IMG/VR virus record: IMGVR_UViG_3300045988_160931
Location: 46,005 to 110,004 of that record
Direction: 5' to 3' (one strand)
From: a virus
Length of the DNA stretch: 64,000 bases
Shown here: piece after piece, positions 1 through 64,000 of the stretch
How positions within the stretch are numbered: position 1 is the stretch's first letter
How the letters are laid out: each line of letters begins with the position of its first letter
The notes under the pieces: generated by a model
Seen by the model: only the letters and a program-made list of their open reading frames with translations
Told to the model about the DNA's origin: nothing
Databases searched by the model: none
Program-made: the position numbers and the translations under genes

Positions 1-20
1 ATAGACTACCAGAAGAATCA

Positions 21-365
21 ATGACGTTGCAGGAAAGTGCAAAATTTCAAAAGGAATACTTGTCGTTCGTACAGATCGATTCTGCATTAGATGTAGACGA
101 AAATTATTACATGGTAATTGATTTTAAGGTGTATAAAGATAAATCACGCCCTTACTTAACACTGCAAAACTTACATGACGGCACAAAAATCAAATCAAGA
201 ATAAAGAGTTCAAGGGTATTTACAGCAAAACCATTCGATGAAATGTCAATTCTTTCAATCCCGGTTTTAGAGATGGATTTCAAAAAGAAATGTATTGATG
301 GGGAATGGAAAGAAACAAAGGAGTTAGAATATATTCTGACAAATTATGAGGTCGTAAACGTATAA
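21..365 (+). CDS. hypothetical protein; the frame stays open back to position 3, so this may be the 3' end of a gene cut by the window edge
   Basis: 114-aa ORF in the track with no in-frame stop upstream. Followed by the inverted repeat AAAAACAACTTACA (369-382) / TGTAAGTTGTTTTT (434-447). Confidence 0.4.
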   Translation: MTLQESAKFQKEYLSFVQIDSALDVDENYYMVIDFKVYKDKSRPYLTLQNLHDGTKIKSRIKSSRVFTAKPFDEMSILSIPVLEMDFKKKCIDGEWKETKELEYILTNYEVVNV

Positions 366-472
366 TAAAAAAACAACTTACATTAGCTTGTTCGATTCTT
401 TTAGTTTTAATGCTAAAAATCGTATTATAATAGTGTAAGTTGTTTTTATTATTTCTGAAAGGCGGTATGCGA

Positions 473-2749
473 ATGGCACGAAAACGTGACGAGCCTGAGA
501 CACGAGTAAGTTTCTCAGGGGAAGTTATCAAAGAAATCTGGAAGTCTGATACATTCAAAGTATATGGTGTATTGGTTAATACGGCAAAATTCCCAGATAT
601 TAAGCAAAACGATTTTGGGAATGTATCAATTAGTGGCGATATTCAAGATTTGGTGATTGGTGCTACATATGATTTTGTTGGTATTGAACAGACAACAAAG
701 AATGGAATCGGATACAAACTTGAAAATGTCAAAAGAGAAACGCCAAAAGGGGATAGTATTCTTATCTTCTTGAAAGAAATATTAACAGAAAAGCAAGCCG
801 AAGAACTATATCGTGTTTATCCAAATATTATCGATATTATAAAAGAGAACAAATATGACGATCTTGATTATAAGAAATTGCATGGTATTGGTGAAACGCA
901 TCTCGAAAGAATCAAAAACAAAATCATTGAAAACTTCTGCCTTTCAGATATTATCACAATGTTCAATGGTTGTTTGAGCATTTCTGTGGTGAAAAAGTTA
1001 TACGACAAATATGCAGATGTGCTTGTCATAGAAGAGAAATTAAAAAAATCCCCCTATGATTGTTTATGCAATCTTGGCGGAATTGGATTCAAAACAGCCG
1101 ATTCGATTCTATTAAACCTTGAAGAAAAATCAAAGAAAGATGGTTTGAAATCAATTATTAAGTTTGATGATGATCTAAGAACCAGTTTACAACGGTGTAT
1201 TTCTTGTGCGATTTATCTTCTAAAGAAAAACGAGGAATCTGGGAACACTAAAATGAATTTAGTCGATCTCAGAAAACAAGTTCTTGAAACAACCCCGGAA
1301 TGTATTGATAAGTTCCCAACTGCAATTCAAGATAAAAGAATTTGGTATGATAAAAAGACGTTGGATATTGCACTTGATTCTACATACAAAAAAGAATTGA
1401 AAATATCTGATTTTATACATACGATGGTTCAATCTGATTCTTCATGGGGAATTGATAAAAATAACTTTGACATTGAATGCTATCGCAAATCCGGAGATAT
1501 TGAATTGACAGATGAGCAATTAAGCTTGCTGCATAATATCATCAAATATAACATTTGCACACTAGTCGGCAATGCTGGTTCCGGGAAAACAAGTGCTGTC
1601 CAATCTGTTATCAAGATGCTACAGGATAATCACAAGCTGTTCCGACTATTAACTCCAACAGGAAAGGCTAGTAGAGTGTTATCGAAATATACAAAATGTG
1701 CAGCGTCCACAATTCATAGAGGGCTACTCTATAATCCGTCAGACGGGTGGGGATATAATGAAAATTGTAAACTGCCATATGACATCATAATTGTAGATGA
1801 GTTTTCTATGGTAGATATTTCACTATTTTGTAGATTGATTGACGCTATTGATTGCAGCAAGACAAAAATTCTTCTGATCGGGGACGATGCTCAGTTACCT
1901 TCTGTTGGATGTGGTAATATCTTGCATGATATTCTTAGTTCAAATTTAGTTCCAACAGTAAAATTGACAAAAATCTTTCGATATACTTCTGGTGGTTTAA
2001 TGAAAGTTGCTACTGACATAAGAAATTGTTCTCCTTATCTTGATAATAAGAACAAGGGCAAACTTATTCCGTTTGGTGAAGATAAGGATTATGTTTTTAT
2101 TTCATCGAACGAAGATGATATTATTTCAGATACAATTTCATTATACAGAAAACTACTGCAATCATATAATGTCGAAGATATTCAAATCTTAACGGCAAAA
2201 AATGTAGGTAAATATGGAACAGAAAAATTGAATTTTGCCGTACAAAAGGTAGCAAATAAGAATTATGGTTCGTCAAATAACATGATAGTAGGAAATACGA
2301 CTTATTATATAGGAGACTTGATTATCCAGAAAGCAAATAATTATAAAGCGAAGATTTATGACGAGATCGATTCTGATAATGATTCAGGGAAATCCGAAAC
2401 AGCTTTTGTTGCGAATGGGGAGCATGGAATCATCAAAAAGATTGATCGTAATTACGTTGTGATTGATTTCGATGGAGTTATGATAGCATATAAAAAAAGC
2501 GAATTAAATTGTATTGGCTTAGGGTATGTAATCACAACACATCGTTCACAGGGTAGTCAAGCTAATATTGTTATTGTTGTAACTCCTAAAGCAGATTCTT
2601 TTGTATTAAACTCTAATTTATTGTATGTAGGCGTGACGAGAGCAAAGAAAACGTGTTATCATGTTGGGAATGCTTATGCTATCAATCGTGCTATTCAAAA
2701 GAAAGAAGATTGGAGTAGAAACACTTTTCTTTATAAGTTTTTAAGCTAA
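473..2749 (+). CDS. RecD-like SF1 DNA helicase
   Basis: Walker A GNAGSGKTS, Walker B IIVDEFSM, TTHRSQGSQ and LLYVGVTRAKK C-terminal motifs. The track ORF opens at 440. ATG 473 has the best spacing to the GAAAGGCGG SD; ATG 467 is also possible. Confidence 0.8.
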   Translation: MARKRDEPETRVSFSGEVIKEIWKSDTFKVYGVLVNTAKFPDIKQNDFGNVSISGDIQDLVIGATYDFVGIEQTTKNGIGYKLENVKRETPKGDSILIFLKEILTEKQAEELYRVYPNIIDIIKENKYDDLDYKKLHGIGETHLERIKNKIIENFCLSDIITMFNGCLSISVVKKLYDKYADVLVIEEKLKKSPYDCLCNLGGIGFKTADSILLNLEEKSKKDGLKSIIKFDDDLRTSLQRCISCAIYLLKKNEESGNTKMNLVDLRKQVLETTPECIDKFPTAIQDKRIWYDKKTLDIALDSTYKKELKISDFIHTMVQSDSSWGIDKNNFDIECYRKSGDIELTDEQLSLLHNIIKYNICTLVGNAGSGKTSAVQSVIKMLQDNHKLFRLLTPTGKASRVLSKYTKCAASTIHRGLLYNPSDGWGYNENCKLPYDIIIVDEFSMVDISLFCRLIDAIDCSKTKILLIGDDAQLPSVGCGNILHDILSSNLVPTVKLTKIFRYTSGGLMKVATDIRNCSPYLDNKNKGKLIPFGEDKDYVFISSNEDDIISDTISLYRKLLQSYNVEDIQILTAKNVGKYGTEKLNFAVQKVANKNYGSSNNMIVGNTTYYIGDLIIQKANNYKAKIYDEIDSDNDSGKSETAFVANGEHGIIKKIDRNYVVIDFDGVMIAYKKSELNCIGLGYVITTHRSQGSQANIVIVVTPKADSFVLNSNLLYVGVTRAKKTCYHVGNAYAINRAIQKKEDWSRNTFLYKFLS

Positions 2750-2896
2750 TAAATCTTAATAAAATAAACAATATAAAGAAAATAAATAATAAATCAAAGC
2801 GATAGAGTATATAAAATTACTCTTTTATATAGATTTTTTACATCATCGTATTCTTCTTGAAGCAATACGTTTGCATAAAAACAAATTTGTAAGCAG

Positions 2897-5035
2897 GTGA
2901 TTATTATTCAAATAAGGAAGAAAAACGGTAGAATTGATAATTTTGATTCTAATAAAATCCGGAATGCTATTATTTCTGCATGGATTCAAATTGGAATGCC
3001 AGATTTTAATAAAATCGATGAGATTGTTTCTACTGTACAAGAAGAAATAAAGGATAAAGAAAATGAAAACGATTACACATCGGTTGGAGAAGTAGAGAAT
3101 ATTGTTATGTCTGTTCTTTTCAAAGAAGTCCCAGACGTGGCAAGAGAGTATTCTAGTTACAAAATGGATAGAGAAAGAGCGAAAAAGAACCCTACAGAAA
3201 TTGAAAAGGTTCTTTATGTAAACGATGAAGTTGGTTCTGAGAACGCAAACAAAAATGTTGAATTGACGCATATTAAAAACGCTTACCTTGCTGAAATTCC
3301 TAGTAAAGAAATGATGCGAAAACTTCTCCCGAAAGATTGTGTGGAAGCACATGATAAATCAATTGTGTATTTCCACGATGCAGCTTATAGTGTAAGAAGT
3401 ATGGAGAATTGCAGATTGCTAAATCTTGATGAACTTCTTCAAAATGGTTGTGAAATAAATGGTGTTTGGATTGACAAGCCAAAGTCATTTAGAACCGCTG
3501 TTACGATTGCAACACAGGCTCTCACGCATATAACTTCTAATAGTTATGGTGGTTGTACAATCAATTTACTTCATCTAGCAAAATTTGTAGATGTGAGTAG
3601 ACAAAAAATCAAAAAGAAATACGATAATTACAATATTGATGATGAAACAAAAGCTAAACTTGTATCAGATGACTTGAACGAAGAAATTAAGCAAGGAATG
3701 CAGACATTTACCTATCAAAACCAGACACTTTGTTCTTCAGTAGGGCAGGCTGTATTTTTGACTGTATCTGTATATCTAAATGAAGAGCCTAAATATACAA
3801 ATGATCTGATTTTGATTTTTACAGAGATGCTACGACAAAGAATCCAGGGGATAAAGGATAAGAGTGGTGCCTATGTCAATCCTAATTTCCCTAAGATTCT
3901 TTATTTTCTTGACAAAGATACAATGCGTGGCGGTAAGTATTATGATGTAACAAAACTTTGTGCAGAATGTTCGGCTAAGAGATTAGTCCCAGATTATATG
4001 AGTGTAAAGAAACATATGGAACTAAAAGGCATTTGCACAGCAAGCATGGGTTGCCGAGCATTATTATCTCCATGGCGTAATCCGAAAACAGGAAAACTTC
4101 AAGTCTGGGGTAGGGCAAATATGGGAGTACAATCATTAAATCTCCCTTACATTGCAATGGAGAACAACGAAAATCATTCTGAAGAAATCCTTTTTGAGAA
4201 TTTAGACAAATATCTTGACATCGCATATCGAGATATGTTGTGGAGAATAAATCATGTGGCAAAGATTAAAGCGAAATCTTGTCCTTTAATGTGGGTATAT
4301 GGTGGAGTTTCACGTCTTAATCCAGAAGATAATCTTGAAAGTCTTGTGTATGGTGGTTACTATACGATTAGTCTCGGCTATAGTGGACTTTATGAATGTA
4401 TAAAATATATCACTGGTGAAAACCATTGGGAAGGTAACGGCAAAATCCTTGCTCATAAACTACTTGATTACATCAATTCAAAAAATGATGAATTCGGAGA
4501 GAAGATAAATGTAAGTATTGCACTTTATGGAACGCCATCAGAAGTACTTACAACAAAGTTTGCAGATGCTTGCCTAAGAGATTTCGGACAAGTTGGCGAT
4601 GGCACTCAAAGGCATTATCTCACAAATTCATATCACGTCCCTGTATTTGAAAACATGGATGCCTTTACAAAACTAACAGAAGAAGCACAATTTAGTGACA
4701 AAACTACTGGCGGCAGCATTAGCTATGTAGAAGTTCCAAATCTAAGTAATAATCTTGATGCAGTACTAGAAGTAATAGAGCATATTGGGAATACTTGCTT
4801 ATATGCTGAATTGAATAGTGAAGTATCTCAATGTGAGAACCCAGATTGTATGTTCTCTGGATATGATTTCAAGAAAATTCAAGATGGTGGCACTCTGAAA
4901 TGGCAATGCCCTAAATGTGGCGAAACAGAAAGAGTAAGGACAAGCTATCGTGTATGCGGATATATCAGTAATCTAAATCAGCTCACTGTTGGTAGGGCAT
5001 CTGATATTCATGATAGAAAGAAACATTTGAATTGA
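2897..5035 (+). CDS. nrdD: anaerobic ribonucleoside-triphosphate reductase (class III)
   Basis: N-terminal ATP-cone-like segment (IQIRKKNGRIDNFDSNKIRNAI). C-terminal Cys4 cluster (CENPDC...CPKC) followed by the glycyl-radical motif RVCGYI. GTG start. Confidence 0.9.
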   Translation: MIIIQIRKKNGRIDNFDSNKIRNAIISAWIQIGMPDFNKIDEIVSTVQEEIKDKENENDYTSVGEVENIVMSVLFKEVPDVAREYSSYKMDRERAKKNPTEIEKVLYVNDEVGSENANKNVELTHIKNAYLAEIPSKEMMRKLLPKDCVEAHDKSIVYFHDAAYSVRSMENCRLLNLDELLQNGCEINGVWIDKPKSFRTAVTIATQALTHITSNSYGGCTINLLHLAKFVDVSRQKIKKKYDNYNIDDETKAKLVSDDLNEEIKQGMQTFTYQNQTLCSSVGQAVFLTVSVYLNEEPKYTNDLILIFTEMLRQRIQGIKDKSGAYVNPNFPKILYFLDKDTMRGGKYYDVTKLCAECSAKRLVPDYMSVKKHMELKGICTASMGCRALLSPWRNPKTGKLQVWGRANMGVQSLNLPYIAMENNENHSEEILFENLDKYLDIAYRDMLWRINHVAKIKAKSCPLMWVYGGVSRLNPEDNLESLVYGGYYTISLGYSGLYECIKYITGENHWEGNGKILAHKLLDYINSKNDEFGEKINVSIALYGTPSEVLTTKFADACLRDFGQVGDGTQRHYLTNSYHVPVFENMDAFTKLTEEAQFSDKTTGGSISYVEVPNLSNNLDAVLEVIEHIGNTCLYAELNSEVSQCENPDCMFSGYDFKKIQDGGTLKWQCPKCGETERVRTSYRVCGYISNLNQLTVGRASDIHDRKKHLN

Positions 5036-5051
5036 TAGAAGGTGAGTATAG

Positions 5052-5561
5052 ATAAATTACGCTGATATTATTTATTATGACACGGGAAACGCAGATGGTA
5101 TTTCTACAGTCCTGTTTGTTTCCGGTTGCGAAGCCAAGTGTAAAGGATGCCATAATCCGCAAACATGGGATTTTAATTATGGCAGAAAATTTACAGAGAA
5201 TACAACATCGGACATCATTGAATCTCTGAAGAATCCTCATATAAAGAACTTTGTTATTAGTGGCGGGGAACCATTACATAATAGAAACGCATTCTGTGTG
5301 TCTGAACTTTGTAAATTGATAAAGCGTGAAACTAATAAAACAATCATTGTATATACAGGTATGACTTTACAGGAACTGAAAGTCCAATATCCTTATCTTT
5401 CTTGTCTTTCTTATGTCGATTATTTAATTGACGGCAGATTCGAGAAAGAAAATGTTACAGAGAAACTTGAAAAAAGAGGCAGTAAAAATCAAAAATGCTA
5501 TAAAATTAAACATTATGGTGTGACGAATGTAGCCGTAGATGTTACTGACTCATATTTTTAA
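5052..5561 (+). CDS. nrdG: anaerobic RNR activating protein (radical SAM); no canonical start, putative ATA start
   Basis: Hand translation from 5052 gives INYADIIYYDTGNADGISTVLFVSGCEAKCKGCHNPQTW..., containing the CxxxCxxC radical-SAM cluster. In-frame TAG at 5049-5051. The first ATG/GTG/TTG in frame is the GTG at 5298 used by the track, inside the domain. SD-like GAAGGTGAG at 5038-5046. Confidence 0.75.
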   Translation: MNYADIIYYDTGNADGISTVLFVSGCEAKCKGCHNPQTWDFNYGRKFTENTTSDIIESLKNPHIKNFVISGGEPLHNRNAFCVSELCKLIKRETNKTIIVYTGMTLQELKVQYPYLSCLSYVDYLIDGRFEKENVTEKLEKRGSKNQKCYKIKHYGVTNVAVDVTDSYF

Positions 5562-5572
5562 TCGGAGGTTTT

Positions 5573-6214
5573 ATGAGCAAAAAGAAAGAAAAATATGCGA
5601 TTGGTAAATCGGATTTATATATACCATATGACAATAGTGTAAGTGCTTGCTTTCGCAATTGTTTGGCAAGCAACACATATTTTGAAAAGGTTTCAGAATA
5701 TCAATTCAAAAAGGATTTGGCGAATAATATCCCGATTAGTTGGGATGTTAATGGTTATAATGTAACGAATGTAGATATCGAGAAATTCTACAATAATATC
5801 AAAATCCCAGACAGAGCAACTATTGGTTCGGCTGGGTATGATTTCTTTGCTCCATTTGACTTTACACTATATAAAGATCAGTCAATTGTAATCCCGACAG
5901 GGATTCGATGGGTTTCAAAAGACCCAATCTTCTTTCTTAGCCTTTATCCCAGAAGTGGGTTTGGCTTTAAGTTTGGTTTATCTCTTGCAAATACTGTTGG
6001 GATTATTGACAGCGATTATCATGAATCTGCAAATGAAGGGCATATCATGGTTAAATTGTCTAATGATGGTATCCATAGCAAAGATATTTCATTTAAGACC
6101 GGGGATGCTTTTTGCCAGGGTATTATTTTACCGTTTATGGTAACGGGCAACGAGAACTTTAATGCAAAGAAAAAAAGAAACGGTGGATTTGGCTCAACAG
6201 ATAAGAAGGACTAA
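5573..6214 (+). CDS. dut: dUTPase with an N-terminal extension of about 80 aa
   Basis: dUTPase motifs GSAGYDF, GIIDSDY and RNGGFGST. Confidence 0.85.
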   Translation: MSKKKEKYAIGKSDLYIPYDNSVSACFRNCLASNTYFEKVSEYQFKKDLANNIPISWDVNGYNVTNVDIEKFYNNIKIPDRATIGSAGYDFFAPFDFTLYKDQSIVIPTGIRWVSKDPIFFLSLYPRSGFGFKFGLSLANTVGIIDSDYHESANEGHIMVKLSNDGIHSKDISFKTGDAFCQGIILPFMVTGNENFNAKKKRNGGFGSTDKKD

Positions 6215-6216
6215 TT

Positions 6217-6444
6217 ATGTTAAAATACAAAAATGAATGTGTTGGATGCGATTTACCATGTGTTGATTGCGGTAGAAAACGTATTGCTCATATGTACTGT
6301 GATTCTTGTGGTGAAGAAGCCGATGAATTATATCACATGATTGATTCTGCTTATGACAGTCAATACATTTGTAAAAGTTGCAGAGATTCTTTGTTTGAGA
6401 TATTTACGTTAGATGATTATCCATCTAGCTGTTATGAAGATTAG
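6217..6444 (+). CDS. small Cys-rich (zinc-ribbon-like) protein
   Basis: 75 aa with CVGCDLPCVDCG, CDSCG and CKSC pairs. Tightly packed between dut and thyX. Confidence 0.5.
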   Translation: MLKYKNECVGCDLPCVDCGRKRIAHMYCDSCGEEADELYHMIDSAYDSQYICKSCRDSLFEIFTLDDYPSSCYED

Positions 6445-6451
6445 GTAAGGA

Positions 6452-7213
6452 GTGATATTATTGAGCAATATAGATAATAGAGTAAGACCAAAGGTAAAAC
6501 TCATAAGTCATACTCCACATCCAATTGATTTAATTGCAAAATGTGCAGCAGTCTGCTATGATAGCGAACCCAAAACGTCAACAGTAATTCATTGTGTAAA
6601 ATCAGGGCATACATCTATTTTAGAACACGCCAATTTTACTTTCCAAATTGAGAATGTATCACGTTCTCTTTTAGCACAACTCACACGCCATAGAGTTGGC
6701 GTAGCATTTAGTGTAATATCTCAAAGATATGTCTCTATGGAGAATACCCCATTTGTTACTCCCAGAGCAATAAAAAGTACAACTACTACAGTTAATGCGA
6801 TAAGTATTATTCAAAATACGTTTGATAATATCAGAAATGATTATTTGGAATTGCGAGATATCGGAGTATCAAAAGAAGATGCACGTTGTATTCTCCCCAA
6901 TGCTTGCTCTTGCAAGATTATAATGACAATTAATCTAAGGGCATTGTGTCATTTGTGTAATGAGAGATTATGTTCAAAAGCACAGCTTGAAATTAGAGAA
7001 ATGGTTCAAAATATGAAAGGCTGTATTTTGAACCTTGAAGATATTCCAAATGATTTCAAGCAATTTATGAAAAATAAGATGCTTGTGCCAAAATGCTGCA
7101 CTTATGCTGTAGAACATTGCCCAGAATCAAAGGGGTGTGGTTTAAGATTATCTGCAAATGAAATAAACCAGTATATTAAAGAAAGGAATGAGCCAATTGA
7201 ATTTGATTCATAA
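6452..7213 (+). CDS. thyX: flavin-dependent thymidylate synthase
   Basis: ThyX signature RHRxxSxxxxSxR, present as LTRHRVGVAFSVISQRY. Confidence 0.9.
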   Translation: MILLSNIDNRVRPKVKLISHTPHPIDLIAKCAAVCYDSEPKTSTVIHCVKSGHTSILEHANFTFQIENVSRSLLAQLTRHRVGVAFSVISQRYVSMENTPFVTPRAIKSTTTTVNAISIIQNTFDNIRNDYLELRDIGVSKEDARCILPNACSCKIIMTINLRALCHLCNERLCSKAQLEIREMVQNMKGCILNLEDIPNDFKQFMKNKMLVPKCCTYAVEHCPESKGCGLRLSANEINQYIKERNEPIEFDS

Positions 7214-8099
7214 AAAATATAAGGATATTCATAGATTAAAGACAACATATGCGAATGATTTTTCTATTGGGAATCATATCATCATTCAAGAAAAAATTGA
7301 TGGCGCTAATGCCTGCATTCGATATGACTTAGAAAACGATCAAATTATTGCTCAAAGCAGAAAGTGTATTCTTTCAGATGGGAATACACTTCGTGGGTTT
7401 TATACTTGGGCAAAATCCTTAAATACAAAACAATTCTCAATTTTAGGCAATCGATTTCTTGTTTTTGGAGAGTGGCTTGTTCCTCACTCTATAAAATATC
7501 CAAACGAAGATTATAACAAGTTTTATGTTTTTGATGTATACGATGCTGAAAAAGAGGAGTACTTACCACAAACAAACGCTCATGATTTTGCAAATGCTCT
7601 TAATTTGCTTTATGTCCCGACATTCTATGATGGTAAGTTTACTTCGTGGGATGATATTTTAGAATATGTAGGGCAAACCGAAATGGGCGGCGAATACGGT
7701 GAAGGTATTGTGGTAAAGAACCAAACAACATTAAATAGCCCTAAGCTTGAATTTTATGTAAAGATTGTCGGAGAAAAATTCCAAGAAACAAAAGGTAGTA
7801 ATGCAAAAGCGGTAGATAAAGAAAAACTACATTCTTTAGAAGTAGACATGAACCTAGCACAAACAATTGTTACTACAGCAAGAGTAACTAAAATTCTTAA
7901 TAAGCTTGTAGATGAATCTGTTCTTCCAGAAGATTGGGGGCTTGAATCTATGGGTATTGTAGCTAAAAATTTATGCAAGAGAATTGTAGAGGATTGCATT
8001 AAAGAAGAACCAGAAACAGTATCAAAAATCAATAACTTTGGGAAGATTGCAAATAAAATTGCTATGCAATATGCAAAAGAAATGGCAATGGCAAGATAA
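7188..8099 (+). CDS. ATP-dependent RNA ligase-like nucleotidyltransferase (Rnl2-like)
   Basis: Motif I EKIDGAN, motif III FLVFGEWLV, IIIa FYVFDVY, IV EGIVVKN, V YVKIVGEKF. 303 aa. Confidence 0.6.
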   Translation: MSQLNLIHKKYKDIHRLKTTYANDFSIGNHIIIQEKIDGANACIRYDLENDQIIAQSRKCILSDGNTLRGFYTWAKSLNTKQFSILGNRFLVFGEWLVPHSIKYPNEDYNKFYVFDVYDAEKEEYLPQTNAHDFANALNLLYVPTFYDGKFTSWDDILEYVGQTEMGGEYGEGIVVKNQTTLNSPKLEFYVKIVGEKFQETKGSNAKAVDKEKLHSLEVDMNLAQTIVTTARVTKILNKLVDESVLPEDWGLESMGIVAKNLCKRIVEDCIKEEPETVSKINNFGKIANKIAMQYAKEMAMAR

Positions 8100-8134
8100 T
8101 ATAAAGCAGTTTTGAATCAATGAATTTTGAATTC

Positions 8135-8180
8135 GAAAGAGATGTTGGTTAATCCAGCATCTCTTTCTTTGTTTTTTTTT
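8135..8180 (+). terminator. rho-independent terminator ending the rightward metabolic operon
   Basis: Stem GAAAGAGATG... (8135-8148) pairs with ...CATCTCTTTC (8154-8167), followed by TTTGTTTTTTTTT. Confidence 0.7.
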
Positions 8181-8333
8181 CTCAATTTCAATCCTCAATG
8201 CCAAATCGATCTTATATAATAAAATATAGATTTAACAAGAAATCCTTGTTAGGACTAGATTATTTTCTGTAGTTTGATGTATAATAGCTATACTTGTGAC
8301 TTTTGAAGATTATAAATTGAAAGGACGTTTTAT

Positions 8334-9524
8334 ATGAGAAAAGTAGGCAGACCTCCAAAAAAGAAACCGAATAGAAAAGATGGAAGATACGAAGTTAAAG
8401 TAAAAGTCGGAGAAAGCTTTGATGGAACAAAAATAATGAAAAGCTTTTACAGTAGTAAAAGTAAAGAAGATGCCAGAATGAAAGCAGAAGATTATATCAA
8501 TGGGATAAACTCTCATTTTGATACAAGCCCTATTTATTCAGAGAAATCTTCTATCAGTTCTTTTGACGTATGGAGCCTCACTGTATTAGATATGCTAAAA
8601 GGGACAATAAAAGATAATTCCTGGGCTTTACATTATAAAAACACCATCGAAAATCATCTAATCCCTTACTTTAAGTCTAAGAAAGTATACGACATAAAAC
8701 AAATTGATATCCAAATTTTCTTCAACAAGCTGAAGTCAAAGTATTCCTTAGAAACTCTCAAAAAATTCAAAATGGTTCTTAACAAAATTTTTGAATTAGC
8801 AATCCAAAATGATATTATCATAAAGAACCCATGTGCTAATATAAAAGTAATAAGCAGCAAGAAACAAATAGAGAAACAAACGTATACAGAAGAACAATGC
8901 GGTCTGGTTTTACAATATGCGTTAACTCACAGATATGGTTTAGATGTCATCTTAATGTTGTTATATGGGGTTACAAGATCAGAATTGCTTGGATTGCAAT
9001 GGGATGATTTTGATAAAAATGAAAAAACACTTCACATTCAACATGGGGTAACAGACACGCCTAATGCTGAGACAGGAAAAACAGAAGTTATTGTTGGTGA
9101 TACAAAAAACCAATTTCGGAATAGAATCATCCCTATTAGTGCAGACGTAGTTGACCTATTAAAAAATAGGAAGAAACAAGCTAAAGTAAAATCAGAATAT
9201 ATTTTCTGCAATAATAAAGGCAATGTACAAAGTCCTAGAACATGGAGTAGACGGCACTATGATGTATTTATGCGTGATATGCACAATTATTATGCAGAGC
9301 AAGGAATTGAAATCCCAAAATTGCATCCGCATGAACTCCGACACACAAGAGCAACGCTGTGGGTAAATAAGGGATTAAATTTGTATGCAATTGCAAATGT
9401 TTTAGGACATTCAGACTTGAAAATGTTAAGAAAAAGATATGCACATGAAAATGTAGAAAGCACAAGAGAAATGCTCAATATAAATGTTCATATAAATGTG
9501 AACAAAGGGAAAGACGAATTCTGA
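8334..9524 (+). CDS. int: tyrosine integrase
   Basis: Basic arm-type N-terminus. Catalytic-region motifs TRSELLGL, HELRHTRATLW and LGHSDLKMLRKRYAH. Confidence 0.85.
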   Translation: MRKVGRPPKKKPNRKDGRYEVKVKVGESFDGTKIMKSFYSSKSKEDARMKAEDYINGINSHFDTSPIYSEKSSISSFDVWSLTVLDMLKGTIKDNSWALHYKNTIENHLIPYFKSKKVYDIKQIDIQIFFNKLKSKYSLETLKKFKMVLNKIFELAIQNDIIIKNPCANIKVISSKKQIEKQTYTEEQCGLVLQYALTHRYGLDVILMLLYGVTRSELLGLQWDDFDKNEKTLHIQHGVTDTPNAETGKTEVIVGDTKNQFRNRIIPISADVVDLLKNRKKQAKVKSEYIFCNNKGNVQSPRTWSRRHYDVFMRDMHNYYAEQGIEIPKLHPHELRHTRATLWVNKGLNLYAIANVLGHSDLKMLRKRYAHENVESTREMLNINVHINVNKGKDEF

Positions 9525-9664
9525 CGAATTTCTACCCTAAAAAATCGTCTAATTTTAATTTATTTAGAGGATTTCAAATTTTGAAAAACAACGAAAATAC
9601 GTGATTTATTAGACTGTGCCAATGCTTTTTGGGTATAGGACACTGATTTGGGGTGGTAGAGGCC

Positions 9665-9692
9665 GCCCGTTCAAGTCGGGTCACTCAGACCA
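9665..9692 (+). other. tRNA 3'-end-like fragment (T-arm, 3' acceptor strand, CCA); candidate attP core
   Basis: GCCCG-TTCAAGT-CGGGT T-arm, then CACTCAG, A, CCA. No matching 5' acceptor strand (CTGAGTG) or D/anticodon arms upstream. Lies 140 nt downstream of int. Confidence 0.5.
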
Positions 9693-9698
9693 GAAAAT

Positions 9699-9745
9699 AA
9701 CACGCAGTTTCGGGAAGATTTCCGGGACTGCGTGTTTTGTTTTGT
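9699..9745 (+). terminator. rho-independent terminator directly after the tRNA-like fragment
   Basis: AACACGCAGT (9699-9708) pairs with ACTGCGTGTT (9727-9736), with an inner CGGGAA/TTTCCG stem. Followed by TTGTTTTG. Confidence 0.65.
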
Positions 9746-10097
9746 GTGGGAAACAGCCGTTTGACGAACTTTTTGACGAACTTTTCAGAGAAAATTCAAC
9801 TTGCGTCATACATATTATTGGAAATTTATTCCTCCTGTTTTTCATATTAACGGGAAAAATAGCTGAGAAATAGCATGATACACTAAATAAAAACTATAAA
9901 AAATCTAATTAAGTGAAATTTTACAATTGATATTTTTGCTCAAAATCACGTCTGCTTTGCCGTTCATAAAAAATTTACTTTTGAAATAGCGTAAATATGT
10001 ACATACTATTGAAACGTATATTTACAATCTATATTTTATCATAATTAAGCAAGAATACTCCGGCTTCTATAAGCCGTGTAGGATGTCACCATACAAC

Positions 10098-10126
10098 TTG
10101 ACTACTTTCGTAATATATGCTATAAT
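10098..10126 (+). promoter_or_regulatory. near-consensus sigma70-type promoter with extended -10
   Basis: TTGACT (10098-10103), 17-nt spacer ending in TGC, TATAAT (10121-10126). AAGGAGG SD and ATG at 10171 lie downstream. Confidence 0.65.
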
Positions 10127-10170
10127 AAGGTTAAGATTACAGATTTTATTATAATATAAGGAGGTAGACA

Positions 10171-11328
10171 ATGAGTAACATAAAAGGTAATACAAATAAA
10201 CATCATAAAAAGCGAAACTTAAATACGCCAAATGCACTTATTCCAAACGTATTAAAAAGGTTACCGGGTATATTTGATAAATTGAAGATCGTACAAACCT
10301 CTACTAACAGGGATATATTACCATTTGGCATTATTACCAACTTAATAGAAGAACAATATGGTTTACCCACAATGCAGGCGATATCAGAAACAAAAATTGT
10401 TCAAGCTTTATTTTACTGGGGTAAAAACAAGCAAATTTACGATTTCAATGTAGACATAGCAGAAGAATTGATCGTCAGTTTTGAGAGCGCAGAATCTTTA
10501 CCGATAGAAGTCTTTGATAATATGCCATATGACTGTGTTTATATGTCCGTAAATGACGATAAATTCCAAGTCTTTGCCACTAAAGATATTAGAGTTGATA
10601 CCAAAAAACAGAAAACGAAGCAAATATCATTCTATTTTCCACAAAGCGATAAAATCCTGTATCTCCCATTTTCTAAGAATACGATTGCAGATTGTATAGT
10701 AGACGATTATAATACAACCATGAATTTCTTTGATGATTACAATTATATAGAAAGTATCAAAAAAGAATATCCAGGTAAGACCATTGATGAAATACAAGAA
10801 CAAGTAAAGAACTCATATAAAAAAGATTACGTCAATACGAAAAGACTACTAGAAGAGTGTGTTGCTCTATTGTTGTATTTATGCTCTCAAAATGCGGAGA
10901 TTGTAGATACAAATGGGATTTCTAAAAATTATCATCGAAATGATATTACTAATAATAATGATGACGTTAAGATCGTTAGGGAAGCGAATAAAGAAAAGGG
11001 TATAGATAATTACACTCCAAAAAATCCTTCAAAACCTAAAAAAGTAGAAAAGCTAAAAGTGGGCTATAGAATCGGCAAAACCATCCATTATAATAAAACA
11101 AATCATACAGATAGCACACTCTCTAAAAATCAAAAACAGATTTCGAATAATAGCAAACCATATACAAAGAAATCTGCTCATATTCGCCGAGGTCATTATC
11201 ATCATTATTGGGCTGGAAGTAAGAAAAACGGTACACAGAAGTTAATACTAAAATGGACACCGCCCACATTTGTCAATGCTACAAATGAAAATGAAATCAT
11301 CCCAACAAAACATAAAATAAAAATGTAA
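10171..11328 (+). CDS. hypothetical protein with a basic, His-rich C-terminal motif; orphan gene next to attP
   Basis: 385-aa ORF with a strong SD (TAAGGAGGTAGACA-ATG). C-terminal SAHIRRGHYHHYWAGSKKNGTQKLILKWTPPTFVN. I recognise no family. Confidence 0.7.
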   Translation: MSNIKGNTNKHHKKRNLNTPNALIPNVLKRLPGIFDKLKIVQTSTNRDILPFGIITNLIEEQYGLPTMQAISETKIVQALFYWGKNKQIYDFNVDIAEELIVSFESAESLPIEVFDNMPYDCVYMSVNDDKFQVFATKDIRVDTKKQKTKQISFYFPQSDKILYLPFSKNTIADCIVDDYNTTMNFFDDYNYIESIKKEYPGKTIDEIQEQVKNSYKKDYVNTKRLLEECVALLLYLCSQNAEIVDTNGISKNYHRNDITNNNDDVKIVREANKEKGIDNYTPKNPSKPKKVEKLKVGYRIGKTIHYNKTNHTDSTLSKNQKQISNNSKPYTKKSAHIRRGHYHHYWAGSKKNGTQKLILKWTPPTFVNATNENEIIPTKHKIKM

Positions 11329-11335
11329 ATCGTAA

Positions 11336-11380
11336 AAAATAGGGACGTTGCAATAAAGCAATATCCCTATTTTGTTTTTT
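11336..11380. terminator. bidirectional terminator between convergent genes
   Basis: AAAATAGGGA (11336-11345) pairs with TCCCTATTTT (11364-11373). A-run before, GTTTTTT after. Confidence 0.65.
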
Positions 11381-11419
11381 AATTCTTAGCTCACTTAACC
11401 AGTGATAATTAAAGTGGGA

Positions 11420-12478
11420 TTAAGAAAAGTTATCGTAGCTTACAAAACCAGTTACGTAATTACCAGCAGGGGATTTTCCACAATACTCTGCCTTAGTTGT
11501 TATTCTGTATCTTCCTAGTCCACATTGTTTTCCATCGTAAATATAGTATGTCCCAGAAATGCGCTTAGTCATTTTAGTTGTACTATCATTTGCAAATAAA
11601 GGAGTATTAGCACGAATAGTAACCTTTTGCCCTTTTGTCCATTTGTTACTTTTCGACATTCCTACTGGGTAAACTTTCTTTCCAGTAGAATCAAATACAG
11701 AATATCCAGATTTACAAACTTTTTTAGCGTTTTCTAAAGATGAATAAGCACCCAACTGTGACATAGAATCGTTCCATGTTTTTCGAACACGATAGATAGT
11801 ATTATTCTTTAAGGATGTATTATTTGAAGAATTAGTTTTCACAGGTGTGGTAGTATTTGCCGCAGTTTTACTAGAATTCATATAAGACTGAACTTTTACC
11901 TTAAAAGTAGCCCAGTGAGGTAAAATATATGCCGGACACATTTTATAGTTGTTGTGCATCGTATTTAACTGGTCTACAGTGCCTTTCTTACCATCACGAA
12001 CATTCAGCCAGTGAGTATGAGTGTATAAGTGATTGATGTCAAGACCATACTTCTTCAGAAGTGCCGCTGCCAATCTTGCACAATTATCCTCAGACTTTTT
12101 ATCGGCAGAATTGTATGCAGAGGACATAATGCACTCAATGGCAATAGTTCCTCTATTACCATTACCATTGCCATCGGCAGCATGCCAACCGCTTAGAGTT
12201 AAAGGCAAATTCTGCCATGCACAAGTATTGTCTACATAGTAATGGACACGCACGTCCTTCATATTGCCATTAACAGTGGCACGAGTATACTGTTCCGCAG
12301 GCGTTGTGCCACTCGCAACAGAAATCCAACCAGTATTATGAATTGTAATACCAAGTACTTTACTTGGTAAATTATAAGACGGCATACTGATTCGATTAGG
12401 ATTATGCTTTGTAAAAAGATATTCTTTTACAGTTATCCCGCCAAAATTAAAAATAGAATCTGGATTCAAAAAAGCCAT
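11420..12478 (-). CDS. endolysin: N-acetylmuramoyl-L-alanine amidase (Amidase_2/PGRP type) with C-terminal wall-binding region
   Basis: ITIHNTG, HYYVD, GWHAADGNGNGNRGTIAIE and HTHW...CP motifs. The C-terminal YRVRKTWNDSMSQLGAYSSLENAKK module is typical of cell-wall-binding repeats. Confidence 0.85.
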   Translation of the reverse strand: MAFLNPDSIFNFGGITVKEYLFTKHNPNRISMPSYNLPSKVLGITIHNTGWISVASGTTPAEQYTRATVNGNMKDVRVHYYVDNTCAWQNLPLTLSGWHAADGNGNGNRGTIAIECIMSSAYNSADKKSEDNCARLAAALLKKYGLDINHLYTHTHWLNVRDGKKGTVDQLNTMHNNYKMCPAYILPHWATFKVKVQSYMNSSKTAANTTTPVKTNSSNNTSLKNNTIYRVRKTWNDSMSQLGAYSSLENAKKVCKSGYSVFDSTGKKVYPVGMSKSNKWTKGQKVTIRANTPLFANDSTTKMTKRISGTYYIYDGKQCGLGRYRITTKAEYCGKSPAGNYVTGFVSYDNFS

Positions 12479-12480
12479 GA

Positions 12481-12771
12481 TTATTCCTCCTTACTTCCAA
12501 CATCATTTGCTGTAAATATAAGCTGTTTCCCGATTTGATTTACACCTGTGGCAGCAAGCCCACTTACAATACCTACTGCAATTGAATTGATAATATCTGT
12601 AGCTGGGAAGTCTGGAATAGTAAAAGAACCTACTACGCCTAAAATTGCACCAACTACTCCACTAATAACAGGTAACCACTTGTTATCTAACTTTGTAGCT
12701 TTTACACCAACACAAATCAGGTAACAAATAACTACAATACCTACTACACTTGTAATTCCCATAAAATCCAT
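12481..12771 (-). CDS. holin
   Basis: 96 aa with three hydrophobic segments (VVGIVVICYLICVGV, PVISGVVGAILGVVG, IAVGIVSGLAATGV). Lies immediately upstream of the endolysin. Confidence 0.7.
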   Translation of the reverse strand: MDFMGITSVVGIVVICYLICVGVKATKLDNKWLPVISGVVGAILGVVGSFTIPDFPATDIINSIAVGIVSGLAATGVNQIGKQLIFTANDVGSKEE

Positions 12772-12807
12772 AAAATTTTACCTACTTTCTTTTTTTGTTT
12801 ATTTTAA

Positions 12808-14217
12808 TTATAAATTTGGTTTGCATGATAAAGTTTCATATGTTAATGTTATCCTATAAGAACTTGAGGGATGACTTGCTGAATATTCTCCAGCTATTGC
12901 TTTGTCAAATAAAGAAAACTGCCAAAAATTATTAAAAGATGAAGATAAAGGATATACCCCATCTGAATAATTGCCTGAAGATATGAAAATACTTTTATAT
13001 ATATTAGATGAACTATCTAATTTTTTATATGGATAAAATGCCCCATTATTATTGTATTTATATTCACCTATATCACATTTACGCAGGCTATCACAAGATT
13101 TTTCTGTTAAACACTGTTCTGCTTCTATATAGCCATCGCCTGTAAAATTATAGCCATTTAGCGAATTATCCTCAACATCTCCATATGTTAATTTATATTT
13201 ATATTTATATTCTAAATATGCTTTAGACTCCCCATCAGTGATTCTAGTAACAATACAATAAAATCCATTTATATATTCAAATAATGAACCCTTTTCCATT
13301 CCAAAAAACTTTTTAGGAGTATTCTTTGGGACATTTATACTATTAGTCATATCAGCAAAAAACAACCCTCTATCATTTAGTACTCCATGATTCAAAATAG
13401 CTTTTGCAGAAGAAGCTGTATATCTCCCATAACCAAAGCAATTCATTGTATCAAGACTTTTTGAAATTAATGTAGATAATAAAGCTATAATTACATAATC
13501 ACAATATAAGTTTATATTCCATAATTTATTATTCTCAGTATTGTTTAATTCTGCCATTTTAATTATTTCTTCTATATTATAGGAAGTATCTTTAAGAAAA
13601 TGTTTCCCAGAAATAGATCTTAATTTCCCATTCTCATCCCTAAATCCTGTATAAATTCCCATATAAAAGTGAGGGACTATTTCATTTTTAGCATTTATAT
13701 TAGCCCAGCATTTGTAATCATCGTCAGCTTTATAATTACTAATATAAATATCTGCCGTTCCACTATCATCACTAGACATTTTATAATAAATAAGTGGAAA
13801 TTCCACCATCGCATTACCGAGATAATCGATGTTTGAAACATCCGAAACAGTCCCATCTAATTTTTTGGAATAATCATTAGAGTCTAAATAGTAATCTACT
13901 GTCCCATCATATTTTAACATGCAAGGTTTTGGCATAAAAAACGCATTCTTCCATGAACCATAATCAAACTCTGAATCTCCCATTTTAGCAGGTGTCATAC
14001 CAATAGCATCTGCTAGATATGTAACCGCTTTATCCGAGTCATATTCCGATGAATCTATATGGTACCCATAAATAACCTTTTTAGAATTACTATCATCAGA
14101 TGTTGAATCTGTACTATAAATGGGAGTATTGCCTATTGAAACCTTTTTAATTTGATTTTGATTGTAGTGTATACTAGATGATAAATTAGAACCTATATGT
14201 AAATTATTTATGCTTAT
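12808..14217 (-). CDS. tail fibre / receptor-binding-type protein; start extended to a putative ATA
   Basis: The track ORF starts at Met 13998, but the frame is open to 14229. The upstream peptide (...KKVIYGYHIDSSEYDSDKAVTYLADAIG-M...) reads as protein. SD-like AAGGAAGTGA, 4 nt (TAGT), then ATA at 14217-14215. Confidence 0.55.
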   Translation of the reverse strand: MSINNLHIGSNLSSSIHYNQNQIKKVSIGNTPIYSTDSTSDDSNSKKVIYGYHIDSSEYDSDKAVTYLADAIGMTPAKMGDSEFDYGSWKNAFFMPKPCMLKYDGTVDYYLDSNDYSKKLDGTVSDVSNIDYLGNAMVEFPLIYYKMSSDDSGTADIYISNYKADDDYKCWANINAKNEIVPHFYMGIYTGFRDENGKLRSISGKHFLKDTSYNIEEIIKMAELNNTENNKLWNINLYCDYVIIALLSTLISKSLDTMNCFGYGRYTASSAKAILNHGVLNDRGLFFADMTNSINVPKNTPKKFFGMEKGSLFEYINGFYCIVTRITDGESKAYLEYKYKYKLTYGDVEDNSLNGYNFTGDGYIEAEQCLTEKSCDSLRKCDIGEYKYNNNGAFYPYKKLDSSSNIYKSIFISSGNYSDGVYPLSSSFNNFWQFSLFDKAIAGEYSASHPSSSYRITLTYETLSCKPNL

Positions 14218-14229
14218 ACTATCACTTCC

Positions 14230-15327
14230 TTACTCAGTACAGAAATAAACCGTGTTATTATCTTTTTGTTCTAATGAATCATATTCAGACGTAGTTGTTT
14301 TCTTTAATTTCAACCCGTCTAATGCTGTTTCTAAAGCTTTTACACGATTCAAAAGGTCTAGGACATCTACTCCAGTATCAGAATTATTGACGTAGATTTT
14401 TCCTTGCCAATCAACTGCAATTGCATTGGAACGAGTGGTTGTTTTAGAATCACTGTCATACGTACCATTCCCGATAATAAATAGATACTTACCATCTTCG
14501 TCTTTCTCGTTATACTGCCCAATAACAAACTGATTTGATACACCGCTGGCAATTGTCCCTTCGCCAGCAGCATGAGAACCGGGGGAGATAGCTTGTGTAT
14601 TTATGCCTTCAGCAAATGCAGCATATCCATTTGTTGTAGTCTTATATCCAAAAGTTGCAGAATTATCTGATTGTGCCTGTGTTGACTCACCATGTGCGCT
14701 TGAATTTATCCCAGATGCGACATTCTTTTCACCAAAAGCCACAGCGTTAGTTGCGCTTGCAATACTTTCAGAACCGGATGTCAAAGAATTACTTCCAGAT
14801 GATTTTGTAAGTGTTCCTGACGCAAAAGACATACTTCCAGTTGCACTTGCAGTATAATTACAAGAAGTCCCAGAATTTTGATCTCCTTTTTTTACATAAA
14901 TAGAATCACCATTCTGAACTAATTGTTCTAATTCGGTAACACGATCACGTAATGAAATAACTTCATCGTCATTCGCATAATGATAATCGTCTGGTTTTTT
15001 TCTTTTGTTTACCGGGAGTTCTATGTGTAAGATAGTTTTCATAGATGTTTCGTCTGTCGAATCTGTTAAGTAAATATAGCAATGTAACGGCAGAGATTCT
15101 TGCAACAATTTATTGGGGACTTTTGCAGTTATTGTTTTAGAATCTGTATCTACAGTAGAATCTACAACATAAGCATATTCGCTATTATCATTACAAAAAT
15201 GTACTTCCGGCGCTTTCGTTAAATCATAATCCTCTAATTTTACAGAAATACTTTGGTTAATATCCCATTGTGTAAAATAATTTATTGTATTCCCATTTTT
15301 ATCTAGTGCATTTGTTTCAATTATAAT
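14230..15327 (-). CDS. tail fibre with BppU-N-like N-terminus, YadA-head-like Ser/Gly/Ala repeats and a coiled-coil tip; putative ATT/ATA start
   Basis: The track ORF starts at TTG 15108, but the frame is open to 15330. The upstream peptide is IETNALDKNGNTINYFTQWDINQSISVKLEDYDLTKAPEVHFCNDN.... AAAGGAG SD at 15340-15334, then ATT 15327 or ATA 15324. Repeats such as SFASGTLTKSSGSNSLTSGSESIASATNAVAFGEKNVASG. Confidence 0.6.
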   Translation of the reverse strand: MIIETNALDKNGNTINYFTQWDINQSISVKLEDYDLTKAPEVHFCNDNSEYAYVVDSTVDTDSKTITAKVPNKLLQESLPLHCYIYLTDSTDETSMKTILHIELPVNKRKKPDDYHYANDDEVISLRDRVTELEQLVQNGDSIYVKKGDQNSGTSCNYTASATGSMSFASGTLTKSSGSNSLTSGSESIASATNAVAFGEKNVASGINSSAHGESTQAQSDNSATFGYKTTTNGYAAFAEGINTQAISPGSHAAGEGTIASGVSNQFVIGQYNEKDEDGKYLFIIGNGTYDSDSKTTTRSNAIAVDWQGKIYVNNSDTGVDVLDLLNRVKALETALDGLKLKKTTTSEYDSLEQKDNNTVYFCTE

Positions 15328-15366
15328 TACTCACTCCTTTTTATAAAAAAGAAGAACGATAAGGAT

Positions 15367-15600
15367 TTACTCCTTATCGCCCAATTGTTTTTCTATTTCT
15401 TCAATTTTACATTCCGCTTTCAGAATTCTATCCTGTACATTATTGTGTTTGTCTACACGTAATGACAATTTAGATAAATCTTCTTTCAAAGAATCTAATT
15501 TTACTTGTAGAACAGCAGTTGCTTTATTTTGCATTAAAGCAGAACCAGCAATAGCACTTATTGCTGCAATTGCAGCTGTGATAATCTCAGTAAAATCCAT
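15367..15600 (-). CDS. small protein with a hydrophobic N-terminus and a coiled coil
   Basis: 77 aa: IITAAIAAISAIAGSALM followed by a heptad-like KLDSLKEDLSKLSLRV segment. Confidence 0.45.
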   Translation of the reverse strand: MDFTEIITAAIAAISAIAGSALMQNKATAVLQVKLDSLKEDLSKLSLRVDKHNNVQDRILKAECKIEEIEKQLGDKE

Positions 15601-15637
15601 ATTTTATTTGTCACCACCTTTCTTACATAACATAATC

Positions 15638-18600
15638 TCACCCCCTAATCAGTACCTTGATGTGTGTATCATCTATCCGGGATAGTACCCGATAGCCAAC
15701 CCGTCCATCAGACCGTGTGGCGATACCGCCGGTTGTCGGGATGCAGTAATCATTGGGTCTGCAAGTGCCGTCATCAATGACGATGAGTTTGCCCATCATG
15801 CCTACAGCAGACCATTCCTGCCGCTCCGAGCGTGGCACATACTGCTTGTCCGGGTCGTAGTCCGGATTGAGTACCCAGACCTTACGAGTTGTTCCGTCCT
15901 CATCCGTGTAGTCCTCCGTCAGTAGCTCACCGTAGATATCGGTTAGGTATTGTCCCTGCCACTGATCTTCGTAACTATCACCAACTACGGACGGATTGCC
16001 GGATACAATGCCTAGAATATCATCATCTATGGATTTAGCAAGCAGTATCTTTTCACCGTCCAATTTCACGAAACGTCCACGTCTGTCCTCACCATCCGGA
16101 TTCCCGTCCATCCACTCGAAATACTCTGCATAGTCAGCGCCGGAACTGTGATAAGAACCGGAAGAGTACACACCAGCGGCAGCAGCACGGAAAGCGTTTG
16201 CCCTGGCAGATTCTGTGCCGTTACCCAGACTCAGATATGGTCCTGAAAAACTATATCCGTTATAAGCACCGAAAGCAGCACATGATGCAGTTGCAACAGT
16301 TATGTGATTTCCATAGCCGATTGACTGATTAGACGATTTCTGAACTTCTGTATACCAGCCACCACTTAGAGACGCATTCGCCTTGCACGTATTATAGTTA
16401 CCAAGCGATAATCCACCTTGTGCATCTGCTGTGACTTGGTTTCCGCTGCCGAGAGCGATATTAGCTATACCAGCAACAATGTTATCCTGACCCATTGCAG
16501 CACACTGATTTCCTTGTACCGTGTTTCTCCATCCAGACACAAATATACAGTTTCCATTAAACGCCTTGTTCTGCGAGCCAATCACAAATTGCCAGTCACC
16601 GCCACCAGCTTGGTTGTTATCAATATCATGGAAAATATAATCCTTAGAGCTGCCAGTCACAGTTTCGTTGTTGAACGTGTAACTCTTCCCGGCAGTTGTC
16701 CTACCTAACACGCCGATTTCATCCAGAGACCATGAGACGTTAGCTGCGCCGTTAAATGATTTGCCTGTATTGCCGATGGTGAGGGTACGGGCTGTATTCA
16801 ATTTTGTGGCACTGGCTACGTTACTGGTCAGAAACGCCTGGTCATAGTAGGCTGTGTCAGCACCTGTGCCTTCTGGCTCATCAGACTGTATCAGCGGCTG
16901 AGGTGTCCAGGACTTGTATTTGCCATATACGGCATAATTTCCGTTCCAGTACGTCCACGGCAGATATACCCAGACTGTATAAGTGTCGTGTGCTGTAGGT
17001 ATCACTTTGACCTTGACACTACTACAGTTGATACGATATACTGTAACGGCACACGCTTTTGTCGCCGACTCTGTGGATTGCCATCCATCCTTGATCTGAA
17101 CTTCAAAAGATGAGTTTTGGTTCGCACGACCATTTGCTCCATCGCCGCTCCATACACGTATCATGGCATTGCTGAAATTACCGGAGGATACCAGCGTGCC
17201 TAGCTTAACCCATTTTGCAGTGTTGTTGGCACCGTTTACCAAAAGAGCACTGTTTGTTATCATCGCATGTGTATGACCAGATGCCGACTTGCTGTCCAGT
17301 TCGGCTTTTACAGCTTTGTTCTGCACCGGATTTGTGGAGGTAGCAGACAAGGCACTGTCTACCGCAACCTTGGTTGCACCAGCAGCGATACCGTCCAGTT
17401 TTTTCTTATCCGCCGCAGTCATCAGACCATGTGCAGACTGTGTGGCATCGCCATAGGTGGTATCAGTGAATTTCGCATTCGCAGGTACATCTGAATTGAC
17501 GGAATGGGATATAGGCGTAGCAACACCATTCGCCGCAACGTAAACAGGCTTTGTAGCAGAGCCCACCGCAGTATTTGCACTATGTGTTACAGCCGTGGAC
17601 TTGTCTTGCTTACCGGAAATGTCTTGATGTGCTGTGATAACCGTACCCAGATCAACTACGCCGCTAGTACCCTTGCTTGCACCATTCATTTTGATGCCTG
17701 TGATAGTACCAATGTTGGATGTTTTAGCATTCCATAACGCTTTTTCTCCGGTGGTTACCAACGATACATCCGTACCGCCACTGACTGCTGCTTTGCTGGT
17801 GTACGTTGTGTCTTTTGCGCTGATTGTATTACCGCTGATCGAGATGTTTGTGCCTGCGGTCAGCTTGTCTTGCTTGCCGCTGATATCCGGAATGTCCGAA
17901 GTTAATGCTATTGTCCCACTTTTTCCCGCCGGCAAAACATAGTAATAATGCTGAGTGCCATAGGAGTTATTGGGGTCTGGTGTTATGGTATATTGGCAGC
18001 CTATATAATCTACCAAGTCCAACCGACCGGTTGATTTATCTTGCCACCCACCGAGTTTCAAACTAAAATTTCTTTTGCCATCATCGTCTCTACGGTCAAA
18101 CCCAATCTCTGCGATGTTGCGGAGTCCACCACCGTAAAATAAGGTCATAAAAGCTAGAGGAATATCACCGATATAGTCCTGGAAAGTTAATTCGCTTTGG
18201 ATTACGCCCCCAGCATTGTATATGTCTTCTTTTGTCATCGCCTCAGCCTCAGTCACATGACCCTCGTCATCAACTGCAACCTTATACATACCCTTGTTGT
18301 AGGCAGTATGTGCCGGATGCACATAGTTCTCCAACCCCGACAGCTTATCCCGTTCCGCCGTGGTGTACGGCTGCTCAACCTTGTCCAAGATGGACTTATT
18401 TTCATGGCTATGAGCTGTTTTTTGCACCGATAAAATATCAGTTTTAATCCCTTCAATTACTTCATTTTCAGATACATCAATATACGTTCCGTCACCGGTA
18501 ATGTGCAATTTCCCATCTTGATCTACGTAAAATACATCTTCTTCGCCATTTTTTATTTTTAGTAAATTTACATCTTCTGGATTTACAATAAATGTATTTG

Positions 18601-21289
18601 TTCCATTAGAAATGATTAACCCATTTTGATCGAAAGTCATTGTATTATTTTCGTTTGAAAAATACAATTCATTACCTAAAACGAGTTTACCAACAATGGT
18701 TTCAGCATTTATACCATAAGTAGACTTTAATTCTCCATCGCTATCCGTATAAAAATAATACCCAATTGCTGTTTTTACAGTCTCCCAATTATCGTTTGTA
18801 ATAGCAATAGTGCTATTTACAATTTTCATTTGTTCATCTTCATACTTATCTTCTATACTGTCATATTTACGAAGTAGTATACCATGAGAATCCCATGTTT
18901 GATTTTGATAATCAGAACCACCCATAATCTGTGTAGCTGTTGCATCTAAACCATTTTGTTGCCAGTCTTTTACAACATTATCGCCTTTTTCGCCTTTGCT
19001 TGCTTGATGTTGTGTATATTCATATGACGTTGCCATAGACTGCACAGCAGATATAATTGATTGCTGATCGCTTATCCCATACGAAGAGCGTAAAACATTT
19101 GAAAACTCTACATTTAATGTCTCTAAATTATCATAATCAATCTCATAATCAAGCAAACGAAGTTTGTATATCTTCCCATCAACTTCAACACGTATCCAAT
19201 TCCCGATCGTAAAATCATTCAGTAAAGGCTTAAACTTATCAATTACCAGAAGATTATTTAGAGTAGCAGATATAGAAAACTGTAATTCAGCAGATTGTGA
19301 TATTTCTTTTTTAGCACATTCATAGAATTCTATAGCCTTTTCGAATAATTCTTTGTTGCTCAAACCATCTGAAACGTAATTTTGGTTTGTATATTTGTCA
19401 TCTCTTCTATAACAACAAAATTCAAGCCATAAATCTTCACCAAGGTATTTTTCAAAATCCAAAGCCTCATGTGTTTTTGATATATAAGTATCAATTGCAC
19501 GTTCCATCAATTTAACTGCTGACAGATCATTTTCTTTTTCTTTTAATTCATCCTCTAACGCCATCAATTTATTGTAATAGGGGATATACAAATCATCATA
19601 CAAGTTAGGTTTCTCGCCAGCCCAGGTCTCTTTCGTTCCGACACCTTGTTCAACAAGAATGTCAATTCCTGCCTGACAAGCATCATGAAAATCTGTAAGC
19701 ATATCAATGCTATATTTCTTCATTTCGCCTTTGAATTCTTCTAACTCTAATTTGAATATCCCGGCTATACTTACATTATCTATGTTGTGCTTTGCAAATA
19801 CCTTGTCAACTTTTTGCCGAACATACGTTTCATAATTATCATCAATTTGAATAATCAATTCAGATGTATTTGCGGTATCGTTTTCATCTGAATTATTTGT
19901 AACCTTTAACGTCCCTATCCAATGATTACTGTCATCTATTGACGAATCTATAATTTCTGTTATATATCTGTTATCGATTACACATTTGCAATATCCAAGT
20001 ACAGCAGAATTAGCAGAGCTTAAAGATAACGCTTTAATATTAGACACAGATATTGTACCTATTTTTTCTGTTGTTAATAATTGAACCTGTTCTTCTGCAC
20101 TTGTATCGTCTAAACTAGCGTCTGGCATAAGTTCAGTTTGGATAAATAAGCCTAAATCAATAACATCGTATTTAGTATTTATAATATTAGGGAATCCAAT
20201 AATAGGGGATGATACCTCTGAAAAGCGACTTTTATAAGCATTGTACTTTGAAACAACATTATTATACCCAGATAATGTGTTTACCTTTATATAGTATTCC
20301 TTTTCATTATTGTACTTGTTATATAGTGTATCATAATCATCTATCTTTTGGACTAATTCTTCCGTCATATCTTTCTTCATATCGCCAGTAATATTCCAGA
20401 TATAAGAAGAACCATTTGGATTACAGTTTTTAATTGTTGCAGTCATTAAATCATCGCCAGCCTCTAACTTTAGACAATTTTTTACTGAGTCAACATCTGC
20501 CTTAATACTTATCTGATCTGCTAATTCATCTGAGGTAACAAATACACCTGTATCTTGTCCATAACCAGAGATTATCTGTTTACTGCCACACTTAGGGCAT
20601 ACGTCTGTAAAGTCACCTCTGTATCCGCAATCAATACAATTAGACCACATATCAAAAACAGCGATTTGCCGTCTTATTTTTGCAGTACCACCTTCTTTTG
20701 GGAAAGTGAAAATACACCCAATTTCATCTTCGACTTGTTTCAGAGCATCATAAAGAGAAACATTGTCAAAAGAAAATGTCCTCTGAATATTGCACAGAGT
20801 AGAATCTACATGGATAATAGTATAGTGAGGTGCTTTTTCAAGCATTCTATCAAGCAAAGATACATCTTTATTTGTTTTATTATAAAAAACAGTAGGAGCT
20901 TTATAATCTTCTCTTGCAATATCATCTTCTGTATTGATCTGATAATCGTACAACATAATTTGAGATAATTCGGATTGTGATAATTTTACACCGGAAATGA
21001 TTTTTATTGTATCATCTTCTTCATCTATCTCTACACTTATTTGATAGATGATGTCATACTCAACGCACCAAACTAATTTTAGATCGACAATATCAGCCCA
21101 AATATTGTTTAGTACCCCATTATAATATTTATTCACTCGAAACGAAATTTCACTTGGATTTTGCAGAGATATATGTGCAATTAGACTATTATAGTTTATA
21201 AGCCCAATCTTTTTACCACTTCTTGTCATTAAGACCAGCGTTGGAGATTCTGGATTTCCAGATGAATCAAATTTGATTTTAGCAGCCAT
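15638..21289 (-). CDS. tail-associated (Tal-like) protein fused to a long fibre, with a C-terminal Peptidase_G2-type intramolecular chaperone
   Basis: The N-terminus resembles prophage-tail minor structural proteins and sits directly after Dit. Fibre motifs are AHSHENKSILD, repeated SGKQDK and GLMTAADKKKLDGI. The C-terminus carries DYAEYFEW...GNPSVVGDSYEDQWQGQYLTDIYGE, typical of autocleaving chaperone domains. Confidence 0.85.
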   Translation of the reverse strand: MAAKIKFDSSGNPESPTLVLMTRSGKKIGLINYNSLIAHISLQNPSEISFRVNKYYNGVLNNIWADIVDLKLVWCVEYDIIYQISVEIDEEDDTIKIISGVKLSQSELSQIMLYDYQINTEDDIAREDYKAPTVFYNKTNKDVSLLDRMLEKAPHYTIIHVDSTLCNIQRTFSFDNVSLYDALKQVEDEIGCIFTFPKEGGTAKIRRQIAVFDMWSNCIDCGYRGDFTDVCPKCGSKQIISGYGQDTGVFVTSDELADQISIKADVDSVKNCLKLEAGDDLMTATIKNCNPNGSSYIWNITGDMKKDMTEELVQKIDDYDTLYNKYNNEKEYYIKVNTLSGYNNVVSKYNAYKSRFSEVSSPIIGFPNIINTKYDVIDLGLFIQTELMPDASLDDTSAEEQVQLLTTEKIGTISVSNIKALSLSSANSAVLGYCKCVIDNRYITEIIDSSIDDSNHWIGTLKVTNNSDENDTANTSELIIQIDDNYETYVRQKVDKVFAKHNIDNVSIAGIFKLELEEFKGEMKKYSIDMLTDFHDACQAGIDILVEQGVGTKETWAGEKPNLYDDLYIPYYNKLMALEDELKEKENDLSAVKLMERAIDTYISKTHEALDFEKYLGEDLWLEFCCYRRDDKYTNQNYVSDGLSNKELFEKAIEFYECAKKEISQSAELQFSISATLNNLLVIDKFKPLLNDFTIGNWIRVEVDGKIYKLRLLDYEIDYDNLETLNVEFSNVLRSSYGISDQQSIISAVQSMATSYEYTQHQASKGEKGDNVVKDWQQNGLDATATQIMGGSDYQNQTWDSHGILLRKYDSIEDKYEDEQMKIVNSTIAITNDNWETVKTAIGYYFYTDSDGELKSTYGINAETIVGKLVLGNELYFSNENNTMTFDQNGLIISNGTNTFIVNPEDVNLLKIKNGEEDVFYVDQDGKLHITGDGTYIDVSENEVIEGIKTDILSVQKTAHSHENKSILDKVEQPYTTAERDKLSGLENYVHPAHTAYNKGMYKVAVDDEGHVTEAEAMTKEDIYNAGGVIQSELTFQDYIGDIPLAFMTLFYGGGLRNIAEIGFDRRDDDGKRNFSLKLGGWQDKSTGRLDLVDYIGCQYTITPDPNNSYGTQHYYYVLPAGKSGTIALTSDIPDISGKQDKLTAGTNISISGNTISAKDTTYTSKAAVSGGTDVSLVTTGEKALWNAKTSNIGTITGIKMNGASKGTSGVVDLGTVITAHQDISGKQDKSTAVTHSANTAVGSATKPVYVAANGVATPISHSVNSDVPANAKFTDTTYGDATQSAHGLMTAADKKKLDGIAAGATKVAVDSALSATSTNPVQNKAVKAELDSKSASGHTHAMITNSALLVNGANNTAKWVKLGTLVSSGNFSNAMIRVWSGDGANGRANQNSSFEVQIKDGWQSTESATKACAVTVYRINCSSVKVKVIPTAHDTYTVWVYLPWTYWNGNYAVYGKYKSWTPQPLIQSDEPEGTGADTAYYDQAFLTSNVASATKLNTARTLTIGNTGKSFNGAANVSWSLDEIGVLGRTTAGKSYTFNNETVTGSSKDYIFHDIDNNQAGGGDWQFVIGSQNKAFNGNCIFVSGWRNTVQGNQCAAMGQDNIVAGIANIALGSGNQVTADAQGGLSLGNYNTCKANASLSGGWYTEVQKSSNQSIGYGNHITVATASCAAFGAYNGYSFSGPYLSLGNGTESARANAFRAAAAGVYSSGSYHSSGADYAEYFEWMDGNPDGEDRRGRFVKLDGEKILLAKSIDDDILGIVSGNPSVVGDSYEDQWQGQYLTDIYGELLTEDYTDEDGTTRKVWVLNPDYDPDKQYVPRSERQEWSAVGMMGKLIVIDDGTCRPNDYCIPTTGGIATRSDGRVGYRVLSRIDDTHIKVLIRG

Positions 21290-21309
21290 TTACAGCACCT
21301 CTTTTCATT

Positions 21310-22119
21310 TTATATAAAAACTTTTGCGATAGGGATGTAGGTTAATTCTATCTCCCCATTTGTTGCATTTATAATATTCTTACGATTGTTTAATGTATTA
21401 GCAATTCTTAAAAACACCCAATTAAAATCTTTGTTTATATCATGAGCCGGGATAGAAGAAGAGATTATGGGATATTCTACTGTAATAATTTCACCCTCTC
21501 TACAATTTTCTATTTTCATTACTCTATCTGGTTCAATCGAATTTGATATTAAATATATGCCGTCATCTCCAACTGAACCTACTGTAATTTTCATTGATGG
21601 ATAGACATATCCTATTTCATCAGATTCATCGTAAATAGGAGTTAAAATATTAGAACTACCATTTGCTTTTAGAATATACTTTCTCTCATTTAATAACCCA
21701 AACGGTCTATCTGTTGTAAGAGTAAGATCGAGACCATATAATTTATTGTCTAATTCGACCTTTTCTATATTAAAGCTGCCATAAAAATAGATGTCAGCAT
21801 ATTCATTATTAAGCACTCTAAATTTGTAAAATCTCTTACGATTAAGCCATCTCATCATTTTTCTAAATTCAGAAAGGCTAATTTCAAGTGAATCTCTATA
21901 CGAACAAACGTTTTTTACAATTGTAAATTTTGTTTGTAAACACGAATCATAAGTAGCACTTGTTAATTCGTATTTGTATCCATTCATTGTTTTTATTGTA
22001 TTGAACGTAAGTTCACTCCCAGCAGATTCTGTTTTAAGCCCATCATCTTTGAAACAACCAACCATAAATCCCATATCGCTCAATCGTATTCCGTCATATT
22101 CAAAATCATAAACTATCAT
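21310..22119 (-). CDS. distal tail protein (Dit-like)
   Basis: 269 aa in the conserved slot between the tape measure and Tal; the call rests on synteny. Confidence 0.55.
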   Translation of the reverse strand: MIVYDFEYDGIRLSDMGFMVGCFKDDGLKTESAGSELTFNTIKTMNGYKYELTSATYDSCLQTKFTIVKNVCSYRDSLEISLSEFRKMMRWLNRKRFYKFRVLNNEYADIYFYGSFNIEKVELDNKLYGLDLTLTTDRPFGLLNERKYILKANGSSNILTPIYDESDEIGYVYPSMKITVGSVGDDGIYLISNSIEPDRVMKIENCREGEIITVEYPIISSSIPAHDINKDFNWVFLRIANTLNNRKNIINATNGEIELTYIPIAKVFI

Positions 22120-22475
22120 AAGGCAGTTTTATCCTTTCGAATGCACTTTAATAGAGCTTTTTTCGTTCTTAAAATGATAATTTTATAAATCGGCATCTTA
22201 AACCCTTCTTCTGTAAATCCACGCTTTTTCAAAACAGTTTTTAGACTAGATAACTCATTGATTAGTTTTCTATACTCATCTCTTTGATTTTTAAGTTCGA
22301 CAATACAATTATCAAATTCGATAACTTTCTTTTTGAACTCTATAGCAGTATCATTTTCAAAACTAGATTTGTATTTATCTTTTAATTCAGTATTTTCTTT
22401 CTTGATTTCATTTAATTCTTCAAGAAGTTCGCTATTTCTTTTTCTTAAAATCTCTATTTTTTTAGAATTTGTCAT
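22116..22475 (-). CDS. small coiled-coil protein
   Basis: 119 aa rich in Lys/Glu heptads. Its stop overlaps the start of the next gene. Confidence 0.45.
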   Translation of the reverse strand: MTNSKKIEILRKRNSELLEELNEIKKENTELKDKYKSSFENDTAIEFKKKVIEFDNCIVELKNQRDEYRKLINELSSLKTVLKKRGFTEEGFKMPIYKIIILRTKKALLKCIRKDKTAL

Positions 22476-22548
22476 TGTTCATTCCTCCTTATATAATTAA
22501 AAATATGTATTACATTTTAATCACCACCCATTTACACCATGATGTTTA

Positions 22549-25500
22549 TTACTTTCTCTTATACTTTGCCAACGAACTACCTCCAAATAATCTGTCAGTA
22601 GTCATCGCCATAATCATCTTTTCGAAATTTTTATCATGTTGCAACTCGGTCTTAAATTCTTCGTAATTAGAAACATTTGGGAGAGTAACATTAAAATCGA
22701 CACCGCCATTTATAACATTCTTTACCTGTTTTGTGTTAGCATCACCATATGTGTTTATCGCATTCAAAAAGCCATCTTCTATAATATTCTGGATATTATT
22801 GAGACTAAATGCCCCAATAGAAGAATCAGCTAAACTAGAAATGCCACTATCATTTCCCAAAGGAATTAAGATTTCGCCATTAAGTAGTTTTATATCATTA
22901 TTCCCAACAGAAGTACTACTCTTATTTAATAAGTTACTTGATGTGCTTGATGTGCTTGTTCCAGACTGTTTATTTTCTTTTACATCACTGACAATATCCG
23001 ATAAAGAACCAATAATTTTTTCTCTTTCTGAATCACTTAAATCGCTTAAAAGGATAGGGATGTAATTAAGGAGATCATTATTAAAATCCTTTCCTGTTTT
23101 TCCAGGGAATGCTTTAAGCCATTCTTCTCTTTGAGAAATCATTTTCTGATATCCAGTAATTAAATTCAACATTGCGGCAACAGACGTTCCCCATTGACCA
23201 GTTTTAGAATTAAAGATAGAATCTTTTTTATTATCCCCATACTCATAGTAGGAAAATGTTTTATCTTCCTTGTATTTCCCCCCATCGATTACACGATCAT
23301 TGAAGATACCGTTAAACCATGAAGAAATATTATAACCAAATTTCTCGCTCTCTGCTTTTATAGTGTCACTAATAATTTGAGTGTTATTATTAGCGTTCTC
23401 TATCATATCAAGCATTAAGTTATCGATATTATCCAATCTGGCATTTAATATATCTTCGTATTCATTATAAATTTCATCAAGTAAGTCTTTTTGATCTGAA
23501 ATGTATCTATCATACTCAGTGTCCTTTAAGTCTTGTTTTGCCTCTTCTAAAGAGACTTTTAATTTTTGAATTGTTGCTTTTGTCTCTTCCGAATTGTCAC
23601 CTTGGTATGCCATCAATTGCTTTTCAAGAGTCGAAATTTCAGAAGTATGAGAAGAAATCTTTTGCTGATAATCATATAAATCTTTTTGACTGTCAAGAGC
23701 ATCTTCATACTTATCAATTAAATCTTGTAAATAATCAAGTTCTAATTGGATTCCTTCTTTCACCATGTCAACAATCGCTTGTTTTTCATCCTGGGCGGCT
23801 AAAATAGACTCTTGCTGTAATTCAATCAATTCTTTTCGTCTATCGATTAAATCTTTGTTAGAACCATCTTTCTCGATTTGTTTATCAAGTTCTTTAATCT
23901 CATTTGCATATTTTTGCGCAGAGCCATAATATATGTCATAATTTGCAACGTGTAGTCCCATCGTTGTATCGCCATAATTAGTTAACTGACCTCTATCATC
24001 ATAAAGCTTTTTATCTTTCATTAAATTGATAAGGTAATCTGATTCGTCTGATAGATCACTAATTGTATTATGGATTAAGTCATTCGTATCCCATTTTAAC
24101 TGCCGAATATTCTTGATATATTCCAAAGTAGATTCATTAGACTTATCAATAGCAGCATTTACTTCATCAATGCTTTGCCGCATTTGGAACCAGGCTTCAC
24201 TATATTTTTGTATTTTCCCACTGTCCATAGCTTCATCAAAAGCGGCTTGCATTTCACTTCTTTGGGCTTTCAGCAATGTTAGATTCGATTGTTCTTCTCC
24301 CATCAATCTTTCATAATACGATGCAGAAACAATATATCCTTTCGACTGCTCTTGTGAAATTAAAGATTGGATATGATTTTTTAGAGATTCTACATGGCTT
24401 GTGTAATAGTCAAACTCAGAAGAGATATTATCGAATGAATTTTTATACAACTCCGCCTCTTTCTCTTTTAAGTCTGCAATTGCATCTCTGCACTCTATAG
24501 CTTTCTCGTACCAGTTTTGATAATCTTTGATCTTATTGCTTAAATCTTCATTTGTAATGGTTTCAATATCAATTTTACCTTCACGAACTTTTCTAGCCCA
24601 ATCACCAGATAAACCAACAGAATTTGCCTGTTTCATATATCTTTCGTATCCAGCTTGTTGAATACCAATTTCGTCAGAGACCAATCCCAATTCTCTTTTA
24701 ATATCTGCATTACGATAGCCCCATCTACGATATACATTGCCAATTTGATTATCCAGAGCTGATATTGCAGATTGGATTCTTTTTATCATAATTTCAATCC
24801 AGTCAAGAGTTTCTTCGAATTTATCTTCTTCTTGTTCAGCCTCTTTTGTAGAATCATTTGAAGAATTTGAACTGCTAGATTTTCCAGAAGAACTTGATTT
24901 TTCAGAGGAATTAGATTCTTTTTTTGCGCTTGACTTTGATTTTACTTTTCTACTAAATCCACCAGAACCATTTGAGAAAGCTGTTCCCTCTGCATAAGCA
25001 GAGCCACGTTTGTTGCCAGATGTAATTTTTCCATACTTTAACAAGTTTTCTGTCTGATCGGCATTAAAGATGATATCACCACGCTGATACTTAAAAAATT
25101 CAGCACCATTTTCACCAATTGTCTGCCAATGACCACCATGAACTACAATTTCCTCACCTAATTCTCCGCCCAGAGCAACACCAGAATCTTTCGTTCCCCA
25201 ATTGCCATGTGCATATGCTGTCCCATTTACATGAGCTTTGCCACTTTTAGCAGTAGTTGTGGTAGTACCAGAAGGAACACTACCAACAATCTCGGTGTTA
25301 TAATAAATCGTCCTTTGGATATCAGTAATGTTTGCGTTTGCTCTATAAACAGCAGTTAAATCCGGAGAATATCTTACTTTTGCATTCTTATCTTCTGGAT
25401 TATACGCATCTACTTCAGATGAGTCTACATTAAATTTGGTTACGCCATCTTTTTCAGCAGTTGTAGAAGTATATCCTTTTACAGCACTTTCATCTACACC

Positions 25501-28500
25501 AACACTAATTAACTGCTCTTTAGAAATCGAATTGATTGTCTGCTGTACAGTAGCAATATCATTTGGATTTACTTCAGCACCCACATCAAGCTTTGTGTTT
25601 TGAATGTTTGCTAAAGCTTGTTGGAAATCAGCATCATCAAGTCCTAATTTTGCTTTCATCTCCGTAGGCATAGTTTGCAGCATAGGAATTATACTTTGTA
25701 TTTTGCTTTCTAATCCACTAGTATCTATACCCAAGGAAACATTTAACTCGTAATCATTACTATCTTGTAACAACATTCTCAAATTTGTCATTTGAGTTGA
25801 AAGACTTAAATCATTTAATTGACTTGTATCAATCGCCATAACAACAGGATTTGCTAGTTCCTGCTTGCGAGTAATTAGGGCAGACAGAACAGTTTCAGCT
25901 TCTTTTGCGCCGTCAGCATTGATGTTTATAGTGCCATCATCATTTTTGAAAGAATCAAATACACTTTGTGCTTCTTTGATCTGTTCATTTACATTATCAA
26001 TATCTGTTGTATTTATATCAAAGGTTACACTGGTTTTCCCAAGGGATTTTAGCTTTTCATTTGCACTTTCTAATAAACTTACAGAAGTATTAAGAGAATC
26101 AAGATTGATGTCAAACCCATATGCCGACAATGCCCTCATCAAGATTTGAACTTGTTGAGTAGAAATCTGTAAATTATCCATCTCAGTAAGCATATTAGCG
26201 ACTTCTTCATCGCCGCCAATACCAAAATCAATGTGATAATTACCATCTTTATCAATGTTTACCCAGTTCTTTCCGAGTTCATCACTAATAGCCTTTACAT
26301 CATTTACGAAATTTTCTAAGCCGCTTCTGTCATCTGTAAAGAAACGCTGTATTGTAGAAGTGCCTTTTTCGTACATTGCTTCTAAGTCAGCTATAGATGC
26401 AGTTGCCATATCAGCATTTGTCATCATTTGAACCCAAGAACGGAAATCGTCTGTGCCAACACGACCTAAGTCATATTGTTCCTGCATATTCTCAATCCCA
26501 TTAGAGATTTTAGAGAACATATCATCCTCGTCTGTTGTGGATTGTGCATTTAACCATTCATTATAAGAAGATGTAAGCCCATCATATTCAGCAGCCAACT
26601 GTGAAACGGAATCAATCTGTTCACTCAGTTCCTGTAATTGCTTAGAGTACTCAATTGTTTTTGAAGTATCCGTGCAATTTTTCATTGCTTTATACAATCT
26701 AGCATACTCTTCAGACATACTTTCGATCTGGCTAGTTAAATCAGTTTTCTTCTGAGTTTTATATTCAGATTCAAGTTCTCTTAAAGCAGATACATTCAAA
26801 TGGATACCATTTACAGTTCTCTCAAAAAGTTTATTTGGATTATAACCATCGAGACTTCTATATCTAGCTTGTATCTTTTTGATAGAATCTTCACTTAAAC
26901 CAGTAGCAGTTACAGATTCATTGACAGCAGTTTTATAATTTTCTATCCCTTGTGTTTCTTTTGATATGTCAAATGGTGTATCATTGATAGCTTGAATAGC
27001 CTTTTGTAGTTCAAGCATTGCTTGTCCAGCAACAGTAGATTCCCCACCTAATTCTTCTATTTGACTTTGGAAACTATCATCTAACCCAGATTTTATATCG
27101 TCAATAAGATTTTCAAGGCTGTCTCGTAAAGCATCTGTATCATTGATATATGGGGCTAATTGCGGATAATTCATAGCCAGGTTAGCTAGATCGGAGTCAG
27201 ATAATTCTCCTAAATCTAATTTATCTAAGCTATCTTGTAGAGAAGTAATTGAATCTATACTATTTTCAATCTGACTTCTGAAATTACCATCATCAGAATT
27301 GCTCATAACATCATAGAACTTAGAAAGAGATTCCGATGTAGTTTCACCAGTTTCTTTTAAGCGATTCAGCTCTTCTTCCCATTTTGTCAAATCCCATAAA
27401 GAAGTATCATCAGTTTCTGCACTAATTTTGTAAACAAGCTGTTTGTCCCCAGCAGATAAAGAATCAAACCAACTTAAAGAAGAATCTCCTTGTTCTTTGA
27501 AACTATCTCTTAATGCTTTTATTTGCGTATCTGTTGCTTTAGTAACTTTGTTAAAATCATTTGCGATATTTGTAGCAAATTTATCCCCAAATTCACTTGA
27601 TGCTATTACCCGAAGCTGATTCTGTAATGCTTCCATGCCATTTGCCGAACTATTGATATAGTTAAGCATTTTCTCATAATCTTCTTTTGTAGTAGGAATA
27701 CCATTTTCGGACTCAAATTCAATTTTCTTTTGATTATATAAAGCTTTTGTATATGATTCAACATCATTTTTTAATCTTGTTATTTCTTCATCGATTTCTT
27801 TATATTCATCAGACTCGATTTCGCCTTTTTTAGTCAACTCATCTTTTGCTTCTATTAAAGAATAATAATAATCTGCAATTTTTGTCGCACTTTTTTTGCC
27901 ACTTATATCTAAAGTATAAATACTCATTCCATTTGGAGAATTTTGAGTTGTCCCCATGTATTTTTTACCAACATAAAGATTTTTAATAATATCAGTAGAT
28001 TTATCTTGATTCGCAATTGATGATAATTGAATACCTTCTTGTGGGTTAAAAAAAGTGCCGTCAAAAGTATCTTTTAATGTGTCTTTTGCAGATTTTGTTG
28101 CTTGTTCCAATTTAACTAATGATTCTTTTAATGTAGCTTTAGTGCTATTTTCTATACTTTTTGTATATTCATCAGCACTACTTTTCGCATTATCAAATGC
28201 AGAAACTTGTAACCCAAGAGCAGAATTTGTGGAGTTTATTGTATTTTCAAGAGTTTTGTTAGCTTCACTTGCTTGCTTAGTCCCAGCATATTTTTGTGCA
28301 GCAATATATGAATCTTCTAATTGCTTTACATTTTCAGAAGTTGTTTTCCCAAATTCAATAGCACTTTCTCTTGCATCTTTTTCTGCTTGTGTCTTTTTCT
28401 GAATTGCACTAATAAAACCATTTATTGCATAACTTATACCAGCCATTAAAATAGCATTTAGTGCCGCTGTTGCAACATTAAGTGCAATTGTACCAGCTTT

Positions 28501-31173
28501 AGCTAACGCAAGAGAACCATAGTATTTAACCATGCTTGCATTAGCACCATTTAACCCAGACAAGTATTTTCCGAGTGAAGAATTTCCTTCTCCAACAGCA
28601 GATACAAAATCTTTTTGTGACAAGCCTGTTTGCCTACATCCACTATTATATTCTTTAATAATACTAGATACGCTTCTAAAATTTTTCTCAGATGCTTTCA
28701 TCGCTACTTGTGACGAAACCATATTCTTAGAAAATGTCTCAGAAGATAATGCTCCATCTGCAATAGATTTCGCATATTCTTTAGCACTATTACTTGCACT
28801 CGCTAAACAAGATTCAAAAGCCTGACTTCTGCCTTGCCCATTCGCTATAGCCTCATTAAAACTATTTATTGCCGAAATATCAGAATTCAAACTAGCTGAG
28901 AAAGAATCTGTTATAATACCCTTTTCTTTGTTTCCAAAAGAACCAGTAAAAAGAGATTTCAGAGAATCCCGTTTTACTAAACCTTTATCCCCAATTGCCG
29001 AAAATGCAGCTGTAACAGCACCAACCAAAGTCGGTAATGCTCCAACTTTTTGGACAACAACGTCTAACGCACTACCAAGCTTAATGATAATATCTAATGC
29101 TTGCTTTAGACTGTCGGAATCGAGAAAATCCATAGAAATAGATTGACCAGTCGCTTTTAACTGATTTACTTTTGCTTCTATAGAATCCAAAGCCTTGCTC
29201 ATTTCTTTTTCAGCAGAACCGGCAGATTGATTCGCAGAAACATCAAAAGCTTCTCTTGCTTTATCCCAGTTTTGCATCAAAGCAGCAAATACATTTGCCC
29301 TATTCTTACCAGCTAAGGTATCTGTTAACTCAGCTTGTTGTAAAGAAGATAAACTACCCCATTTTTCAGAAAGTTCATCTAAAATCTTATAGGTAGACTT
29401 TAATTCGCCGTTCGTATCTGTAATGCTAATCCCAGCAGTTTCTTTCATCTTTTTGTTTAGAGCGTCAGTAGACTCAGCGACATTATCTGTTTCTTCGCCC
29501 AATTTTTCTAATTCGTCTTTATTCCCGATAAGACGAAGTGCTATGGTTTTCATACCATTGCCGACTTGTTCTGGGTCTTGTATGATTTCGTTTGCAGATG
29601 CAATCATCGCAATACTTTCATCTATATCATTCCCGGCTGTTTTTAATGCAGACGCAGATCGTTGCATTGCATCACCAATGCCACCACTGGAGATTGCAAA
29701 GCGATTTCCGATCTCATTGTATTTGTCAACGATACTTATTGCATTATCAGCTTCTATCCCAAAAGCTTTCATCGTAGAAATAACACTTTGCGTTGCATCA
29801 TCTACAGAAGAAATTTCATCACCTACAGTAGCATAAATATTTGCTACCTTAGCCAAATTCTGCGAGTCATCAAAAGAATATCCCAGTCTCGCAAAATCAC
29901 CAGTAGACGTTACAAACCCATCTACTGTCGCTCCAATCTCTTTTGCACTCTTAGATGCACTGCCTAAAAAGTTATCATAAGAAGAATCAGTTTCGTCAGT
30001 AACTTTTTTTAGCTCTGTCATTGCAGAATCAATGCTTTTTACTTGATCATACATTGATTTCACAATTTGCGTAGCACCGCCCATTAAAGTCGCAGCAGAA
30101 TAATACGAACTTAGTTCTCTTGCTTTTTCTTTAAGATCACCAAAAAATGATGTTGTTTTTAATCCTGCCTTTTCTGCCTCTGCATCTAACTCCTTAAACT
30201 CCTGTTGAATTCCTTTCAATTGGATTCCATCACAGGAACGAAGTCTTTCTTTTAGTTCGTCTATCTTCGAACCAAAAACATCGGCAGCTTTCGAATTTGT
30301 TTGTAACCAAGCGTCCATTTTCAAAGAAAACATCTGTTTTTGAGAAGCTAATCCCTGCATGGATGATGCCTGTCGATCGATATTCGCTGCTTGCTTTAAT
30401 TGATTTTGCGTCTGTTCGACTTGTTCTTTATATTTCTTCCAGTGATCTATTGCTTTATCAATATCACCAGAATCAAAGGCGCTTTTCATACCAGACAGAG
30501 ATTGCTTCGCCCCATCTAAGCTAGTTACAAGCTTCTTCCCTTCGTCACTCAACTTAACATATTTTGTAGTCAAGTTAGAAAGTTGAGAATCGAATTCTCC
30601 AAACCCAGTATTTGTACCAATAGCAGTTTTTAGATCGGCAATTCTCTGAGAAAATCTTTCAACTTTTACATCTGCTTTTTCAGCCTCTAATGCAAGGTTC
30701 CCAAGTTGAGTCTCAGAAAAACCGCCTTCAAATTCAGTTTTTAAGTTCTTATAATTTTCTTTTAATCCTTCGAGTCTTGCATTTACAGAATTTAATTCAT
30801 TTTCACTGCCACCCTTAAATGACAGCCTTAGAGAATCGACTTGCAATCTCCCTATTTCGGCAAGATTCTGTTTCATCTCTTTATATGCAAGATTTATTCT
30901 TTCAATATTACTAGAATCTGCCCCAGGGATATTTGATTTTATTCTGTTGTTGCTGTTTACTGATATTGACGAAACGCTAGGATTTATTGTTATCTTTTGA
31001 TTTGAAGAAAGATTTTTTATTTGTGATTTAATATTAGATATCTGTTTCTGAACATCGCTAGTGTCTAATTTGATCTTTATTGGGTCAACTTTTATATTTT
31101 TTAACTTTGAACTTATGCTATTTAGACTAGATTCATCAAGTTCTGTGCCTAATAGAATTTTGAATTCATCCAA
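22549..31173 (-). CDS. tape measure protein (2874 aa)
   Basis: Very long alpha-helical repeat protein with hydrophobic segments (LPTLVGAVTAAFSAIG, GTIALNVATAALNAILMAGISYAI) and the tape-measure-type motif GGELGEEIVVHGGHWQTIGENGAEFF. Confidence 0.9.
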   Translation of the reverse strand: MDEFKILLGTELDESSLNSISSKLKNIKVDPIKIKLDTSDVQKQISNIKSQIKNLSSNQKITINPSVSSISVNSNNRIKSNIPGADSSNIERINLAYKEMKQNLAEIGRLQVDSLRLSFKGGSENELNSVNARLEGLKENYKNLKTEFEGGFSETQLGNLALEAEKADVKVERFSQRIADLKTAIGTNTGFGEFDSQLSNLTTKYVKLSDEGKKLVTSLDGAKQSLSGMKSAFDSGDIDKAIDHWKKYKEQVEQTQNQLKQAANIDRQASSMQGLASQKQMFSLKMDAWLQTNSKAADVFGSKIDELKERLRSCDGIQLKGIQQEFKELDAEAEKAGLKTTSFFGDLKEKARELSSYYSAATLMGGATQIVKSMYDQVKSIDSAMTELKKVTDETDSSYDNFLGSASKSAKEIGATVDGFVTSTGDFARLGYSFDDSQNLAKVANIYATVGDEISSVDDATQSVISTMKAFGIEADNAISIVDKYNEIGNRFAISSGGIGDAMQRSASALKTAGNDIDESIAMIASANEIIQDPEQVGNGMKTIALRLIGNKDELEKLGEETDNVAESTDALNKKMKETAGISITDTNGELKSTYKILDELSEKWGSLSSLQQAELTDTLAGKNRANVFAALMQNWDKAREAFDVSANQSAGSAEKEMSKALDSIEAKVNQLKATGQSISMDFLDSDSLKQALDIIIKLGSALDVVVQKVGALPTLVGAVTAAFSAIGDKGLVKRDSLKSLFTGSFGNKEKGIITDSFSASLNSDISAINSFNEAIANGQGRSQAFESCLASASNSAKEYAKSIADGALSSETFSKNMVSSQVAMKASEKNFRSVSSIIKEYNSGCRQTGLSQKDFVSAVGEGNSSLGKYLSGLNGANASMVKYYGSLALAKAGTIALNVATAALNAILMAGISYAINGFISAIQKKTQAEKDARESAIEFGKTTSENVKQLEDSYIAAQKYAGTKQASEANKTLENTINSTNSALGLQVSAFDNAKSSADEYTKSIENSTKATLKESLVKLEQATKSAKDTLKDTFDGTFFNPQEGIQLSSIANQDKSTDIIKNLYVGKKYMGTTQNSPNGMSIYTLDISGKKSATKIADYYYSLIEAKDELTKKGEIESDEYKEIDEEITRLKNDVESYTKALYNQKKIEFESENGIPTTKEDYEKMLNYINSSANGMEALQNQLRVIASSEFGDKFATNIANDFNKVTKATDTQIKALRDSFKEQGDSSLSWFDSLSAGDKQLVYKISAETDDTSLWDLTKWEEELNRLKETGETTSESLSKFYDVMSNSDDGNFRSQIENSIDSITSLQDSLDKLDLGELSDSDLANLAMNYPQLAPYINDTDALRDSLENLIDDIKSGLDDSFQSQIEELGGESTVAGQAMLELQKAIQAINDTPFDISKETQGIENYKTAVNESVTATGLSEDSIKKIQARYRSLDGYNPNKLFERTVNGIHLNVSALRELESEYKTQKKTDLTSQIESMSEEYARLYKAMKNCTDTSKTIEYSKQLQELSEQIDSVSQLAAEYDGLTSSYNEWLNAQSTTDEDDMFSKISNGIENMQEQYDLGRVGTDDFRSWVQMMTNADMATASIADLEAMYEKGTSTIQRFFTDDRSGLENFVNDVKAISDELGKNWVNIDKDGNYHIDFGIGGDEEVANMLTEMDNLQISTQQVQILMRALSAYGFDINLDSLNTSVSLLESANEKLKSLGKTSVTFDINTTDIDNVNEQIKEAQSVFDSFKNDDGTININADGAKEAETVLSALITRKQELANPVVMAIDTSQLNDLSLSTQMTNLRMLLQDSNDYELNVSLGIDTSGLESKIQSIIPMLQTMPTEMKAKLGLDDADFQQALANIQNTKLDVGAEVNPNDIATVQQTINSISKEQLISVGVDESAVKGYTSTTAEKDGVTKFNVDSSEVDAYNPEDKNAKVRYSPDLTAVYRANANITDIQRTIYYNTEIVGSVPSGTTTTTAKSGKAHVNGTAYAHGNWGTKDSGVALGGELGEEIVVHGGHWQTIGENGAEFFKYQRGDIIFNADQTENLLKYGKITSGNKRGSAYAEGTAFSNGSGGFSRKVKSKSSAKKESNSSEKSSSSGKSSSSNSSNDSTKEAEQEEDKFEETLDWIEIMIKRIQSAISALDNQIGNVYRRWGYRNADIKRELGLVSDEIGIQQAGYERYMKQANSVGLSGDWARKVREGKIDIETITNEDLSNKIKDYQNWYEKAIECRDAIADLKEKEAELYKNSFDNISSEFDYYTSHVESLKNHIQSLISQEQSKGYIVSASYYERLMGEEQSNLTLLKAQRSEMQAAFDEAMDSGKIQKYSEAWFQMRQSIDEVNAAIDKSNESTLEYIKNIRQLKWDTNDLIHNTISDLSDESDYLINLMKDKKLYDDRGQLTNYGDTTMGLHVANYDIYYGSAQKYANEIKELDKQIEKDGSNKDLIDRRKELIELQQESILAAQDEKQAIVDMVKEGIQLELDYLQDLIDKYEDALDSQKDLYDYQQKISSHTSEISTLEKQLMAYQGDNSEETKATIQKLKVSLEEAKQDLKDTEYDRYISDQKDLLDEIYNEYEDILNARLDNIDNLMLDMIENANNNTQIISDTIKAESEKFGYNISSWFNGIFNDRVIDGGKYKEDKTFSYYEYGDNKKDSIFNSKTGQWGTSVAAMLNLITGYQKMISQREEWLKAFPGKTGKDFNNDLLNYIPILLSDLSDSEREKIIGSLSDIVSDVKENKQSGTSTSSTSSNLLNKSSTSVGNNDIKLLNGEILIPLGNDSGISSLADSSIGAFSLNNIQNIIEDGFLNAINTYGDANTKQVKNVINGGVDFNVTLPNVSNYEEFKTELQHDKNFEKMIMAMTTDRLFGGSSLAKYKRK

Positions 31174-31229
31174 TATATATCCCTACTTTCAAAATACATT
31201 TGCAGTATAAGGATATATACTGCAAACAT

Positions 31230-32300
31230 TTATTCTTTTACATTATTTTCTTTTCGTATGTCATCTATTTCGTTTTGTATTAGTTCCGTTTCTAATGCAG
31301 CACGAAGCTTTTCTAAGCCTTTCCATTTCATATCTTTTGCAGTTGTGTCATTATAGATATCGACAAGCTGATCGGAACTCCAATTCTGCATTTCTTGTAC
31401 TAATTGTTTTTCTACGCCAATAGACATCAAATAAGAAACCCAAAAATGGCGTATCGAGTGTGCGTATAAATGTTTGTTAAGAACAGTATCCCATTTTTCC
31501 ATCCATGATTTTATTGTCCCAACAGTAGCAGGCGTTCCATCATTTTTGATAAAGATGCTATTATGTTCTTGATTATTCTTTCGCATAATTTCTTCTCTTA
31601 TTGGGAGATATGCCTTATAATAGGGGAGAAACATATCTTTGATAATATATCTCACGATACTTTTCCCATGAATTCCACGCCCTTTTACTTGCATTGATTT
31701 TGTAGTTTCCAAAAACAATCCCTCAAAAGCTACTGAATTCTCATCAATCATGTCTGTCGTAAAACGAACTAATTCGCTTAATCTTGCACCGCTTGCCATC
31801 ATCAAAGCCAATAAACACTGTTCGTTGGGCTTATTTTTCTCCCCAAGCCATTTCATAAGAATATCAAGTTCTTCTTTTTTGAAGATAGATTTTTCTCTAA
31901 CCGTTTGCTTTGGCAATTTTTCTATCTTTTTTACGTTGTTCCTAAAATTAGGATATTTTTCATCTAAATACATTTCGATAAAATTAGAAAGACTACTCAA
32001 AGAAGAGTGCATCTGCGCAAAACGATTTGCAGACCATTTTAGATCAGTTACACAATAATCAAAAAAATCTAAGAACGTATATTTTTTGATATCTACAAAA
32101 GATTCATTATCAGCATACAATACGACCCAACATAAGAAAATCTGAAAATTAGACTGATACACCTTTACTGATTTTGGCGATCTCTTAGTAGCAAAATTTT
32201 TTAGAAATCTGTCTACAATCTTTTGACTTTCTGGGTTTATCTGTGCGACCAATTCTGGTGAGGTTATCTTTTTTCGAAAGGTTTTTCTTCCATTACTCAT
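31230..32300 (-). CDS. tyrosine recombinase (XerC/D-like), second copy in the window
   Basis: ASGARLSELVRFT (Arg), HSIRHFWVSYL (HxxR) and a C-terminal ...LVDIYND (Tyr). SAM-like N-terminal domain. Confidence 0.8.
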   Translation of the reverse strand: MSNGRKTFRKKITSPELVAQINPESQKIVDRFLKNFATKRSPKSVKVYQSNFQIFLCWVVLYADNESFVDIKKYTFLDFFDYCVTDLKWSANRFAQMHSSLSSLSNFIEMYLDEKYPNFRNNVKKIEKLPKQTVREKSIFKKEELDILMKWLGEKNKPNEQCLLALMMASGARLSELVRFTTDMIDENSVAFEGLFLETTKSMQVKGRGIHGKSIVRYIIKDMFLPYYKAYLPIREEIMRKNNQEHNSIFIKNDGTPATVGTIKSWMEKWDTVLNKHLYAHSIRHFWVSYLMSIGVEKQLVQEMQNWSSDQLVDIYNDTTAKDMKWKGLEKLRAALETELIQNEIDDIRKENNVKE

Positions 32301-32313
32301 ATTATCACCACCT

Positions 32314-32775
32314 TTATCTTATCGGTATTCCAGCAGAAATAAGAGAATCTTTAAGTACTTTTATTGCCTCTTGGTTTAATTTAGCAATTGCTTCTAAATA
32401 AATCCCATTGCCGCCAGCAGGGGAGTATCCACCGTGAGGAGAACCAGATGTCATAGTAACATTAAGAACTGTTTCAGCTGACCATCCATGATTGGGATAC
32501 TCTTTTCCGTTTACCATTTTCATATAATAATCCAAACGGCTCGCATCAAAATATACAGTTGCTGTTACACTATTCCCGATTATTTGAATATCAGACTTTA
32601 TAAGAGACTGATATAATTGATAAGTACGTTCATATTGGACAGGTGAGTATCCAGCATAAAACTCTTTCACAAATGTATTAACTATCTGATACACTTTCGA
32701 TTGCGCTTGAATCATAGCTGATTCACTTTTCTTTAGAATATATGATTTTAATTCTTTTGCACTCTTAAATGTCAT
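32314..32775 (-). CDS. hypothetical tail-module protein
   Basis: 153-aa ORF, co-oriented and tightly packed. Confidence 0.45.
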   Translation of the reverse strand: MTFKSAKELKSYILKKSESAMIQAQSKVYQIVNTFVKEFYAGYSPVQYERTYQLYQSLIKSDIQIIGNSVTATVYFDASRLDYYMKMVNGKEYPNHGWSAETVLNVTMTSGSPHGGYSPAGGNGIYLEAIAKLNQEAIKVLKDSLISAGIPIR

Positions 32776-32777
32776 TG

Positions 32778-33335
32778 TTATTCTTTATTATCTGAATGGA
32801 TTTCCTTATAAGCATCAGAATTCATATAAGACTCTACAATAGAATCAGATGTAATTCCGTTTGCATTCTCACTGAACGCTTTTGCAAAAGACATAATTTC
32901 ATCAATATCCACAGATTCTACCTGCCCAATAATCTTTTGGATTAACTTTTCTAAAGACTTCTCAATTGAATAAGTATGCACACCTGTTCGATACTCTATA
33001 TTGTCATTTACGACTGATTCAAGTTTCTCAATAAATCCATTAACGCAATTATCCTTTACAGTTTTTACAATATCTGTACTATCTAAAAAGGATTCAATAG
33101 CATCGATTTCATTCTCCGATTCGTCAATCTCAATAGTATCGACATCTGTCATAAATTTTACAATTGCATAGTCAAATACGATATTCTTCAAATGAGAATA
33201 ATAGCTATCTAAGATAATAGACTCTGCTACAAAGTTTACAAATTCGCAAATCCTGCTTGCAGTTAAACTTGTACGAAAATTAAAATCTTTTTCTTGTCCA
33301 TCCATAAAATAAGTAGATTTCATAATGTTATTCAT
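32778..33335 (-). CDS. acidic protein, tail assembly chaperone-like
   Basis: 185 aa, strongly acidic (DVDTIEIDESENEIDAIESFLD), located upstream of the tape measure. Confidence 0.4.
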   Translation of the reverse strand: MNNIMKSTYFMDGQEKDFNFRTSLTASRICEFVNFVAESIILDSYYSHLKNIVFDYAIVKFMTDVDTIEIDESENEIDAIESFLDSTDIVKTVKDNCVNGFIEKLESVVNDNIEYRTGVHTYSIEKSLEKLIQKIIGQVESVDIDEIMSFAKAFSENANGITSDSIVESYMNSDAYKEIHSDNKE

Positions 33336-33351
33336 AAACTAACCTCTTTCT

Positions 33352-33936
33352 TTAATTTATTTTATACTCTCTTATGTACCTATCAGCTAGTACATCAAAC
33401 GTATTACTTAAATTCCATCTATAACGAGTCCTTTTTATTTCGCCATGTATTTTTACAGCACCATTATTTATAAGATCGATTTCATTAAACGATTTCTTAT
33501 CCAATTTATTTATCATACCAACAAACTGCTTTATATAAATAGAATAAGTCCTCTGCATTTTGTTTTTCTCATCTCTAAAATTCAAAATGAAACACGGTAT
33601 CACATAATCAATCGTTGAATATTTTAATAGCCCATCTATTTGATGCCACTTAATCATTTTTGACGTATCTTTTTCATTTTCGCTCTCAAAAGACATCGAC
33701 TTAAATTTTGTAGACTTTAATTCCATAGGGAATAAAATTCTTGTTTTACTATCAAATACAATGAAATCACATGGGTTCTTTACAGAAAAAGACGTATCAT
33801 CTCTTTTTGTAAAACTTTGTGGCGGGTCTGGGATTCGTATAATTAAGCACCTTGATCTGTCAACTGATTTTTTTATATCTTCCTCAAATATTTTCCCTGT
33901 ATTTTTCATGACACGTTCCTTTTGCAAGAAAGCCAT
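33352..33936 (-). CDS. RecU-like PD-(D/E)xK Holliday-junction resolvase/nuclease
   Basis: NTGKIFEEDI, NPCDFIVFD...LFPMELKSTK (D...ExK) and IKWHQIDGL, in the order seen in RecU. Confidence 0.6.
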   Translation of the reverse strand: MAFLQKERVMKNTGKIFEEDIKKSVDRSRCLIIRIPDPPQSFTKRDDTSFSVKNPCDFIVFDSKTRILFPMELKSTKFKSMSFESENEKDTSKMIKWHQIDGLLKYSTIDYVIPCFILNFRDEKNKMQRTYSIYIKQFVGMINKLDKKSFNEIDLINNGAVKIHGEIKRTRYRWNLSNTFDVLADRYIREYKIN

Positions 33937-34121
33937 CTCTCTCGAAATTTTTCATGTGTTTCTTTCGTAAAAGCGAACACAAGTTTACCATCACTCCCAG
34001 TGAAAATATCAACTGGCAAAGCTCCCCAGTGAATATACTTTGAAATTTGATAAATATTCCGAAAGAATACGCAATCCTCAACGACATATTCTTTATTTGT
34101 AATTTCTGACTTTTCTGTCAT
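33906..34121 (-). CDS. small DUF5659-like protein
   Basis: 71 aa. VFFRNIYQISKYIHWGALPVDIF...GKLVFAFTKETHEKFRERW resembles that small phage/plasmid family. Confidence 0.4.
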   Translation of the reverse strand: MTEKSEITNKEYVVEDCVFFRNIYQISKYIHWGALPVDIFTGSDGKLVFAFTKETHEKFRERWLSCKRNVS

Positions 34122-34207
34122 ATCTCAAATCCTCTCTATATAGTAAAAAACGGGAAATATGAAACTATTAAATTCATGTAGTAACATACCTCCCATTTTA
34201 CTAAAAT

Positions 34208-34567
34208 TTATACTTCGATTTTATTTTCTTTATTTTCTACTTTGCGATTTTCGTTAGAAATTACAGTATCAGATTCAATTGCAGAACTTTGTTTTTTATC
34301 TTCTTTAAGGATTTCATCAATCTGTGCTTTTACAGTAGGGCGGAAAGAAGAATAGTTTTTAAGATCTAATTTCTTAAACTTCCCCCTCATTTCAGCTTTC
34401 GTATATACACCGTTTGAATATCCTCTTAGAATCTGAAACAGCTTAAAATGCTCTGACGTATCTGTATGTAGTTTCCATGGTTCAGCATTCATCTTGCTTT
34501 TGCAGGCTAAGCATAGATAATAGCCTTTTCCGCAAATCGCACAAGTGCTATTGTTTTTCTCAGCCAT
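34208..34567 (-). CDS. zinc-ribbon protein
   Basis: 119 aa with CAICGKGYYLCLACKS. Confidence 0.45.
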   Translation of the reverse strand: MAEKNNSTCAICGKGYYLCLACKSKMNAEPWKLHTDTSEHFKLFQILRGYSNGVYTKAEMRGKFKKLDLKNYSSFRPTVKAQIDEILKEDKKQSSAIESDTVISNENRKVENKENKIEV

Positions 34568-34580
34568 ATTTTAACCTTTC

Positions 34581-35366
34581 TTACTCAGCAACAACGATCT
34601 CAAACAGTTCGTCATTTGTCTCATCGCAGTAATCCTTCATCATAGTGAGTTCAAATGCGTGCTTACCAGTAGAAGTAAGTGCAAGTTCAATAGATTCAGG
34701 GTTTAATTTTGCCTTCGGGCAAATAACTTTACCGGAATAAACCTTATTCTCATTGCACTTGTCTTTGAAATAAGCGTAAATCACTACCATTGCAGCAGAC
34801 GGGAAGTCACTTGCGTTGTTTACAACACGGACTGCATTCTCAGCTTCGGTCTTGTATTCAACATAGAATTTCCCAGTAGTGTTACCAGTTGGCAGAGTGA
34901 TGGTCTTATTATCCTCATCAATCTTAAAATCTGTAGTATTTGCAGTAGTACCCTGTTTGAAACTCTTTGCTACTTCACCGGACTCCAGAGAATAGATATA
35001 CTTGACAGAATCCGCAATTGCCGCCTTAGAAAGTACGATTTTCCCAGCGTTTGCTTCAAGAATCTCATACTCATAGTTCGTAATCTTTGCAGTAGTACTT
35101 GCCACTTCTTTCTTAGAACCGAACTGTGCAGCAGCCAGATCAATAGAAAGCAGAGAATTTGTTGCAGAGAAAGTTGCCTTTTTCGCACGATACAGAGTAG
35201 TAATTACAGAACCAAGGGCATCTGTAACTTCCTCGCTTTCAGCGGTGCAATTTAGAGTGGGGTCTTCTATCGAAGTCAATCTAAATAGCAGCTCACCAGT
35301 TTCCAAATCAGAAAAACTCATTGATCTTACACGATCAAGGATAAGTTCATTTTTATTAAATGCCAT
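34581..35366 (-). CDS. major tail protein (putative)
   Basis: 261 aa; position, composition and higher GC are typical of an abundant structural gene. Strong SD. Confidence 0.5.
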   Translation of the reverse strand: MAFNKNELILDRVRSMSFSDLETGELLFRLTSIEDPTLNCTAESEEVTDALGSVITTLYRAKKATFSATNSLLSIDLAAAQFGSKKEVASTTAKITNYEYEILEANAGKIVLSKAAIADSVKYIYSLESGEVAKSFKQGTTANTTDFKIDEDNKTITLPTGNTTGKFYVEYKTEAENAVRVVNNASDFPSAAMVVIYAYFKDKCNENKVYSGKVICPKAKLNPESIELALTSTGKHAFELTMMKDYCDETNDELFEIVVAE

Positions 35367-35413
35367 ATAATTTTTCCTCCAATTTTATATTTGTTATAAA
35401 ATAGAAAAGTGGG

Positions 35414-36259
35414 CTAGTTTAGTTCACCAGCCCACTCTAACCTATTTCGATCAATTCCTTTAAGACTTGCAAAGCCAGAATATGCGCCTTGCAACAATAA
35501 TTCACAATCTTGTATTTTGCCAACACGTTTTATGTTGTCTAAAAACATTCCAATTTTCATATCCCATATTTTATCATCACCACATTGCCCACATTTTACA
35601 GTCAAAGCAGAAATCAAAGGAGTTAAAACACTTTTATATGGTTTGCTAGAAGATGCAAGTGCTTCATCTCTTGCGTCCTCAATCAAATCCATTTTAGTTC
35701 GCTCATTTGCAGGTACTTCGTTATTCCGTTTCAACCCATGTATTTTCCGAATAGCCTGTACTATTTTTTGATATACAACTCTATCAATACGGATATCATC
35801 CTCGTTTGAATATAAGATTATTTCTTCCGTATCCTTAATTACATATCTTTCAAAGTTACATAGATCTATTGGTTCACCATTTGACTTCTTTAGAATAAGT
35901 TTCAATGGGTTTACAGAAAAATCCGCAATTTCCTCTTCTGTTAAATTAGATAATGTTTCACTATACTTGTCCTTTTCTAATAACATATTTTCATACATTT
36001 TTTTCTTACTCGATACAAGCATAAAAATCAATTTAACAAATAAGTCGTAATCCTCAATTTCCGTATAATCAATTCCGCTATCCCATAATTGCCACTTCAT
36101 GTCTGCACCAACAGCAGTTAAATTGTAGACAGCACTAAAATACTTACGTTCACTAAACTCTTGTATTTCACCCAATGTGGGCTGAGACACCATAATCTTA
36201 TTGCTTACAGGAATATCTACACCCCTGTAAACACTCAAATCATCAATATCAAAAGTCAT
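35414..36259 (-). CDS. hypothetical neck/tail protein
   Basis: 281-aa ORF in the structural operon. Confidence 0.4.
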   Translation of the reverse strand: MTFDIDDLSVYRGVDIPVSNKIMVSQPTLGEIQEFSERKYFSAVYNLTAVGADMKWQLWDSGIDYTEIEDYDLFVKLIFMLVSSKKKMYENMLLEKDKYSETLSNLTEEEIADFSVNPLKLILKKSNGEPIDLCNFERYVIKDTEEIILYSNEDDIRIDRVVYQKIVQAIRKIHGLKRNNEVPANERTKMDLIEDARDEALASSSKPYKSVLTPLISALTVKCGQCGDDKIWDMKIGMFLDNIKRVGKIQDCELLLQGAYSGFASLKGIDRNRLEWAGELN

Positions 36260-36266
36260 AACTCTA

Positions 36267-36761
36267 CTAATCCTCTATATCACATAAAGAATCATTAAAG
36301 TCAAGTCCTTGAAATACAAGTTTTCGATAAACATAATCTGCCTGATAAGAACCTTCAATATTACTTATCAAGGCTAATTTCCCTATTCCAAAATCACTTC
36401 TTCCATTCAATAAAATATCAATTAACTTTGATATATAGTCATTTCTGTTTTCTGTGACCTTGGGTATATTGTCAACAATCATATGAGAAACATGAGATAT
36501 AATCCATATTTCAACTTGTGGCTGAATCAAAATTTTACTTTCGAAATTATACGATTGCGGTAAATGTATTTGAACTGTGAGGAACGTCATTACATCATTG
36601 ATTGTATTTGGGTTTTGATGATAATCGAATATACGTTTGCCTATTAAATCTTGTGGTTTTTTTAATTCTTTATAATCAATTGCGTCAATAATTTCTTTGT
36701 TTTTTATAAATTCTCTGATAATCTTATTTTTTGCTTTCCCAATGAAAGAACTGTTTGCCAT
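36267..36761 (-). CDS. hypothetical head-tail joining protein
   Basis: 164-aa ORF whose stop overlaps the neighbouring start. Confidence 0.4.
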   Translation of the reverse strand: MANSSFIGKAKNKIIREFIKNKEIIDAIDYKELKKPQDLIGKRIFDYHQNPNTINDVMTFLTVQIHLPQSYNFESKILIQPQVEIWIISHVSHMIVDNIPKVTENRNDYISKLIDILLNGRSDFGIGKLALISNIEGSYQADYVYRKLVFQGLDFNDSLCDIED

Positions 36762-37828
36762 TATAATAACGACTCTACGGAAATAATAATTGAAGATCGA
36801 TTATTTCCATTCATGTCCGAAAGAATCAATCTAAAATCTTCGTCAATGTAATCATCATTATCTATAGATATACTTATACTATTTCCACTTTCTTTTATGA
36901 TAAGAGCATCAAGGAAACCACAAACAACTTCCCATTTGCACTTTATATTTGAAATTTCTTTTTTTTGATTATCATAGAATCTGCCAACAAACACTTGTTC
37001 GTCTCCACCAGAAGTAATTATATTTGTATCATACTCTATTACAGATTTTAAGACATAATTCCCACCAGAATTATCCTTCTGAAAGGAGCTAGTATCTTTG
37101 TAGTCGCAAATACCTAAATCCGGTCTGTCCGTGTCGCTGTTTTTTTCGCTTTCTAATAAGGTAATTCTTACAATTCCTTTGTCCCCAAAATTATAACTAG
37201 TCGTATCGTTTTGTGTAACGATATAACTAGTTGGGGAATTATAATTTTTGTCTAAGAAAAACCTCTTAGGCGTATTTAGAGAAACTGTATTTTCATCATA
37301 TGGGAGTATAATTAAATGCTGCGAAGAACCGATTGTGAATTGCCTATTTGATTGTTCTCCGCTATTATATTGTGTAGCATTCGTATCATAACAAGGATAT
37401 TCTAAGATATCCCCATTTTCATTTTGCCATTTAAGTAACCAGTTACATAACGTAAACTTTCCATGCCAATGAATCCCGTTTAAGTCAAAAGCTTCTGTGC
37501 AAATTAAATACTTGTCTTTCTCAGAATCGTAAATCACATCTCCAACTTGTATCGGAGTATTGTATAATGTCTGAAATTTTACAGTTACACCATTTGCAGC
37601 AGAATATGTTCTTTTGTATAACCGTATCTCTATTGGAATATCATTATGATATTTTTCTTTTCCAATTTTACCGAGAGACCATATATAAATCCCTGGCGCA
37701 TAAGAAGAATCATCTGCAAATGTAACATCAAGTAATTCACGGCTGCTTTTAATATTTTCGCTACGAAGATTGCCACCAGCTTGTTTCATTTTAGCATTAA
37801 AACGATCTAAACATCTCACCGACCACAC
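36761..37828 (-). CDS. hypothetical structural protein
   Basis: 355-aa ORF in the structural operon. Confidence 0.4.
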   Translation of the reverse strand: MWSVRCLDRFNAKMKQAGGNLRSENIKSSRELLDVTFADDSSYAPGIYIWSLGKIGKEKYHNDIPIEIRLYKRTYSAANGVTVKFQTLYNTPIQVGDVIYDSEKDKYLICTEAFDLNGIHWHGKFTLCNWLLKWQNENGDILEYPCYDTNATQYNSGEQSNRQFTIGSSQHLIILPYDENTVSLNTPKRFFLDKNYNSPTSYIVTQNDTTSYNFGDKGIVRITLLESEKNSDTDRPDLGICDYKDTSSFQKDNSGGNYVLKSVIEYDTNIITSGGDEQVFVGRFYDNQKKEISNIKCKWEVVCGFLDALIIKESGNSISISIDNDDYIDEDFRLILSDMNGNNRSSIIISVESLL

Positions 37829-38298
37829 CCCACATTACCTTTGCGTAAATGTAAAGAGTTGCCTAGTAAAGATGGTGCATCATCTTTTGCAGTCATCCAC
37901 GCATATCTTGATAATAATGTTTCATTCTCAGAAATGTATTTTGTTTTCATATCTAACAGTTTGTCAAGCATATTTGCAGGTGAGTACGAATTAAAATCAG
38001 AAGAACTCAAACTAACTTTTAACAAAGAAGGAGTTCTAATGTATTTTGAACTCAGAAACTCTAAAAGCATATAATTGCTTATAATTTCAATTTCCGTATC
38101 ATCTAAATCACAATTAAACTGCTCTAAAACATCATCTCTGTCACTTAAATCTTTTACGCATACATGGAAAGAAGAGATGGCTGGGATAAAAAAGTCGTGT
38201 AGAAGTTCCTTTACTTCATCTTCTGTCATAATAGGAATATCATAATCACGAAATTTCGGTAAAAGGTTACCATATATTTTTTCGTATGATGTTGCCAT
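37816..38298 (-). CDS. hypothetical head-tail connector protein
   Basis: 160-aa ORF in the structural operon. Confidence 0.4.
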   Translation of the reverse strand: MATSYEKIYGNLLPKFRDYDIPIMTEDEVKELLHDFFIPAISSFHVCVKDLSDRDDVLEQFNCDLDDTEIEIISNYMLLEFLSSKYIRTPSLLKVSLSSSDFNSYSPANMLDKLLDMKTKYISENETLLSRYAWMTAKDDAPSLLGNSLHLRKGNVGCGR

Positions 38299-38312
38299 TC
38301 ATACACCGCCTT

Positions 38313-38852
38313 TTAGATCGTAGACAATAACTCCATCCCAAGAGTATTGTCAATATATTTAATTATATTGATGTCAGTCATTTTTCCATCGTCAACCATA
38401 GCACGAATATTGCCATAAATAGTGTTTCTTAAACCAGAAGGTGTATCAAGAATCTTATTGCAAACATCAGCAATTTTATCTCGTGTATAATTTTTTGAAT
38501 CCATTAAATAATCATAAGAATCATATAAATTCTGCAAAGAGAAATGAGATACAACTCGTTCATCTAATGGCTTCAAAACAAGATTGCGAAAATAGCCTTT
38601 ATAACTTCTCCACATATCCTTTAATACACTAAATGCCATATACTCTATATGTCCAACGGATTCCCAGATGTACATATCTCCTGTTTTTTTATCCTCATAA
38701 CTAACGTTGGGGATAAGTGAAACTACTTCAATTTCATCGGAATCATTCAGTTTTGCTTCTGCTGCCTTTTTTGTATTTACAGCACTCACGGATTCCTTTA
38801 CAGCAATATCATCATTAACTGTTGCATCATTTTTTTTAACTCTACCAGCCAT
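38313..38852 (-). CDS. hypothetical head protein
   Basis: 179-aa ORF directly downstream of the capsid gene. Confidence 0.4.
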   Translation of the reverse strand: MAGRVKKNDATVNDDIAVKESVSAVNTKKAAEAKLNDSDEIEVVSLIPNVSYEDKKTGDMYIWESVGHIEYMAFSVLKDMWRSYKGYFRNLVLKPLDERVVSHFSLQNLYDSYDYLMDSKNYTRDKIADVCNKILDTPSGLRNTIYGNIRAMVDDGKMTDINIIKYIDNTLGMELLSTI

Positions 38853-38889
38853 TCTCTAATCCTACCTTTCCATTTATTCTTTTATTTTA

Positions 38890-39927
38890 TCAGGTTAAAG
38901 TAAATACACCAGCATAAGGAGATAGTACCAGCCCAATACCCATTGCAGTCTGAACTTGAATATCTACACTCATGTCATTATATTTCTTACCTGTGGTATC
39001 GATATCAGAACGAGTGTCACCAATAAACTCTAGCTTAATCGGCTTTGTATCGCCACCCATGATAAACAGTTTAGTATCATCCAGAGCTAGATCAAATGTA
39101 CCGGACTTCAGTGTTTGAGGAATAATCATAAGCTTGTTGCCTTCCCAATCACCAATAGAACCAGTCATAGCTTTTGCTTCTTTCTGAGAGTTTGCGAACA
39201 TCTTATCCGGAATAATACCAGCAAGCTTACGCAGTGCGCCCTTAGTACCAGCAATCGTTAGAGAATCATAACCACCAGCAGCAGCGACCTTATCGCATAA
39301 TTCACCTACAGCAGACTCACTGTTACCAGTTGCAGAAAAATCAGCCGGGAAAGCGTTTGCAACATTGTTAAACTGTGCATAAATACGATCTTGAATATAC
39401 TTATTTGTAGACTTATAAATCTTATCAGTGATCTTATCCATAGAAGTAATACCCAGTAAGAAACGATCTAAGTCCTCATAGCAGTGAATATAGAACCATT
39501 CCTTTGGCAGGGTAATTTCGTCCCCAAGGTCAAGAGCCTGGCGGTTAGTATCCCAATGATTTCCGGCAAAAGATGCTACAGACAGCAAGCCGCCCTCTGA
39601 ATAGAACGCAGTAGTATCACCTAAAGCACGATTCTTCACTTCAACAAAAGCGTCCATAAAAGGAGAGGAAAGTACATTCTCGCCAATGGCAACATTAACA
39701 ATTTCCTCAATAATTTCAAACATAACAATGTTATTCCGGCGATATGCCTGATATAAAGTTGCACCATGCAGAATATCATTCTTGATCTTATCTCTTAGAT
39801 AGTCCTCTAAGTCTTTCTTAGAAACCTTTTCAGAATCTACGTGCATCGCAAACTCGTTTCTGGAAAGATCAAGGGCTAAATCATAAATTTTGTTTTCATC
39901 AGCACTAAATGTATTTTTAATCTTCAT
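38890..39927 (-). CDS. major capsid protein (putative)
   Basis: 345 aa in the slot after scaffold/decoration. Locally elevated GC and biased codon use suggest high expression. Confidence 0.6.
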   Translation of the reverse strand: MKIKNTFSADENKIYDLALDLSRNEFAMHVDSEKVSKKDLEDYLRDKIKNDILHGATLYQAYRRNNIVMFEIIEEIVNVAIGENVLSSPFMDAFVEVKNRALGDTTAFYSEGGLLSVASFAGNHWDTNRQALDLGDEITLPKEWFYIHCYEDLDRFLLGITSMDKITDKIYKSTNKYIQDRIYAQFNNVANAFPADFSATGNSESAVGELCDKVAAAGGYDSLTIAGTKGALRKLAGIIPDKMFANSQKEAKAMTGSIGDWEGNKLMIIPQTLKSGTFDLALDDTKLFIMGGDTKPIKLEFIGDTRSDIDTTGKKYNDMSVDIQVQTAMGIGLVLSPYAGVFTLT

Positions 39928-39948
39928 TAAACATCATCCTCCTTAAAA

Positions 39949-40503
39949 TTAAGACAGAATGGTTACTTTTGCTTCATAAACAACAGCAGAATAACCATAT
40001 GTACGTGCAGTAGTAGATAGAGTAGCGCCAGAAGTACGTGTGCGCATAACTTTTGCTTCAAACTGTGGGGTAGAAGAACTAGTCTTTGCAGTAGTACTAG
40101 CAGCTACTAGCTTACCAGTAGAATCAACCGTCAGAAATGCGTCTTTCTTCATCTCGCTTTGTGTAGCCGTTGTAACGCCCTCAACAGTAATCCCAAATTC
40201 GTCATTTAATGCTAATTCACGAACACAGAACTTTACACCAGCAGGAACAATATACTTATCTCTACGCTGATTCGGAATCTTACAAGTGTCATAATCCCAA
40301 GCCGGATTGTCAACAACAACAAGTGTTGCCCCAGCTTTTGTACCGGGATGGAAAGTGTAAGTAACGTCCTCACCTGTAGCTAACTCCTCAATATAACCAA
40401 ATGTACCATTCTCTACGTCAGTGGATGAAACAGCATCAAAAATTCTCTTTGCACCACGAGTAGAAAGCATATTAACAGACTCAAATCTTGTATACTTTGC
40501 CAT
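39949..40503 (-). CDS. capsid-associated / decoration-like protein
   Basis: 184 aa between the scaffold and capsid genes. Confidence 0.4.
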   Translation of the reverse strand: MAKYTRFESVNMLSTRGAKRIFDAVSSTDVENGTFGYIEELATGEDVTYTFHPGTKAGATLVVVDNPAWDYDTCKIPNQRRDKYIVPAGVKFCVRELALNDEFGITVEGVTTATQSEMKKDAFLTVDSTGKLVAASTTAKTSSSTPQFEAKVMRTRTSGATLSTTARTYGYSAVVYEAKVTILS

Positions 40504-40519
40504 GTTATCAATTCTCCTT

Positions 40520-41980
40520 TTATTTTCTATTTACTGGGATATTCCCATATTTTGTTTCTGCATAATTATGAGTGTCACTGCCATCATTGTCATCTAAAAT
40601 CTGAGCAGAAAACTTTCCATCTTTTTTAGCAGATTGATTAGAACCTAATGTCTTTTCGGCATACATAATTGCACATTCACTTGCAATTTCCTTTGCCGAT
40701 AATTCATCTTTCTTTGCTTTTAATTCTGCAAACTTGTCTACGTCACTTAGGAAAGCTTCATATCTTGAAAATTCAGATTCTTTTGCAGCATCAGACTCTG
40801 CTTTTTCTCTTTCTTTTTCTTTTTCTACAAGAACTTCGTATTTCGGCTTAATATCATTCAGTTCAGATTCAACTTTACTGAATTTTTCTAAAACATCATT
40901 CTTTTCGTTCTCAACTGCATCCAGGTTTTCCTTGGCAGTCTTTTGTATTTCTTTGATATACTCGCCAAAACTAAATGCACCTGTTAATACAGATGCGTCC
41001 TCTTTATCTTCATAATTTGCATAGCAAATCTTTTTTCTTGTAGCAGAAGTGAAATCAATGACAGGTTTATCATTATCGACAGTATATTTTAGACCATAAT
41101 AATTATAGTTATCTTTTGCATCAGCTACGATAACTTCTTCATCTTGAATATCTACTGCTCTATATCGATATATATTCCAGCCCCATTCATCTTCGAATTG
41201 CTCATAATTACGCACGATATTAGCAACATCCTTAAATAAAGACATCATAGTCTGTGTGTATTTTTCTTTTGACATTTTAGAGTCACTCACATCCTTTGTT
41301 TTATTTTTTTCTACAATCTTAGAAAATAAATTGTATTTATCCTTCAATTCCTTTTGAATCTCTTGCATAAAAGTGTTTATAGTAAAATCCTTTTGAGAGT
41401 CTGCTACAGATATGTTTGCACCAGACATCGCAGGAATCTTATCATCGCCCAAAATACAACATCCATCAAACCTGAATTTAGAAAAATGAAATACCCCATT
41501 TTCATCTTCTTCACCTTCAATAGATGAAATTTCAAGTTCCATAGACTGCGGTTTTTCACCGTCTCGATTTACAATAAATGTACTATCGTCAAACTTCGTC
41601 CATAGCAAAGCATCTACTTGTAAAAACAGTCTTTCTATTCCATCTGGACACATTTTATTAACCCATCTTGGATTGCACGATTCCGGGATAACACCATAAG
41701 CATGACCTAGATACTTTTCTTCAATACCATTATCAGTTTTCGTTATAACACTTTCGTGACCAGCAAAATCTTTTTCATTCTCATTGCATTTGATAAAACC
41801 TAAAACAGGTGTATTTTTGATGGAATCAATATTTTCATCTACAACCCTTTTTTCAAAACTACTTTTGTTTAGATTTACGCCTGTGTGCATAACATCAATT
41901 GTGACATTTAAGAATCTAGTATCTTCATCTATAATTTCATTTTGTACTTCAAATGTAGAAATAAGTCTTGATTTATCCAA
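40520..41980 (-). CDS. scaffold protein, possibly fused to a prohead protease
   Basis: 486 aa: a globular N-terminal 200 aa, then a Lys/Glu coiled-coil C-terminal half (KEKEREKAESDAAKESEFSRYEAFL). Confidence 0.45.
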   Translation of the reverse strand: MDKSRLISTFEVQNEIIDEDTRFLNVTIDVMHTGVNLNKSSFEKRVVDENIDSIKNTPVLGFIKCNENEKDFAGHESVITKTDNGIEEKYLGHAYGVIPESCNPRWVNKMCPDGIERLFLQVDALLWTKFDDSTFIVNRDGEKPQSMELEISSIEGEEDENGVFHFSKFRFDGCCILGDDKIPAMSGANISVADSQKDFTINTFMQEIQKELKDKYNLFSKIVEKNKTKDVSDSKMSKEKYTQTMMSLFKDVANIVRNYEQFEDEWGWNIYRYRAVDIQDEEVIVADAKDNYNYYGLKYTVDNDKPVIDFTSATRKKICYANYEDKEDASVLTGAFSFGEYIKEIQKTAKENLDAVENEKNDVLEKFSKVESELNDIKPKYEVLVEKEKEREKAESDAAKESEFSRYEAFLSDVDKFAELKAKKDELSAKEIASECAIMYAEKTLGSNQSAKKDGKFSAQILDDNDGSDTHNYAETKYGNIPVNRK

Positions 41981-42015
41981 AATCCATTTTCACCACCTTC
42001 CACAGCAATATTATA

Positions 42016-42201
42016 TTAAAACAAACTCCGTTCTCTATTTTTTTCATATTCTTCGAGTTTGCATCTTAATAATTCACATTCTTCAAAAACAAAAACATTT
42101 CCTGTTTTCGCTCTCAAAATTGTTAGAAGTGGGACACCGGATTTTACTAAATATCTAGCAAGTTTCTCAATTCTACAACGAAATTCCTTTTTCCCATTCA
42201 T
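42016..42201 (-). CDS. small hypothetical protein
   Basis: 61-aa ORF between the portal and scaffold genes. Confidence 0.3.
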   Translation of the reverse strand: MNGKKEFRCRIEKLARYLVKSGVPLLTILRAKTGNVFVFEECELLRCKLEEYEKNRERSLF

Positions 42202-42216
42202 CTATCTCATCCTCAC

Positions 42217-43755
42217 TTATCTATCAATATTAGAATCTGCATCGGCAGTAATTTCGCCGGATACGTCTAATGTTTCGCCTTTGCTTTCGTTTGTTGGTCT
42301 GCCGACATCGCCAGAAGTGCCGCCATTATAAGAGGATGAAAGGGGAATAAGCTTATTATGAAAATCGAAAATCTCATTTTGAACTATATACGAGCCTAAT
42401 ATTTTTGCTGGGGTCATATCGATCGTAGAAAGCCATCTATCAATAACTGGCGCTCCCAATGTACAAGCTTCTTTGTATCTCTTTGAAACAGTATCCTTAT
42501 TCAATGTTGTAATATCGATTAAATAGAACACAAATTTATAAGCTGCCTTGTTATAGTTCTTAGACTTAATAAAACGATTTACCCATCTTTCAAATTGACG
42601 ATATAAAGAATATATAAATCCAGAATCATTTTCGATTGAGAATGTTACTGCCGTTCCGCTTGAACTTCCGTTATACAATTCTTTTGTGACACCAGAAGAA
42701 TTGTATATTTCATCTACAGCATCAGAAACATTGTTTCTGGTATTAGAACTATTCTTAAAACTTATCGCATTACCATCTGAACCAAGAGTATATAATAAAC
42801 CAATATCATCACCAATGCTTTGCTTATTGATGTCAGCAAATATCGACAATGTTTTTGGTGTCAGCAACGGTTTATCTACGTTATTTTCGTCAATAGGCAC
42901 TTTCATCATGATAGCTTTATAGTTATCTGTAGTAGCAGATTGTAGCTTTAACTTTTTATATAAATCCAGATCGAGGATATCTCTTACAAGACCTACTAAA
43001 AATGGGAAAGGATAAGTCCATTGACTATTCAATTTAATACAAATCTGCTTATCCTCTGGTGGGCAATACCATGAACCACCTTTATCTTTTTGAAAATCCA
43101 AATATGCTTGCCGAACATAGTCTGGGTACGATAACAGCTTATTTGGCTGAATTTTCGCAAGATTTATTGCAAAATTGTATAACCCATCTTGAACCTCGTA
43201 TAATCGTACAAGACGAAAATCAAGATGTTGAATAAAGAAGTCAGACTCATTTTCGCCTTCGTAAACTAAACCACAATATATATCTTGATAGGGGATATAC
43301 TTCATAATCTTTGAAAATTCATGTTTTAAGTTCATTGCATCTAATTTTGAAGCAAGAGCAGAATAGCTTTTCTTCAACGTATCCATTCTTGCAGTAGCTT
43401 TTACATCCACAACATCTATCCCATAGCAAAACATCGCCATATTAGAAAACAACATATTCAATCTGTAATAGTGAGGGGATATGTGCATTAACTTCGTAGA
43501 AATATCAAGAATCATCTCCCAACGATGTTTTGGGTCTTGCAATGCAAAACCGATGTCTTTAATATCTATCCCAAATAAGCAATGATCGCTTAACAACTTT
43601 GAATTATTGCAGATGTCATTCAAAAAAAGCCGTTTGAAAGAAGAATAATCTAAGTTACTAGGATTCCCAGATTGAACAGCCTTTTCAAATTTGCTTTCAT
43701 CAGATTCCATTTGCTTTTTTGTATATACTGGGATATATTTGCTTTTCTTTTTCAT
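42217..43755 (-). CDS. portal protein (putative)
   Basis: 512 aa immediately downstream of TerL. Confidence 0.65.
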   Translation of the reverse strand: MKKKSKYIPVYTKKQMESDESKFEKAVQSGNPSNLDYSSFKRLFLNDICNNSKLLSDHCLFGIDIKDIGFALQDPKHRWEMILDISTKLMHISPHYYRLNMLFSNMAMFCYGIDVVDVKATARMDTLKKSYSALASKLDAMNLKHEFSKIMKYIPYQDIYCGLVYEGENESDFFIQHLDFRLVRLYEVQDGLYNFAINLAKIQPNKLLSYPDYVRQAYLDFQKDKGGSWYCPPEDKQICIKLNSQWTYPFPFLVGLVRDILDLDLYKKLKLQSATTDNYKAIMMKVPIDENNVDKPLLTPKTLSIFADINKQSIGDDIGLLYTLGSDGNAISFKNSSNTRNNVSDAVDEIYNSSGVTKELYNGSSSGTAVTFSIENDSGFIYSLYRQFERWVNRFIKSKNYNKAAYKFVFYLIDITTLNKDTVSKRYKEACTLGAPVIDRWLSTIDMTPAKILGSYIVQNEIFDFHNKLIPLSSSYNGGTSGDVGRPTNESKGETLDVSGEITADADSNIDR

Positions 43756-43771
43756 AATTCATCCTCCTTCC

Positions 43772-45340
43772 TTAATATAATTTTGCTTTATGACTCATTT
43801 TAGCCAACGCAGCAGCATAAACCATAGCGTCAAATTCATCTTCTTCATCATCAAGTTTTGATTCTAATTGCGTCATCACATAATAATTATAAGCCAATGA
43901 ACTATATCTATCTTTACGCATACCACTTTTTTCTTTTATTCTTATGTTTGTACCTTTTACTTCGTATTGTAAATTTATCAATTCATAAACCAATAAACTT
44001 GTCTGTATATATGGCATCTTATACATTAACTGCTCTTCGGGAGTGAGTTTTTCAAAGTTCTTTATTGTGGCTTTCAGTTCTTTTTCCGCCTCTGATTCAT
44101 TCAACAAGAGATTTATCTTACCTGAAATAAAGGCGTTCCTAAGCATAACACAAATATCATTATTAAATTGTACGGTGCCTTTGATTGACCAAATAACCTT
44201 TGGTGCATCTGCCACCTTACAACGTTCTTCCATCGCTTTATTATTACAGCAGGAGAGTGCAGGGTATGTTTCGCCAGTTTCCGGGTCTATAATATCTTTA
44301 ATTAACATATCATATACACCAAGTCCTGTGCCGGCAGTATCAATTACTAAATCAGTACAGTCAAATATACTAAATAATCTGCGTATCTTTAATGCTAGAT
44401 CATCTGTTGTCATTCCTTCAACATTTTCAAGGTACACAATATTTGCGATATATCGTTTGCCATTTGGTTTTGCCGAATTGATAATAATTGAACTAGCATC
44501 GTTAGAGTTCTTATGTTTTGATGCCATCAACGCAATATCAATAGACAATATTCTTCTTTCATCCGGTGCCAGATCAGGTAGTTTAGACCTTTTGGACATA
44601 ACTGTCCGATTTGTATAAAATGCCGTTTTTATCTTTCTTCTACGTGATATATCATTGAATGTAAAGAATGAACCATCAGTATCTCGAATAGGTAGGCAGC
44701 CCATTTCCATTTGGAACATACGTTCATCAAAATCTTCCTCTGACATTTCATCTTCGATTTCAATTCGCTTTTTCAAGCCTTCTTTAATTGCAATTTGATA
44801 AGGTAAGGCACAGACAAAATAACCGGTTCTACCGCCTAATAAATTGAATGTGAAAGCTTTGGATTTTTTGTAAGACCAGTGACTTTCAAACCAACAGGAT
44901 GACATATAAATTTCAATATTAGTTTCAAGAAGTTCTGGCTTGCCTTGATATTCTTTCTTGCTTAAATAAGCTGGTTGTCTAGGCGAACCCAAGAATCTTT
45001 TTAATACAGTATCGATCGTATCTTTGTCGAGCATTCTAAATTCATCCAATACCAATACATTGGCACGGTTACCTCTAGCATTGTCGCCACCTGTAACAAC
45101 TTTTATCCAAGAACCATTATGGAAATTGATATAAGCCAAATTATAACCTATTGAAAAGTTTTTTATCTCTCGTCTTAAATTTTCCGAACCTTCACCATAG
45201 TTTTTCATAAAATCATCGACAATTTTTGAGAGTACTTCATTCGCTTGTGACCTAGTTGCAGACGCTACACAAATTTTTGTTTTAGGGAATAGGATGCAGC
45301 GAACAACGCAAAATAACGCTGTTAGCCAGGTTTTACCAAT
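43772..45340 (-). CDS. terL: terminase large subunit, exon 2 (begins IGKTW...)
   Basis: Starts in the middle of Walker A (..IGKTWLTALF). Walker B-like VLVLDEF. The C-terminal nuclease half includes LSIDIALM. Confidence 0.85.
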   Translation of the reverse strand: MGKTWLTALFCVVRCILFPKTKICVASATRSQANEVLSKIVDDFMKNYGEGSENLRREIKNFSIGYNLAYINFHNGSWIKVVTGGDNARGNRANVLVLDEFRMLDKDTIDTVLKRFLGSPRQPAYLSKKEYQGKPELLETNIEIYMSSCWFESHWSYKKSKAFTFNLLGGRTGYFVCALPYQIAIKEGLKKRIEIEDEMSEEDFDERMFQMEMGCLPIRDTDGSFFTFNDISRRRKIKTAFYTNRTVMSKRSKLPDLAPDERRILSIDIALMASKHKNSNDASSIIINSAKPNGKRYIANIVYLENVEGMTTDDLALKIRRLFSIFDCTDLVIDTAGTGLGVYDMLIKDIIDPETGETYPALSCCNNKAMEERCKVADAPKVIWSIKGTVQFNNDICVMLRNAFISGKINLLLNESEAEKELKATIKNFEKLTPEEQLMYKMPYIQTSLLVYELINLQYEVKGTNIRIKEKSGMRKDRYSSLAYNYYVMTQLESKLDDEEDEFDAMVYAAALAKMSHKAKLY

Positions 45341-46667
45341 CAATTTTGTTATCCTATAAGCTTTTTATCTTATAGTTCTTATAGTTTCCTATAAGTTCAG
45401 CATATATTTTCATCCTCGTTTTACGTTAGGTTTGAGAATTGCAAATTCTCTCATATTACACTATATGTAATAATGCCGGACACTCTTGGAGAGATTATTC
45501 TTTTCGTCACTCTCTATGCGTTACAATTCTATTTGACCTTTTAATTCCAAATAGTTATCTCGGTATTGTCATATAACATAGTTACTTAGATTTCCACCGA
45601 TTTTGCCCGATTTATACTTGATTATCACTAACCAAGAGAGCATTTACTTTGTAATAATTTGAATTTATTATACTTTCTATCTAATTTTTGAACATTTTCG
45701 TTATAATATAAAAGTTCCATCAAACGATATGCTTCTTTTCCATTAAAATAAATTCTATGCTTTCTAGGCGTCTCAGAATATACATGTGATTTAATAGAAT
45801 AGTCATGGCTAACTCTATCAGATATATACTCTAACGCTTTTTTATTATATGATGTGATATGAACAGTTGGATAATACTTTTTATTTTTATTGACATAAAT
45901 GCACCCATCGCCATCTATATATCCTCTTAAAAAATCAATAAAATATTGTTTTAGTACAGGAAATTCTGACATATATGTTTTATTGCAAACAATGTTTTTA
46001 TCAATCAAATCTTCTACTAATTTTTTTGAATAAACTCTCAAACTAACAAGATCTGAAACGGTAACATTTTTATTATTCAAAATAACTCTTTCAAAATGAT
46101 TTTCTTTAATCTCGTGTACTCCGCCAAGTTCATTATTTAAGTCAATTAAAACCTGTTTATCACTCTTCTGCAATCTCATACAAAATTCATAGCTTCTATT
46201 TTCAGAATTGCATATCACGCATCCATCAGCATAAATATATCCTAACCAATATGCTTTATCTGGTGTATCAATTTTTTCAAAATAATTATCGTTGAACTTT
46301 CTGCTTTTATTTTCTAAATAATGCTCTGCATAATGTCTAATTTGTCTTTCTGAGAACCCAAGCTTATTAGCTATATATTTATAGGAATATTTTTTATAAT
46401 TTTGCTCCATATATTTTTTGTCATTGCTGGAAAATATAGAACGATTAGATTTCTTCTTCCCATTATTATGAATCCACCCAGCTATTTGAGTAGCAGAATA
46501 ATTAGTTCCTAATTTAATAGCTATTTCCTTATATGACATATTTTCATAATTATTTGAAATAAAAGTCTTTTGATTTTCATTAAACAATTCTCTTATAATA
46601 AACACCTCTTTTAATAAAAAAGAGGTGGGCGATATTTATTCGCCAAACCTCATTATTACATTTATAT
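45341..46667 (-). mobile_element. group I-type intron (about 1327 nt) interrupting terL
   Basis: The terL frame hits a stop 2 codons after ..FWAARS and resumes at IGKT 1.3 kb downstream. The insert holds a free-standing LAGLIDADG ORF in its own frame. Exon 1 ends in T (46668) and the intron ends in G (45341), as expected for U-1 and omegaG. Confidence 0.7.
45628..46605 (-). CDS. double-motif LAGLIDADG homing endonuclease with two N-terminal HTH-like repeats
   Basis: YWLGYIYADGCV and FLRGYIDGDGCIY. N-terminal MSYKEIAIKLG... and YSYKYIANKLGFSERQIRHY. Confidence 0.85.
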   Translation of the reverse strand: MFIIRELFNENQKTFISNNYENMSYKEIAIKLGTNYSATQIAGWIHNNGKKKSNRSIFSSNDKKYMEQNYKKYSYKYIANKLGFSERQIRHYAEHYLENKSRKFNDNYFEKIDTPDKAYWLGYIYADGCVICNSENRSYEFCMRLQKSDKQVLIDLNNELGGVHEIKENHFERVILNNKNVTVSDLVSLRVYSKKLVEDLIDKNIVCNKTYMSEFPVLKQYFIDFLRGYIDGDGCIYVNKNKKYYPTVHITSYNKKALEYISDRVSHDYSIKSHVYSETPRKHRIYFNGKEAYRLMELLYYNENVQKLDRKYNKFKLLQSKCSLG

Positions 46668-46856
46668 ACTCCGTGCAGCCCAAAACATAAAATGGTTATT
46701 GTGCATCATCGCATAAATCAAAAACTTCTGAAATAATTTCAATTTTATATTCAGATATTCTTCCACAAAACGCTGGGGATTCTCTCGATAAAAACTACCC
46801 CAAATTCCAACGCCTTCAAGAAGCTTATCATTCACAGTGCTTTTTATTTCTATCAT
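46668..46856 (-). CDS. terL: terminase large subunit, exon 1 (63 aa, ends ..MFWAARS)
   Basis: AGAGGTG SD, 7 T, then ATG at 46856. The peptide MIEIKSTVNDKLLEGVGIWGSFYRENPQRFVEEYL... is typical of a TerL N-terminus. Confidence 0.75.
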
Positions 46857-46869
46857 AAAAAAACACCTC

Positions 46870-47946
46870 TTATTCATCAGAAGATTCTTGCCCGAATAAA
46901 GCATCGAACAGTTCTTCTGTATCATCAGATTCAATTTTTTCTGGTCTAGTTACTGTATATTTTTGAATAAACTTATCATACATTTCAGTAACAGCATTCT
47001 TCAAATTCATCATCTTTGCAAGATGCCCCTTAAAGAACACATCTAAATATCTACCAATATGATCTACGTCTTTTAATTCTTCATCTACACCGGGTAAAGG
47101 CCTAGTGTTTTCATATTTATCAAGCAACACTCCAAATGATTGTGCAGAATTTACATCTTCCGAAGATGCCTGTTTTGGCTGTAACTTTGCAGAATCCATA
47201 AGCTTAATCAAAGTTAAATCCAAATCTTTTGTATCTTCTGCATTTAGAGTCTTTTTGTGTATCGCAAGTTGAGTAAAACAAATTCGCTTAAAGATTTCTT
47301 CTTGGGCTTTTGAATTGCATTCATGCCGTGAAATCCAATCTTCATACTGGGTTTGTAAAAACTCATAGTCTGAATCTAAAAGTCCATATCCAAATGTTTT
47401 CTTTGTCTCTTCCGAAATCTTATTCGCAACTTGATTTTTCACAGCAGTAGATACCATATGCTTCTCTACTTCTGGTGAAATATCATCCATTAAGTCAGAT
47501 GTATCTTTATCTTTTTCAACAGGGACTAAATCTCCAACAGCATCTATCTTAAATAATGCTTCATCAAGCCCCATATCCTTGTATTGTGACATACTTAATG
47601 TTTGAATATAGGCAGTTAAAACGCTCTTAAAACGTCCATCAGAGAATTTTCTAAAAGCGGAATCAAACAACTCTTCAGACCAATACCAATCAAAATTCAA
47701 GCACAATCTACGAATTGTATTCTTCTGAAAGTTATATGGATTTATTTTCTTAAATTTACTTGCATATTCATTATAAAGAATATCTACACACTTCTTGCAA
47801 ATTGGTGTTTTTCCATACGTTTCCTTATAAAATTCGCTTTTTACTGCATAGAATTTACTAGATGGTTGTGTTACACCACAATGGCAGCATCTTATAGTCT
47901 CTTTTTTAGGACGGCCTCTCGGTCTCGCATTCGCTATATTTTCCAT
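46870..47946 (-). CDS. terminase small subunit-like DNA-binding protein (putative)
   Basis: 358 aa directly upstream of terL. Basic N-terminus RPRGRPKK plus a Cys4 cluster. Confidence 0.4.
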   Translation of the reverse strand: MENIANARPRGRPKKETIRCCHCGVTQPSSKFYAVKSEFYKETYGKTPICKKCVDILYNEYASKFKKINPYNFQKNTIRRLCLNFDWYWSEELFDSAFRKFSDGRFKSVLTAYIQTLSMSQYKDMGLDEALFKIDAVGDLVPVEKDKDTSDLMDDISPEVEKHMVSTAVKNQVANKISEETKKTFGYGLLDSDYEFLQTQYEDWISRHECNSKAQEEIFKRICFTQLAIHKKTLNAEDTKDLDLTLIKLMDSAKLQPKQASSEDVNSAQSFGVLLDKYENTRPLPGVDEELKDVDHIGRYLDVFFKGHLAKMMNLKNAVTEMYDKFIQKYTVTRPEKIESDDTEELFDALFGQESSDE

Positions 47947-47958
47947 AAAATCACCGCC

Positions 47959-49149
47959 TTAATGCAAAATAACGGGATACATACACTGTACCCCGTTACT
48001 ATCACATATTAAAACTGTCTGAGATGGTTTCCCAGTCAATCTTTTTTGTACGCAATAATCATCGCCGCTGCCACCAAGACACCCAGATCGAACCATATAA
48101 ACATCTGAAATTACCTCCATCGCAGGAGTATGATAATGTCCAAATAAAACTCCGGCTGGTTTCTTCCCAGTAGCAAGTACTAAATTAGATAGCCCTCTCT
48201 TAGAGAAACTATCATAATCACCATGGCAAATATAATAATCAAGTCCCTCAACTTGAATATAATTTAACGATGTTTCATTTGATGAAACCGAATGAAAGTT
48301 AGGAATATGTTTCAAAGAATTACAAATATACCAACTTATCAGATCATCAAGTCTCTCGTCTTTCATAGAATCATCTTTCTTAGAAGTAATTCTTGAATGG
48401 TTCCCAGAAACATTTGCGAAACAAACATCGTCAAACATATTTGTGAGTTTATACAAAAAGTCAGAAACTAATTCAGAAGCTTTAATAACTTGCTGAATAA
48501 CATTTTCTCGATTAGTAACAGCAATCGTATAGTGGATATTACCAGAAACAAGATCGCCTAAACCGACAACAAATGCTTTAGAAATGCAATTCATTTCTCT
48601 TATAATTTCTATCTTCTGCAAGTATTCATCCAATCTTTCTTTCGCAATATCCGAATTGTATTTCCCAAATATAGAATCATACGTTGCACCAATATGTAAA
48701 TCTGACAAACAGATCATCATTGTTTTATCGTCACAATATGGAATTTGCTGTGTTTTTGCAATTTGGTTTACAGGATATTTCACTTCGCATGACCTGCGAA
48801 TAATATCCTCTAAATAATCTAATCGTTGTTCTACTCTTGCATCAGAATAATTCTGTTTTTGCCATGCGTTTCTTTCGTCTCTAAATTGAATCTTTGCACG
48901 TTCTAATTCACGTTTCTTTTGTTCAAGTTCTTCAATTTGCTCGTCTATATCAGACAATTTTTTCTGATTAGAATTATACATTCTATCGAAATACTGTCGT
49001 TCTTTTCGAAATTTACTTTCTGTATAATTTGTGCCTAACAGTTCATTTAATATATCTGCAACCTTTTGCCATGAGCCGATAAGTTCCTTATCACTCGTAA
49101 TTCGATAGATCAATTCTTCATCTGTCTCATTTTCAAATCTCTTATACAT
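47959..49149 (-). CDS. calcineurin-like metallophosphoesterase with an N-terminal coiled-coil domain
   Basis: DLHIG, GDLVSGNIH, GNHS, CHGDY and GHYH motifs in the canonical order. Confidence 0.75.
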   Translation of the reverse strand: MYKRFENETDEELIYRITSDKELIGSWQKVADILNELLGTNYTESKFRKERQYFDRMYNSNQKKLSDIDEQIEELEQKKRELERAKIQFRDERNAWQKQNYSDARVEQRLDYLEDIIRRSCEVKYPVNQIAKTQQIPYCDDKTMMICLSDLHIGATYDSIFGKYNSDIAKERLDEYLQKIEIIREMNCISKAFVVGLGDLVSGNIHYTIAVTNRENVIQQVIKASELVSDFLYKLTNMFDDVCFANVSGNHSRITSKKDDSMKDERLDDLISWYICNSLKHIPNFHSVSSNETSLNYIQVEGLDYYICHGDYDSFSKRGLSNLVLATGKKPAGVLFGHYHTPAMEVISDVYMVRSGCLGGSGDDYCVQKRLTGKPSQTVLICDSNGVQCMYPVILH

Positions 49150-49168
49150 TCTCTATCCTCTATAAAAA

Positions 49169-49642
49169 TTATACGTTTAGAATAGTTTCCTTTGTAAATG
49201 TTGGTGCTTTGCTACGAATATCTTCCATGATTGCAGCAATATCTTTCACAACAACTTCATCAAAAACAACACAATATGCTTGTGCAACTAATTCCTTCGT
49301 TGTTAAAACATTGGAATCAAGTGCAGATTGAGGAATCTTTGCAGTATCGATCTTGTACAATGCTTCAAAATCTTTGTCCAGCAAAATTTCTTTGTTTGAA
49401 AGTACAGGAAGTGTAACTTTTACAACACTATCGCTTACTGAATCATCGGTAACTTCAAGAGCAGAACCAACTAACTTTACATTTTTGGAAAATGTTAAAT
49501 TTCGATATGTTACTTTAGAAGGGAAGTCCCGTAAAATCTCTCTTTCTTCATCCTCTGACAAAGTTTCGGTTCCAAGAGAATCAATTGTAATTTTTGTTGA
49601 GAACACATGGTTCTCTATATCATGAGTAATTTTCAAATACAT
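49169..49642 (-). CDS. hypothetical protein
   Basis: 157-aa ORF. Confidence 0.45.
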   Translation of the reverse strand: MYLKITHDIENHVFSTKITIDSLGTETLSEDEEREILRDFPSKVTYRNLTFSKNVKLVGSALEVTDDSVSDSVVKVTLPVLSNKEILLDKDFEALYKIDTAKIPQSALDSNVLTTKELVAQAYCVVFDEVVVKDIAAIMEDIRSKAPTFTKETILNV

Positions 49643-49911
49643 TTTTTATCATCCTTTATTTGATTTCTTATTTGAGATAATGCACGAATCAAAACATTGA
49701 TCTTGTCATAATCTAATTTTCCACTAATTTCAGTGTTGTCAGTAATTGCATCCGACATAGTTATCTGAATATTTCCTTCATTTTCTAAATAATCAAGCCG
49801 AAGTATAATATCTTTAATCAATTCGAACTCAATCCCAGACGCAATAGGGGATGAGTCATATTTTCTATATTCTACTTTTACAGTATCACTATTCGTAATC
49901 GTAATCGCCAC
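49633..49911 (-). CDS. hypothetical protein (GTG start)
   Basis: 92-aa ORF; first gene of the late operon after the tRNA array. Confidence 0.45.
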   Translation of the reverse strand: MAITITNSDTVKVEYRKYDSSPIASGIEFELIKDIILRLDYLENEGNIQITMSDAITDNTEISGKLDYDKINVLIRALSQIRNQIKDDKKCI

Positions 49912-50010
49912 CCTTTACAAAATTTAATTTATATAGCAAAAGACAGCCCAGAAATATATCTAAGCTGCCTTTTGTTTACTTTAGGAGGTATCAAAATGGA
50001 GTGAAAATGT

Positions 50011-50084
50011 TGGTGGCAGAGTCAAGAGTCGAACTTGAATCACAAGTTTATGAGACTTGTATGTTTCCTTTACACCACTCTGCT
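50011..50084 (-). tRNA. tRNA, anticodon CAT (Met or Ile2), with unpaired A1 x C72
   Basis: Hand-folded. Acceptor AGCAGAG/CTCTGCC, T-arm TCAAG-TTCGACT-CTTGA, anticodon stem CAAGT/ACTTG with loop CTCATAA. CCA is encoded. Confidence 0.75.
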
Positions 50085-50093
50085 AATTTTATT

Positions 50094-50171
50094 TGGTCTA
50101 AGTGACAGGGTTCGAACCTGCGGCATCTTGTTCCCAAAACAAGCATTCTAACCAAACTGAATTACACTTAG
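50094..50171 (-). tRNA. tRNA-Pro (TGG)
   Basis: Acceptor CTAAGTG/CACTTAG (C1:G72), T-loop TTCGAAC, anticodon stem CTTGT/ACAAG with loop TTTGGGA. CCA is encoded. Confidence 0.85.
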
Positions 50172-50174
50172 ATT

Positions 50175-50250
50175 TGGTTGGACTAGCTGGGTTCGAACCA
50201 GCGAAATGACGGAGTCAAAGTCCGTTGCCTTACCACTTGGCTATAGTCCA
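50175..50250 (-). tRNA. tRNA-Gln (TTG)
   Basis: Acceptor TGGACTA/TAGTCCA (U1:A72), T-arm GCTGG-TTCGAAC-CCAGC, anticodon stem ACGGA/TCCGT with loop CTTTGAC. CCA is encoded. Confidence 0.85.
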
Positions 50251-50876
50251 ATATAGTATCCTAAAAATGAATACTCTATTGTGTATATGCAACCGACCTT
50301 CGCCGTACCACCCATTTACCGCACACATATTCATCCACTAGGGAGACAAGTCTGAGCGTTTGGGAGCGACCCTTGGCTTCTTGCCCCGGCATATGCCAAA
50401 TCCTATACAAGTCTGATTACTTGTAACTTTCACCCGAACCATTCAGAAGTTTCTATCATTTATATATAATCCTATAGAATATTCCTTGCACATTGGGCTA
50501 CTCGAACCAGAATCTCGCCTTATACCCTAGTTTCCTAGGTTCAGTGCAAGTAAGACTGTGTTTTGATATTTCCTAGGTTTGCATAAGTAATCAGCTTACA
50601 CCTAACTAGGATTCCACTTGTAGTATTTTACAAGTATCTATTTCCACAGCGACAAGATTCCATGATTTTGTGTACAGTAATGTCAGCACATTTGCCACCA
50701 AGGGACTGTTTTCAATCCTCAACAGTATGTTACCAATACTGCCGATTATAGCAACTAGCTTATCAGTTAATATGCTATCTACTTGATTTACAGACAAATT
50801 CTTCAGCAAGTTGGTTAGACTATCTGCACTGAGTTACTGCATACACACAATACAATATTCAATTATCAAGATACTG
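50251..50876 (-). ncRNA. 626-nt ORF-poor spacer inside the tRNA array; candidate large structured RNA
   Basis: Flanked directly by tRNA genes on the same strand. Only one 67-aa ORF in the track. Locally GC-rich blocks (line 50341: 35/60 G+C). Several 6-bp hairpins and a duplicated TTTCCTAGGTT (50531, 50569). Confidence 0.35.
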
Positions 50877-50951
50877 TGGAGCAAACAACCAGAATCGAAC
50901 TGGCATTCTCTGATTGGGAATCAAATGTTCTAACCATTGAACTATGCTTGC
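50877..50951 (-). tRNA. tRNA-Gly (CCC)
   Basis: Acceptor GCAAGCA/TGTTTGC, D-arm GTTC-AATGGTTA-GAAC, anticodon loop TTCCCAA, U73 discriminator. CCA is encoded. Confidence 0.8.
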
Positions 50952-51011
50952 ATGACAAGTCCAACACCCGAAGGTGTATAAAACTATGTTGGTCTAAAAC
51001 CAACAGTGCAG

Positions 51012-51099
51012 TGGTGGGTGAAGTAGGAATCGAACCTACGGTGTTTCTAATGTAACGGATTTACAGTCCGCCGACTTCGCCAACTGGTCACATTCACCC
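51012..51099 (-). tRNA. tRNA-Tyr (GTA), long variable arm
   Basis: 88 nt. Acceptor GGGTGAA/TTCACCC, T-arm GTAGG-TTCGATT-CCTAC, anticodon loop CTGTAAA. CCA is encoded. Confidence 0.8.
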
Positions 51100-51103
51100 A
51101 TAA

Positions 51104-51190
51104 TGGTGCCGCTAACCGGACTTGAACCGGTACGATATCGCTATCGAGGGATTTTAAGTCCCTTGTGTCTGCCTATTCCACCACAGCGGC
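51104..51190 (-). tRNA. tRNA-Leu (TAA), long variable arm
   Basis: 87 nt. Acceptor GCCGCTG/TAGCGGC, anticodon stem AGGGA/TCCCT with loop CTTAAAA. CCA is encoded. Confidence 0.85.
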
Positions 51191-51260
51191 ATTTACGACT
51201 TTCTTATGTGTCCTAAGACATTAAGCTTTCACTGCCAATCCGAAGATCTCAGAGGTCACT

Positions 51261-51337
51261 TGGTGGGCTATGTAGGACTCGAACCCACAGTCAACCGGTT
51301 ATGAGCCGGATGCTTTAACCAATTAAGCTAATAGCCC
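51261..51337 (-). tRNA. tRNA, anticodon CAT (Met or Ile2)
   Basis: Acceptor GGGCTAT/ATAGCCC, D-arm GCTT-AATTGGTTA-AAGC, anticodon loop CTCATAA. CCA is encoded. Confidence 0.8.
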
Positions 51338-51675
51338 TTATGAGTGCTTTATCGTAGCACACGCAATCTGCATTCCTAATCCAATGGAATCTAAATCGCA
51401 CGTCCAACTTTCATGGATAGTTCTGGACAAACTAGTATTCACTCGATTCGTGACAATTCCGGATAGATGAATTACACAAATCAGCTTAACATTTTTTCTT
51501 TGCATATATGCCTTGCAAGGTCTAACCCACTTCTCTACCTTGCTCACCGCAAGCCTACATTAACACTGCGATTCCCATTACCCGTTAAATCTCTACAAGA
51601 AACTACTTCTAACCGCTTGGATTTTAGCTGTTATATCTAAGTGGGCGGTATACTTTCAAATCTTGTACCCACTAT
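51338..51675 (-). ncRNA. 338-nt ORF-poor spacer inside the tRNA array; candidate structured RNA or processed spacer
   Basis: Lies between the CAT tRNA and tRNA-Lys on the same strand. Contains only a 69-aa track ORF with no SD. Confidence 0.25.
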
Positions 51676-51751
51676 TGGTGCAGTTTATGGGATTTGAACC
51701 CATGACTCTCACATTAAAAGTGTGATACTCTACCAGCTGAGTTAAAACTGC
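51676..51751 (-). tRNA. tRNA-Lys (TTT)
   Basis: Acceptor GCAGTTT/AAACTGC, anticodon stem TCACA/TGTGA with loop CTTTTAA. CCA is encoded. Confidence 0.85.
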
Positions 51752-51756
51752 ACATT

Positions 51757-51845
51757 TGGCGTAGAAGGTGGGATTCGAACCCACGGTTCCTCTCGGAATC
51801 ACTAGTTTTCAAGACTAACTCTTTCAACCACTCAGACACTTCTAC
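51757..51845 (-). tRNA. tRNA-Ser (TGA), long variable arm
   Basis: 89 nt. Acceptor GTAGAAG/CTTCTAC, T-arm GTGGG-TTCGAAT-CCCAC, anticodon loop CTTGAAA, G73. CCA is encoded. Confidence 0.8.
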
Positions 51846-51855
51846 GCAGTTTGTG

Positions 51856-51941
51856 TGGTGGGGGTAAAGGGATTTGAACCCTTATGTCACTAGGACAACG
51901 GTACCTAAAACCGTCCTGTCTGCCTATTCCAGCATACCTCC
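51856..51941 (-). tRNA. tRNA-Leu (TAG), long variable arm
   Basis: 86 nt. T-arm AAGGG-TTCAAAT-CCCTT, anticodon stem ACGGT/ACCGT with loop TTTAGGT. One A x C mismatch in the acceptor stem. CCA is encoded. Confidence 0.75.
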
Positions 51942-52181
51942 ATAAACGGTATTCTAATTTAACCTAAATCTTCCAAAAGAATACTTATCTAGAATTTCTT
52001 GCAATTTTCCAATTTAAGCAGCCAGCCTTTTTCAAACAAATACCGTTTTGCTGGTTTCATAACTAGTGCGTAGCGTGAGAATTGAACTCACATACAACAA
52101 CGTATTCCCAAAACTACACATTTGTCAGATCAGAACTTGGAGATGTAGTATAATTCTGATCTGACTACGAAAGGAGTCACT

Positions 52182-52433
52182 ATGAAAGAAAACCGATGTA
52201 AGGAACACGAAGAAACCTTACACTTATATAATACGATTTTTCTACCCAAAACTAAAACAAAATCAAATATTTTTTTTGAGAATTCTCGCAGATATATATC
52301 CTGCGTTCATCCATATACGGCTGCCATTAAGACAGCCTTAGTTAGAGAGAGGATAGAGAATCGCACAAACAACTATGTTATTAGCTGTTCATGTTCTTAT
52401 TTTTATCAGCAATCCTATTTATCTTATCCTTAA
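52182..52433 (+). CDS. small hypothetical protein (uncertain)
   Basis: 83-aa ORF with AAAGGAG SD 5 nt before the ATG. Preceded by a 12-bp hairpin. Its 3' end overlaps the convergent gene. Confidence 0.35.
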   Translation: MKENRCKEHEETLHLYNTIFLPKTKTKSNIFFENSRRYISCVHPYTAAIKTALVRERIENRTNNYVISCSCSYFYQQSYLSYP

Positions 52434-52722
52434 ATCTTCGACTAGCATCTGCCTTTACTTTGATTTTTGCTTTCACATATTGGTTCTCACCAACTAGATT
52501 ATTTTGCTTAAATCTTGGAGGCATATATGTTCCTGAAATCCAAATACCATCAAAAACTTGCATTTTTACATCTTGATCTTCATTTACAGATAAGAGCCGT
52601 GAGTTAATTTCATCTTCAATTGCATCGTAAATAATCTTTATGAGTTCCGGATTGCGTTCTGTTTTATCAATAATAGATTGAATAATATCATTTTTCTTAG
52701 CTAAATACGTCCCTATTTTTAT
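52381..52722 (-). CDS. small hypothetical protein; putative ATA start
   Basis: The track shows only the last 60 aa, but the frame is open to 52722 and the upstream peptide (GTYLAKKNDIIQSIIDKTERNPELIKIIYDAIEDEINSRLL...) reads as protein. AAAGGGAAG SD, then ATA at 52722-52720. Confidence 0.45.
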   Translation of the reverse strand: MKIGTYLAKKNDIIQSIIDKTERNPELIKIIYDAIEDEINSRLLSVNEDQDVKMQVFDGIWISGTYMPPRFKQNNLVGENQYVKAKIKVKADASRRFKDKINRIADKNKNMNS

Positions 52723-52868
52723 TCACTTCCCTTTTATAGACATTTCATTAAACTTTATGTACCTTGATTTCATGTACAACATTTTTCTGAATTTTTAATA
52801 TGTACATAAAAACAAGGTACAATTTACATTATTTTCGCTCTGTCCACAAGATGAATAGATAGCAAAAA

Positions 52869-55739
52869 TTACTTTTTTCTGTATTCAGATTGTTTTTCAG
52901 TTTTATATCTTCTTCTATATTCAGCATAGCATTTTCTGCATTTTGTTGTCGTATTATCATTCTTTTTTACAAAAAACCATGTACCACATTCTTCACACTG
53001 TATTGACTTTTCAAAAGATAATCCATATTGACGAATATCTTTTAGTATCAAGTTCTTGTTGCGAAGTAAATTTCTGTAGATTTGTTTTCCAAAGCAAAAC
53101 CAAAGTACTTCTTTGTTTTTGCTTTTCTTAAAGTCATATAGATACTTAACTAAAATATCCGTGATTTCCTTTTCTGTCTTACCAGTCTTAAAAAACTCTT
53201 GTCTTATTTCTTTCGCAACGTCACCAATAACAATATCATTCTTCAAATTTGAATCCAAATTTACAGAAGATGATGCAGAAAAAACATTATCATCGACATT
53301 TGTTATCTTATACCGATATTTCCGACTCATATCTAAATATGTTAGGATAACACTATCTGTTCTATCTGCAATCGGCTTACCATTCCCATTAACTTCAATT
53401 CTGATCTTCAGTTCTGGATTTGACATCATATAAGCATAATTGATTTTCCCTATTTTTAATCCTCTACAATTGATTCTTGGATTTGGGATAATCTTATCTA
53501 ATTGATTTACTAAACTTTCATTGACAGCTTCAACCTGAGATTCCAACTTATCTTTTGCATACACAAAAAAGTGTGGCAGTTTATTTTTTGTAAACATCTT
53601 AACTTGTTCACCAAAATCATCTGTTCTTTCTGGCATATATAATGTCTTAGCAGCATCAATTGAGAAATTGGATTCAGCACATAACAATCGGATTGTATCT
53701 AGTGCAATTTTCTTTTCTTCCTCAGTACCATATTGAAAAACACCACAATTCCAAATCTTTGAGATATTATTGCTATATACTCCAATATTCCCATATGTAA
53801 ACGCAGCATTTAACCCATTATATAATACTTCATTTGTAATCTCAGAAGCATCTGCTTTACGCATATTATAATAAAGAGGAACAAAATCATATTTTTCTTT
53901 ATTTCGTTTTGCAATTTCTATAATCTTTTTATCAGACACAACAAGGAGCGTATCCCCATCCACATCGAGCTGCAAAATTTTGGTAATTAAATCATGAGTA
54001 CTTGTATACAAGCTATTTGTACAGAACCATTTCCGAATTTTATCTCTATCCTGGCATTCAATATAAGCTTTGTTTTTACGTACAGCGTGTTCAAAGAATA
54101 AATGTGGGGAGCGAAGGCAATCAAGTTCTTCATCTTTTCGAAATAGCCAACAAAATACTTCGTCATCTTTCAAAAGACCTTCTGGAACCTCAACCCCTTG
54201 AAATAACCATTGACAAAAAGCAAATAAGTCCGGCAAAACAAACGTGTATTTTCCTTTAACCTCTAACTTCCCTGATTTATATCGCTTTACCATGCTATCT
54301 TTGATCTCACGAATTTTTGATTTGATGAAATCATCATTTATCAGATTCGGATATAGAGCAATCGACTTTTGGAGATATGTTTGATTCTGATTATATGCTG
54401 TAATACCTAATGCAGCTTTTATCGTATCTACAGAAGAACATAAGGAATTTAGTTTTTTTATAGAATCACTTGCGATCTCAACAATTTCATCATCTGTAAT
54501 GTCGGATAAGGATTGCAGCATTTGATAATTGATTTTAGAATCCTTAATTCGCTCTTCTTCTGGTTTAGTATAGCAAGCGTGGCATCTATATTTTTTGAAT
54601 TTTCGCTTATAATCTTCCCATGAATCATAGTATTTATAAAGCTTAAACTGGCTTTTCGTCATAATAACCTGAATCTTTTCGGCTATAACATCATGTTCTA
54701 TCCCATAAATATCTTTTATAACAGGGGAACAGTTGAACTCTTGTATGAACGAAACGAAATCAAATACACCAAGTAATCCTTTAATCCATGGTAAACGAAC
54801 CATCCTCGTACATCCCATTTCTGGAAGCATGATTCCGCAGCCATCAGTATGAGGGATAGGAACCCTATCATGTTTTCTAGTAATTGAATAATCTTCATCA
54901 GAAATATAATCAAATTCACCATATACTTGCGTTTCAAAATCATCTACAACAATAACTCTATCAATATCGAAACCAATCCATTCATCAGTAGCAGAATTGG
55001 ATAAAGCAGTGTAGGCAAGAAATTTATTTGGATTTATTCCACCCTTTTCATTTATCTTATCAAGCGTCAATCCACACATAAGTGTTTTTTCTTTCTCTTT
55101 CCAAATTGATTCTTTCATAAAAACACATTTCTTAGTTCTGATCTGTCCGGCAGAAGATGTAAAATACACATATTTTTCTCCGTGATACATAAATCCAAAG
55201 TGAATCATATCTTTTATTAGATCATAATAATAAATTTGGACAACCATAAAAGCATCTGAAAATTCATCCTGTTTCATTCCAATTGTTCTTGTGCAAAATG
55301 AATCAAATACTGAAATCACATTTTTATTGCAGAACTCACCAGAAACAGTCTTAATCGTTCTTTCGTCTAGCGTTCGAATATGATCTTTCCCGTTTGTAAG
55401 AATATTTTGGTTTGTTTTGTTCTCCAATAAAGAAAGCAATTTGTCTTTACTCTGCTTTATTCTTTCTCTCTTATGCACGATCAGATCACTATAGAATCGG
55501 TAATCAGAAACTAGATTAAAAATATCATCTGGGACATCCAATTCTTCTTTTACCATTGATTTGAATTCTTTTTCATGATACCCTTGTTTCTCAACAGAGG
55601 TTTCTATCAATTCAAGGCGTGTTTTTAGATATTTTCGTTCCTGCCGAAGTTTATGGTTCAAAATATGTAATCTTCTTTCTCGATTGCTATAAAAATTACC
55701 TGTGTCTACCGATAAAATCTTACACTGCTTATCAAGCAC
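52869..55739 (-). CDS. YonO / RdRP-like single-chain two-barrel RNA polymerase with a C-terminal zinc ribbon
   Basis: Ordered motifs match the RdRP/YonO family: FTSSAGQIRTKKCVFM, PHTDGCGIMLP, RLPWIKGLLGVF, MTKSQFKLYKY, INYQMLQSL, CLRSPHLFFEH, and catalytic LDVDGDTLLVV (DxDGD). C-terminal CEECG...CRKC. Confidence 0.75.
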   Translation of the reverse strand: MLDKQCKILSVDTGNFYSNRERRLHILNHKLRQERKYLKTRLELIETSVEKQGYHEKEFKSMVKEELDVPDDIFNLVSDYRFYSDLIVHKRERIKQSKDKLLSLLENKTNQNILTNGKDHIRTLDERTIKTVSGEFCNKNVISVFDSFCTRTIGMKQDEFSDAFMVVQIYYYDLIKDMIHFGFMYHGEKYVYFTSSAGQIRTKKCVFMKESIWKEKEKTLMCGLTLDKINEKGGINPNKFLAYTALSNSATDEWIGFDIDRVIVVDDFETQVYGEFDYISDEDYSITRKHDRVPIPHTDGCGIMLPEMGCTRMVRLPWIKGLLGVFDFVSFIQEFNCSPVIKDIYGIEHDVIAEKIQVIMTKSQFKLYKYYDSWEDYKRKFKKYRCHACYTKPEEERIKDSKINYQMLQSLSDITDDEIVEIASDSIKKLNSLCSSVDTIKAALGITAYNQNQTYLQKSIALYPNLINDDFIKSKIREIKDSMVKRYKSGKLEVKGKYTFVLPDLFAFCQWLFQGVEVPEGLLKDDEVFCWLFRKDEELDCLRSPHLFFEHAVRKNKAYIECQDRDKIRKWFCTNSLYTSTHDLITKILQLDVDGDTLLVVSDKKIIEIAKRNKEKYDFVPLYYNMRKADASEITNEVLYNGLNAAFTYGNIGVYSNNISKIWNCGVFQYGTEEEKKIALDTIRLLCAESNFSIDAAKTLYMPERTDDFGEQVKMFTKNKLPHFFVYAKDKLESQVEAVNESLVNQLDKIIPNPRINCRGLKIGKINYAYMMSNPELKIRIEVNGNGKPIADRTDSVILTYLDMSRKYRYKITNVDDNVFSASSSVNLDSNLKNDIVIGDVAKEIRQEFFKTGKTEKEITDILVKYLYDFKKSKNKEVLWFCFGKQIYRNLLRNKNLILKDIRQYGLSFEKSIQCEECGTWFFVKKNDNTTTKCRKCYAEYRRRYKTEKQSEYRKK

Positions 55740-55971
55740 CTATCAAACACACCCTCTCTTAACATCAATCCCAATTTCCATTTTCAATACAGAAATCGTC
55801 ATATGCTTTTTTATAATCATAATAGTCCGAATCATTATCGCCAGAATATCTATCATCAATTGGCGGCAAAAAATCTTTGTCCGTCAAAACTACATTCTTG
55901 TTTGTATTCCCATTCTTTTTCAACGGGAATAATTCCTTTCTTTTCTCTATCTCATACTCGCCACCTTTCTA

Positions 55972-56154
55972 TTACGCTGAAGTAAACACTAAACTCAATC
56001 CGTGGAACGTAAATGTTACACCAATAATGACAATTGCAAGGCAAGAAATTGCAAAAATCCAGTACGGCAGATCATCATTATATTGCCGCAGCATCACGCC
56101 AATTGAAATTACTGAAATTGTCATCAAAATCAATCCTAAAATCAGAAAAACCAT
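55972..56154 (-). CDS. small two-pass membrane protein
   Basis: 60 aa with two hydrophobic helices (FLILGLILMTISVISIGVM, IFAISCLAIVIIGVTFTF). Confidence 0.5.
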   Translation of the reverse strand: MVFLILGLILMTISVISIGVMLRQYNDDLPYWIFAISCLAIVIIGVTFTFHGLSLVFTSA

Positions 56155-56177
56155 TTGTACTCCTTTTCATCACCGTC

Positions 56178-57062
56178 TTATTGAGATAATAATTGCGATT
56201 TCTTTGCTTCTATCTCATTGCAATAATAAGATTCACCTTCTAAAATTAAATTTTTAAGATTATCTCTTTTCTTATACTCACAAACAAAATACGACTGTGA
56301 AAGATAGATACTTTGTGTTTGCATTACATTCGTTACTTTAGTCACATAGAAAATATTTAACTCTTCCAGAATATCCATTATGTCTTTTACATAATATTCG
56401 GAAAGTCCGGTGTTATTCGAAAATTCCGGATAATACATTAAGAATACTTCTGGACACATCAAAATAGCATTATCACATTTTGCTGGTCTTGCTGGAATTT
56501 CTTTGCGAACACAAGCCAACTCCAACAATATCTTTTGACAACTTTTATTTCTATTAAGACAATATCTTCTTATTGACAGAACTTCATCGACAGAAATAAG
56601 AATATACCCACCATTTACATTAAATTCAAGTTCTCCATACCCGATTGAGTATCCATCATATTCTGAGATATATGATGGATATAGTGAAAACTGAATTAAA
56701 TCCTTCGGTTTGGCATTTTCAAAGTCTCGCCAGCTACACCAAATATAATTATTCTTTACAAGCCATCTTAATGCCTTAATAACTCTTTCGTTAATTGCAT
56801 TTGAGTTTCTTCTTTGTTTTCTACCGAAAAAACAAATTGCATCTGATAACGAAAAGTCAGAAAACATTTGCTCGAAATTTTGTTTTACATTTAAGTGAAG
56901 ATATATGTATACAGATAACACATCCTCGAAGAATTTATATCCAAATCGCAATCCTCTACAGCAATCGTCAACCAATTTCTTACCAACTTTAATCGTGTGT
57001 TCTTCATGGTAATTCATTTTTCTCCAGTATTTTTCACTCATTAAAATCACCGCCAATTTCAC
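56178..57062 (-). CDS. RepA_N-like / winged-helix DNA-binding protein, paralog B
   Basis: 294 aa. Shares motifs at corresponding positions with the upstream ORF (ALRWLVKNNYIWC vs SITWLIENKFLKC; IFYVTKVTN vs IFYVKELKTN). Confidence 0.5.
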   Translation of the reverse strand: MKLAVILMSEKYWRKMNYHEEHTIKVGKKLVDDCCRGLRFGYKFFEDVLSVYIYLHLNVKQNFEQMFSDFSLSDAICFFGRKQRRNSNAINERVIKALRWLVKNNYIWCSWRDFENAKPKDLIQFSLYPSYISEYDGYSIGYGELEFNVNGGYILISVDEVLSIRRYCLNRNKSCQKILLELACVRKEIPARPAKCDNAILMCPEVFLMYYPEFSNNTGLSEYYVKDIMDILEELNIFYVTKVTNVMQTQSIYLSQSYFVCEYKKRDNLKNLILEGESYYCNEIEAKKSQLLSQ

Positions 57063-57924
57063 ATTTCACAATACCATCAAAATATTTTTTCAATTTTTGT
57101 TCTTTACTATTGATTTCATTTTTATAATATTCTTCTCCAATAATAATTGTATTTGTATTAAAGTGTCTAGCGCAGAAATTCGATACAATATGTTGCTTAC
57201 GAATAAAAAAATCCTTTGTTGCATTAGTTTTTAATTCTTTTACATAAAAGATATCAATCGATGTTAAAACAGTCAACGCTTTTTTTACAGCCTTTGTAGA
57301 AATTCTCAACTCATCTGCTATTTTAGAATAATAGAAGTTATAAGCTTCCGGTCTATCATCAGAATAGTATTGAACCCCGTTTCCCATTTCTTTTGCGTTA
57401 TTTTGACATTTTCTTAATGGGATTAGTTTTCGAAAAAATACAAGTACTCCCAAAGTCCTAATAATATCTGCTTTATTTTCTTTGCAAAAATAATGGGCAT
57501 TCATTAGTTCATCATAATAAATAGGAACGTAAGAATAGTTTCTCCCAGCAATATTTGATGTAACATCATACTCACAACAATTTGAATTTTTGACTTTTTC
57601 AAAGTCATTGTCGCATTTCAAGAATTTGTTTTCGATAAGCCATGTAATAGAATTTCTAATTCTTGCAGTTATCCCTTCTGGCACTCTATTCGGCACTCTT
57701 AACAATTGAGTAGTTATTTGATTATTGCTGATCGTTGTACCATAAAAGAAAGATTCAGCATTTTTATACTTCGGATTAAAACGTCTTACATGATTTTCAA
57801 TTATCATAAGGTACGCTGATATTGTAATGCAAAAATCACACTCCTTATCCTCGCTCGCAGCTTTAATAAGCGAAGATGGTACTTTATAAAAACTTGATTC
57901 AACCTCGGTCATTTTTCTAATCAT
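57034..57924 (-). CDS. RepA_N-like replication-initiator-type protein, paralog A
   Basis: 296 aa. The N-terminal SSFYKVPSSLIKAAS... resembles the RepA_N FYK(L/V)P motif. Overlaps paralog B by 29 nt. Confidence 0.5.
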   Translation of the reverse strand: MIRKMTEVESSFYKVPSSLIKAASEDKECDFCITISAYLMIIENHVRRFNPKYKNAESFFYGTTISNNQITTQLLRVPNRVPEGITARIRNSITWLIENKFLKCDNDFEKVKNSNCCEYDVTSNIAGRNYSYVPIYYDELMNAHYFCKENKADIIRTLGVLVFFRKLIPLRKCQNNAKEMGNGVQYYSDDRPEAYNFYYSKIADELRISTKAVKKALTVLTSIDIFYVKELKTNATKDFFIRKQHIVSNFCARHFNTNTIIIGEEYYKNEINSKEQKLKKYFDGIVKCEIGGDFNE

Positions 57925-58186
57925 AGCGATCTCCTCTCCAATCTAAAAACGGTATACCCAATGTCAAAATTCAAACAAATTTAGATAGCCTAAACCCAAA
58001 GCACAGTTCTCAGAAGGACTACAAATCACAAAAAGCAATCCTACTTATAATATACGATTTTTAATATAAAAAGTAAAAAGCATAATCAAATTTTATTTCC
58101 TTTGATAGTCCATTGGTAATCGTTTTATCGAGAAAATGACATTGAAATTCACTTTTCATTTTTGTAAACCGTTTGGTTGACACATA

Positions 58187-58272
58187 TTATTTACTTTACT
58201 TTTTTGTAAAGCTGAAATCGTTAAAATAGCCGATTTTGAGAAAATTACCTTACAAAAAAGTAAAGTAAATAA
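58187..58272. repeat. perfect 23-nt inverted repeat, arms 40 nt apart
   Basis: TTATTTACTTTACTTTTTTGTAA (58187-58209) and TTACAAAAAAGTAAAGTAAATAA (58250-58272). Further TTTGTAAA/TTTACAAA copies at about 58161 and 58283. Confidence 0.85.
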
Positions 58273-58317
58273 TAAAAAATCACTTTACAAAAATGTGCCG
58301 AAAAAAGCCGTATACTA

Positions 58318-58362
58318 TATATAAGAAAGAATATATATACAATATATAAGAAAGAATATATA
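58318..58362 (+). repeat. 20-nt perfect direct repeat, period 25
   Basis: TATATAAGAAAGAATATATA at 58318-58337 and 58343-58362. Confidence 0.85.
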
Positions 58363-60815
58363 CACTATAGAAGAAGATTATACGCACGTTGCCGCCAAAC
58401 ATAGAAAATCCAGTACTAGAGAAATCTAATACTGGATTGATTTTAGATATGATATTTTTCTAATTGAGTGTATCTCCAATAATAATATAAGCTAATATAG
58501 TTTATGCTTCTTATAGATTAGATAGATAAGATTATATTTTATATTGAGTAACTACTTTGTGTTAGTACTGATTAGTATTGAGATTATCTTTCTTGTATCT
58601 TAATACTGCATCATAATTTATCTGACTACAATTTTGGTATAATCAGATATTGAGTATTCTGTATTGACTATAGTAAGTTCTATATTAAAATCTCTAAATT
58701 GGATATGCTATTAATTAGCTATGTTATGTATTGTATTAGTTAGAGTTAATTTATGCTATTTCTTTTATGCTTCGCTACGCTACGCTGTCATTTCGCTACG
58801 CTCAATGATTGACTTTCATTCACTACGTTCATTCCAGTCAAATATATTACTTATGGATTATTGATTATTGATTATTTGGATATTAGATTATGTTTGATTG
58901 TCTTATTTAAGCAAATAAATTTTCAATTTGAATATGCTTTAGATAATATGTATTATGTTATATGATTCAATATTTATCTTAATTTTTGATTGCGTAATCT
59001 AATATCAATTTTAAGCTATCTAGAATTGATTCTAAGAGACTTTACTATTTCACCCTCAATTATACTATTTTTCTTATAGCGTCTTAAAACGGCTTTTAGA
59101 TGCCTTAGAATCGATATTGAGATTTTACACTATTTGATTATTGTGGTTTTAATGCTTTTATATTATAATCTTGCAGAATGAAATCATTATGATTTTATAA
59201 AATCAAATATAAGCTGCCAGAAGTCTTTCTAAGACGTTTTGCAGAGAATACTATAATCTAAGCCTGCCAATATAGCAAATTGCCTTAGAGATGATTCTGA
59301 TAGCAATTCAGATGCTAATAACAGCACTAATATGATTCGAATAGTAGAATTGATAGAGTAGAATATCTAAAATATTGGATATGCTTATTTAAGCTCACAA
59401 ACGCTAGAGTTTATCAATGTACAAGAACTTCTACAATTAGGGTAGTAAACTATACCCCTACATATTTGCAGTTGCAGATAACTCGATCATCATCGATGTT
59501 CTAGCGCTTAAAATCGATTCTGGGTTTAGATGTTTGATTTTGGTCTGTGCATACTTGTATATTATTCCAGAACTTTTTTATGATATGAAGCTATGTTAGG
59601 GTCGAACTGATAGACCTTGCAAATTTCGATTAAGCAATACCAGCTAATCAAGAGCAATATAATTTTTGTATGTGATTTTCAAATATGATATTCTGAAAAT
59701 ACAGTCTTAGCCTGAGTTAGACATCTAAACACAAGATTGGAGATTTTTAAGATTAGAGCTTTTAATGACTATGATAGTTTTAGACTCCGATTTTTGATTT
59801 AAGATTTTTTAGATTATACTTTTATTGCAGCTTAATGGGTACCTCCATAGAATGAAATTTATTTTTCTTCAGAAAATAGAGTACCTTAATTTTAGATACA
59901 GTGTTTATTTTATAACGAATAGAGGTTTTATTTTTCCGATAAATACGAAATTGCACGGGTATAACGTGAAAATATCCCAAAATAAGCAAAATTGCGGCAT
60001 ATGTAAAATATCACGCAAATGCGTTATTTTTTAGATTTTGGTTTCCAATTGAAATAATTGAATAAGTACTTAAAATCGTTGAAAATAAGTACCATCTGAA
60101 TGATTTTCTTCGAAATTTCGGTATATTTTATTTTTGATATTGGGGTAGGATTCGTAGTATATTTTGTAGAAAATTCAAACGAATATTTTTAATAATTCGT
60201 ATGGTGTCCAGAGCAATTAAAATCAGAAAATCAAATTTTGAGAATTTTGATTTAATCAAATTTAATCAGAATTGTTTGAAGGAAATCGGGAACGACTGAA
60301 GAGATGAACATAGCAAAAATGAGGAACGGAAAATGGGGTGAAAAACAGGGTAAAAATAGGGCGTTTTTAGGTGTTGAAAGTTACCAATTAAATGGTAATA
60401 AAACGGATGCGATTTTGAGTGAGATTATTTTGTTTTCATTTTTAACTATAATATTATGATTTGAATTTTGATTATGGTATTTTTGATTGAATCAGAATGA
60501 TAGAAATATTGAATGTGAAAAAATTGAATTTAGATTAGGGCGTGGATGAGCATTGTTTGGGTGCGATTTGAGTGTTACATGATAGCATCTGAATGCTGCA
60601 TAATGGCAGGGGAGGTCTGGCAACGAGTATAGAGAGAATTTCGGGAGGATAATTTGGACTAATTTTGAGTTGTTTTTGGGGTTAACCAGCAGAATGATTT
60701 AAGTCAATTTGAGAGTATTTTTTTTGTTGTGTTGGGGATTAGATTTGTTTTGATTTGTTATATTAATGTCGTGATTTTTGGCGAAATTGCGCTGTTTTTT
60801 GAATTTAGGAGAGAT

Positions 60816-60950
60816 GGGGATTGGGATGTGAATTGGGATTCGGGAATGTGGTAGGGGAGTGGGGCAAGAGGGGATGGAGGATGGGGAGATGAGAGTGAGA
60901 AATGAGATTTTTGAGTATGGGCGGTGTGTGGAACACGTATGGGGCTGGGG
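60816..60950 (+). repeat. cluster of at least 11 G-runs (3 or more G) on the + strand
   Basis: GGGG 60816, GGG 60823, 60835, 60842, GGGG 60854, 60861, 60870, 60883, GGG 60919, GGGG 60941, 60947. Only 2 C between 60806 and 60900. Confidence 0.85.
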
Positions 60951-61031
60951 TAAAAATGGAATGTTGAAAAAATTGTAAAATAGCCCCGGTTAAGATTGCA
61001 ACCGCCGGAAACAGCGACGGGAGAAAAAATG

Positions 61032-61069
61032 CGAATGTGAAAAAACCGATTTTTTTCACATTCGTTTTT
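61032..61069. terminator. bidirectional rho-independent terminator
   Basis: 14-bp stem CGAATGTGAAAAAA (61032-61045) / TTTTTTCACATTCG (61051-61064). A6 before, T5 after. Confidence 0.7.
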
Positions 61070-61257
61070 GCTAGTTTTGGGATATTATAAATATAAAATT
61101 TTCGTGAATTCAAATAGTTTCACGTGAAACATTTCTAAAATATTTCTGAGTCAATAGAAAATCTATATCTTGATTGCCGATCGCCTGGTATCGTTATAGT
61201 GATATGAGAACGATACCATACAAGCAGATCAGAAAACCGCTGCCGGTATTGGGATAT

Positions 61258-61292
61258 AAAAAAAGAGTGTAAAGCGAAATAACTTTACACTC
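61258..61292 (-). terminator. rho-independent terminator for leftward transcription
   Basis: 10-bp stem GAGTGTAAAG (61265-61274) / CTTTACACTC (61283-61292). The A7 run at 61258-61264 reads as T7 on the minus strand. Confidence 0.7.
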
Positions 61293-61317
61293 GATTGACT
61301 ACAATTTAACAATAGTT

Positions 61318-61507
61318 TATCACTAAACAATAATATATCCGCCGTAGTCCTCACTAGTCATCACTAAATTATCACGTATATTTCACACAGTTTTTACATT
61401 CCTATCACAAGGCTATCACGTATCAAATACTAACCCATCACTATTCCATCATTAGTCCAACACATACTTAACACTTATATATCACATACTTATCACAAAA
61501 CTATCAC
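61318..61507 (+). repeat. array of TATCAC / ATCAC motifs, partly phased at 11 bp
   Basis: TATCAC at 61318, 61370, 61403, 61414, 61480, 61491 and 61502. ATCAC at 61360 and 61437. Confidence 0.85.
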
Positions 61508-61827
61508 ATTAAGCACAGCGCCAACCATCAATAATTATATAACGCTGTTATACATACATTCCGAAACAGAACCCGAAAACCAGAAACAAGATATCATCTA
61601 TATAGATCTATCCAGCGTCAACCACTATCCAGAGCCAGAACCGGGGAACTATTGCCAACCAGATGTGCCCACATGAGACCCACCACATGCCGCATATACG
61701 CTAATATCGCCACATATACGCCCATATACCCTTCACACTTATATATAAAGTATAGGGCTTATATAAGCCTCTGAGAAGCCAATACAAGCCCTTGCCTACT
61801 ATATAAGAGTATAGCAGTATACCGATT

Positions 61828-62115
61828 TTATCTGCCGATATTATCCGCTTTTTGGGGGGATGCCGCCGCCGCCATGGCTGCTAGCTCCGCCGTACTATCG
61901 TCTGGCACATACTCTAGTATATCGCCAGGTTGGCATCCTAGCAATGCGCATATTTTGTCAATCGTTACCATATTAAAAATCATAGGGTCATTTTTGTGTA
62001 TTTTGGTTACTACTGCACCGGGCATAATCTTTTTATTTTTCAATGTTGAAGGACTCAGCCCTTTATTTTTCAAAGTATCTTGCACATTTTCCTTAAAAAT
62101 AATAATCAAAATCAC
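61828..62115 (-). CDS. XRE-family helix-turn-helix transcriptional regulator
   Basis: KENVQDTLKNKGLSPSTL...VTIDKICALLGCQPGDILEYVPD matches the short Cro/CI-type HTH family (...LCxxLxCxPGDLLEY). Confidence 0.8.
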   Translation of the reverse strand: MILIIIFKENVQDTLKNKGLSPSTLKNKKIMPGAVVTKIHKNDPMIFNMVTIDKICALLGCQPGDILEYVPDDSTAELAAMAAAASPQKADNIGR

Positions 62116-62954
62116 ACCCTTGCTTTATTTTATTCTGTTTTATACCTCAATTTAGGTATATTGCACTAAAAAAAGAAATATTGCATACCTAAGTTTAGGT
62201 ATAATGCCTATTGCAATTATACCTAAAGCGTGGTATACTATAATCACAGAAAGCGAAAAGAAACCACAACAGAAAGCAAGCCAGAGGCTGCAAAGAGAAT
62301 CGACAAATAACGGCAATGATAGCCAGAAGGGAGGGAACCACAGTACAACAGAAAACGGGCTTACAACCCAAAACCCACCGGGGCAATGTTCCCCATAGCA
62401 CACCACAGGAAACAGAAGCAAGATCAAAGAAAAGCATCTGAAATAGTTTCCGGTATTGCATACAATTTCTAATATTATCGCTATTTCTCCATTATCCGCT
62501 ATCTATATAGCACCGGATAAATAGTTTCCGATATTTCAAAATTACTATGGATACCGCCACAAAACAATATTTCAATAGCATTTCAATTCAAAATTGTTTC
62601 TAGTTCCGCACTGCATCTTGACAATTTTATAATTTTTCAAATTCCAAAACGGCAGCACCGGGAACGAACCCGGAAGCGTTTGAGTGCGCCATGACGGCTA
62701 GGGAATACCCCAAAACCACCAGCGAATAACACAAAATAACGCCATGACCACGTTGCCCATTATGAGATCTTGAAAAATAGCCCTGTAGCCTTGGGGCGAT
62801 ATAATACCGCTGCTGTCGCTAGTCATTTTTACTAGCCCACTAGGGCTTATTTTAGCCACTAGAAATCGTGGTATCTTAATATCATTTGATATTATACCAC
62901 ATTTCAAAAGAAAATGCAAGTAAACAAAATGTGAATATTATGGAGGTAATAACT

Positions 62955-63296
62955 ATGAGTAAAAAGCACATGACAAGAAAAGCAATCCGCAATTTCCCGG
63001 GCGTATCTCACGTATACTATGTGGGAGACAATGATTTGCAATTTTTGTTATCTGATCCGGTATTCTATAATGCGGGGAGTTACGGCTGGAATTGGGACGG
63101 GTATTTACTGTTTGATCGTTCCGGCAGAACTATTATTATCAATACCGGATACCGTAACATGACAGGGAGAAAAATCCCGTGGGAGATCGCAAAAAAGTAC
63201 AATGATCTTGCAAGTGGTGAACACGATAGCGAAAAACTGAACGAACTTTTGTTTGATATGTTCGATGAACTCGAAAATTCCCAAAAAAACAATTAA
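62955..63296 (+). CDS. hypothetical early protein
   Basis: GGAGG SD 8 nt before ATG 62955; the track ORF opens at 62886. Contains the YNAGSYGWNWDGY motif seen in phage/plasmid small proteins. Confidence 0.55.
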   Translation: MSKKHMTRKAIRNFPGVSHVYYVGDNDLQFLLSDPVFYNAGSYGWNWDGYLLFDRSGRTIIINTGYRNMTGRKIPWEIAKKYNDLASGEHDSEKLNELLFDMFDELENSQKNN

Positions 63297-63391
63297 ATTT
63301 CCGTGGGTTTTGGACTGTATCCCATAAAAAACAGTATCCCCCACGCCGGAGGGCGTAAAGCTTAAAAATAAAAAAGGATGGTAAAAAAACT

Positions 63392-63607
63392 ATGAAAAGA
63401 CAAGTAAAAACCTTGTACCGCTGCACTTATGCAGTGTTAGGCGCAGATCGTCCTACACAACGTTATTTTGAGACGCTGGAGGGTGCAAAAAGTTTTTGGG
63501 AAATGCACGATTTTTGCGACTACCCGAAAACCTGCAATTTCACACCAGAACACGCTGCCGAAGTCATGGAACTTGAAAACATGGTTGACTATAAGGAGGT
63601 AGTTTGA
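63392..63607 (+). CDS. hypothetical early protein
   Basis: 71-aa ORF, ATG start. Confidence 0.5.
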   Translation: MKRQVKTLYRCTYAVLGADRPTQRYFETLEGAKSFWEMHDFCDYPKTCNFTPEHAAEVMELENMVDYKEVV

Positions 63608-63747
63608 AAATGAAATGGTATTCCGTAGAACTTACAAGAAAAGAGTGGATTGCTCTGCGTCCGGCTCTGAAAAATCCGTTTTCAATTTGAAAAATCAGAT
63701 GCAGATCTGGAAACGCTGGTATATATCAGCGTATGGAGGTATGAAGT

Positions 63748-64000
63748 ATGGAAATCTTAAAAAGAAGCAATACACCAGATGGGATAAAAATTCAGTTAGA
63801 AAAGTGGGGTGAGTATAATCATTATGCGGTTGCTGCTTATCCAACTTGTAAAACACATGGCTCTATTATTAAGTACGGGCGCCCTTTCCGCTTGGATATT
63901 TGTTTTCACAAATATAATCTTAACATGGAAGATTGCCTTTCAAGTGAAGTTATGGAAACCGCTAAAACGGCAGCGGAAACTTGTTTCTCTTGTCTGGAAT
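63748..64000 (+). CDS. hypothetical protein, 3'-truncated by the window end
   Basis: GGAGG SD 8 nt before ATG 63748. Hand translation MEILKRSNTPDGIKIQLEKWGEYNHYAVAAYPTCKTHG... stays open to position 64000. Not in the track because no stop is reached. Confidence 0.5.
   Translation, partial: MEILKRSNTPDGIKIQLEKWGEYNHYAVAAYPTCKTHGSIIKYGRPFRLDICFHKYNLNMEDCLSSEVMETAKTAAETCFSCLE

What the first reader, a model, noticed from the sequence alone, without database searches (positions are those of the whole stretch)
43772..46856. Terminase large subunit split inside its Walker A motif by a group I-type intron carrying a LAGLIDADG endonuclease
Exon 1 (46856-46668) ends ...HNNHFMFWAARS and then runs into ATA TAA. 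Exon 2 (45340-43772) begins IGKTWLTALF.... Joining them gives AARSIGKT, which is a complete Walker A of the form [AG]x4GK[ST].

The 1327-nt insert contains a separate-frame ORF with two LAGLIDADG motifs (LGYIYADGC, LRGYIDGDGC). A further 287 nt follow the ORF, enough for a P3-P9 core. The proposed boundaries have U before the 5' splice site and G as the last intron base.

Splicing would be obligatory for packaging. I could not identify P1/IGS pairing by eye, so the exact junction is provisional.
Basis: partly seen in the sequence, partly recalled or inferred. Interest (0 to 1): 0.65.

Follow-up and report, generated by a model that had tools for sequence, protein, structure and literature searches.

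The report
Mobile self-splicing intron in phage terminase
The DNA-packaging (terminase) gene of this SPbeta-like gut phage is interrupted in its ATP-binding motif by a 1,327-base group I intron carrying its own homing-endonuclease gene, which is a well-supported but ordinary new example of a known kind of phage selfish element.

Summary
On the minus strand, exon 1 is 46856-46668, the intron is 46667-45341 (1327 nt), and exon 2 is 45340-43772. The joined protein aligns without a gap to intact ~596-aa SPbeta YonF-type terminases, and some of these carry the identical FWAARSIGKTWLTALF.

The insert is a real subgroup-IA group I intron:
- Rfam RF00028 matches it only when a short stretch is searched (36.7 bits, below the gathering score of 50).
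- A near-identical 312-nt ORF-less copy sits at the same site in a sibling contig. It shows the missing P1: exon GGAGU|AU pairs with AUGCUCU, about 1 kb downstream.
- The LAGLIDADG gene therefore lies in the P1 loop, and its last codons run through the guide sequence and P2.
- P3-P9.1 show strong covariation across 46 relatives from other phages.

Across metagenome contigs the intron has 0-1 differences, while the flanking exons differ by up to ~9% starting 12-28 nt from the junctions. That pattern indicates recent homing.

Group I introns in phage terminase genes are already published, so this is a new member of a known kind.

Side findings:
- A sibling phage has two introns separated by a 6-nt exon.
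- This ribozyme family is enriched at Walker A codons of unrelated ATPase genes.

The parts
46668..46856 (-). terL exon 1 (63 codons, ends ...FWAARS)
45341..46667 (-). group I intron, 1327 nt, inserted between codons (phase 0)
46662..46664 (-). TAA stop in the exon-1 frame, two codons into the intron
   Evidence: Typical of phage group I introns (PMC2504315, PMC3984707).
46666..46672 (-). P1 5' strand GGAGU|AU. The splice-site U is at 46668.
46628..46644 (-). small GC hairpin GGCGA-N7-UCGCC in the P1 loop (terminator-like by consensus scan)
46603..46627 (-). 10-bp hairpin CACCUCUUUU/AAAAGAGGUG that buries the endonuclease Shine-Dalgarno sequence
   Evidence: function inferred
45628..46605 (-). 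LAGLIDADG homing endonuclease ORF (325 codons as listed from GUG; the true start may be a nearby AUA or AUU). It has two N-terminal HTH-like repeats and two LAGLIDADG motifs.
45637..45643 (-). P1 3' strand / internal guide sequence AUGCUCU. G45641 pairs with U46668. AAU at 45644-45642 can pair with the 3' exon AUU (P10).
45617..45636 (-). P2: CUUGGUUA-GUGA-UAAUCAAG (GNRA loop). It contains the endonuclease stop codon UAG at 45630-45628.
45604..45610 (-). P3 5' strand UCGGGCA
45560..45600 (-). P4 (UCGGUG/UACCGA) enclosing P5 and P5a
45529..45554 (-). P6 CUAUUUGG/UCAAAUAG
45515..45519 (-). P7 5' strand GCAUA, within the family-invariant AACGCAUA
45489..45514 (-). P7.1 hairpin GAGAG/CUCUC between P7 and P3' (the mark of subgroup IA)
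45476..45482 (-). P3 3' strand UGUCCGG
45411..45475 (-). P8 (CAU..CCU/AGGAUG) with two extra hairpins inserted in its 5' strand
45400..45404 (-). P7 3' strand UAUGC
45378..45395 (-). P9 CUUAUAG-GAAA-CUAUAAG
45354..45375 (-). P9.1 CUAUAAG/CUUAUAG
45341..45353 (-). family-invariant 3' tail GAUAACAAAAUUG, ending in the terminal G (45341)
43772..45340 (-). terL exon 2 (begins IGKTWLTALF; 522 codons plus stop)

Best explanation
[quoted passage not shown] It sits between the Ser and Ile codons of the Walker A motif (AARS|IGKT).

Proposed mechanism:
1. The pre-mRNA folds into the group I core: P3-P8, with P7.1, P9 and P9.1.
2. The guide sequence AUGCUCU (45643-45637) pairs with the end of exon 1 (GGAGU|AU) to form P1, with a U-G pair at the splice site.
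3. A free guanosine attacks after U46668.
4. The terminal G45341 then docks, and the exons are ligated to give ...CGG AGU AUU GGU AAA ACC.... This restores an intact TerL ATPase.

The 1-kb P1 loop carries a double-motif LAGLIDADG homing endonuclease. This enzyme cuts intron-less terL alleles, so that repair copies the intron in (homing).

The endonuclease reading frame ends inside P1 and P2, so translating it would unfold the ribozyme. A 10-bp hairpin over its ribosome-binding site, together with a probable non-AUG start, is inferred to keep its translation low.

Shown here: the anatomy, the structural covariation, the exon continuity, and a population signature of mobility. Inferred: actual splicing, endonuclease activity, and translational control.
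For: 1. Exon continuity. The joined protein aligns gap-free with intact homologues, and two of them carry the identical FWAARSIGKTWLTALF.
2. Rfam RF00028 matches full length: window 45378-45655, 36.7 bits, E 5e-8; ORF-less copy 31.2 bits. The model's splice-site U aligns to the U of GGAGU.
3. L005 carries a 312-nt ORF-less copy at the same site with a ~99% identical core. Its minimum-energy fold gives P1, P2, P3, P4, P5, P5a, P6, P7.1, P9 and P9.1 (-70.1 kcal/mol, z = -3.8).
4. Covariation in 46 family members: 88.4% of cells are paired, against 62% in shuffles and 32-42% with slid partners. 46 of 54 pairs show double changes. The covariation score is 0.648 against 0.191, with 0 of 500 shuffles as high.
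5. P1 with a U-G pair changes together with the exon in relatives: UCGGU/GCCGA in L067 intron 2; UAGGU/GCCUG in phi116, paired by eye from the sequence; and 17 of 48 members have GGU|..GCC against 0.95 expected.
6. Endonuclease. Pfam LAGLIDADG_3 E 2e-13. PHROG 4645 E 6e-46. About 31% identity to intron-encoded LAGLIDADG enzymes of Staphylococcus phages, such as I-MsaII. Both motif aspartates are present (sequence).
7. Mobility. In six contigs the 1327-nt intron has 0-1 differences, while the exons differ by up to ~9% starting 12-28 nt (3' side) and 28-296 nt (5' side) from the junctions.
8. The spliced frame is under purifying selection: 49-75 nucleotide differences but only 3-4 amino-acid changes, and no stops.
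9. The identical endonuclease and arrangement occur in 261 assembly blocks.
10. Precedent in the literature: PMC2504315, PMC11878797, PMC3984707.
Against: - There are no RNA data, so splicing is not shown.
- The Rfam score is below the curated threshold (36.7 against 50). Nothing was reported in the 4.5-kb or whole-window scans.
- P1 is short (5+2 bp with two G-U pairs) and must form across about 1 kb. P10 is only 3 bp.
- P7 is invariant in the family, so it gets no covariation support.
- Two terminator-like hairpins lie in the P1 loop. If they were efficient terminators, they would cut off exon 2.
- The exon divergence probably predates intron arrival. The purifying-selection argument therefore does not prove function after insertion.
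Confidence: 0.88

Rival explanations
1. The ribozyme is dead and terL is a pseudogene in a decaying prophage. The intron-like sequence remains, but it no longer splices.
For: Splicing is untested. The Rfam score is below the gathering score. Terminator-like hairpins lie in the P1 loop. Some contigs carrying the element are 0.2-1 Mb, so it is integrated as a prophage.
Against: - Every core helix is intact and matches the covarying family consensus.
- The core is ~99% identical to ORF-less copies in sibling phages.
- Both exons are open and almost all differences between carriers are synonymous.
- Neighbouring structural genes are intact ORFs.
- The same allele is seen in 261 assembly blocks and in diverged phage backgrounds. 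That is the opposite of a one-off decay product.
Confidence: 0.07
2. This is a fractured gene. A free-standing homing endonuclease has split terL, and two polypeptides (63 aa and 523 aa) assemble into an active terminase without RNA splicing.
For: ORF finders call exon 2 as a separate 523-aa protein from a UUG start, with AGGA 8 nt upstream. Genes split by endonucleases are known in phages (established knowledge; fractured genes are described in PMC2677866).
Against: - The break lies inside the P-loop itself (AARS|IGKT), which could not form from two chains.
- A complete covarying group I core with P1, a U-G pair and a terminal G flanks the ORF.
- The ORF-less copy in L005 has no endonuclease yet interrupts the gene in the same way.
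- The AGGA and UUG belong to the family-invariant ribozyme tail GAUAACAAAAUUG, which occurs in front of many unrelated genes.
Confidence: 0.03
3. It is another kind of intervening element: an intein, a group II intron, or a translational bypass.
For: Inteins frequently sit in P-loops of terminases and other ATPases (PMC4760082).
Against: - The insert has stop codons in the exon frame from its second codon, and its ORF is in another frame. It is therefore not an intein.
- There is no group II match, no reverse transcriptase, and no GUGYG...AY ends (sequence).
- 1327 nt is far beyond any known ribosomal hop.
Confidence: 0.01

Closest known systems
Group I introns in large-terminase genes of Bacillus phages and prophages: term-IVS1/2 of the B. 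cereus group (PMC2504315), and Bastillevirinae TerL introns with spliced RNA shown experimentally (PMC11878797). From memory, also the Lactobacillus phage LL-H terminase intron (Mikkonen and Alatossava 1995).
   Same: - Subgroup IA ribozyme in a phage terL.
- In-frame (phase 0) insertion in a conserved region.
- A stop codon within the first codons of the intron.
- An optional endonuclease ORF in a loop, and sporadic distribution.
- The 3' ~66 nt of the ribozyme (P9 to the terminal G) is 83% identical to unannotated sites in Bastillevirinae genomes.
   Different: - A different terminase family (SPbeta YonF type) and a different host (a gut Firmicute, probably Lachnospiraceae).
- The site is inside the Walker A.
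- The endonuclease is LAGLIDADG, whereas the Bastillevirinae TerL introns carry VSR/HNH-type genes (PMC11878797).
T4 td intron / I-TevI
   Same: A self-splicing phage group I intron with a homing endonuclease whose ORF overlaps ribozyme core sequences, so endonuclease translation must be restrained (as summarised in PMC3984707, citing Gibb and Edgell 2010).
   Different: - I-TevI is a GIY-YIG enzyme in the P6 loop. Here a LAGLIDADG gene sits in the P1 loop and reads through the guide sequence and P2.
- The control by the SD hairpin is only inferred here.
Intron-encoded LAGLIDADG ('DOD') endonucleases of Staphylococcus Kayvirus/Twort-like phages (e.g. I-MsaII) and of Bacillus phage 0305phi8-36
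   Same: Homologous proteins (~31% identity over the two LAGLIDADG domains, E about 1e-15) encoded inside phage group I introns.
   Different: Different host genes (rec, DNA polymerase). The window protein has an extra ~100-aa N-terminal pair of HTH-like repeats.
Mammaliicoccus phages phi116/phi127 terL
   Same: A homologous intron plus a homologous LAGLIDADG ORF (30% identity, E 2e-31) in the P1 loop, also inside the Walker A of a YonF-type TerL.
   Different: The insertion is 6 nt further downstream (SRGLG|KS). It is not annotated as an intron in the record.
Inteins in terminase and other ATPase P-loops (PMC4760082)
   Same: A selfish element parked in the most conserved ATP-binding codons of an essential gene.
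   Different: Inteins splice at the protein level and are in frame. This element splices at the RNA level.

Membership tests
Group I intron | P1 helix between the end of the 5' exon and an internal guide sequence, with a U-G pair at the splice site | tested here: met
   GGAGU|AU pairs with AUGCUCU (46672-46666 with 45643-45637). This is seen in the ORF-less copy by RNAfold and in the Rfam alignment. P1 changes with the exon in relatives.
Group I intron | Terminal guanosine as the last intron base | tested here: met
   G45341. It is invariant (...AAAAUUG) in all 46 aligned family members.
Group I intron | Conserved core: P3-P8 and P4-P6 domains with the P3/P7 pseudoknot, supported by covariation | tested here: met
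   88.4% paired, 46 of 54 pairs with compensatory changes, 0 of 500 shuffles as high. P3, P4/P5, P6, P7.1, P8, P9 and P9.1 all covary.
Group I intron | P7 guanosine-binding helix | tested here: inconclusive
   GCAUA/UAUGC can pair and lies at the position of P7 in the Rfam alignment. It is invariant in all 46 sequences, so there is no covariation evidence.
Group I intron | Reaches the Rfam RF00028 curated gathering score | tested here: not met
   36.7 and 31.2 bits against 50. E-values are 5e-8 and 2.5e-6 for the short stretches searched. Nothing was reported in larger scans. This is a database threshold, not a biological criterion.
Group I intron | Self-splicing with a guanosine cofactor | not testable with these tools
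   Needs an in-vitro transcription and splicing assay, or RNA-seq.
Group I intron, subgroup IA | Extra helix or helices (P7.1/P7.2) between P7 and the 3' strand of P3 | tested here: met
   P7.1 GAGAG/CUCUC is at 45514-45489, and 5 of its 5 pairs covary. Many relatives have a further inner hairpin. I did not resolve IA1, IA2 or IA3.
LAGLIDADG homing endonuclease | Two LAGLIDADG motifs/domains with the terminal acidic residue | tested here: met
   LGYIYADG and LRGYIDGDG are present. Pfam LAGLIDADG_3 (E 2e-13) and LAGLIDADG_1 match the second domain. PHROG 4645 matches residues 25-316. No solved structure matches by sequence.
LAGLIDADG homing endonuclease | Site-specific cleavage of the intron-less allele and homing | tested here: inconclusive
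   There is no enzymology. The population signature fits: the intron is identical (0-1 differences in 1327 nt) in backgrounds whose exons differ by up to ~9% from 12-28 nt outside the junctions.
Terminase large subunit (SPbeta YonF type) | Terminase ATPase and nuclease domains; Walker A restored by exon joining; gene neighbourhood | tested here: met
   Pfam Terminase_6N and TerL_ATPase. 44% identity to SPbeta YonF. Gap-free alignment. YonG- and YonJ-like genes lie upstream and a portal gene downstream.
Intein | In-frame insertion without stops, with Hint splicing blocks | tested here: not met
   A stop occurs two codons into the insert, and the ORF is in another frame.
Group II intron | Domain V/VI, GUGYG 5' end, reverse-transcriptase ORF | tested here: not met
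   No Rfam group II match at E <= 10. The 5' end is AUAUAA, and the ORF is LAGLIDADG.

The most novel reading that the evidence does not exclude
This intron may belong to a ribozyme family for which the Walker A coding sequence acts as a general landing site.

- 19 of 73 distinct 3'-exon contexts of family members begin at or within a few codons of GK[ST]. The rate elsewhere in the same ORFs is 1.3%.
- The genes involved are unrelated: YonF-type TerL, SNF2/SF2 helicases, and KVGKTT-type ATPases.
- Many members have a GCC guide sequence that pairs with a GGU glycine codon.

If true, the near-universal GGU-AAA-AC(N) of P-loops lets these introns jump between non-homologous ATPase genes. It also lets them stack: a sibling phage (L067) carries two family members 6 nt apart. 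These would have to splice around a 6-nt exon that is also the P1 substrate of the second intron.
Probability: 0.4. Interest if true: 0.6.

Novelty: new member of a known kind. Interest (0 to 1): 0.35.

Why it matters
- **Annotation.** Gene callers split this terminase into a 63-90-aa orphan, an 'endonuclease' and a 523-aa truncated TerL. Rfam at its curated threshold misses the ribozyme. The same family goes unannotated in dozens of deposited phage genomes. Recognising it restores the correct protein.
- **Biology.** It adds a clean natural series in near-identical human-gut phage backgrounds: an ORF-less intron, an intron with an endonuclease, and a double intron. More distant relatives provide the intron-less state. 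A sharp co-conversion signature goes with this series. It would be a convenient system for studying homing, endonuclease gain in a P1 loop, and the conflict between endonuclease translation and ribozyme folding.
- **Limits.** It does not change what is known about how such elements work.

Tried and rejected
- **Rfam on larger stretches.** Neither the 4.5-kb scan (E <= 10) nor the whole-window scan at gathering scores reported any group I match. The match appears only when about 350 nt are searched.
- **Unconstrained P1 search.** Searching all family members without constraints gave mostly spurious AT-rich helices, so I dropped it. A constrained GGU|..GCC search worked.
- **Representative genomes.** An exact 30-mer of the intron gave no match.
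- **Intron-less junction.** The exact junction GCACGGAGTATTGGTAAAAC gave no match in IMG/VR. I therefore have no closely related empty site, only alleles at about 70% protein identity.
- **Exon-1 junction.** This search in IMG/VR found only L067.
- **Metagenome scan of the 3' junction.** It found two true copies of the same 1327-nt intron and two chance matches.
- **PDB sequence search with the endonuclease.** No match.
- **The search for related loci with the TerL N-terminus.** One of its search patterns was the intact Walker A, so it is biased towards uninterrupted alleles. I use it only to say that most relatives are intron-less there.
- **Other element types.** I considered an intein, a group II intron, translational bypass and a two-polypeptide terminase, and rejected them (see the rival explanations).
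- **Not attempted.** I did not predict the endonuclease structure, because the fold assignment was not decisive for the question.
Full report
**Observation**

On the minus strand, the window contains three ORFs in a row:
- A short ORF starts at ATG 46856 and reads ...HNNHFMFWAARS, then ATA TAA.
- A 325-codon ORF in another frame runs 46605-45628. It contains LGYIYADGC and LRGYIDGDGC.
- An ORF from 45343 reads (L)IGKTWLTALF... and ends at the stop at 43772.

The insert is 46667-45341, 1327 nt. 287 nt follow the inner ORF. The base before the insert is U46668, and the last insert base is G45341.

The joined 585-aa protein hits Pfam Terminase_6N and TerL_ATPase, and the inner ORF hits LAGLIDADG_3 at E 2e-13. 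Its closest deposited relatives are the YonF terminases of SPbeta-like phages at 44% identity. A search of the large protein collection gave many intact ~596-aa homologues at about 70% identity. In an alignment with 13 of them there is no gap or extra residue at the junction. P0003 and P0063 have the identical FWAARSIGKTWLTALF. Only the junction AGU|AUU satisfies both U at -1 and G at the intron end.

**Is it a group I intron?**

Rfam found nothing in a 4.5-kb scan at E <= 10, and nothing in the whole window at gathering scores. When only 341 nt were searched, RF00028 matched full length at 45378-45655: 36.7 bits, E 5e-8, against a gathering score of 50.

The decisive comparison came from the exon-2 protein's own cluster. 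A Logan contig (L005) encodes a 99% identical exon 2, but only about 225 nt separate its two terL ORFs. Its sequence shows the same exon ends (..GCACGGAGT| and |ATTGGTAAAAC) around a 312-nt insert. That insert is ~99% identical to the last ~320 nt of the window's intron and lacks the endonuclease ORF.

Exon GGAGU plus intron AU pairs with AUGCUCU, with a U-G pair at the splice site and a 7-nt loop. Rfam aligns its conserved splice-site U to exactly this U. RNAfold of the ORF-less precursor predicts P1, P2, P3, P4, P5, P5a, P6, P7.1, P9 and P9.1, and the sub-hairpins within P8, on its own (-70.1 kcal/mol, z = -3.8).

In the window, the guide sequence is therefore at 45643-45637, about 1 kb from the 5' splice site, and the endonuclease gene occupies the P1 loop. 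Its last six codons (AAA UGC UCU CUU GGU UAG) run through the guide sequence and the 5' strand of P2. AAU at 45644-45642 can pair with the first three bases of exon 2, giving a 3-bp P10.

**Comparative support**

The last ~80 nt of the intron are 80-94% identical to unannotated stretches inside split genes of many Staphylococcus, Clostridium, Clostridioides, Bacillus and Streptococcus phages. A wider set of matches, down to about 73% identity, adds crAss-like phages. A pattern built only from the 3' end (ATGCTGAA...GATAACAAAATTG) found 114 stretches in IMG/VR.

I aligned 46 distinct cores and tested a hand-drawn structure: P3, P4, P5, P6, P7, P7.1, P8, P9 and P9.1, with P3/P7 as a pseudoknot. 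The results:
- 88.4% of cells pair, against 62.2% in column shuffles and 32-42% when partners are slid by 1-3 columns.
- 46 of 54 pairs show changes on both sides.
- The covariation score is 0.648 against 0.191, with 0 of 500 shuffles as high.
- P7 (GCAUA/UAUGC) is invariant, so it is neither supported nor contradicted.

The hairpin between P7 and the 3' strand of P3 (P7.1) places the intron in subgroup IA, like other phage introns. I did not resolve the finer subclass.

P1 changes with exon context in relatives:
- UCGGU/GCCGA in the second intron of L067.
- UAGGU/GCCUG in Mammaliicoccus phage phi116, paired by eye from the sequence.
- 17 of 48 members have a GGU|loop|GCC helix just upstream of P2, against 0.95 expected from shuffles.

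**The endonuclease**

The ORF has both LAGLIDADG motifs, each with its final aspartate. It matches PHROG 4645 'endonuclease' at E 6e-46. It is about 31% identical to intron-encoded LAGLIDADG enzymes of Staphylococcus Kayvirus phages (I-MsaII and relatives) and of Bacillus phage 0305phi8-36. It is 30% identical (E 2e-31) to the endonuclease in the terL intron of Mammaliicoccus phages phi116/phi127.

Its Shine-Dalgarno sequence AAAGAGGUG lies in the 3' arm of a perfect 10-bp hairpin (46627-46603), which is part of the predicted minimum-energy fold. The GUG listed as the start is itself part of that Shine-Dalgarno sequence. The in-frame AUU or AUA 3-6 nt further on is the more likely start; this is my inference from the sequence.

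Translating the ORF would melt P1 and P2. I therefore infer that endonuclease translation is kept low or delayed. The review PMC3984707 describes the same logic for ORFs that extend into core sequences. The stop codon two codons into the intron in the exon frame is also typical of these introns (PMC2504315, PMC3984707).

ORF-less copies persist in L005 and L067. This argues that splicing does not depend on the encoded protein acting as a maturase.

**Evidence of mobility and of a working host gene**

The identical 325-aa protein is indexed in 261 blocks of public assemblies, on contigs up to 376 kb. The gene order is always the same: YonJ-like, YonG-like, exon 1, endonuclease, exon 2, portal.

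I compared six of these contigs with the window:
- The 1327-nt intron has 0-1 differences.
- The flanking sequence differs by up to ~9% (17-19 differences in the first 200 nt of exon 2).
- The differences begin 12-28 nt from the 3' junction and 28-296 nt from the 5' junction.

At that divergence about 100 differences would be expected in the intron. An element that is identical in diverged backgrounds, with short co-converted flanks ending at the predicted splice sites, is the classical footprint of recent homing. It also confirms the element's boundaries independently.

In the spliced reading frame, these genomes differ at 49-75 nucleotides but only 3-4 amino acids, with no stops. Most of that divergence probably predates the intron.

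Most YonF-type terL genes in IMG/VR are uninterrupted at this site (the search was biased towards intact sites). Together with the intron-less allele in L004, this shows the sporadic distribution expected of a mobile intron. The nearest relative in a representative genome is in an uncultured Lachnospiraceae MAG, which suggests the host group.

**Comparison with what is known**

- Group I introns in large-terminase genes were reported in B. cereus-group prophages as term-IVS1 and term-IVS2, of subclasses IA1/IA2 (PMC2504315).
- They occur in 5 of 52 Bastillevirinae TerL genes, with splicing shown in vitro and in vivo and with exon skipping (PMC11878797).
- A review names terminases among the usual phage targets (PMC3984707).
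- From memory, the Lactobacillus phage LL-H terminase intron dates from 1995.
- LAGLIDADG genes are the less common endonuclease type in phage introns (PMC3984707) but are known (PMC11878797).

The finding is therefore a well-documented new member of a known kind. What is particular to it:
- the position inside the Walker A of a YonF-type terminase;
- the endonuclease gene in the P1 loop reading through the guide sequence;
- the availability of ORF-less, ORF-containing and double-intron alleles in nearly identical phages.

**Rivals**

- A dead ribozyme in a decaying prophage is unlikely. The core is intact, the exons are open, and the element is widespread in diverged backgrounds.
- A two-polypeptide terminase is implausible, because the break is inside the P-loop. 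The apparent AGGA-N8-UUG 'start' of exon 2 is part of the family-invariant ribozyme tail.
- An intein, a group II intron and translational bypass are excluded by the stops, the reading frame, the lack of matches and the length.

**Things seen on the way**

- **Double intron in a sibling phage.** In L067 (IMG/VR), exon 1 is followed by the ORF-less intron, then a 6-nt exon AUCGGU (Ile-Gly), then a second 254-nt family member whose P1 (UCGGU/GCCGA) uses that mini-exon, then AAAACCUGG....
- **Same gene, shifted site.** Mammaliicoccus phages phi116/phi127 carry a homologous intron plus endonuclease at that second site (G|K), 6 nt downstream of the window's site.
- **Another intron in the gene family.** A Lachnospiraceae MAG has a different group I intron just before the Walker B of the same gene family.
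- **P-loop bias.** Across the ribozyme family, 19 of 73 distinct 3'-exon contexts start at or within a few codons of GK[ST], in unrelated ATPase genes. The rate elsewhere in the same ORFs is 1.3% (binomial p about 2e-19, not corrected for relatedness). I found no paper in the held library describing such a bias for group I introns. It is described for inteins (PMC4760082).
- **ROOL RNA.** The window also holds a ROOL RNA inside a cluster of ten tRNA genes.

**Verdict**

Confidence that this is a functional, mobile group I intron with a LAGLIDADG homing endonuclease is 0.88. Novelty: new member of a known kind. Interest: 0.35.

Noticed in passing
L067 (IMGVR_UViG_3300045988_164820), reverse-complement coordinates 6326-6897: A sibling phage with near-identical terL carries two ORF-less introns of this family in the Walker A. 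A 6-nt exon ATCGGT (Ile-Gly) separates them. The second intron's P1 (UCGGU/GCCGA) is formed by the mini-exon itself. Seen on only one contig.
   Followed up: partly
loci L003-L119 (IMG/VR matches to the intron's 3' end) and window 45341-45404: The ribozyme family is strongly enriched at Walker A codons of unrelated ATPase genes: YonF-type TerL, SNF2/SF2 helicases, and KVGKTT-type ATPases. 19 of 73 distinct 3'-exon contexts begin at K[ST] or within a few codons of GK[ST], against 1.3% in control positions. Many members pair a GCC guide sequence with a GGU glycine codon (17 of 48 against 0.95 expected).
   Followed up: partly
window 50275-50857 (-) and 50011-51941 (-): A ROOL RNA (Rfam RF03087, 288 bits) lies inside a cluster of ten tRNA genes, upstream of the packaging module.
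   Followed up: no
L003 = Mammaliicoccus phage phi116 PV389079.1 65530-68504 (also phi127): The record annotates three hypothetical proteins and an 'endonuclease'. It is in fact a YonF-type terL interrupted by a homologous group I intron plus a LAGLIDADG gene. The insertion is 6 nt downstream of the window's site (SRGLG|KS).
   Followed up: partly
L120 (uncultured Lachnospiraceae MAG CAJTJZ010000028.1), locus 3277-3718: The nearest terL relative in a representative genome has an intact Walker A. It carries a different ~440-nt group I intron (Rfam 26 bits) just before the Walker B (GRG|ARANLLILDEF).
   Followed up: partly
deposited phage genomes listed (e.g. Staphylococcus phage 6ec 22654-22726, phiCD211 28787-28864, crAss-like cr111_1, Bacillus phages Eyuki and Megatron): The conserved 3' end of this intron family occurs in 84 deposited phage records. 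Most have no feature annotated under the match, or have tape-measure, capsid or polymerase genes called in pieces. The three introns I scored (window, L005, and a different intron in L120) all fall below Rfam's gathering score (26-37 bits against 50).
   Followed up: partly
window 46595-46627 (-): The endonuclease ORF has no AUG near its Shine-Dalgarno sequence. The listed GUG start is part of that sequence, so a rare AUU or AUA start 3-6 nt downstream is likely. The Shine-Dalgarno sequence is buried in a perfect 10-bp hairpin.
   Followed up: partly
window 46856 (terL start): The window's TerL begins about 11-17 residues later than its ~596-aa homologues, which start ...KKSEKQLANEKS.RILEGV. 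The YonG-like gene ends only 14 nt upstream.
   Followed up: no

What the first reader, a model, noticed from the sequence alone, without database searches (positions are those of the whole stretch)
50251..50876. 626-nt non-coding insert flanked by tRNAs: candidate large ornate RNA (ROOL/GOLLD class) or novel structured RNA
The array is interrupted by 626 nt on the same strand. The insert has no convincing ORF; the only track ORF is 67 aa and lacks an SD.
- It has GC-rich blocks unlike normal intergenic DNA here (line 50341 is 35/60 G+C).
- It has multiple 6-bp hairpins: ACAAGT/ACTTGT at 50406-50423, ACTTGT/ACAAGT at 50626-50645, and CAGTAT/ATACTG at about 50722-50740.
- It has a duplicated TTTCCTAGGTT at 50531 and 50569.

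Being bracketed by tRNAs, it would be released by RNase P and RNase Z processing. ROOL (roughly 580 nt) and GOLLD (roughly 800 nt) RNAs are known to reside in Firmicutes prophages next to tRNA genes, and the size fits ROOL. I cannot confirm the consensus by eye.
Basis: inference. Interest (0 to 1): 0.7.

Follow-up and report, generated by a model that had tools for sequence, protein, structure and literature searches.

The report
ROOL RNA gene inside phage tRNA array
The 626-base gap in this phage's tRNA gene array is a full-length copy of the known ROOL RNA, a large non-coding RNA that assembles into hollow RNA-only cages and whose biological role is still unknown.

Summary
Window 50251-50876 is exactly the spacer between tRNA-Gly(CCC) and tRNA-Gln(UUG), in a ten-tRNA array on the minus strand.

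Rfam's ROOL model (RF03087) matches 50275-50857 (-) end to end: 288 bits against a threshold of 99, E = 4e-65. GOLLD and every other family are absent. The RNA folds far better than shuffles (z = -6.2). 127 of 153 consensus pairs are standard pairs. The structure covaries in an alignment with 19 diverged viral ROOLs. The 67-aa ORF is not conserved.

So this is a new member of a known family. Its function remains unknown; solved ROOLs form hexameric or octameric RNA cages.

The context is new to me. The host is an SPbeta-like temperate phage, probably of Lachnospiraceae. The tRNA/ROOL island lies directly downstream of a YonO-type single-chain RNA polymerase gene and upstream of the YonJ-like exonuclease and structural genes. 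In SPbeta this slot holds the YonO late promoter and a non-coding RNA. In other YonO phages the same slot carries tRNAs (22 of 32 lineages), ROOL (2) or GOLLD (at least 2).

All ten tRNAs encode CCA, so RNase Z release is doubtful.

The parts
50275..50857 (-). ROOL RNA core (Rfam RF03087, model positions 1-574)
   Evidence: cmscan gives 288.2 bits against a gathering score of 99.1, E = 4e-65, not truncated. 127 of 153 consensus pairs are standard pairs in this sequence. Covariation is seen with 19 homologs.
50858..50876 (-). 5' flank that extends the closing helix P1 up to 1 nt from the CCA end of tRNA-Gly
   Evidence: In the minimum-free-energy fold of the whole spacer, nt 2-11 pair with nt 613-622. 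The flank-flank duplex is -17.9 kcal/mol, z = -4.6.
50251..50274 (-). 3' flank, the partner of the 5' flank in the extended P1; it ends 4 nt before tRNA-Gln
50439..50492 (-). Variable linker enclosed by the conserved AGUAGCCC / GGGUGAAAG stem; its 3' end carries the invariant CUGAAUG
   Evidence: This is the unstructured, poorly conserved stretch at model positions about 358-407. It is the region rich in length variation and gaps in the 20-sequence alignment. It corresponds to the disordered linker inside the cage in PMC12286853.
50812..50814 (-). Loop of the second stem (CCA), which pairs with UGG at 50439-50441 just after CUGAAUG: a covarying long-range 3-bp contact
   Evidence: 20 of 20 sequences are paired. 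The first pair is C-G, A-U or U-A, with 12 double changes.
50590..50593 (-). Apical loop UGAU, which pairs with AUCA at 50564-50567: a pseudoknot kept here by compensatory changes (the family consensus is UGGC:GCCA)
   Evidence: 89% of cells are paired and 3 of 4 pairs show changes on both sides.
50877..50951 (-). Upstream tRNA-Gly(CCC), CCA encoded
50175..50250 (-). Downstream tRNA-Gln(UUG); RNase P cleavage at its 5' end would create the ROOL 3' end (inferred)
50011..51941 (-). The whole island: 10 tRNA genes (Leu, Ser, Lys, Met, Leu, Tyr, Gly, [ROOL], Gln, Pro, Met), all on one strand and all with encoded CCA
49937..49974 (-). 16-bp terminator-like hairpin just after the last tRNA
   Evidence: -23.5 kcal/mol, z = -4.7
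52869..55739 (-). YonO-type single-chain two-barrel RNA polymerase gene, immediately upstream of the island
   Evidence: 42% identity to SPBc2 yonO over 92% of the protein, E = 2e-177. Pfam RdRP scores 33.7 bits. PHROG 8308 matches at E = 1.6e-238.
47959..49149 (-). YonJ-like exonuclease, the first recognisable gene of the structural/late block downstream of the island
   Evidence: PHROG 284 exonuclease, E = 3e-55. Synteny with SPBc2 yonK-yonJ.

Best explanation
Window 50251-50876 (minus strand) is a gene for a ROOL RNA, embedded in the tRNA island of an SPbeta-like temperate phage.

Shown here:
- The sequence matches the ROOL model from end to end.
- It keeps the family's nested multi-stem architecture, two covarying long-range loop contacts and the variable linker.
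- It has no conserved reading frame.
- Its closing helix P1 extends through both flanks to within 1-4 nt of the neighbouring tRNAs.

Inferred:
- It is transcribed together with the ten same-strand tRNAs.
- Its 3' end is made by RNase P cutting at the 5' end of tRNA-Gln.
- Its 5' end is made by an endonucleolytic cut at the base of the P1 stalk just after the CCA of tRNA-Gly.
- Like the three ROOLs solved by cryo-EM, it folds into a flat monomer that self-assembles without protein into a hollow hexameric or octameric cage, with the linker inside.

The biological role is unknown. My best guess is a late-infection helper RNA that acts together with the phage-supplied tRNAs on translation or tRNA metabolism.
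For: - Model match: full length at 288 bits against a threshold of 99, on the tRNA strand.
- Near-identical copy: the twin IMG/VR contig scores 289 bits.
- Thermodynamics: fold z = -6.2.
- Pairing: 127 of 153 consensus pairs are standard pairs.
- Covariation: on a structure-blind MAFFT alignment with 19 viral ROOLs (51% mean column identity), the score is 0.377 against 0.182 for shuffles (0 of 500 reach it) and at most 0.245 for slid controls. 121 pairs change on both sides.
- Long-range contacts: two loop contacts covary and are kept in the window.
- No coding potential: every homolog has stops in all three frames across the 67-aa ORF, and Pfam gives no hit.
- Phage context: terminase, portal, exonuclease and integrase are present.
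- tRNA context in relatives: of 55 viral ROOLs, 38 have a tRNA within 3 kb. In 37 of the 38 the nearest flanking tRNAs lie on the ROOL strand. Four besides the window are bracketed within 150 nt on both sides.
- P1 extension into the flanks.
- Literature: ROOL cages, the interior linker and tRNA-island context (PMC12286853; PMC12990946; PMC5737381).
Against: - No expression data exist for this locus.
- No sigma-70-like promoter was found on the minus strand upstream of the array.
- The CM alignment is poor for one hairpin (model positions about 79-112 and 175-181). That accounts for most of the 26 non-standard pairs, although a shifted local hairpin exists.
- The apical hairpin that I take to be P7 is 3 bp longer than consensus. 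The stoichiometry of solved ROOLs depends on this apex, so the oligomeric state cannot be predicted.
- CCA-encoding tRNAs argue against RNase Z making the 5' end.
- The two long-range contacts were picked from the same alignment used to count them.
Confidence: 0.93

Rival explanations
1. It is a decaying, non-functional ROOL relic carried along passively in the tRNA island.
For: Some consensus pairs are non-standard (26 of 153). ROOL was non-essential in the one strain tested (PMC12286853). Related YonO phages lack ROOL in this slot.
Against: The match is full length at nearly three times the family threshold. All invariant columns of the 20-sequence alignment are kept. Both covarying long-range contacts are intact through compensatory changes. 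Only 2 of 626 positions differ from the twin phage, and one of those turns a G-U pair in P1 into G-C.
Confidence: 0.04
2. The region encodes a small protein (the 67-aa ORF at 50606-50809, minus strand) and the RNA structure is incidental.
For: The ORF exists on the transcribed strand.
Against: It has a TTG start and no Shine-Dalgarno sequence. Pfam gives no hit. All 19 homologs have at least one stop in each of the three frames across the aligned segment, and indels there are not multiples of three.
Confidence: 0.01
3. It belongs to another large RNA class found next to tRNAs (GOLLD, a group I/II intron, or a new class) and not to ROOL.
For: GOLLD occupies the equivalent position in related YonO phages.
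Against: No family other than ROOL matches at E <= 1 in 49900-52400. GOLLD profiles built from the related phages find nothing in the window.
Confidence: 0.01
4. On expression only: the tRNA/ROOL island is a self-contained unit read by host RNA polymerase and ended by the hairpin at 49937-49974. It is not the leader of the YonO-dependent late operon.
For: A strong terminator-like hairpin follows the last tRNA. Most viral ROOLs are not next to a yonO gene. tRNA islands in phages are often expressed on their own (my own knowledge).
Against: No sigma-70-like promoter was found on the minus strand upstream. The island occupies the slot that holds the YonO transcription start and a non-coding RNA in SPbeta. 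It has the same orientation as yonO and the late genes.
Confidence: 0.4

Closest known systems
ROOL RNA family (Rfam RF03087; env-120, Enterococcus faecalis and Ligilactobacillus salivarius ROOLs solved by cryo-EM)
   Same: Full-length model match, size (583 nt core against a family mean of 581), nested multi-stem fold, covarying loop contacts, a variable linker, a phage setting and same-strand tRNA neighbours (PMC5737381; PMC12286853).
   Different: Sequence is distant from other members: no blastn match in GenBank phages, and the closest non-twin viral ROOL scores only 119 bits by nhmmer. The apical hairpin has 7 bp against a consensus of 4. P1 runs through the entire inter-tRNA spacer. The oligomeric state is untested.
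GOLLD RNA (Rfam RF02032)
   Same: A large ornate cage-forming RNA of phages, found next to tRNAs. Here it occupies the same slot downstream of yonO in related phages: L201 at 172 bits, L178 at 104.5 bits with E = 4e-28, and 20 of 80 loci by nhmmer.
   Different: Unrelated sequence and fold. There is no GOLLD match in the window.
SPbeta yonN-yonK intergenic region (YonO late promoter plus an unannotated non-coding RNA)
   Same: Same position: downstream of yonO, upstream of the yonK/yonJ exonuclease and the terminase, on the same strand.
   Different: SPbeta has no tRNAs or ROOL there. Rfam finds only a 64-nt DUF3800-VIII motif. No shared promoter-like k-mer was found.

Membership tests
ROOL RNA (RF03087) | Covariance-model score at or above the curated gathering score, over the full model | tested here: met
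   288.2 bits against 99.1, model positions 1-574 of 574, E = 4e-65, not truncated.
ROOL RNA (RF03087) | Length near 580 nt | tested here: met
   583-nt model span inside a 626-nt spacer. The family mean is 581 nt (PMC5737381).
ROOL RNA (RF03087) | Conserved nested multi-stem architecture supported by covariation | tested here: met
   127 of 153 consensus pairs are standard pairs. On a structure-blind alignment of 20 ROOLs the covariation score is 0.377 against 0.182 for shuffles (0 of 500 reach it) and at most 0.245 for slid controls.
ROOL RNA (RF03087) | Long-range loop contacts (pseudoknots or kissing loops) | tested here: met
   Two contacts covary and are kept in the window: CCA:UGG and UGAU:AUCA. 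They were chosen from the same alignment, and sequence cannot tell whether they are intra- or intermolecular.
ROOL RNA (RF03087) | Poorly conserved linker enclosed by a conserved stem | tested here: met
   Window 50439-50492. This is the gap-rich, variable-length region in the alignment.
ROOL RNA (RF03087) | Non-coding | tested here: met
   The ORF is not conserved in any of the 19 homologs and has no Pfam hit.
ROOL RNA (RF03087) | Phage or prophage location, often beside same-strand tRNAs | tested here: met
   Phage genes are present. tRNAs lie 19 nt upstream and 24 nt downstream of the ROOL model span. 38 of 55 viral ROOLs have tRNAs within 3 kb.
ROOL RNA (RF03087) | Protein-free homo-oligomeric cage (hexamer or octamer) | not testable with these tools
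   Needs mass photometry or cryo-EM. Known only for env-120, Efa and Lsa ROOLs.
ROOL RNA (RF03087) | Discrete, abundant transcript | not testable with these tools
   No expression data are available for this uncultured phage.
GOLLD RNA (RF02032) | Covariance-model match | tested here: not met
   No GOLLD hit at E <= 1 in 49900-52400 or at the gathering score in the whole window. GOLLD nhmmer profiles find nothing in the window.
RNA released from a tRNA precursor by RNase P and RNase Z | tRNAs directly abutting both ends, with a CCA-less upstream tRNA as RNase Z substrate | tested here: inconclusive
   The tRNAs abut both ends, which fits RNase P at the 3' side. All ten tRNAs encode CCA, which from my own knowledge disfavours RNase Z.
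Leader of the YonO-transcribed late operon of SPbeta-like phages | Position between yonO and the yonK/yonJ late genes, same strand; a YonO-dependent transcription start upstream | tested here: inconclusive
   The position and strand are met. The transcription start and its dependence on YonO cannot be tested here.

The most novel reading that the evidence does not exclude
In SPbeta-like phages, the slot just downstream of the YonO RNA polymerase gene would be the start of the late transcript. It is a hot-spot that carries phage tRNAs plus either ROOL or GOLLD as interchangeable cargo.

On this reading, the two unrelated cage-forming RNAs are functional equivalents. Both would be made late in infection by the phage's own polymerase, and both would be cut out of the same precursor as the tRNAs they act with, for example by storing or shielding phage tRNAs or by engaging ribosomes.
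Probability: 0.25. Interest if true: 0.7.

Novelty: new member of a known kind. Interest (0 to 1): 0.33.

Why it matters
By itself, this is one more ROOL. It adds a diverged, full-length member from an uncultured gut or rumen phage to a family whose function is an open question despite atomic structures.

The useful part is the context:
- The ROOL sits in a defined syntenic slot of SPbeta-like phages, next to a YonO-type polymerase.
- In relatives the same slot holds GOLLD or only tRNAs.
- In SPbeta itself the slot holds the late promoter and a non-coding RNA.

This gives concrete predictions about when ROOL is made, by which polymerase, and how it is excised. It also offers natural ROOL-containing, GOLLD-containing and empty phage variants to compare.

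Tried and rejected
- **Sequence searches with the ROOL spacer.** blastn in distant mode against GenBank phages found nothing. Megablast of 20 kb around it found only tRNA-sized matches.
- **Other spacers.** I looked for relatives of the 338-nt spacer (51338-51675) and of the 413-nt insert in the twin phage. I used the fetched loci, GenBank phages and one IMG/VR pattern scan; none were found.
- **Promoters.** The sigma-70 scan found no minus-strand site upstream of the array, and the total count was below that of shuffles. A shared k-mer search across yonO-downstream regions, aimed at a YonO promoter motif, gave only A-rich words.
- **Genomic relatives.** The genome contigs relatives of YonO (Lachnospiraceae MAGs and Faecalicatena contorta) carry no ROOL or tRNA within 6 kb. 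They gave a host hint but no extra ROOLs.
- **Blind loop-loop covariation scan.** It was mostly noise from conserved G/U columns. I kept only the two contacts with changes on both sides.
- **Coding hypothesis.** Rejected for the 67-aa ORF. Also rejected for the 69-aa ORF in the 338-nt spacer, which has a stop at codon 6 in the twin phage.
- **Identity to the twin phage as evidence of selection.** The 99.7% identity of ROOL between the window and the twin phage (2 differences in 626 nt) cannot be read as selection. It lies in a block of about 1.2 kb that is near-identical, within an otherwise mosaic array.

Full report
**Observation.** ARAGORN finds ten tRNA genes on the minus strand between 50011 and 51941. 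tRNA-Gln(UUG) ends at 50250 and tRNA-Gly(CCC) starts at 50877, so the finding's coordinates are exactly the 626-nt spacer between them.
- The 67-aa TTG ORF at 50606-50809 (-) exists.
- Line 50341-50400 is 35/60 G+C, and the 11-mer TTTCCTAGGTT occurs at 50531 and 50569.
- All three 6-bp hairpins are present. One is about 10 nt from the stated position: 50616-50635, not 50626-50645.
- The spacer folds at -195.5 kcal/mol against -153.7 +/- 6.8 for dinucleotide shuffles, z = -6.2.

**Identity.** A scan of the whole window against Rfam 15 gives one non-tRNA hit: ROOL (RF03087) at 50275-50857, minus strand. It covers model positions 1-574 of 574 at 288.2 bits against a gathering score of 99.1, E = 4e-65. 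A permissive scan of 49900-52400 at E <= 1 adds nothing except tRNA look-alikes on the opposite strand, so there is no GOLLD, intron or riboswitch.

I projected the Rfam consensus structure onto the sequence. Of 159 consensus pairs, 6 are lost to gaps in the CM alignment, and 127 of the remaining 153 are standard pairs. Most exceptions lie in one hairpin where the CM alignment has low posterior probability and a shifted local hairpin exists.

The two copies of AACCUAGGAAA (RNA sense) are the 3' strand of one stem plus its A-rich junction, and the 5' strand plus GAAA loop of the next hairpin. Stem numbers used in this report (P7 and so on) are my reading of the order of stems in the Rfam consensus. 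I did not check them against the published figures.

**Homologs and covariation.** An invariant ROOL motif (CTGAATG N1-8 GGTGAAAGTT) retrieved at least 120 IMG/VR stretches. Iterated nhmmer recognised 55 of them as ROOL. I aligned twenty diverse full-length members, including the window, with MAFFT and without structural guidance; mean column identity was 51%.
- On that alignment the projected structure has a covariation score of 0.377. Column shuffles give 0.182 (0 of 500 reach the observed value) and partners slid by 1-3 columns give at most 0.245. 121 of 153 pairs change on both sides.
- Two long-range contacts outside the nested structure also covary and are kept in the window. The first is the loop of the second stem (CCA, 50812-50814) with UGG right after the invariant CUGAAUG (50439-50441). 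It is paired in 20 of 20 sequences, as C-G, A-U or U-A at the first position.
- The second is an apical loop (UGAU, 50590-50593) with AUCA at 50564-50567, where the family consensus is UGGC:GCCA.
- Both contacts were selected from the same alignment, which inflates the statistics. Sequence alone cannot say whether they form within one chain or between chains.
- The published structures describe such contacts as pseudoknots and as inter-chain kissing loops.

**Not coding.** Across the segment aligned to the 67-aa ORF, all 19 homologs have at least one stop in every frame. Indels there are not multiples of three, and Pfam finds nothing.

**Anatomy specific to this copy.**
- The closing helix continues beyond the Rfam model into both flanks. 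Nucleotides 2-11 of the spacer pair with 613-622, and the flank duplex is -17.9 kcal/mol, z = -4.6. The base of P1 therefore lies 1 nt from the CCA of tRNA-Gly and 4 nt from the first base of tRNA-Gln.
- P1 also extends past the model in most homologs.
- The small hairpin that I take to be the apical P7 has 7 bp and a 6-nt loop, against 4 bp and 5 nt in the consensus. Apex length differs between hexameric and octameric ROOLs, so I make no prediction of stoichiometry.
- The linker (50439-50492) is short and contains no tRNA.

**Processing.** All ten tRNAs encode CCA. From my own knowledge of Bacillus-type tRNA maturation, RNase Z acts on CCA-less precursors and CCA-containing ones are finished by exonucleases.
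- RNase P at tRNA-Gln should define the ROOL 3' end.
- The 5' end needs another cut at the base of the P1 stalk. A double-strand-specific enzyme acting on the stalk, as in rRNA precursors, is one possibility. This is inference only.
- Among the 55 viral ROOLs, 38 have a tRNA within 3 kb. In 37 of those the nearest flanking tRNAs are on the ROOL strand. 23 have a tRNA within 150 nt on at least one side. Four besides the window are bracketed on both sides. This fits co-transcription and excision by tRNA processing.

**The phage.**
- The window encodes a terminase, a portal protein and an exonuclease.
- It also encodes NrdD, ThyX, dUTPase, an RNA ligase and a tyrosine integrase.
- It has no near relative in GenBank phages.
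- A twin exists in IMG/VR: UViG 3300045988_164820, 107 kb, with its ROOL at 289 bits.
- The portal protein is about 30% identical to those of SPbeta-like phages of Staphylococcus, Mammaliicoccus and Bacillus.
- The 956-aa protein just upstream of the island is a YonO homolog. It is 42% identical to SPBc2 yonO over 92% of its length (E = 2e-177), hits Pfam RdRP, and contains a DVDGD motif.
- YonO homologs at about 50% identity occur in Lachnospiraceae genomes (Kineothrix, Acetatifactor, Faecalicatena contorta), which suggests the host group. Those loci have no tRNA or ROOL nearby.

**Position of the island.**
- In SPBc2 the gene order is yonO, yonN, a 1.7-kb non-coding gap, yonK, yonJ (exonuclease), and onward to yonF (terminase).
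- Rfam finds a DUF3800-VIII motif in that gap.
- In the window the order is the yonO homolog, 930 nt of non-coding DNA, the tRNA/ROOL island, a strong hairpin (49937-49974, -23.5 kcal/mol, z = -4.7), two small ORFs, the YonJ-like exonuclease, and then the terminase, portal and tail genes. All are on the minus strand.
- The island therefore occupies the slot that holds the late promoter and a non-coding RNA in SPbeta.

**How general the slot is.** A profile of six YonO sequences retrieved 80 IMG/VR loci.
- Of 71 loci with at least 3 kb downstream of yonO, 52 have same-strand tRNAs within 6 kb, usually starting 0.6-1 kb after the stop codon. Six have a ROOL there: the twin, plus a second lineage with tRNA-Leu, then ROOL, then the exonuclease.
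- In other loci an 830-920-nt ORF-free gap between two tRNAs is GOLLD. L201 scores 172 bits against a gathering score of 150. L178 scores 104.5 bits, full length, E = 4e-28.
- Profiles built from those two GOLLD hits find GOLLD in 20 of the 80 loci, always 1.3-2.3 kb after yonO.
- After collapsing near-identical yonO genes there are 32 lineages: 22 with tRNAs, 2 with ROOL and at least 2 with GOLLD.
- Conversely, most viral ROOLs are not next to yonO. The slot is one recurrent home for ROOL, not the only one.
- I found no paper in the held library that mentions both GOLLD and YonO. The one paper found that mentions both ROOL and SPbeta treats them in unrelated sections.

**Function.** None is known. 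ROOL was as abundant as 16S rRNA yet non-essential in one Ligilactobacillus salivarius strain. Three ROOLs form protein-free cages, octamers or hexamers, with the linker inside. The authors speculate that the cages encapsulate tRNAs, ribosomes or other cargo.
- My committed reading: this copy is co-transcribed with the phage tRNAs, excised by tRNA-processing enzymes, and assembles into such a cage.
- It would act late in infection, in connection with translation or tRNA supply.
- Identity is near certain. Co-transcription is likely. Which polymerase reads it is open: I put YonO-dependent late transcription at roughly even odds against a host-polymerase unit ended by the hairpin. The cellular role is a guess.

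**Verdict.** It is a new, diverged member of a known family, not a new kind of RNA. Interest is modest for the locus itself. It is raised somewhat by the defined SPbeta-like context and by the positional equivalence of ROOL and GOLLD downstream of yonO.

Noticed in passing
L001:9834-10246 (+), the twin phage IMGVR_UViG_3300045988_164820; the equivalent junction in the window is about 51846-51855: A 413-nt insert lies between tRNA-Leu(UAG) and tRNA-Ser(UGA) in the twin phage and is absent from the window. It folds with z = -3.98, has no Rfam match at E <= 1, has no ORF over 34 aa inside it, and has no relatives in GenBank phages or in one IMG/VR pattern scan. It is a candidate unclassified structured RNA in a tRNA array.
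   Followed up: partly
window 51338-51675 (-): A 338-nt spacer lies between tRNA-Lys and tRNA-Met. It has no Rfam match, and its fold is no better than shuffles (z = -0.5). It is 87% identical to the twin phage. Its 69-aa ORF is broken at codon 6 in the twin. No relatives were found elsewhere, and its nature is unknown.
   Followed up: partly
L178:14117-14546, L201:13931-14424 and 18 further YonO loci (L179-L183, L185, L186, L188-L192, L200, L203, L205-L208): GOLLD RNA sits between two tRNAs 1.3-2.3 kb downstream of yonO in related SPbeta-like viral contigs. This is the same slot that holds ROOL in the window. The L178 type scores 104.5 bits, below Rfam's gathering score of 150, so it would be missed by default annotation.
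   Followed up: partly
L130:10381-10446 (+) = Bacillus phage SPBc2 NC_001884.1, yonN-yonK gap: A DUF3800-VIII RNA motif (47.5 bits against a gathering score of 40.2) lies in the SPbeta gap that contains the YonO late promoter. It may be the 'unannotated non-coding RNA' mentioned by Forrest et al. 2017.
   Followed up: no
window 50011-51941 compared with L001:9751-12079: The tRNA island is mosaic between the two twin phages. From tRNA-Tyr through ROOL to the last tRNA-Met it is about 99.8% identical. The 5' half is 80-93% identical, and the tRNA-Leu(UAG) and tRNA-Ser sequences have clearly been replaced. This suggests cassette exchange by recombination.
   Followed up: partly
window about 57950-61900: A stretch of about 4 kb has no ORF of 120 aa or more. 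It is AT-rich (25-30% G+C around 58-60 kb). It also contains a G-rich tract at about 60780-60960, which gives a GC skew of +0.565. It may be a phage genome end, an origin or a regulatory region.
   Followed up: no
window about 52066-52100 (-): A tRNA-like remnant lies upstream of the array: a T-arm GUGAGUUCAAUUCUCAC followed by an acceptor-like 3' strand. It produced a weak tmRNA 3'-end hit. A 14-bp inverted repeat lies next to it at 52122-52166.
   Followed up: no
window 43772-46605 (-): The terminase large-subunit ORF (43772-45343) matches only the C-terminal part of the terminase profiles. An HNH/endonuclease ORF (45628-46605) lies just upstream. A 68-nt stretch at 45343-45411 is 90-94% identical to otherwise unrelated phages. 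This may be a homing-endonuclease or intron-type insertion.
   Followed up: no
window 7188-8099 (+): The phage encodes an RNA ligase (Pfam PF09414, E = 1.6e-27), alongside NrdD, ThyX and dUTPase. Together with ten tRNAs, this hints at tRNA repair or a tRNA-centred conflict with the host.
   Followed up: no
ROOL loci L001, L050, L090 group, L110 (and the window, 50175-50250): tRNA-Gln(UUG) is the gene immediately downstream of ROOL (11-97 nt away) in several diverged ROOL lineages. The L090 group also has a YonJ-like exonuclease about 3 kb downstream but no yonO within 9-11 kb upstream.
   Followed up: no
L187:14397-15459 (+): A 1063-nt gap between tRNA-Gln and tRNA-Tyr lies downstream of yonO. 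It is 44% G+C, has no ORF over 82 aa, and has no Rfam hit at the gathering score. It is another possible large RNA in the same slot.
   Followed up: no

What the first reader, a model, noticed from the sequence alone, without database searches (positions are those of the whole stretch)
52869..55739. YonO / RdRP-like single-subunit two-barrel RNA polymerase
The 956-aa protein carries, in order, the motif series of the eukaryotic RdRP / Bacillus SPbeta YonO family:
- SSAGQIRTKK (compare SSSQLR)
- HTDGCG
- RLPWIKGLLG
- KSQFK
- NYQMLQSL
- RSPHLFFEH (compare RNPxxHPGD)
- the metal-binding LDVDGD (DxDGD)

It also has a C-terminal CxxC...CxxC ribbon that I do not recall for YonO. Such enzymes transcribe phage late genes independently of the host RNAP. 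Here the gene sits upstream of the tRNA array and late operon and next to the large non-coding tract, so either could be its template.
Basis: partly seen in the sequence, partly recalled or inferred. Interest (0 to 1): 0.65.

Follow-up and report, generated by a model that had tools for sequence, protein, structure and literature searches.

The report
YonO-type phage RNA polymerase gene
This gene encodes a clear relative of YonO, the single-chain RNA polymerase that Bacillus phage SPbeta uses to transcribe its late genes, here in an SPbeta-like phage of gut Clostridia, so it is a correct but already-known kind of enzyme.

Summary
The 956-aa ORF at 52869-55739 (-) exists, and all seven listed motifs and both C-terminal CxxC pairs are present.

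- The protein is 42% identical to experimentally characterised SPbeta YonO over 92% of its length (E 2e-177).
- It passes Pfam RdRP's gathering cutoff.
- Its DVDGD aligns with the aspartate triad shown to be essential in YonO.
- A confident AlphaFold model (pLDDT 89) matches only eukaryotic cellular RdRPs (RDR2, QDE-1; E down to 1e-15).

Gene order also copies SPbeta: polymerase, HU-like gene, an RNA-rich gap, then exonuclease, terminase, portal, tape measure and endolysin, all on one strand.

One correction: the C-terminal zinc ribbon is not new, because YonO has it and it is invariant across 92 homologues.

The family is large (about 2,100 clusters at 50% identity), mostly prophages of Lachnospiraceae.

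Extras found:
- The gap holds 10 tRNAs and a full-length ROOL RNA.
- A 41-nt promoter-like module occurs twice, once ahead of that RNA/late block.
- ROOL is not generally linked to YonO (2 of 120 independent ROOL loci).

Verdict: a new member of a known kind, of moderate-to-low interest.

The parts
52869..55739 (-). yonO-like gene: 956-aa single-subunit two-barrel RNA polymerase
   Evidence: ORF. 42% identity to SPbeta YonO, E 2e-177. PHROG 8308 E 1.6e-238. Pfam RdRP above the gathering cutoff. AF2 model pLDDT 89.2, pTM 0.85. Foldseek PDB top 19 hits are all RDR2/QDE-1, E 1e-15 to 6e-10.
53952..53966 (-). codons for D592-V-D-G-D596, the predicted catalytic metal-binding aspartate triad
   Evidence: Aligns with YonO LQFDNDGDKA. 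That is the segment changed to NNNGN in the catalytically dead YonO 3D>3N mutant (mutagenic primer; result). D592, D594, G595 and D596 are invariant in 92 sequences.
55128..55157 (-). codons for SSAGQIRTKK (195-204), the conserved basic motif of the first barrel region
   Evidence: S196, A197, Q199, I200, R201 and K203 are invariant. It lies inside the only stretch that matches the Pfam RdRP profile (residues 169-306).
52929..52997 (-). codons for the C-terminal CxxC...CxxC (C915, C918, C934, C937), a predicted zinc ribbon
   Evidence: All four Cys are invariant in A2 and present in SPbeta YonO and D-1873. The model shows two short beta hairpins, E910-914 and E921-925. There are weak zinc-ribbon hits: Pfam Zn_ribbon_8 E 0.94 and S27e E 0.79.
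55765..55923 (-). 52-aa acidic ORF immediately upstream of the polymerase gene, in the position of SPbeta yonP
   Evidence: The motif LTDKDF.PP.D.RY...DY is shared with the upstream ORFs of L165 and L003. No family hit. No detectable similarity to YonP.
52381..52722 (-). HU-like DNA-binding protein gene (yonN equivalent) directly downstream of the polymerase gene
   Evidence: Pfam Bac_DNA_binding 22.5 bits (cutoff 22.4), profile 2-90/90. An HU-like ORF follows the polymerase gene in nearly all of about 80 related loci, in SPbeta (yonN) and in D-1873 (hup). The full-length frame has no canonical start codon in the window.
52217..52257 (-). promoter-like module, copy A: TTTTAGTTTT-GGGTAG-AAAAATCGTATTATATAAGTGTAAG, pointing into the RNA leader and late block
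   Evidence: Its 24-nt core is the only block kept perfectly between the window and L165 (polymerase 79% identical) in an otherwise diverged gap. A second copy is in the window, with 0 expected by chance. It lies in the gap equivalent to where SPbeta's P_YonO start site was mapped. The function is inferred, not shown.
399..439 (+). promoter-like module, copy B: TTTTAGTTTT-AATGCT-AAAAATCGTATTATAATAGTGTAAG, directly upstream of the rightward nucleotide-metabolism block
   Evidence: 22 of 24 core positions and 10 of 10 of the upstream box are identical to copy A. The downstream genes are a RecD-like helicase, NrdD, dUTPase, ThyA, RNA ligase and an integrase.
52060..52170 (-). conserved structured RNA element (12-14 bp hairpin plus a tRNA-like acceptor/T-arm mimic) between module A and the first tRNA
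   Evidence: The hairpin at 52165-52124 keeps pairing through compensatory and G-U changes in L005 and L004. The MFE folds agree. A T-loop-like GTGAG-TTCAATT-CTCAC is present. ARAGORN does not call it a tRNA at default settings.
50011..51941 (-). array of 10 tRNA genes with an embedded ROOL RNA (50275-50857): the predicted 5' leader of the late transcription unit
   Evidence: ARAGORN. Rfam ROOL RF03087 288 bits, model 1-574/574, E 4e-65. Same strand as the polymerase and the late genes.
11420..49911 (-). co-directional late block: YonJ-like exonuclease, YonG-like protein, LAGLIDADG endonuclease, terminase, portal, head and tail genes, 2874-aa tape measure, tail proteins, endolysin
   Evidence: PHROG and Pfam hits. 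The order is as in SPbeta yonK-yonJ-yonG-yonF-yonE and in L003, where Pfam YonJ, YonG and YonD families hit.

Best explanation
The gene encodes an orthologue of SPbeta YonO. YonO is a roughly 100-kDa single-chain, two-barrel, DNA-dependent RNA polymerase, distantly related to the beta/beta' core of cellular RNA polymerases and to eukaryotic RNAi RdRPs.

The host genome is an SPbeta-like temperate siphophage or prophage of gut Clostridia (probably Lachnospiraceae).

By homology, the enzyme binds catalytic Mg2+ through D592, D594 and D596 and extends RNA on a DNA template without host subunits.

By synteny with SPbeta, it is made from an early/middle operon (two paralogous genes, a small acidic ORF, the polymerase, an HU-like protein). 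It then starts transcription in the gap after the HU-like gene (51942-52380) and reads through a leader of tRNAs and a ROOL RNA into about 38 kb of packaging, head, tail and lysis genes.

What is shown here: homology, conserved catalytic residues, fold and gene order.

What is inferred: DNA-dependent activity, the late regulon, and the promoter.
For: Sequence:
- tblastn to SPBc2 yonO gives 42.3% identity, E 2e-177; Clostridium phage D-1873 gives 45%; Psychrobacillus phage Perkons gives 38.5% over the full length.
- The three-way alignment is collinear from the N terminus to the zinc ribbon.
- PHROG 8308 E 1.6e-238. Pfam RdRP 33.7 bits against a cutoff of 23.8.

Catalysis:
- DVDGD aligns with YonO's DNDGD. 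Its 3D>3N mutant still forms elongation complexes but is inactive.
- The triad and 120+ other positions are invariant in 92 homologues.

Fold:
- AF2 pLDDT 89.2 and pTM 0.85.
- All 19 significant PDB matches are RDR2 or QDE-1, over 840-940 aligned columns.
- The BFVD top hits are phage 'RdRP' models, E 2e-31.

Context:
- The order yonO, HU-like gene, RNA gap, YonJ-like exonuclease, YonG-like protein, terminase, portal, tape measure and endolysin lies on one strand. This matches SPbeta and L003.
- The HU-like gene follows the polymerase gene in nearly all related loci.
- Same-strand tRNAs lie 0.6-2.5 kb downstream in about 60 of 80 loci; an upstream tRNA occurs in 1 of 84.

Published function of the orthologue: YonO is a strict DNA-dependent RNAP, is essential for plaque formation, and is required for 37 late genes transcribed as one operon that starts upstream of yonK and an unannotated ncRNA (PMC5467207).
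Against: - No activity, expression or start-site data exist for this phage.
- At 42% identity, template specificity is assumed to be conserved, not shown.
- The catalytic half alone gives no Pfam RdRP hit, and SPbeta YonO itself gives none.
- No PDB sequence relative was found, and no YonO structure is available. The double-psi-barrel placement of DxDGD therefore rests on a predicted model and a whole-chain Foldseek alignment with modest TM-scores (0.41-0.50).
- The promoter could not be identified with confidence. The only repeated module also precedes a nucleotide-metabolism block, which in SPbeta would not be expected to depend on YonO. It also contains a sigma-A-like -10 box.
Confidence: 0.85

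Rival explanations
1. It is a YonO-type polymerase, but its regulon is defined by the repeated 41-nt module. It would then transcribe both the tRNA/ROOL/late block and the rightward nucleotide-metabolism block (helicase, NrdD, dUTPase, ThyA, RNA ligase, integrase). That would make it a middle-plus-late polymerase, not a purely late one.
For: - There are two copies of TTTTAGTTTT-N6-AAAAATCGTATTATAWWAGTGTAAG, each oriented into a co-directional gene block, with 0 expected by chance.
- Copy A is perfectly conserved in a 79%-identity relative while its flanks diverged.
- Near-identical multi-copy promoters are typical of phage single-subunit polymerases (general knowledge).
- The module has no TTGACA-like -35 box, and it was not among the sigma-70-type sites listed (14 weaker sites were not shown).
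Against: - In SPbeta only the late cluster lost expression in the yonO deletion.
- The module contains TATAAT/TATATA, so it could be a host sigma-A promoter helped by a phage activator.
- Only two copies were seen and only close relatives share it.
- No similar sequence was recognised in the SPbeta interval that contains P_YonO.
Confidence: 0.3
2. It is a true RNA-dependent RNA polymerase, as the Pfam family name and some GenBank annotations say. It would copy or amplify phage RNAs such as ROOL or the tRNA leader.
For: - The Pfam family is named RdRP.
- The closest solved structures are RNAi RdRPs.
- Relatives are annotated 'RNA-dependent RNA polymerase' in Perkons, PMBT24 and TR-TP1.
- A highly structured RNA lies next to the gene.
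Against: - The characterised orthologue YonO strongly prefers DNA templates, with Mg2+ or Mn2+.
- The annotations are transfers of the Pfam name, not experiments.
- ROOL is not generally linked to this polymerase: 2 of 120 independent ROOL loci have a distant homologue nearby.
Confidence: 0.04
3. It is a decayed or non-functional prophage remnant of a YonO gene.
For: The neighbouring HU-like gene lacks a canonical start codon in this lineage.
Against: - The ORF is intact at 956 aa, with every family-invariant residue present.
- It is 96-98% identical to copies on other contigs.
- The surrounding 40-kb structural block is intact.
Confidence: 0.02

Closest known systems
YonO of Bacillus subtilis phage SPbeta (SPBc2), Forrest et al. 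2017, PMC5467207
   Same: - Collinear full-length homology (42% identity).
- Same DxDGD triad, first-barrel basic motif and RSPHL motif.
- Same C-terminal CxxC...CxxC.
- Same neighbourhood: small ORF, polymerase, HU-like gene, RNA-containing gap, yonJ/yonG/terminase/portal late block.

   Different: - 956 vs 839 aa. The extra length is a longer N-terminal coiled coil (about residues 55-90) and insertions near 665-675, 780-790 and 805-840; the last has low confidence in the model.
- DVDGD instead of DNDGD.
- The host is a gut Clostridia lineage, not Bacillus.
- The gap holds 10 tRNAs plus ROOL, where SPbeta has about 1.2 kb of unannotated ncRNA with a DUF3800-VIII motif.
Eukaryotic cellular RdRPs of RNA silencing (Neurospora QDE-1, plant RDR2)
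   Same: Overall fold. They are the only significant PDB matches (E 1e-15 to 6e-10, 840-940 aligned columns). Same Pfam family, PF05183.
   Different: - About 12% sequence identity, TM 0.41-0.50.
- Those enzymes copy RNA (QDE-1 can also use ssDNA). The characterised phage orthologue is DNA-dependent.
- The C-terminal zinc ribbon and the phage late-operon context were not compared with these enzymes.
Other phage two-barrel RNA polymerases (crAss-like phage virion RNAP, P23-45 tape-measure-fused RNAP, AR9/phiKZ multisubunit non-virion RNAPs)
   Same: Phage-encoded, rifampicin-insensitive two-barrel enzymes that take over part of the phage programme. This rests on general knowledge and the abstract of 10.1101/2022.12.01.518664.
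   Different: None appeared among the significant structural matches. Those enzymes are virion-packaged, fused to other proteins or multisubunit. This one is a free-standing single chain, like YonO.
T7-type single-subunit RNA polymerases
   Same: Functional analogy only: one polypeptide transcribing late phage genes from phage-specific promoters.
   Different: Unrelated fold (right-hand, Pol I-like). No similarity was detected in any search here.

Membership tests
YonO-like single-subunit two-barrel RNA polymerases | Full-length, collinear sequence homology to SPbeta YonO | tested here: met
   tblastn 42.3% identity, E 2e-177. MAFFT is collinear to the C terminus. 43-46% identity to the Bacillus-clade members in A2.
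YonO-like single-subunit two-barrel RNA polymerases | Catalytic aspartate triad DxDGD at the position shown to be essential in YonO | tested here: met
   LQLDVDGDTLL aligns with YonO LQFDNDGDKAL. That segment is the one mutated in the inactive 3D>3N enzyme. It is invariant in 92 sequences.
YonO-like single-subunit two-barrel RNA polymerases | Conserved basic NTP/nucleic-acid-binding motif of the first (beta-like) barrel | tested here: met
   SSAGQIRTKK, with R201 and K203 invariant, lies inside the Pfam RdRP match.
YonO-like single-subunit two-barrel RNA polymerases | Two double-psi beta-barrels with the aspartate loop at their interface | tested here: inconclusive
   The confident model matches QDE-1 and RDR2 over nearly the whole chain. 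Residue-level superposition of the barrels could not be inspected with the tools. The catalytic half gives no Pfam hit on its own.
YonO-like single-subunit two-barrel RNA polymerases | SPbeta-type genomic context (upstream of the late structural/lysis operon, followed by an HU-like gene) | tested here: met
YonO-like single-subunit two-barrel RNA polymerases | DNA-dependent, processive RNA synthesis, and requirement for late-gene transcription | not testable with these tools
   Known only for SPbeta YonO.
Pfam RdRP (PF05183) | Whole-protein score at or above the curated gathering score | tested here: met
   33.7 bits vs 23.8, E 2.2e-8. The signal is confined to residues 169-306.
ROOL RNA (Rfam RF03087), neighbouring feature | Covariance-model score at or above the gathering score, over the full model | tested here: met
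   288.2 bits vs 99.1, model 1-574/574.

The most novel reading that the evidence does not exclude
The 41-nt bipartite module (TTTTAGTTTT-N6-AAAAATCGTATTATAWWAGTGTAAG) is the long-sought promoter type of a YonO-class polymerase. From copy A, the phage polymerase, not the host enzyme, would produce the tRNA array and the ROOL nanocage RNA as the 5' leader of the late transcript.

That would give a defined promoter for a minimal two-barrel RNAP. It would also give a concrete expression route, timed with lysis, for an ornate RNA of unknown function.

More broadly, the slot between yonN and the late genes would be a conserved 'RNA cargo' site of SPbeta-like phages. It holds tRNAs in most lineages, and ROOL, GOLLD, DUF3800-I/VIII or drum RNAs in 7 of 33 non-redundant loci examined.
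Probability: 0.3. Interest if true: 0.55.

Novelty: new member of a known kind. Interest (0 to 1): 0.33.

Why it matters
YonO-type enzymes are the smallest known relatives of cellular RNA polymerases, and they are used as models for the ancestral two-barrel enzyme. Their promoter and any accessory factors are still undefined.

This window adds nothing new about the enzyme class itself. It does show that a large gut-Clostridia clade keeps the same operon logic as SPbeta: a small ORF, the polymerase, an HU-like protein, an RNA-rich leader, then the late genes.

It also offers a compact candidate promoter and a natural template (tRNAs plus ROOL) that could be tested directly in vitro.

Tried and rejected
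1. PDB sequence searches with the protein and with a 54-sequence profile found no relative.

2. The first AF2 model, from a shallow alignment, had its catalytic segments below pLDDT 50. It was replaced by a model from a two-clade alignment.

3. Pfam on the catalytic half alone, and on SPbeta YonO, gave no hit. Pfam therefore does not by itself place the DxDGD.

4. Exact mapping of the published SPbeta start site (genome position 2225998) onto the phage record was not possible. It could only be bracketed between the primer sites, L001 12282-12524.

5. Gibbs sampling on the gap after the HU gene mostly rediscovered tRNA T-arms.

6. A striking CTTCTTTTCATTCATT..ACCTTTC element is confined to one subclade. 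On the other strand it reads as an RBS plus ATG of a variable small antisense ORF. It was rejected as a general promoter.

7. The idea that ROOL is generally coupled to YonO was tested from the ROOL side and rejected:
- Of 120 ROOL loci fetched with a conserved-core pattern, 2 have a distant YonO-like gene in their flanks, and 1 of 55 with at least 4.5 kb of upstream sequence does.
- Only 4 of the first 80 have a YonJ-like gene.
- At least one 'negative' (L261) is simply this phage truncated before the polymerase gene.

8. blastn of the ROOL copy against GenBank phages gave no match.

9. The window has no near-identical relative among GenBank phages.
Full report
**Observation**

The ORF is real. 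It lies at 52869-55739 on the minus strand and encodes 956 aa from a GTG start. So are CEEC at 915 and CRKC at 934. Ten tRNA genes lie downstream on the same strand (50011-51941).

**Identity**

- PHROGs places the protein in family 8308 (E 1.6e-238, function unannotated).
- Pfam RdRP PF05183 is hit above its gathering score (33.7 vs 23.8 bits).
- tblastn against GenBank phages finds SPbeta/SPBc2 yonO at 42.3% identity over residues 2-884 (E 2e-177). Other SPbeta-like Bacillus phages run at 40-41% identity to residue 937-956. Clostridium phage D-1873 gives 45% and Psychrobacillus phage Perkons 38.5% over the full length. More distant 'RdRP' genes of Enterocloster, Thomasclavelia and C. botulinum c-st phages give 23-29%.
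- A three-way MAFFT alignment with YonO and the D-1873 protein is collinear from the first residues to the C terminus.
- The family is large. There were 3,634 hits at E<=1e-5 among the candidates scored. The exhaustive profile search found 2,094 cluster representatives at 50% identity, 752 of them at E<=1e-30.
- Genomes carrying close relatives are overwhelmingly Lachnospiraceae and other gut Clostridia, often inside megabase chromosomal contigs, so these are prophages.
- A 107-kb IMG/VR contig carries a 98%-identical copy (L005).

**Catalytic residues**

Forrest et al. showed several things about YonO (PMC5467207):
- It is a strict DNA-dependent, highly processive RNA polymerase.
- An aspartate-triad 3D>3N mutant forms elongation complexes but is inactive.
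- Deleting yonO abolishes plaque formation and expression of 37 late genes.
- The late operon starts upstream of yonK and an unannotated ncRNA.

Their mutagenic primer encodes LQF-NNNGN-KA, so the triad is the DNDGD of LQFDNDGDKAL. In my alignment this is the counterpart of LQLDVDGDTLL in the query. In a 92-sequence alignment combining the gut clade and the Bacillus clade (A2), D592, D594, G595 and D596 are invariant. So are R201 and K203 of SSAGQIRTKK; H297, D299, G300 and G302; R315, P317, K320 and G321; S363-K366; and R543, P545, H546, L547 and E550.

**The 'new' zinc ribbon**

The four C-terminal cysteines are invariant in A2. They are present in SPbeta YonO (GCCICG...YCQSCG) and in the D-1873 protein. 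The tblastn alignment to SPBc2 simply stopped at residue 884. The ribbon is therefore a family feature. The model shows two short hairpins there. Only weak zinc-ribbon profile hits were obtained.

**Structure**

A first model from 54 sequences of one clade was poor exactly in the catalytic segments (pLDDT 70.7). Even so, its only significant PDB matches were RDR2.

Adding the Bacillus clade gave pLDDT 89.2 and pTM 0.85, with only residues 818-837 below 50. Foldseek against the PDB then returned 19 significant matches. All of them were Arabidopsis or maize RDR2, or Neurospora or Thielavia QDE-1 (E 1.3e-15 to 6.3e-10, probability 1.00, 675-947 aligned columns, TM 0.38-0.50). The next hit had E>1. 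BFVD returned phage proteins labelled RdRP (E 1.8e-31 and 3.9e-27).

Limits:
- I could not inspect the superposition residue by residue.
- The catalytic half alone does not hit Pfam RdRP, and neither does YonO.
- No PDB sequence relative exists.

The double-psi-barrel placement of the triad is therefore well supported but not verified at residue level.

**Context**

The minus strand from 57924 down to 11420 is one co-directional array, in this order:
- two paralogous genes of unknown function (29% identity, E 4e-17);
- a 52-aa acidic ORF conserved in relatives;
- the polymerase gene;
- an HU-like gene (Pfam PF00216, full domain);
- a 440-nt gap;
- the tRNA array with a full-length ROOL RNA inside it (288 bits);
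- two small ORFs;
- a YonJ-like exonuclease, a YonG-like protein, a LAGLIDADG endonuclease, the large terminase and the portal;
- head and tail genes, an integrase-like gene, a 2,874-aa tape measure, tail proteins and an endolysin.

SPbeta has the same order: yonP-yonO-yonN(HU)-gap-yonK-yonJ-...-yonG-yonF-yonE. In L003 the neighbours even hit the Pfam families named YonJ, YonG and YonD.

Across about 80 IMG/VR loci the HU-like ORF follows the polymerase gene almost without exception. Same-strand tRNAs lie 0.6-2.5 kb downstream in about 60 loci, against one upstream tRNA in 84 loci.

**Where transcription probably starts**

The published P_YonO primers bracket the SPbeta start site to L001 12282-12524, which is 260-500 nt after yonN. 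The equivalent window interval is 51942-52380.

Three near-identical relatives show a hairpin at 52165-52124 that keeps pairing through compensatory and G-U changes. This indicates an RNA made from the minus strand.

Comparison with L165 (polymerase 79% identical) leaves one perfectly conserved 24-nt block in an otherwise diverged gap, AAAATCGTATTATATAAGTGTAAG (52240-52217). It is preceded by a conserved TTTTAGTTTT.

The same module occurs once more in the window, at 399-439 on the plus strand. There, 22 of 24 core positions and 10 of 10 upstream-box positions match, with 0 hits in 100 shuffles. It sits immediately before a rightward block encoding a RecD-like helicase, NrdD, dUTPase, ThyA, RNA ligase and an integrase.

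The module has a TATAAT/TATATA box but no TTGACA-like -35 at 16-18 nt. It was not among the sigma-70-type sites listed by the consensus scan, though 14 weaker sites were not shown. It is a good candidate for a phage-specific promoter. Whether YonO, or the host sigma-A enzyme with a phage factor, uses it cannot be decided here. Its presence before a nucleotide-metabolism block argues against a strictly late, YonO-only role.

**ROOL and other RNAs**

Rfam scans of 30 non-redundant related loci, plus the window, SPbeta and D-1873, found known structured RNAs in the same slot and on the same strand in 7 of the 33:
- ROOL in the window's own lineage, L019 and L084;
- GOLLD in L057;
- DUF3800-I in L030;
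- DUF3800-VIII in SPbeta;
- drum in D-1873.

No paper in the searchable library mentions YonO together with ROOL or GOLLD. The ROOL cryo-EM paper does not discuss its polymerase.

The converse test is negative, however. Of 120 ROOL loci fetched from IMG/VR with a conserved-core pattern, only 2 carry a (distant) YonO-like gene in their flanks, and only 1 of the 55 with at least 4.5 kb of upstream sequence does. Only 4 of the first 80 have a YonJ-like gene nearby. Two contigs that encode both elements keep them apart.

ROOL next to the polymerase is therefore one context among many. The general point is only that this slot in SPbeta-like phages tends to carry tRNAs and structured RNAs.

**Verdict**

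This is a new member of the known YonO family, in a clade that is abundant in gut Clostridia. It has no distinguishing domain. Its extra length comes from a longer N-terminal coiled coil and a few insertions.

The most novel reading not excluded is that the 41-nt module is a YonO-class promoter and that the tRNA/ROOL leader is made by the phage polymerase. I give that about 0.3.

Noticed in passing
window 50275-50857 (-): Full-length ROOL RNA (Rfam RF03087, 288 bits, model 1-574/574). It is embedded in the tRNA array, between tRNA-Gln (50175-50250) and tRNA-Gly (50877-50951), on the same strand as the polymerase and the late genes.
   Followed up: yes
window 52381-52737 (-): The HU-like (yonN-type) gene has no ATG/GTG/TTG start for the full domain. 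Relative to L165, which starts GTG AAT AAA ATA GGC, the window, L005 and L004 carry one extra A in the A-run (GTG AAT AAA AAT AGG). The GTG is therefore out of frame by +1. Possible explanations are a lineage-specific frameshift, a +1 slip at AAA-A, or an unusual start.
   Followed up: partly
window 52060-52170 (-): Conserved structured element upstream of the first called tRNA. It has a 12-14 bp hairpin with compensatory and G-U changes among relatives, followed by an acceptor-like stem enclosing a canonical-looking T-arm (GTGAG-TTCAATT-CTCAC). ARAGORN does not call it at default settings and Rfam has no match.
   Followed up: partly
window 399-439 (+) and 52217-52257 (-): Two copies of a 41-nt bipartite promoter-like module, each pointing into a co-directional gene block. 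One precedes the nucleotide-metabolism genes and the other the tRNA/ROOL/late genes.
   Followed up: partly
window 45628-46605 (-): A LAGLIDADG-type homing endonuclease with N-terminal HTH motifs is inserted between the YonG-like gene and the large terminase gene. The terminase ORF (43772-45343) matches only the C-terminal part of PHROG 2, but it does cover the Pfam Terminase_6N domain.
   Followed up: partly
window 57925-61800: About 4 kb, AT-rich (28% GC at 58-60 kb), with no ORF over about 100 aa, lying where the GC skew changes sign. It contains a perfect 25-bp inverted repeat (58185-58209 / 58250-58274), several copies of a roughly 21-nt TTACAAAAAAGTAAAG-type element, and a 25-nt tandem repeat (58311-58382). 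It looks like a divergent regulatory or origin region, not a template for the polymerase.
   Followed up: partly
window 56178-57062 and 57034-57924 (-): Two overlapping paralogous genes (294 and 296 aa, 29% identity) sit upstream of the polymerase gene. They have no Pfam or PHROG match. Homologous genes occupy the same place in L003, L004 and L165.
   Followed up: partly
window 31230-32300 (-) and 8334-9524 (+): Two tyrosine-integrase-like genes. One lies inside the late structural block, just upstream of the tape-measure gene. The other is at the end of the nucleotide-metabolism block.
   Followed up: no
window 16000-18000: GC content jumps to 47.6% (the window mean is about 33%) inside the 1,883-aa tail/pre-neck-appendage-like gene (15638-21289).
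   Followed up: no
window 51338-51675 (-): A 338-nt stretch inside the tRNA array (between tRNA-Met and tRNA-Lys) has no tRNA, Rfam hit or convincing ORF.
   Followed up: no
window 52760-52830 (-): The intergenic region between the polymerase stop and the HU-like gene carries four TGTAC(A/C)T-type repeats arranged as inverted pairs. They are conserved in L165 and may be an operator.
   Followed up: no
related loci: GenBank phi3T, SPR, Goe11, Goe14, SPbetaL3-L7; L079, L082, L083: In several relatives the polymerase gene is interrupted. tblastn matches come in two pieces, with intervening ORFs (one annotated as a GIY-YIG nuclease). In L079, L082 and L083 the match spans 3.2-4.1 kb instead of 2.9 kb. 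This suggests mobile introns or inteins inside yonO.
   Followed up: no
related loci L057 9931-10424; L030 9386-9493; L003 2160-2222 and 3216-3288; L035 1089-1158 and 1892-1961; L077 14436-14504: Other structured RNAs in these SPbeta-like phages: GOLLD and DUF3800-I in the slot after the HU-like gene; twister-P5 and pistol ribozymes among the small leftward genes upstream; a skipping-rope RNA further downstream.
   Followed up: partly
related loci L038, L043, L066, L077 (about +0.85 to +1.85 kb after the polymerase stop): Two same-strand tRNAs enclose about 900 nt with no Rfam match and no long ORF. This could be an unrecognised large RNA in the same slot.
   Followed up: no
related loci L003, L007, L008, L009, L010, L016, L018, L029, L035 (53-92 nt after the HU-like stop): Subclade-specific, highly conserved CTTCTTTTCATTCATT...ACCTTTC element flanked by covarying hairpins. 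On the opposite strand it reads as GAAAGG-N7-ATGAATGAAAAGAAG, the start of a small antisense ORF of variable length (5 aa or more).
   Followed up: partly
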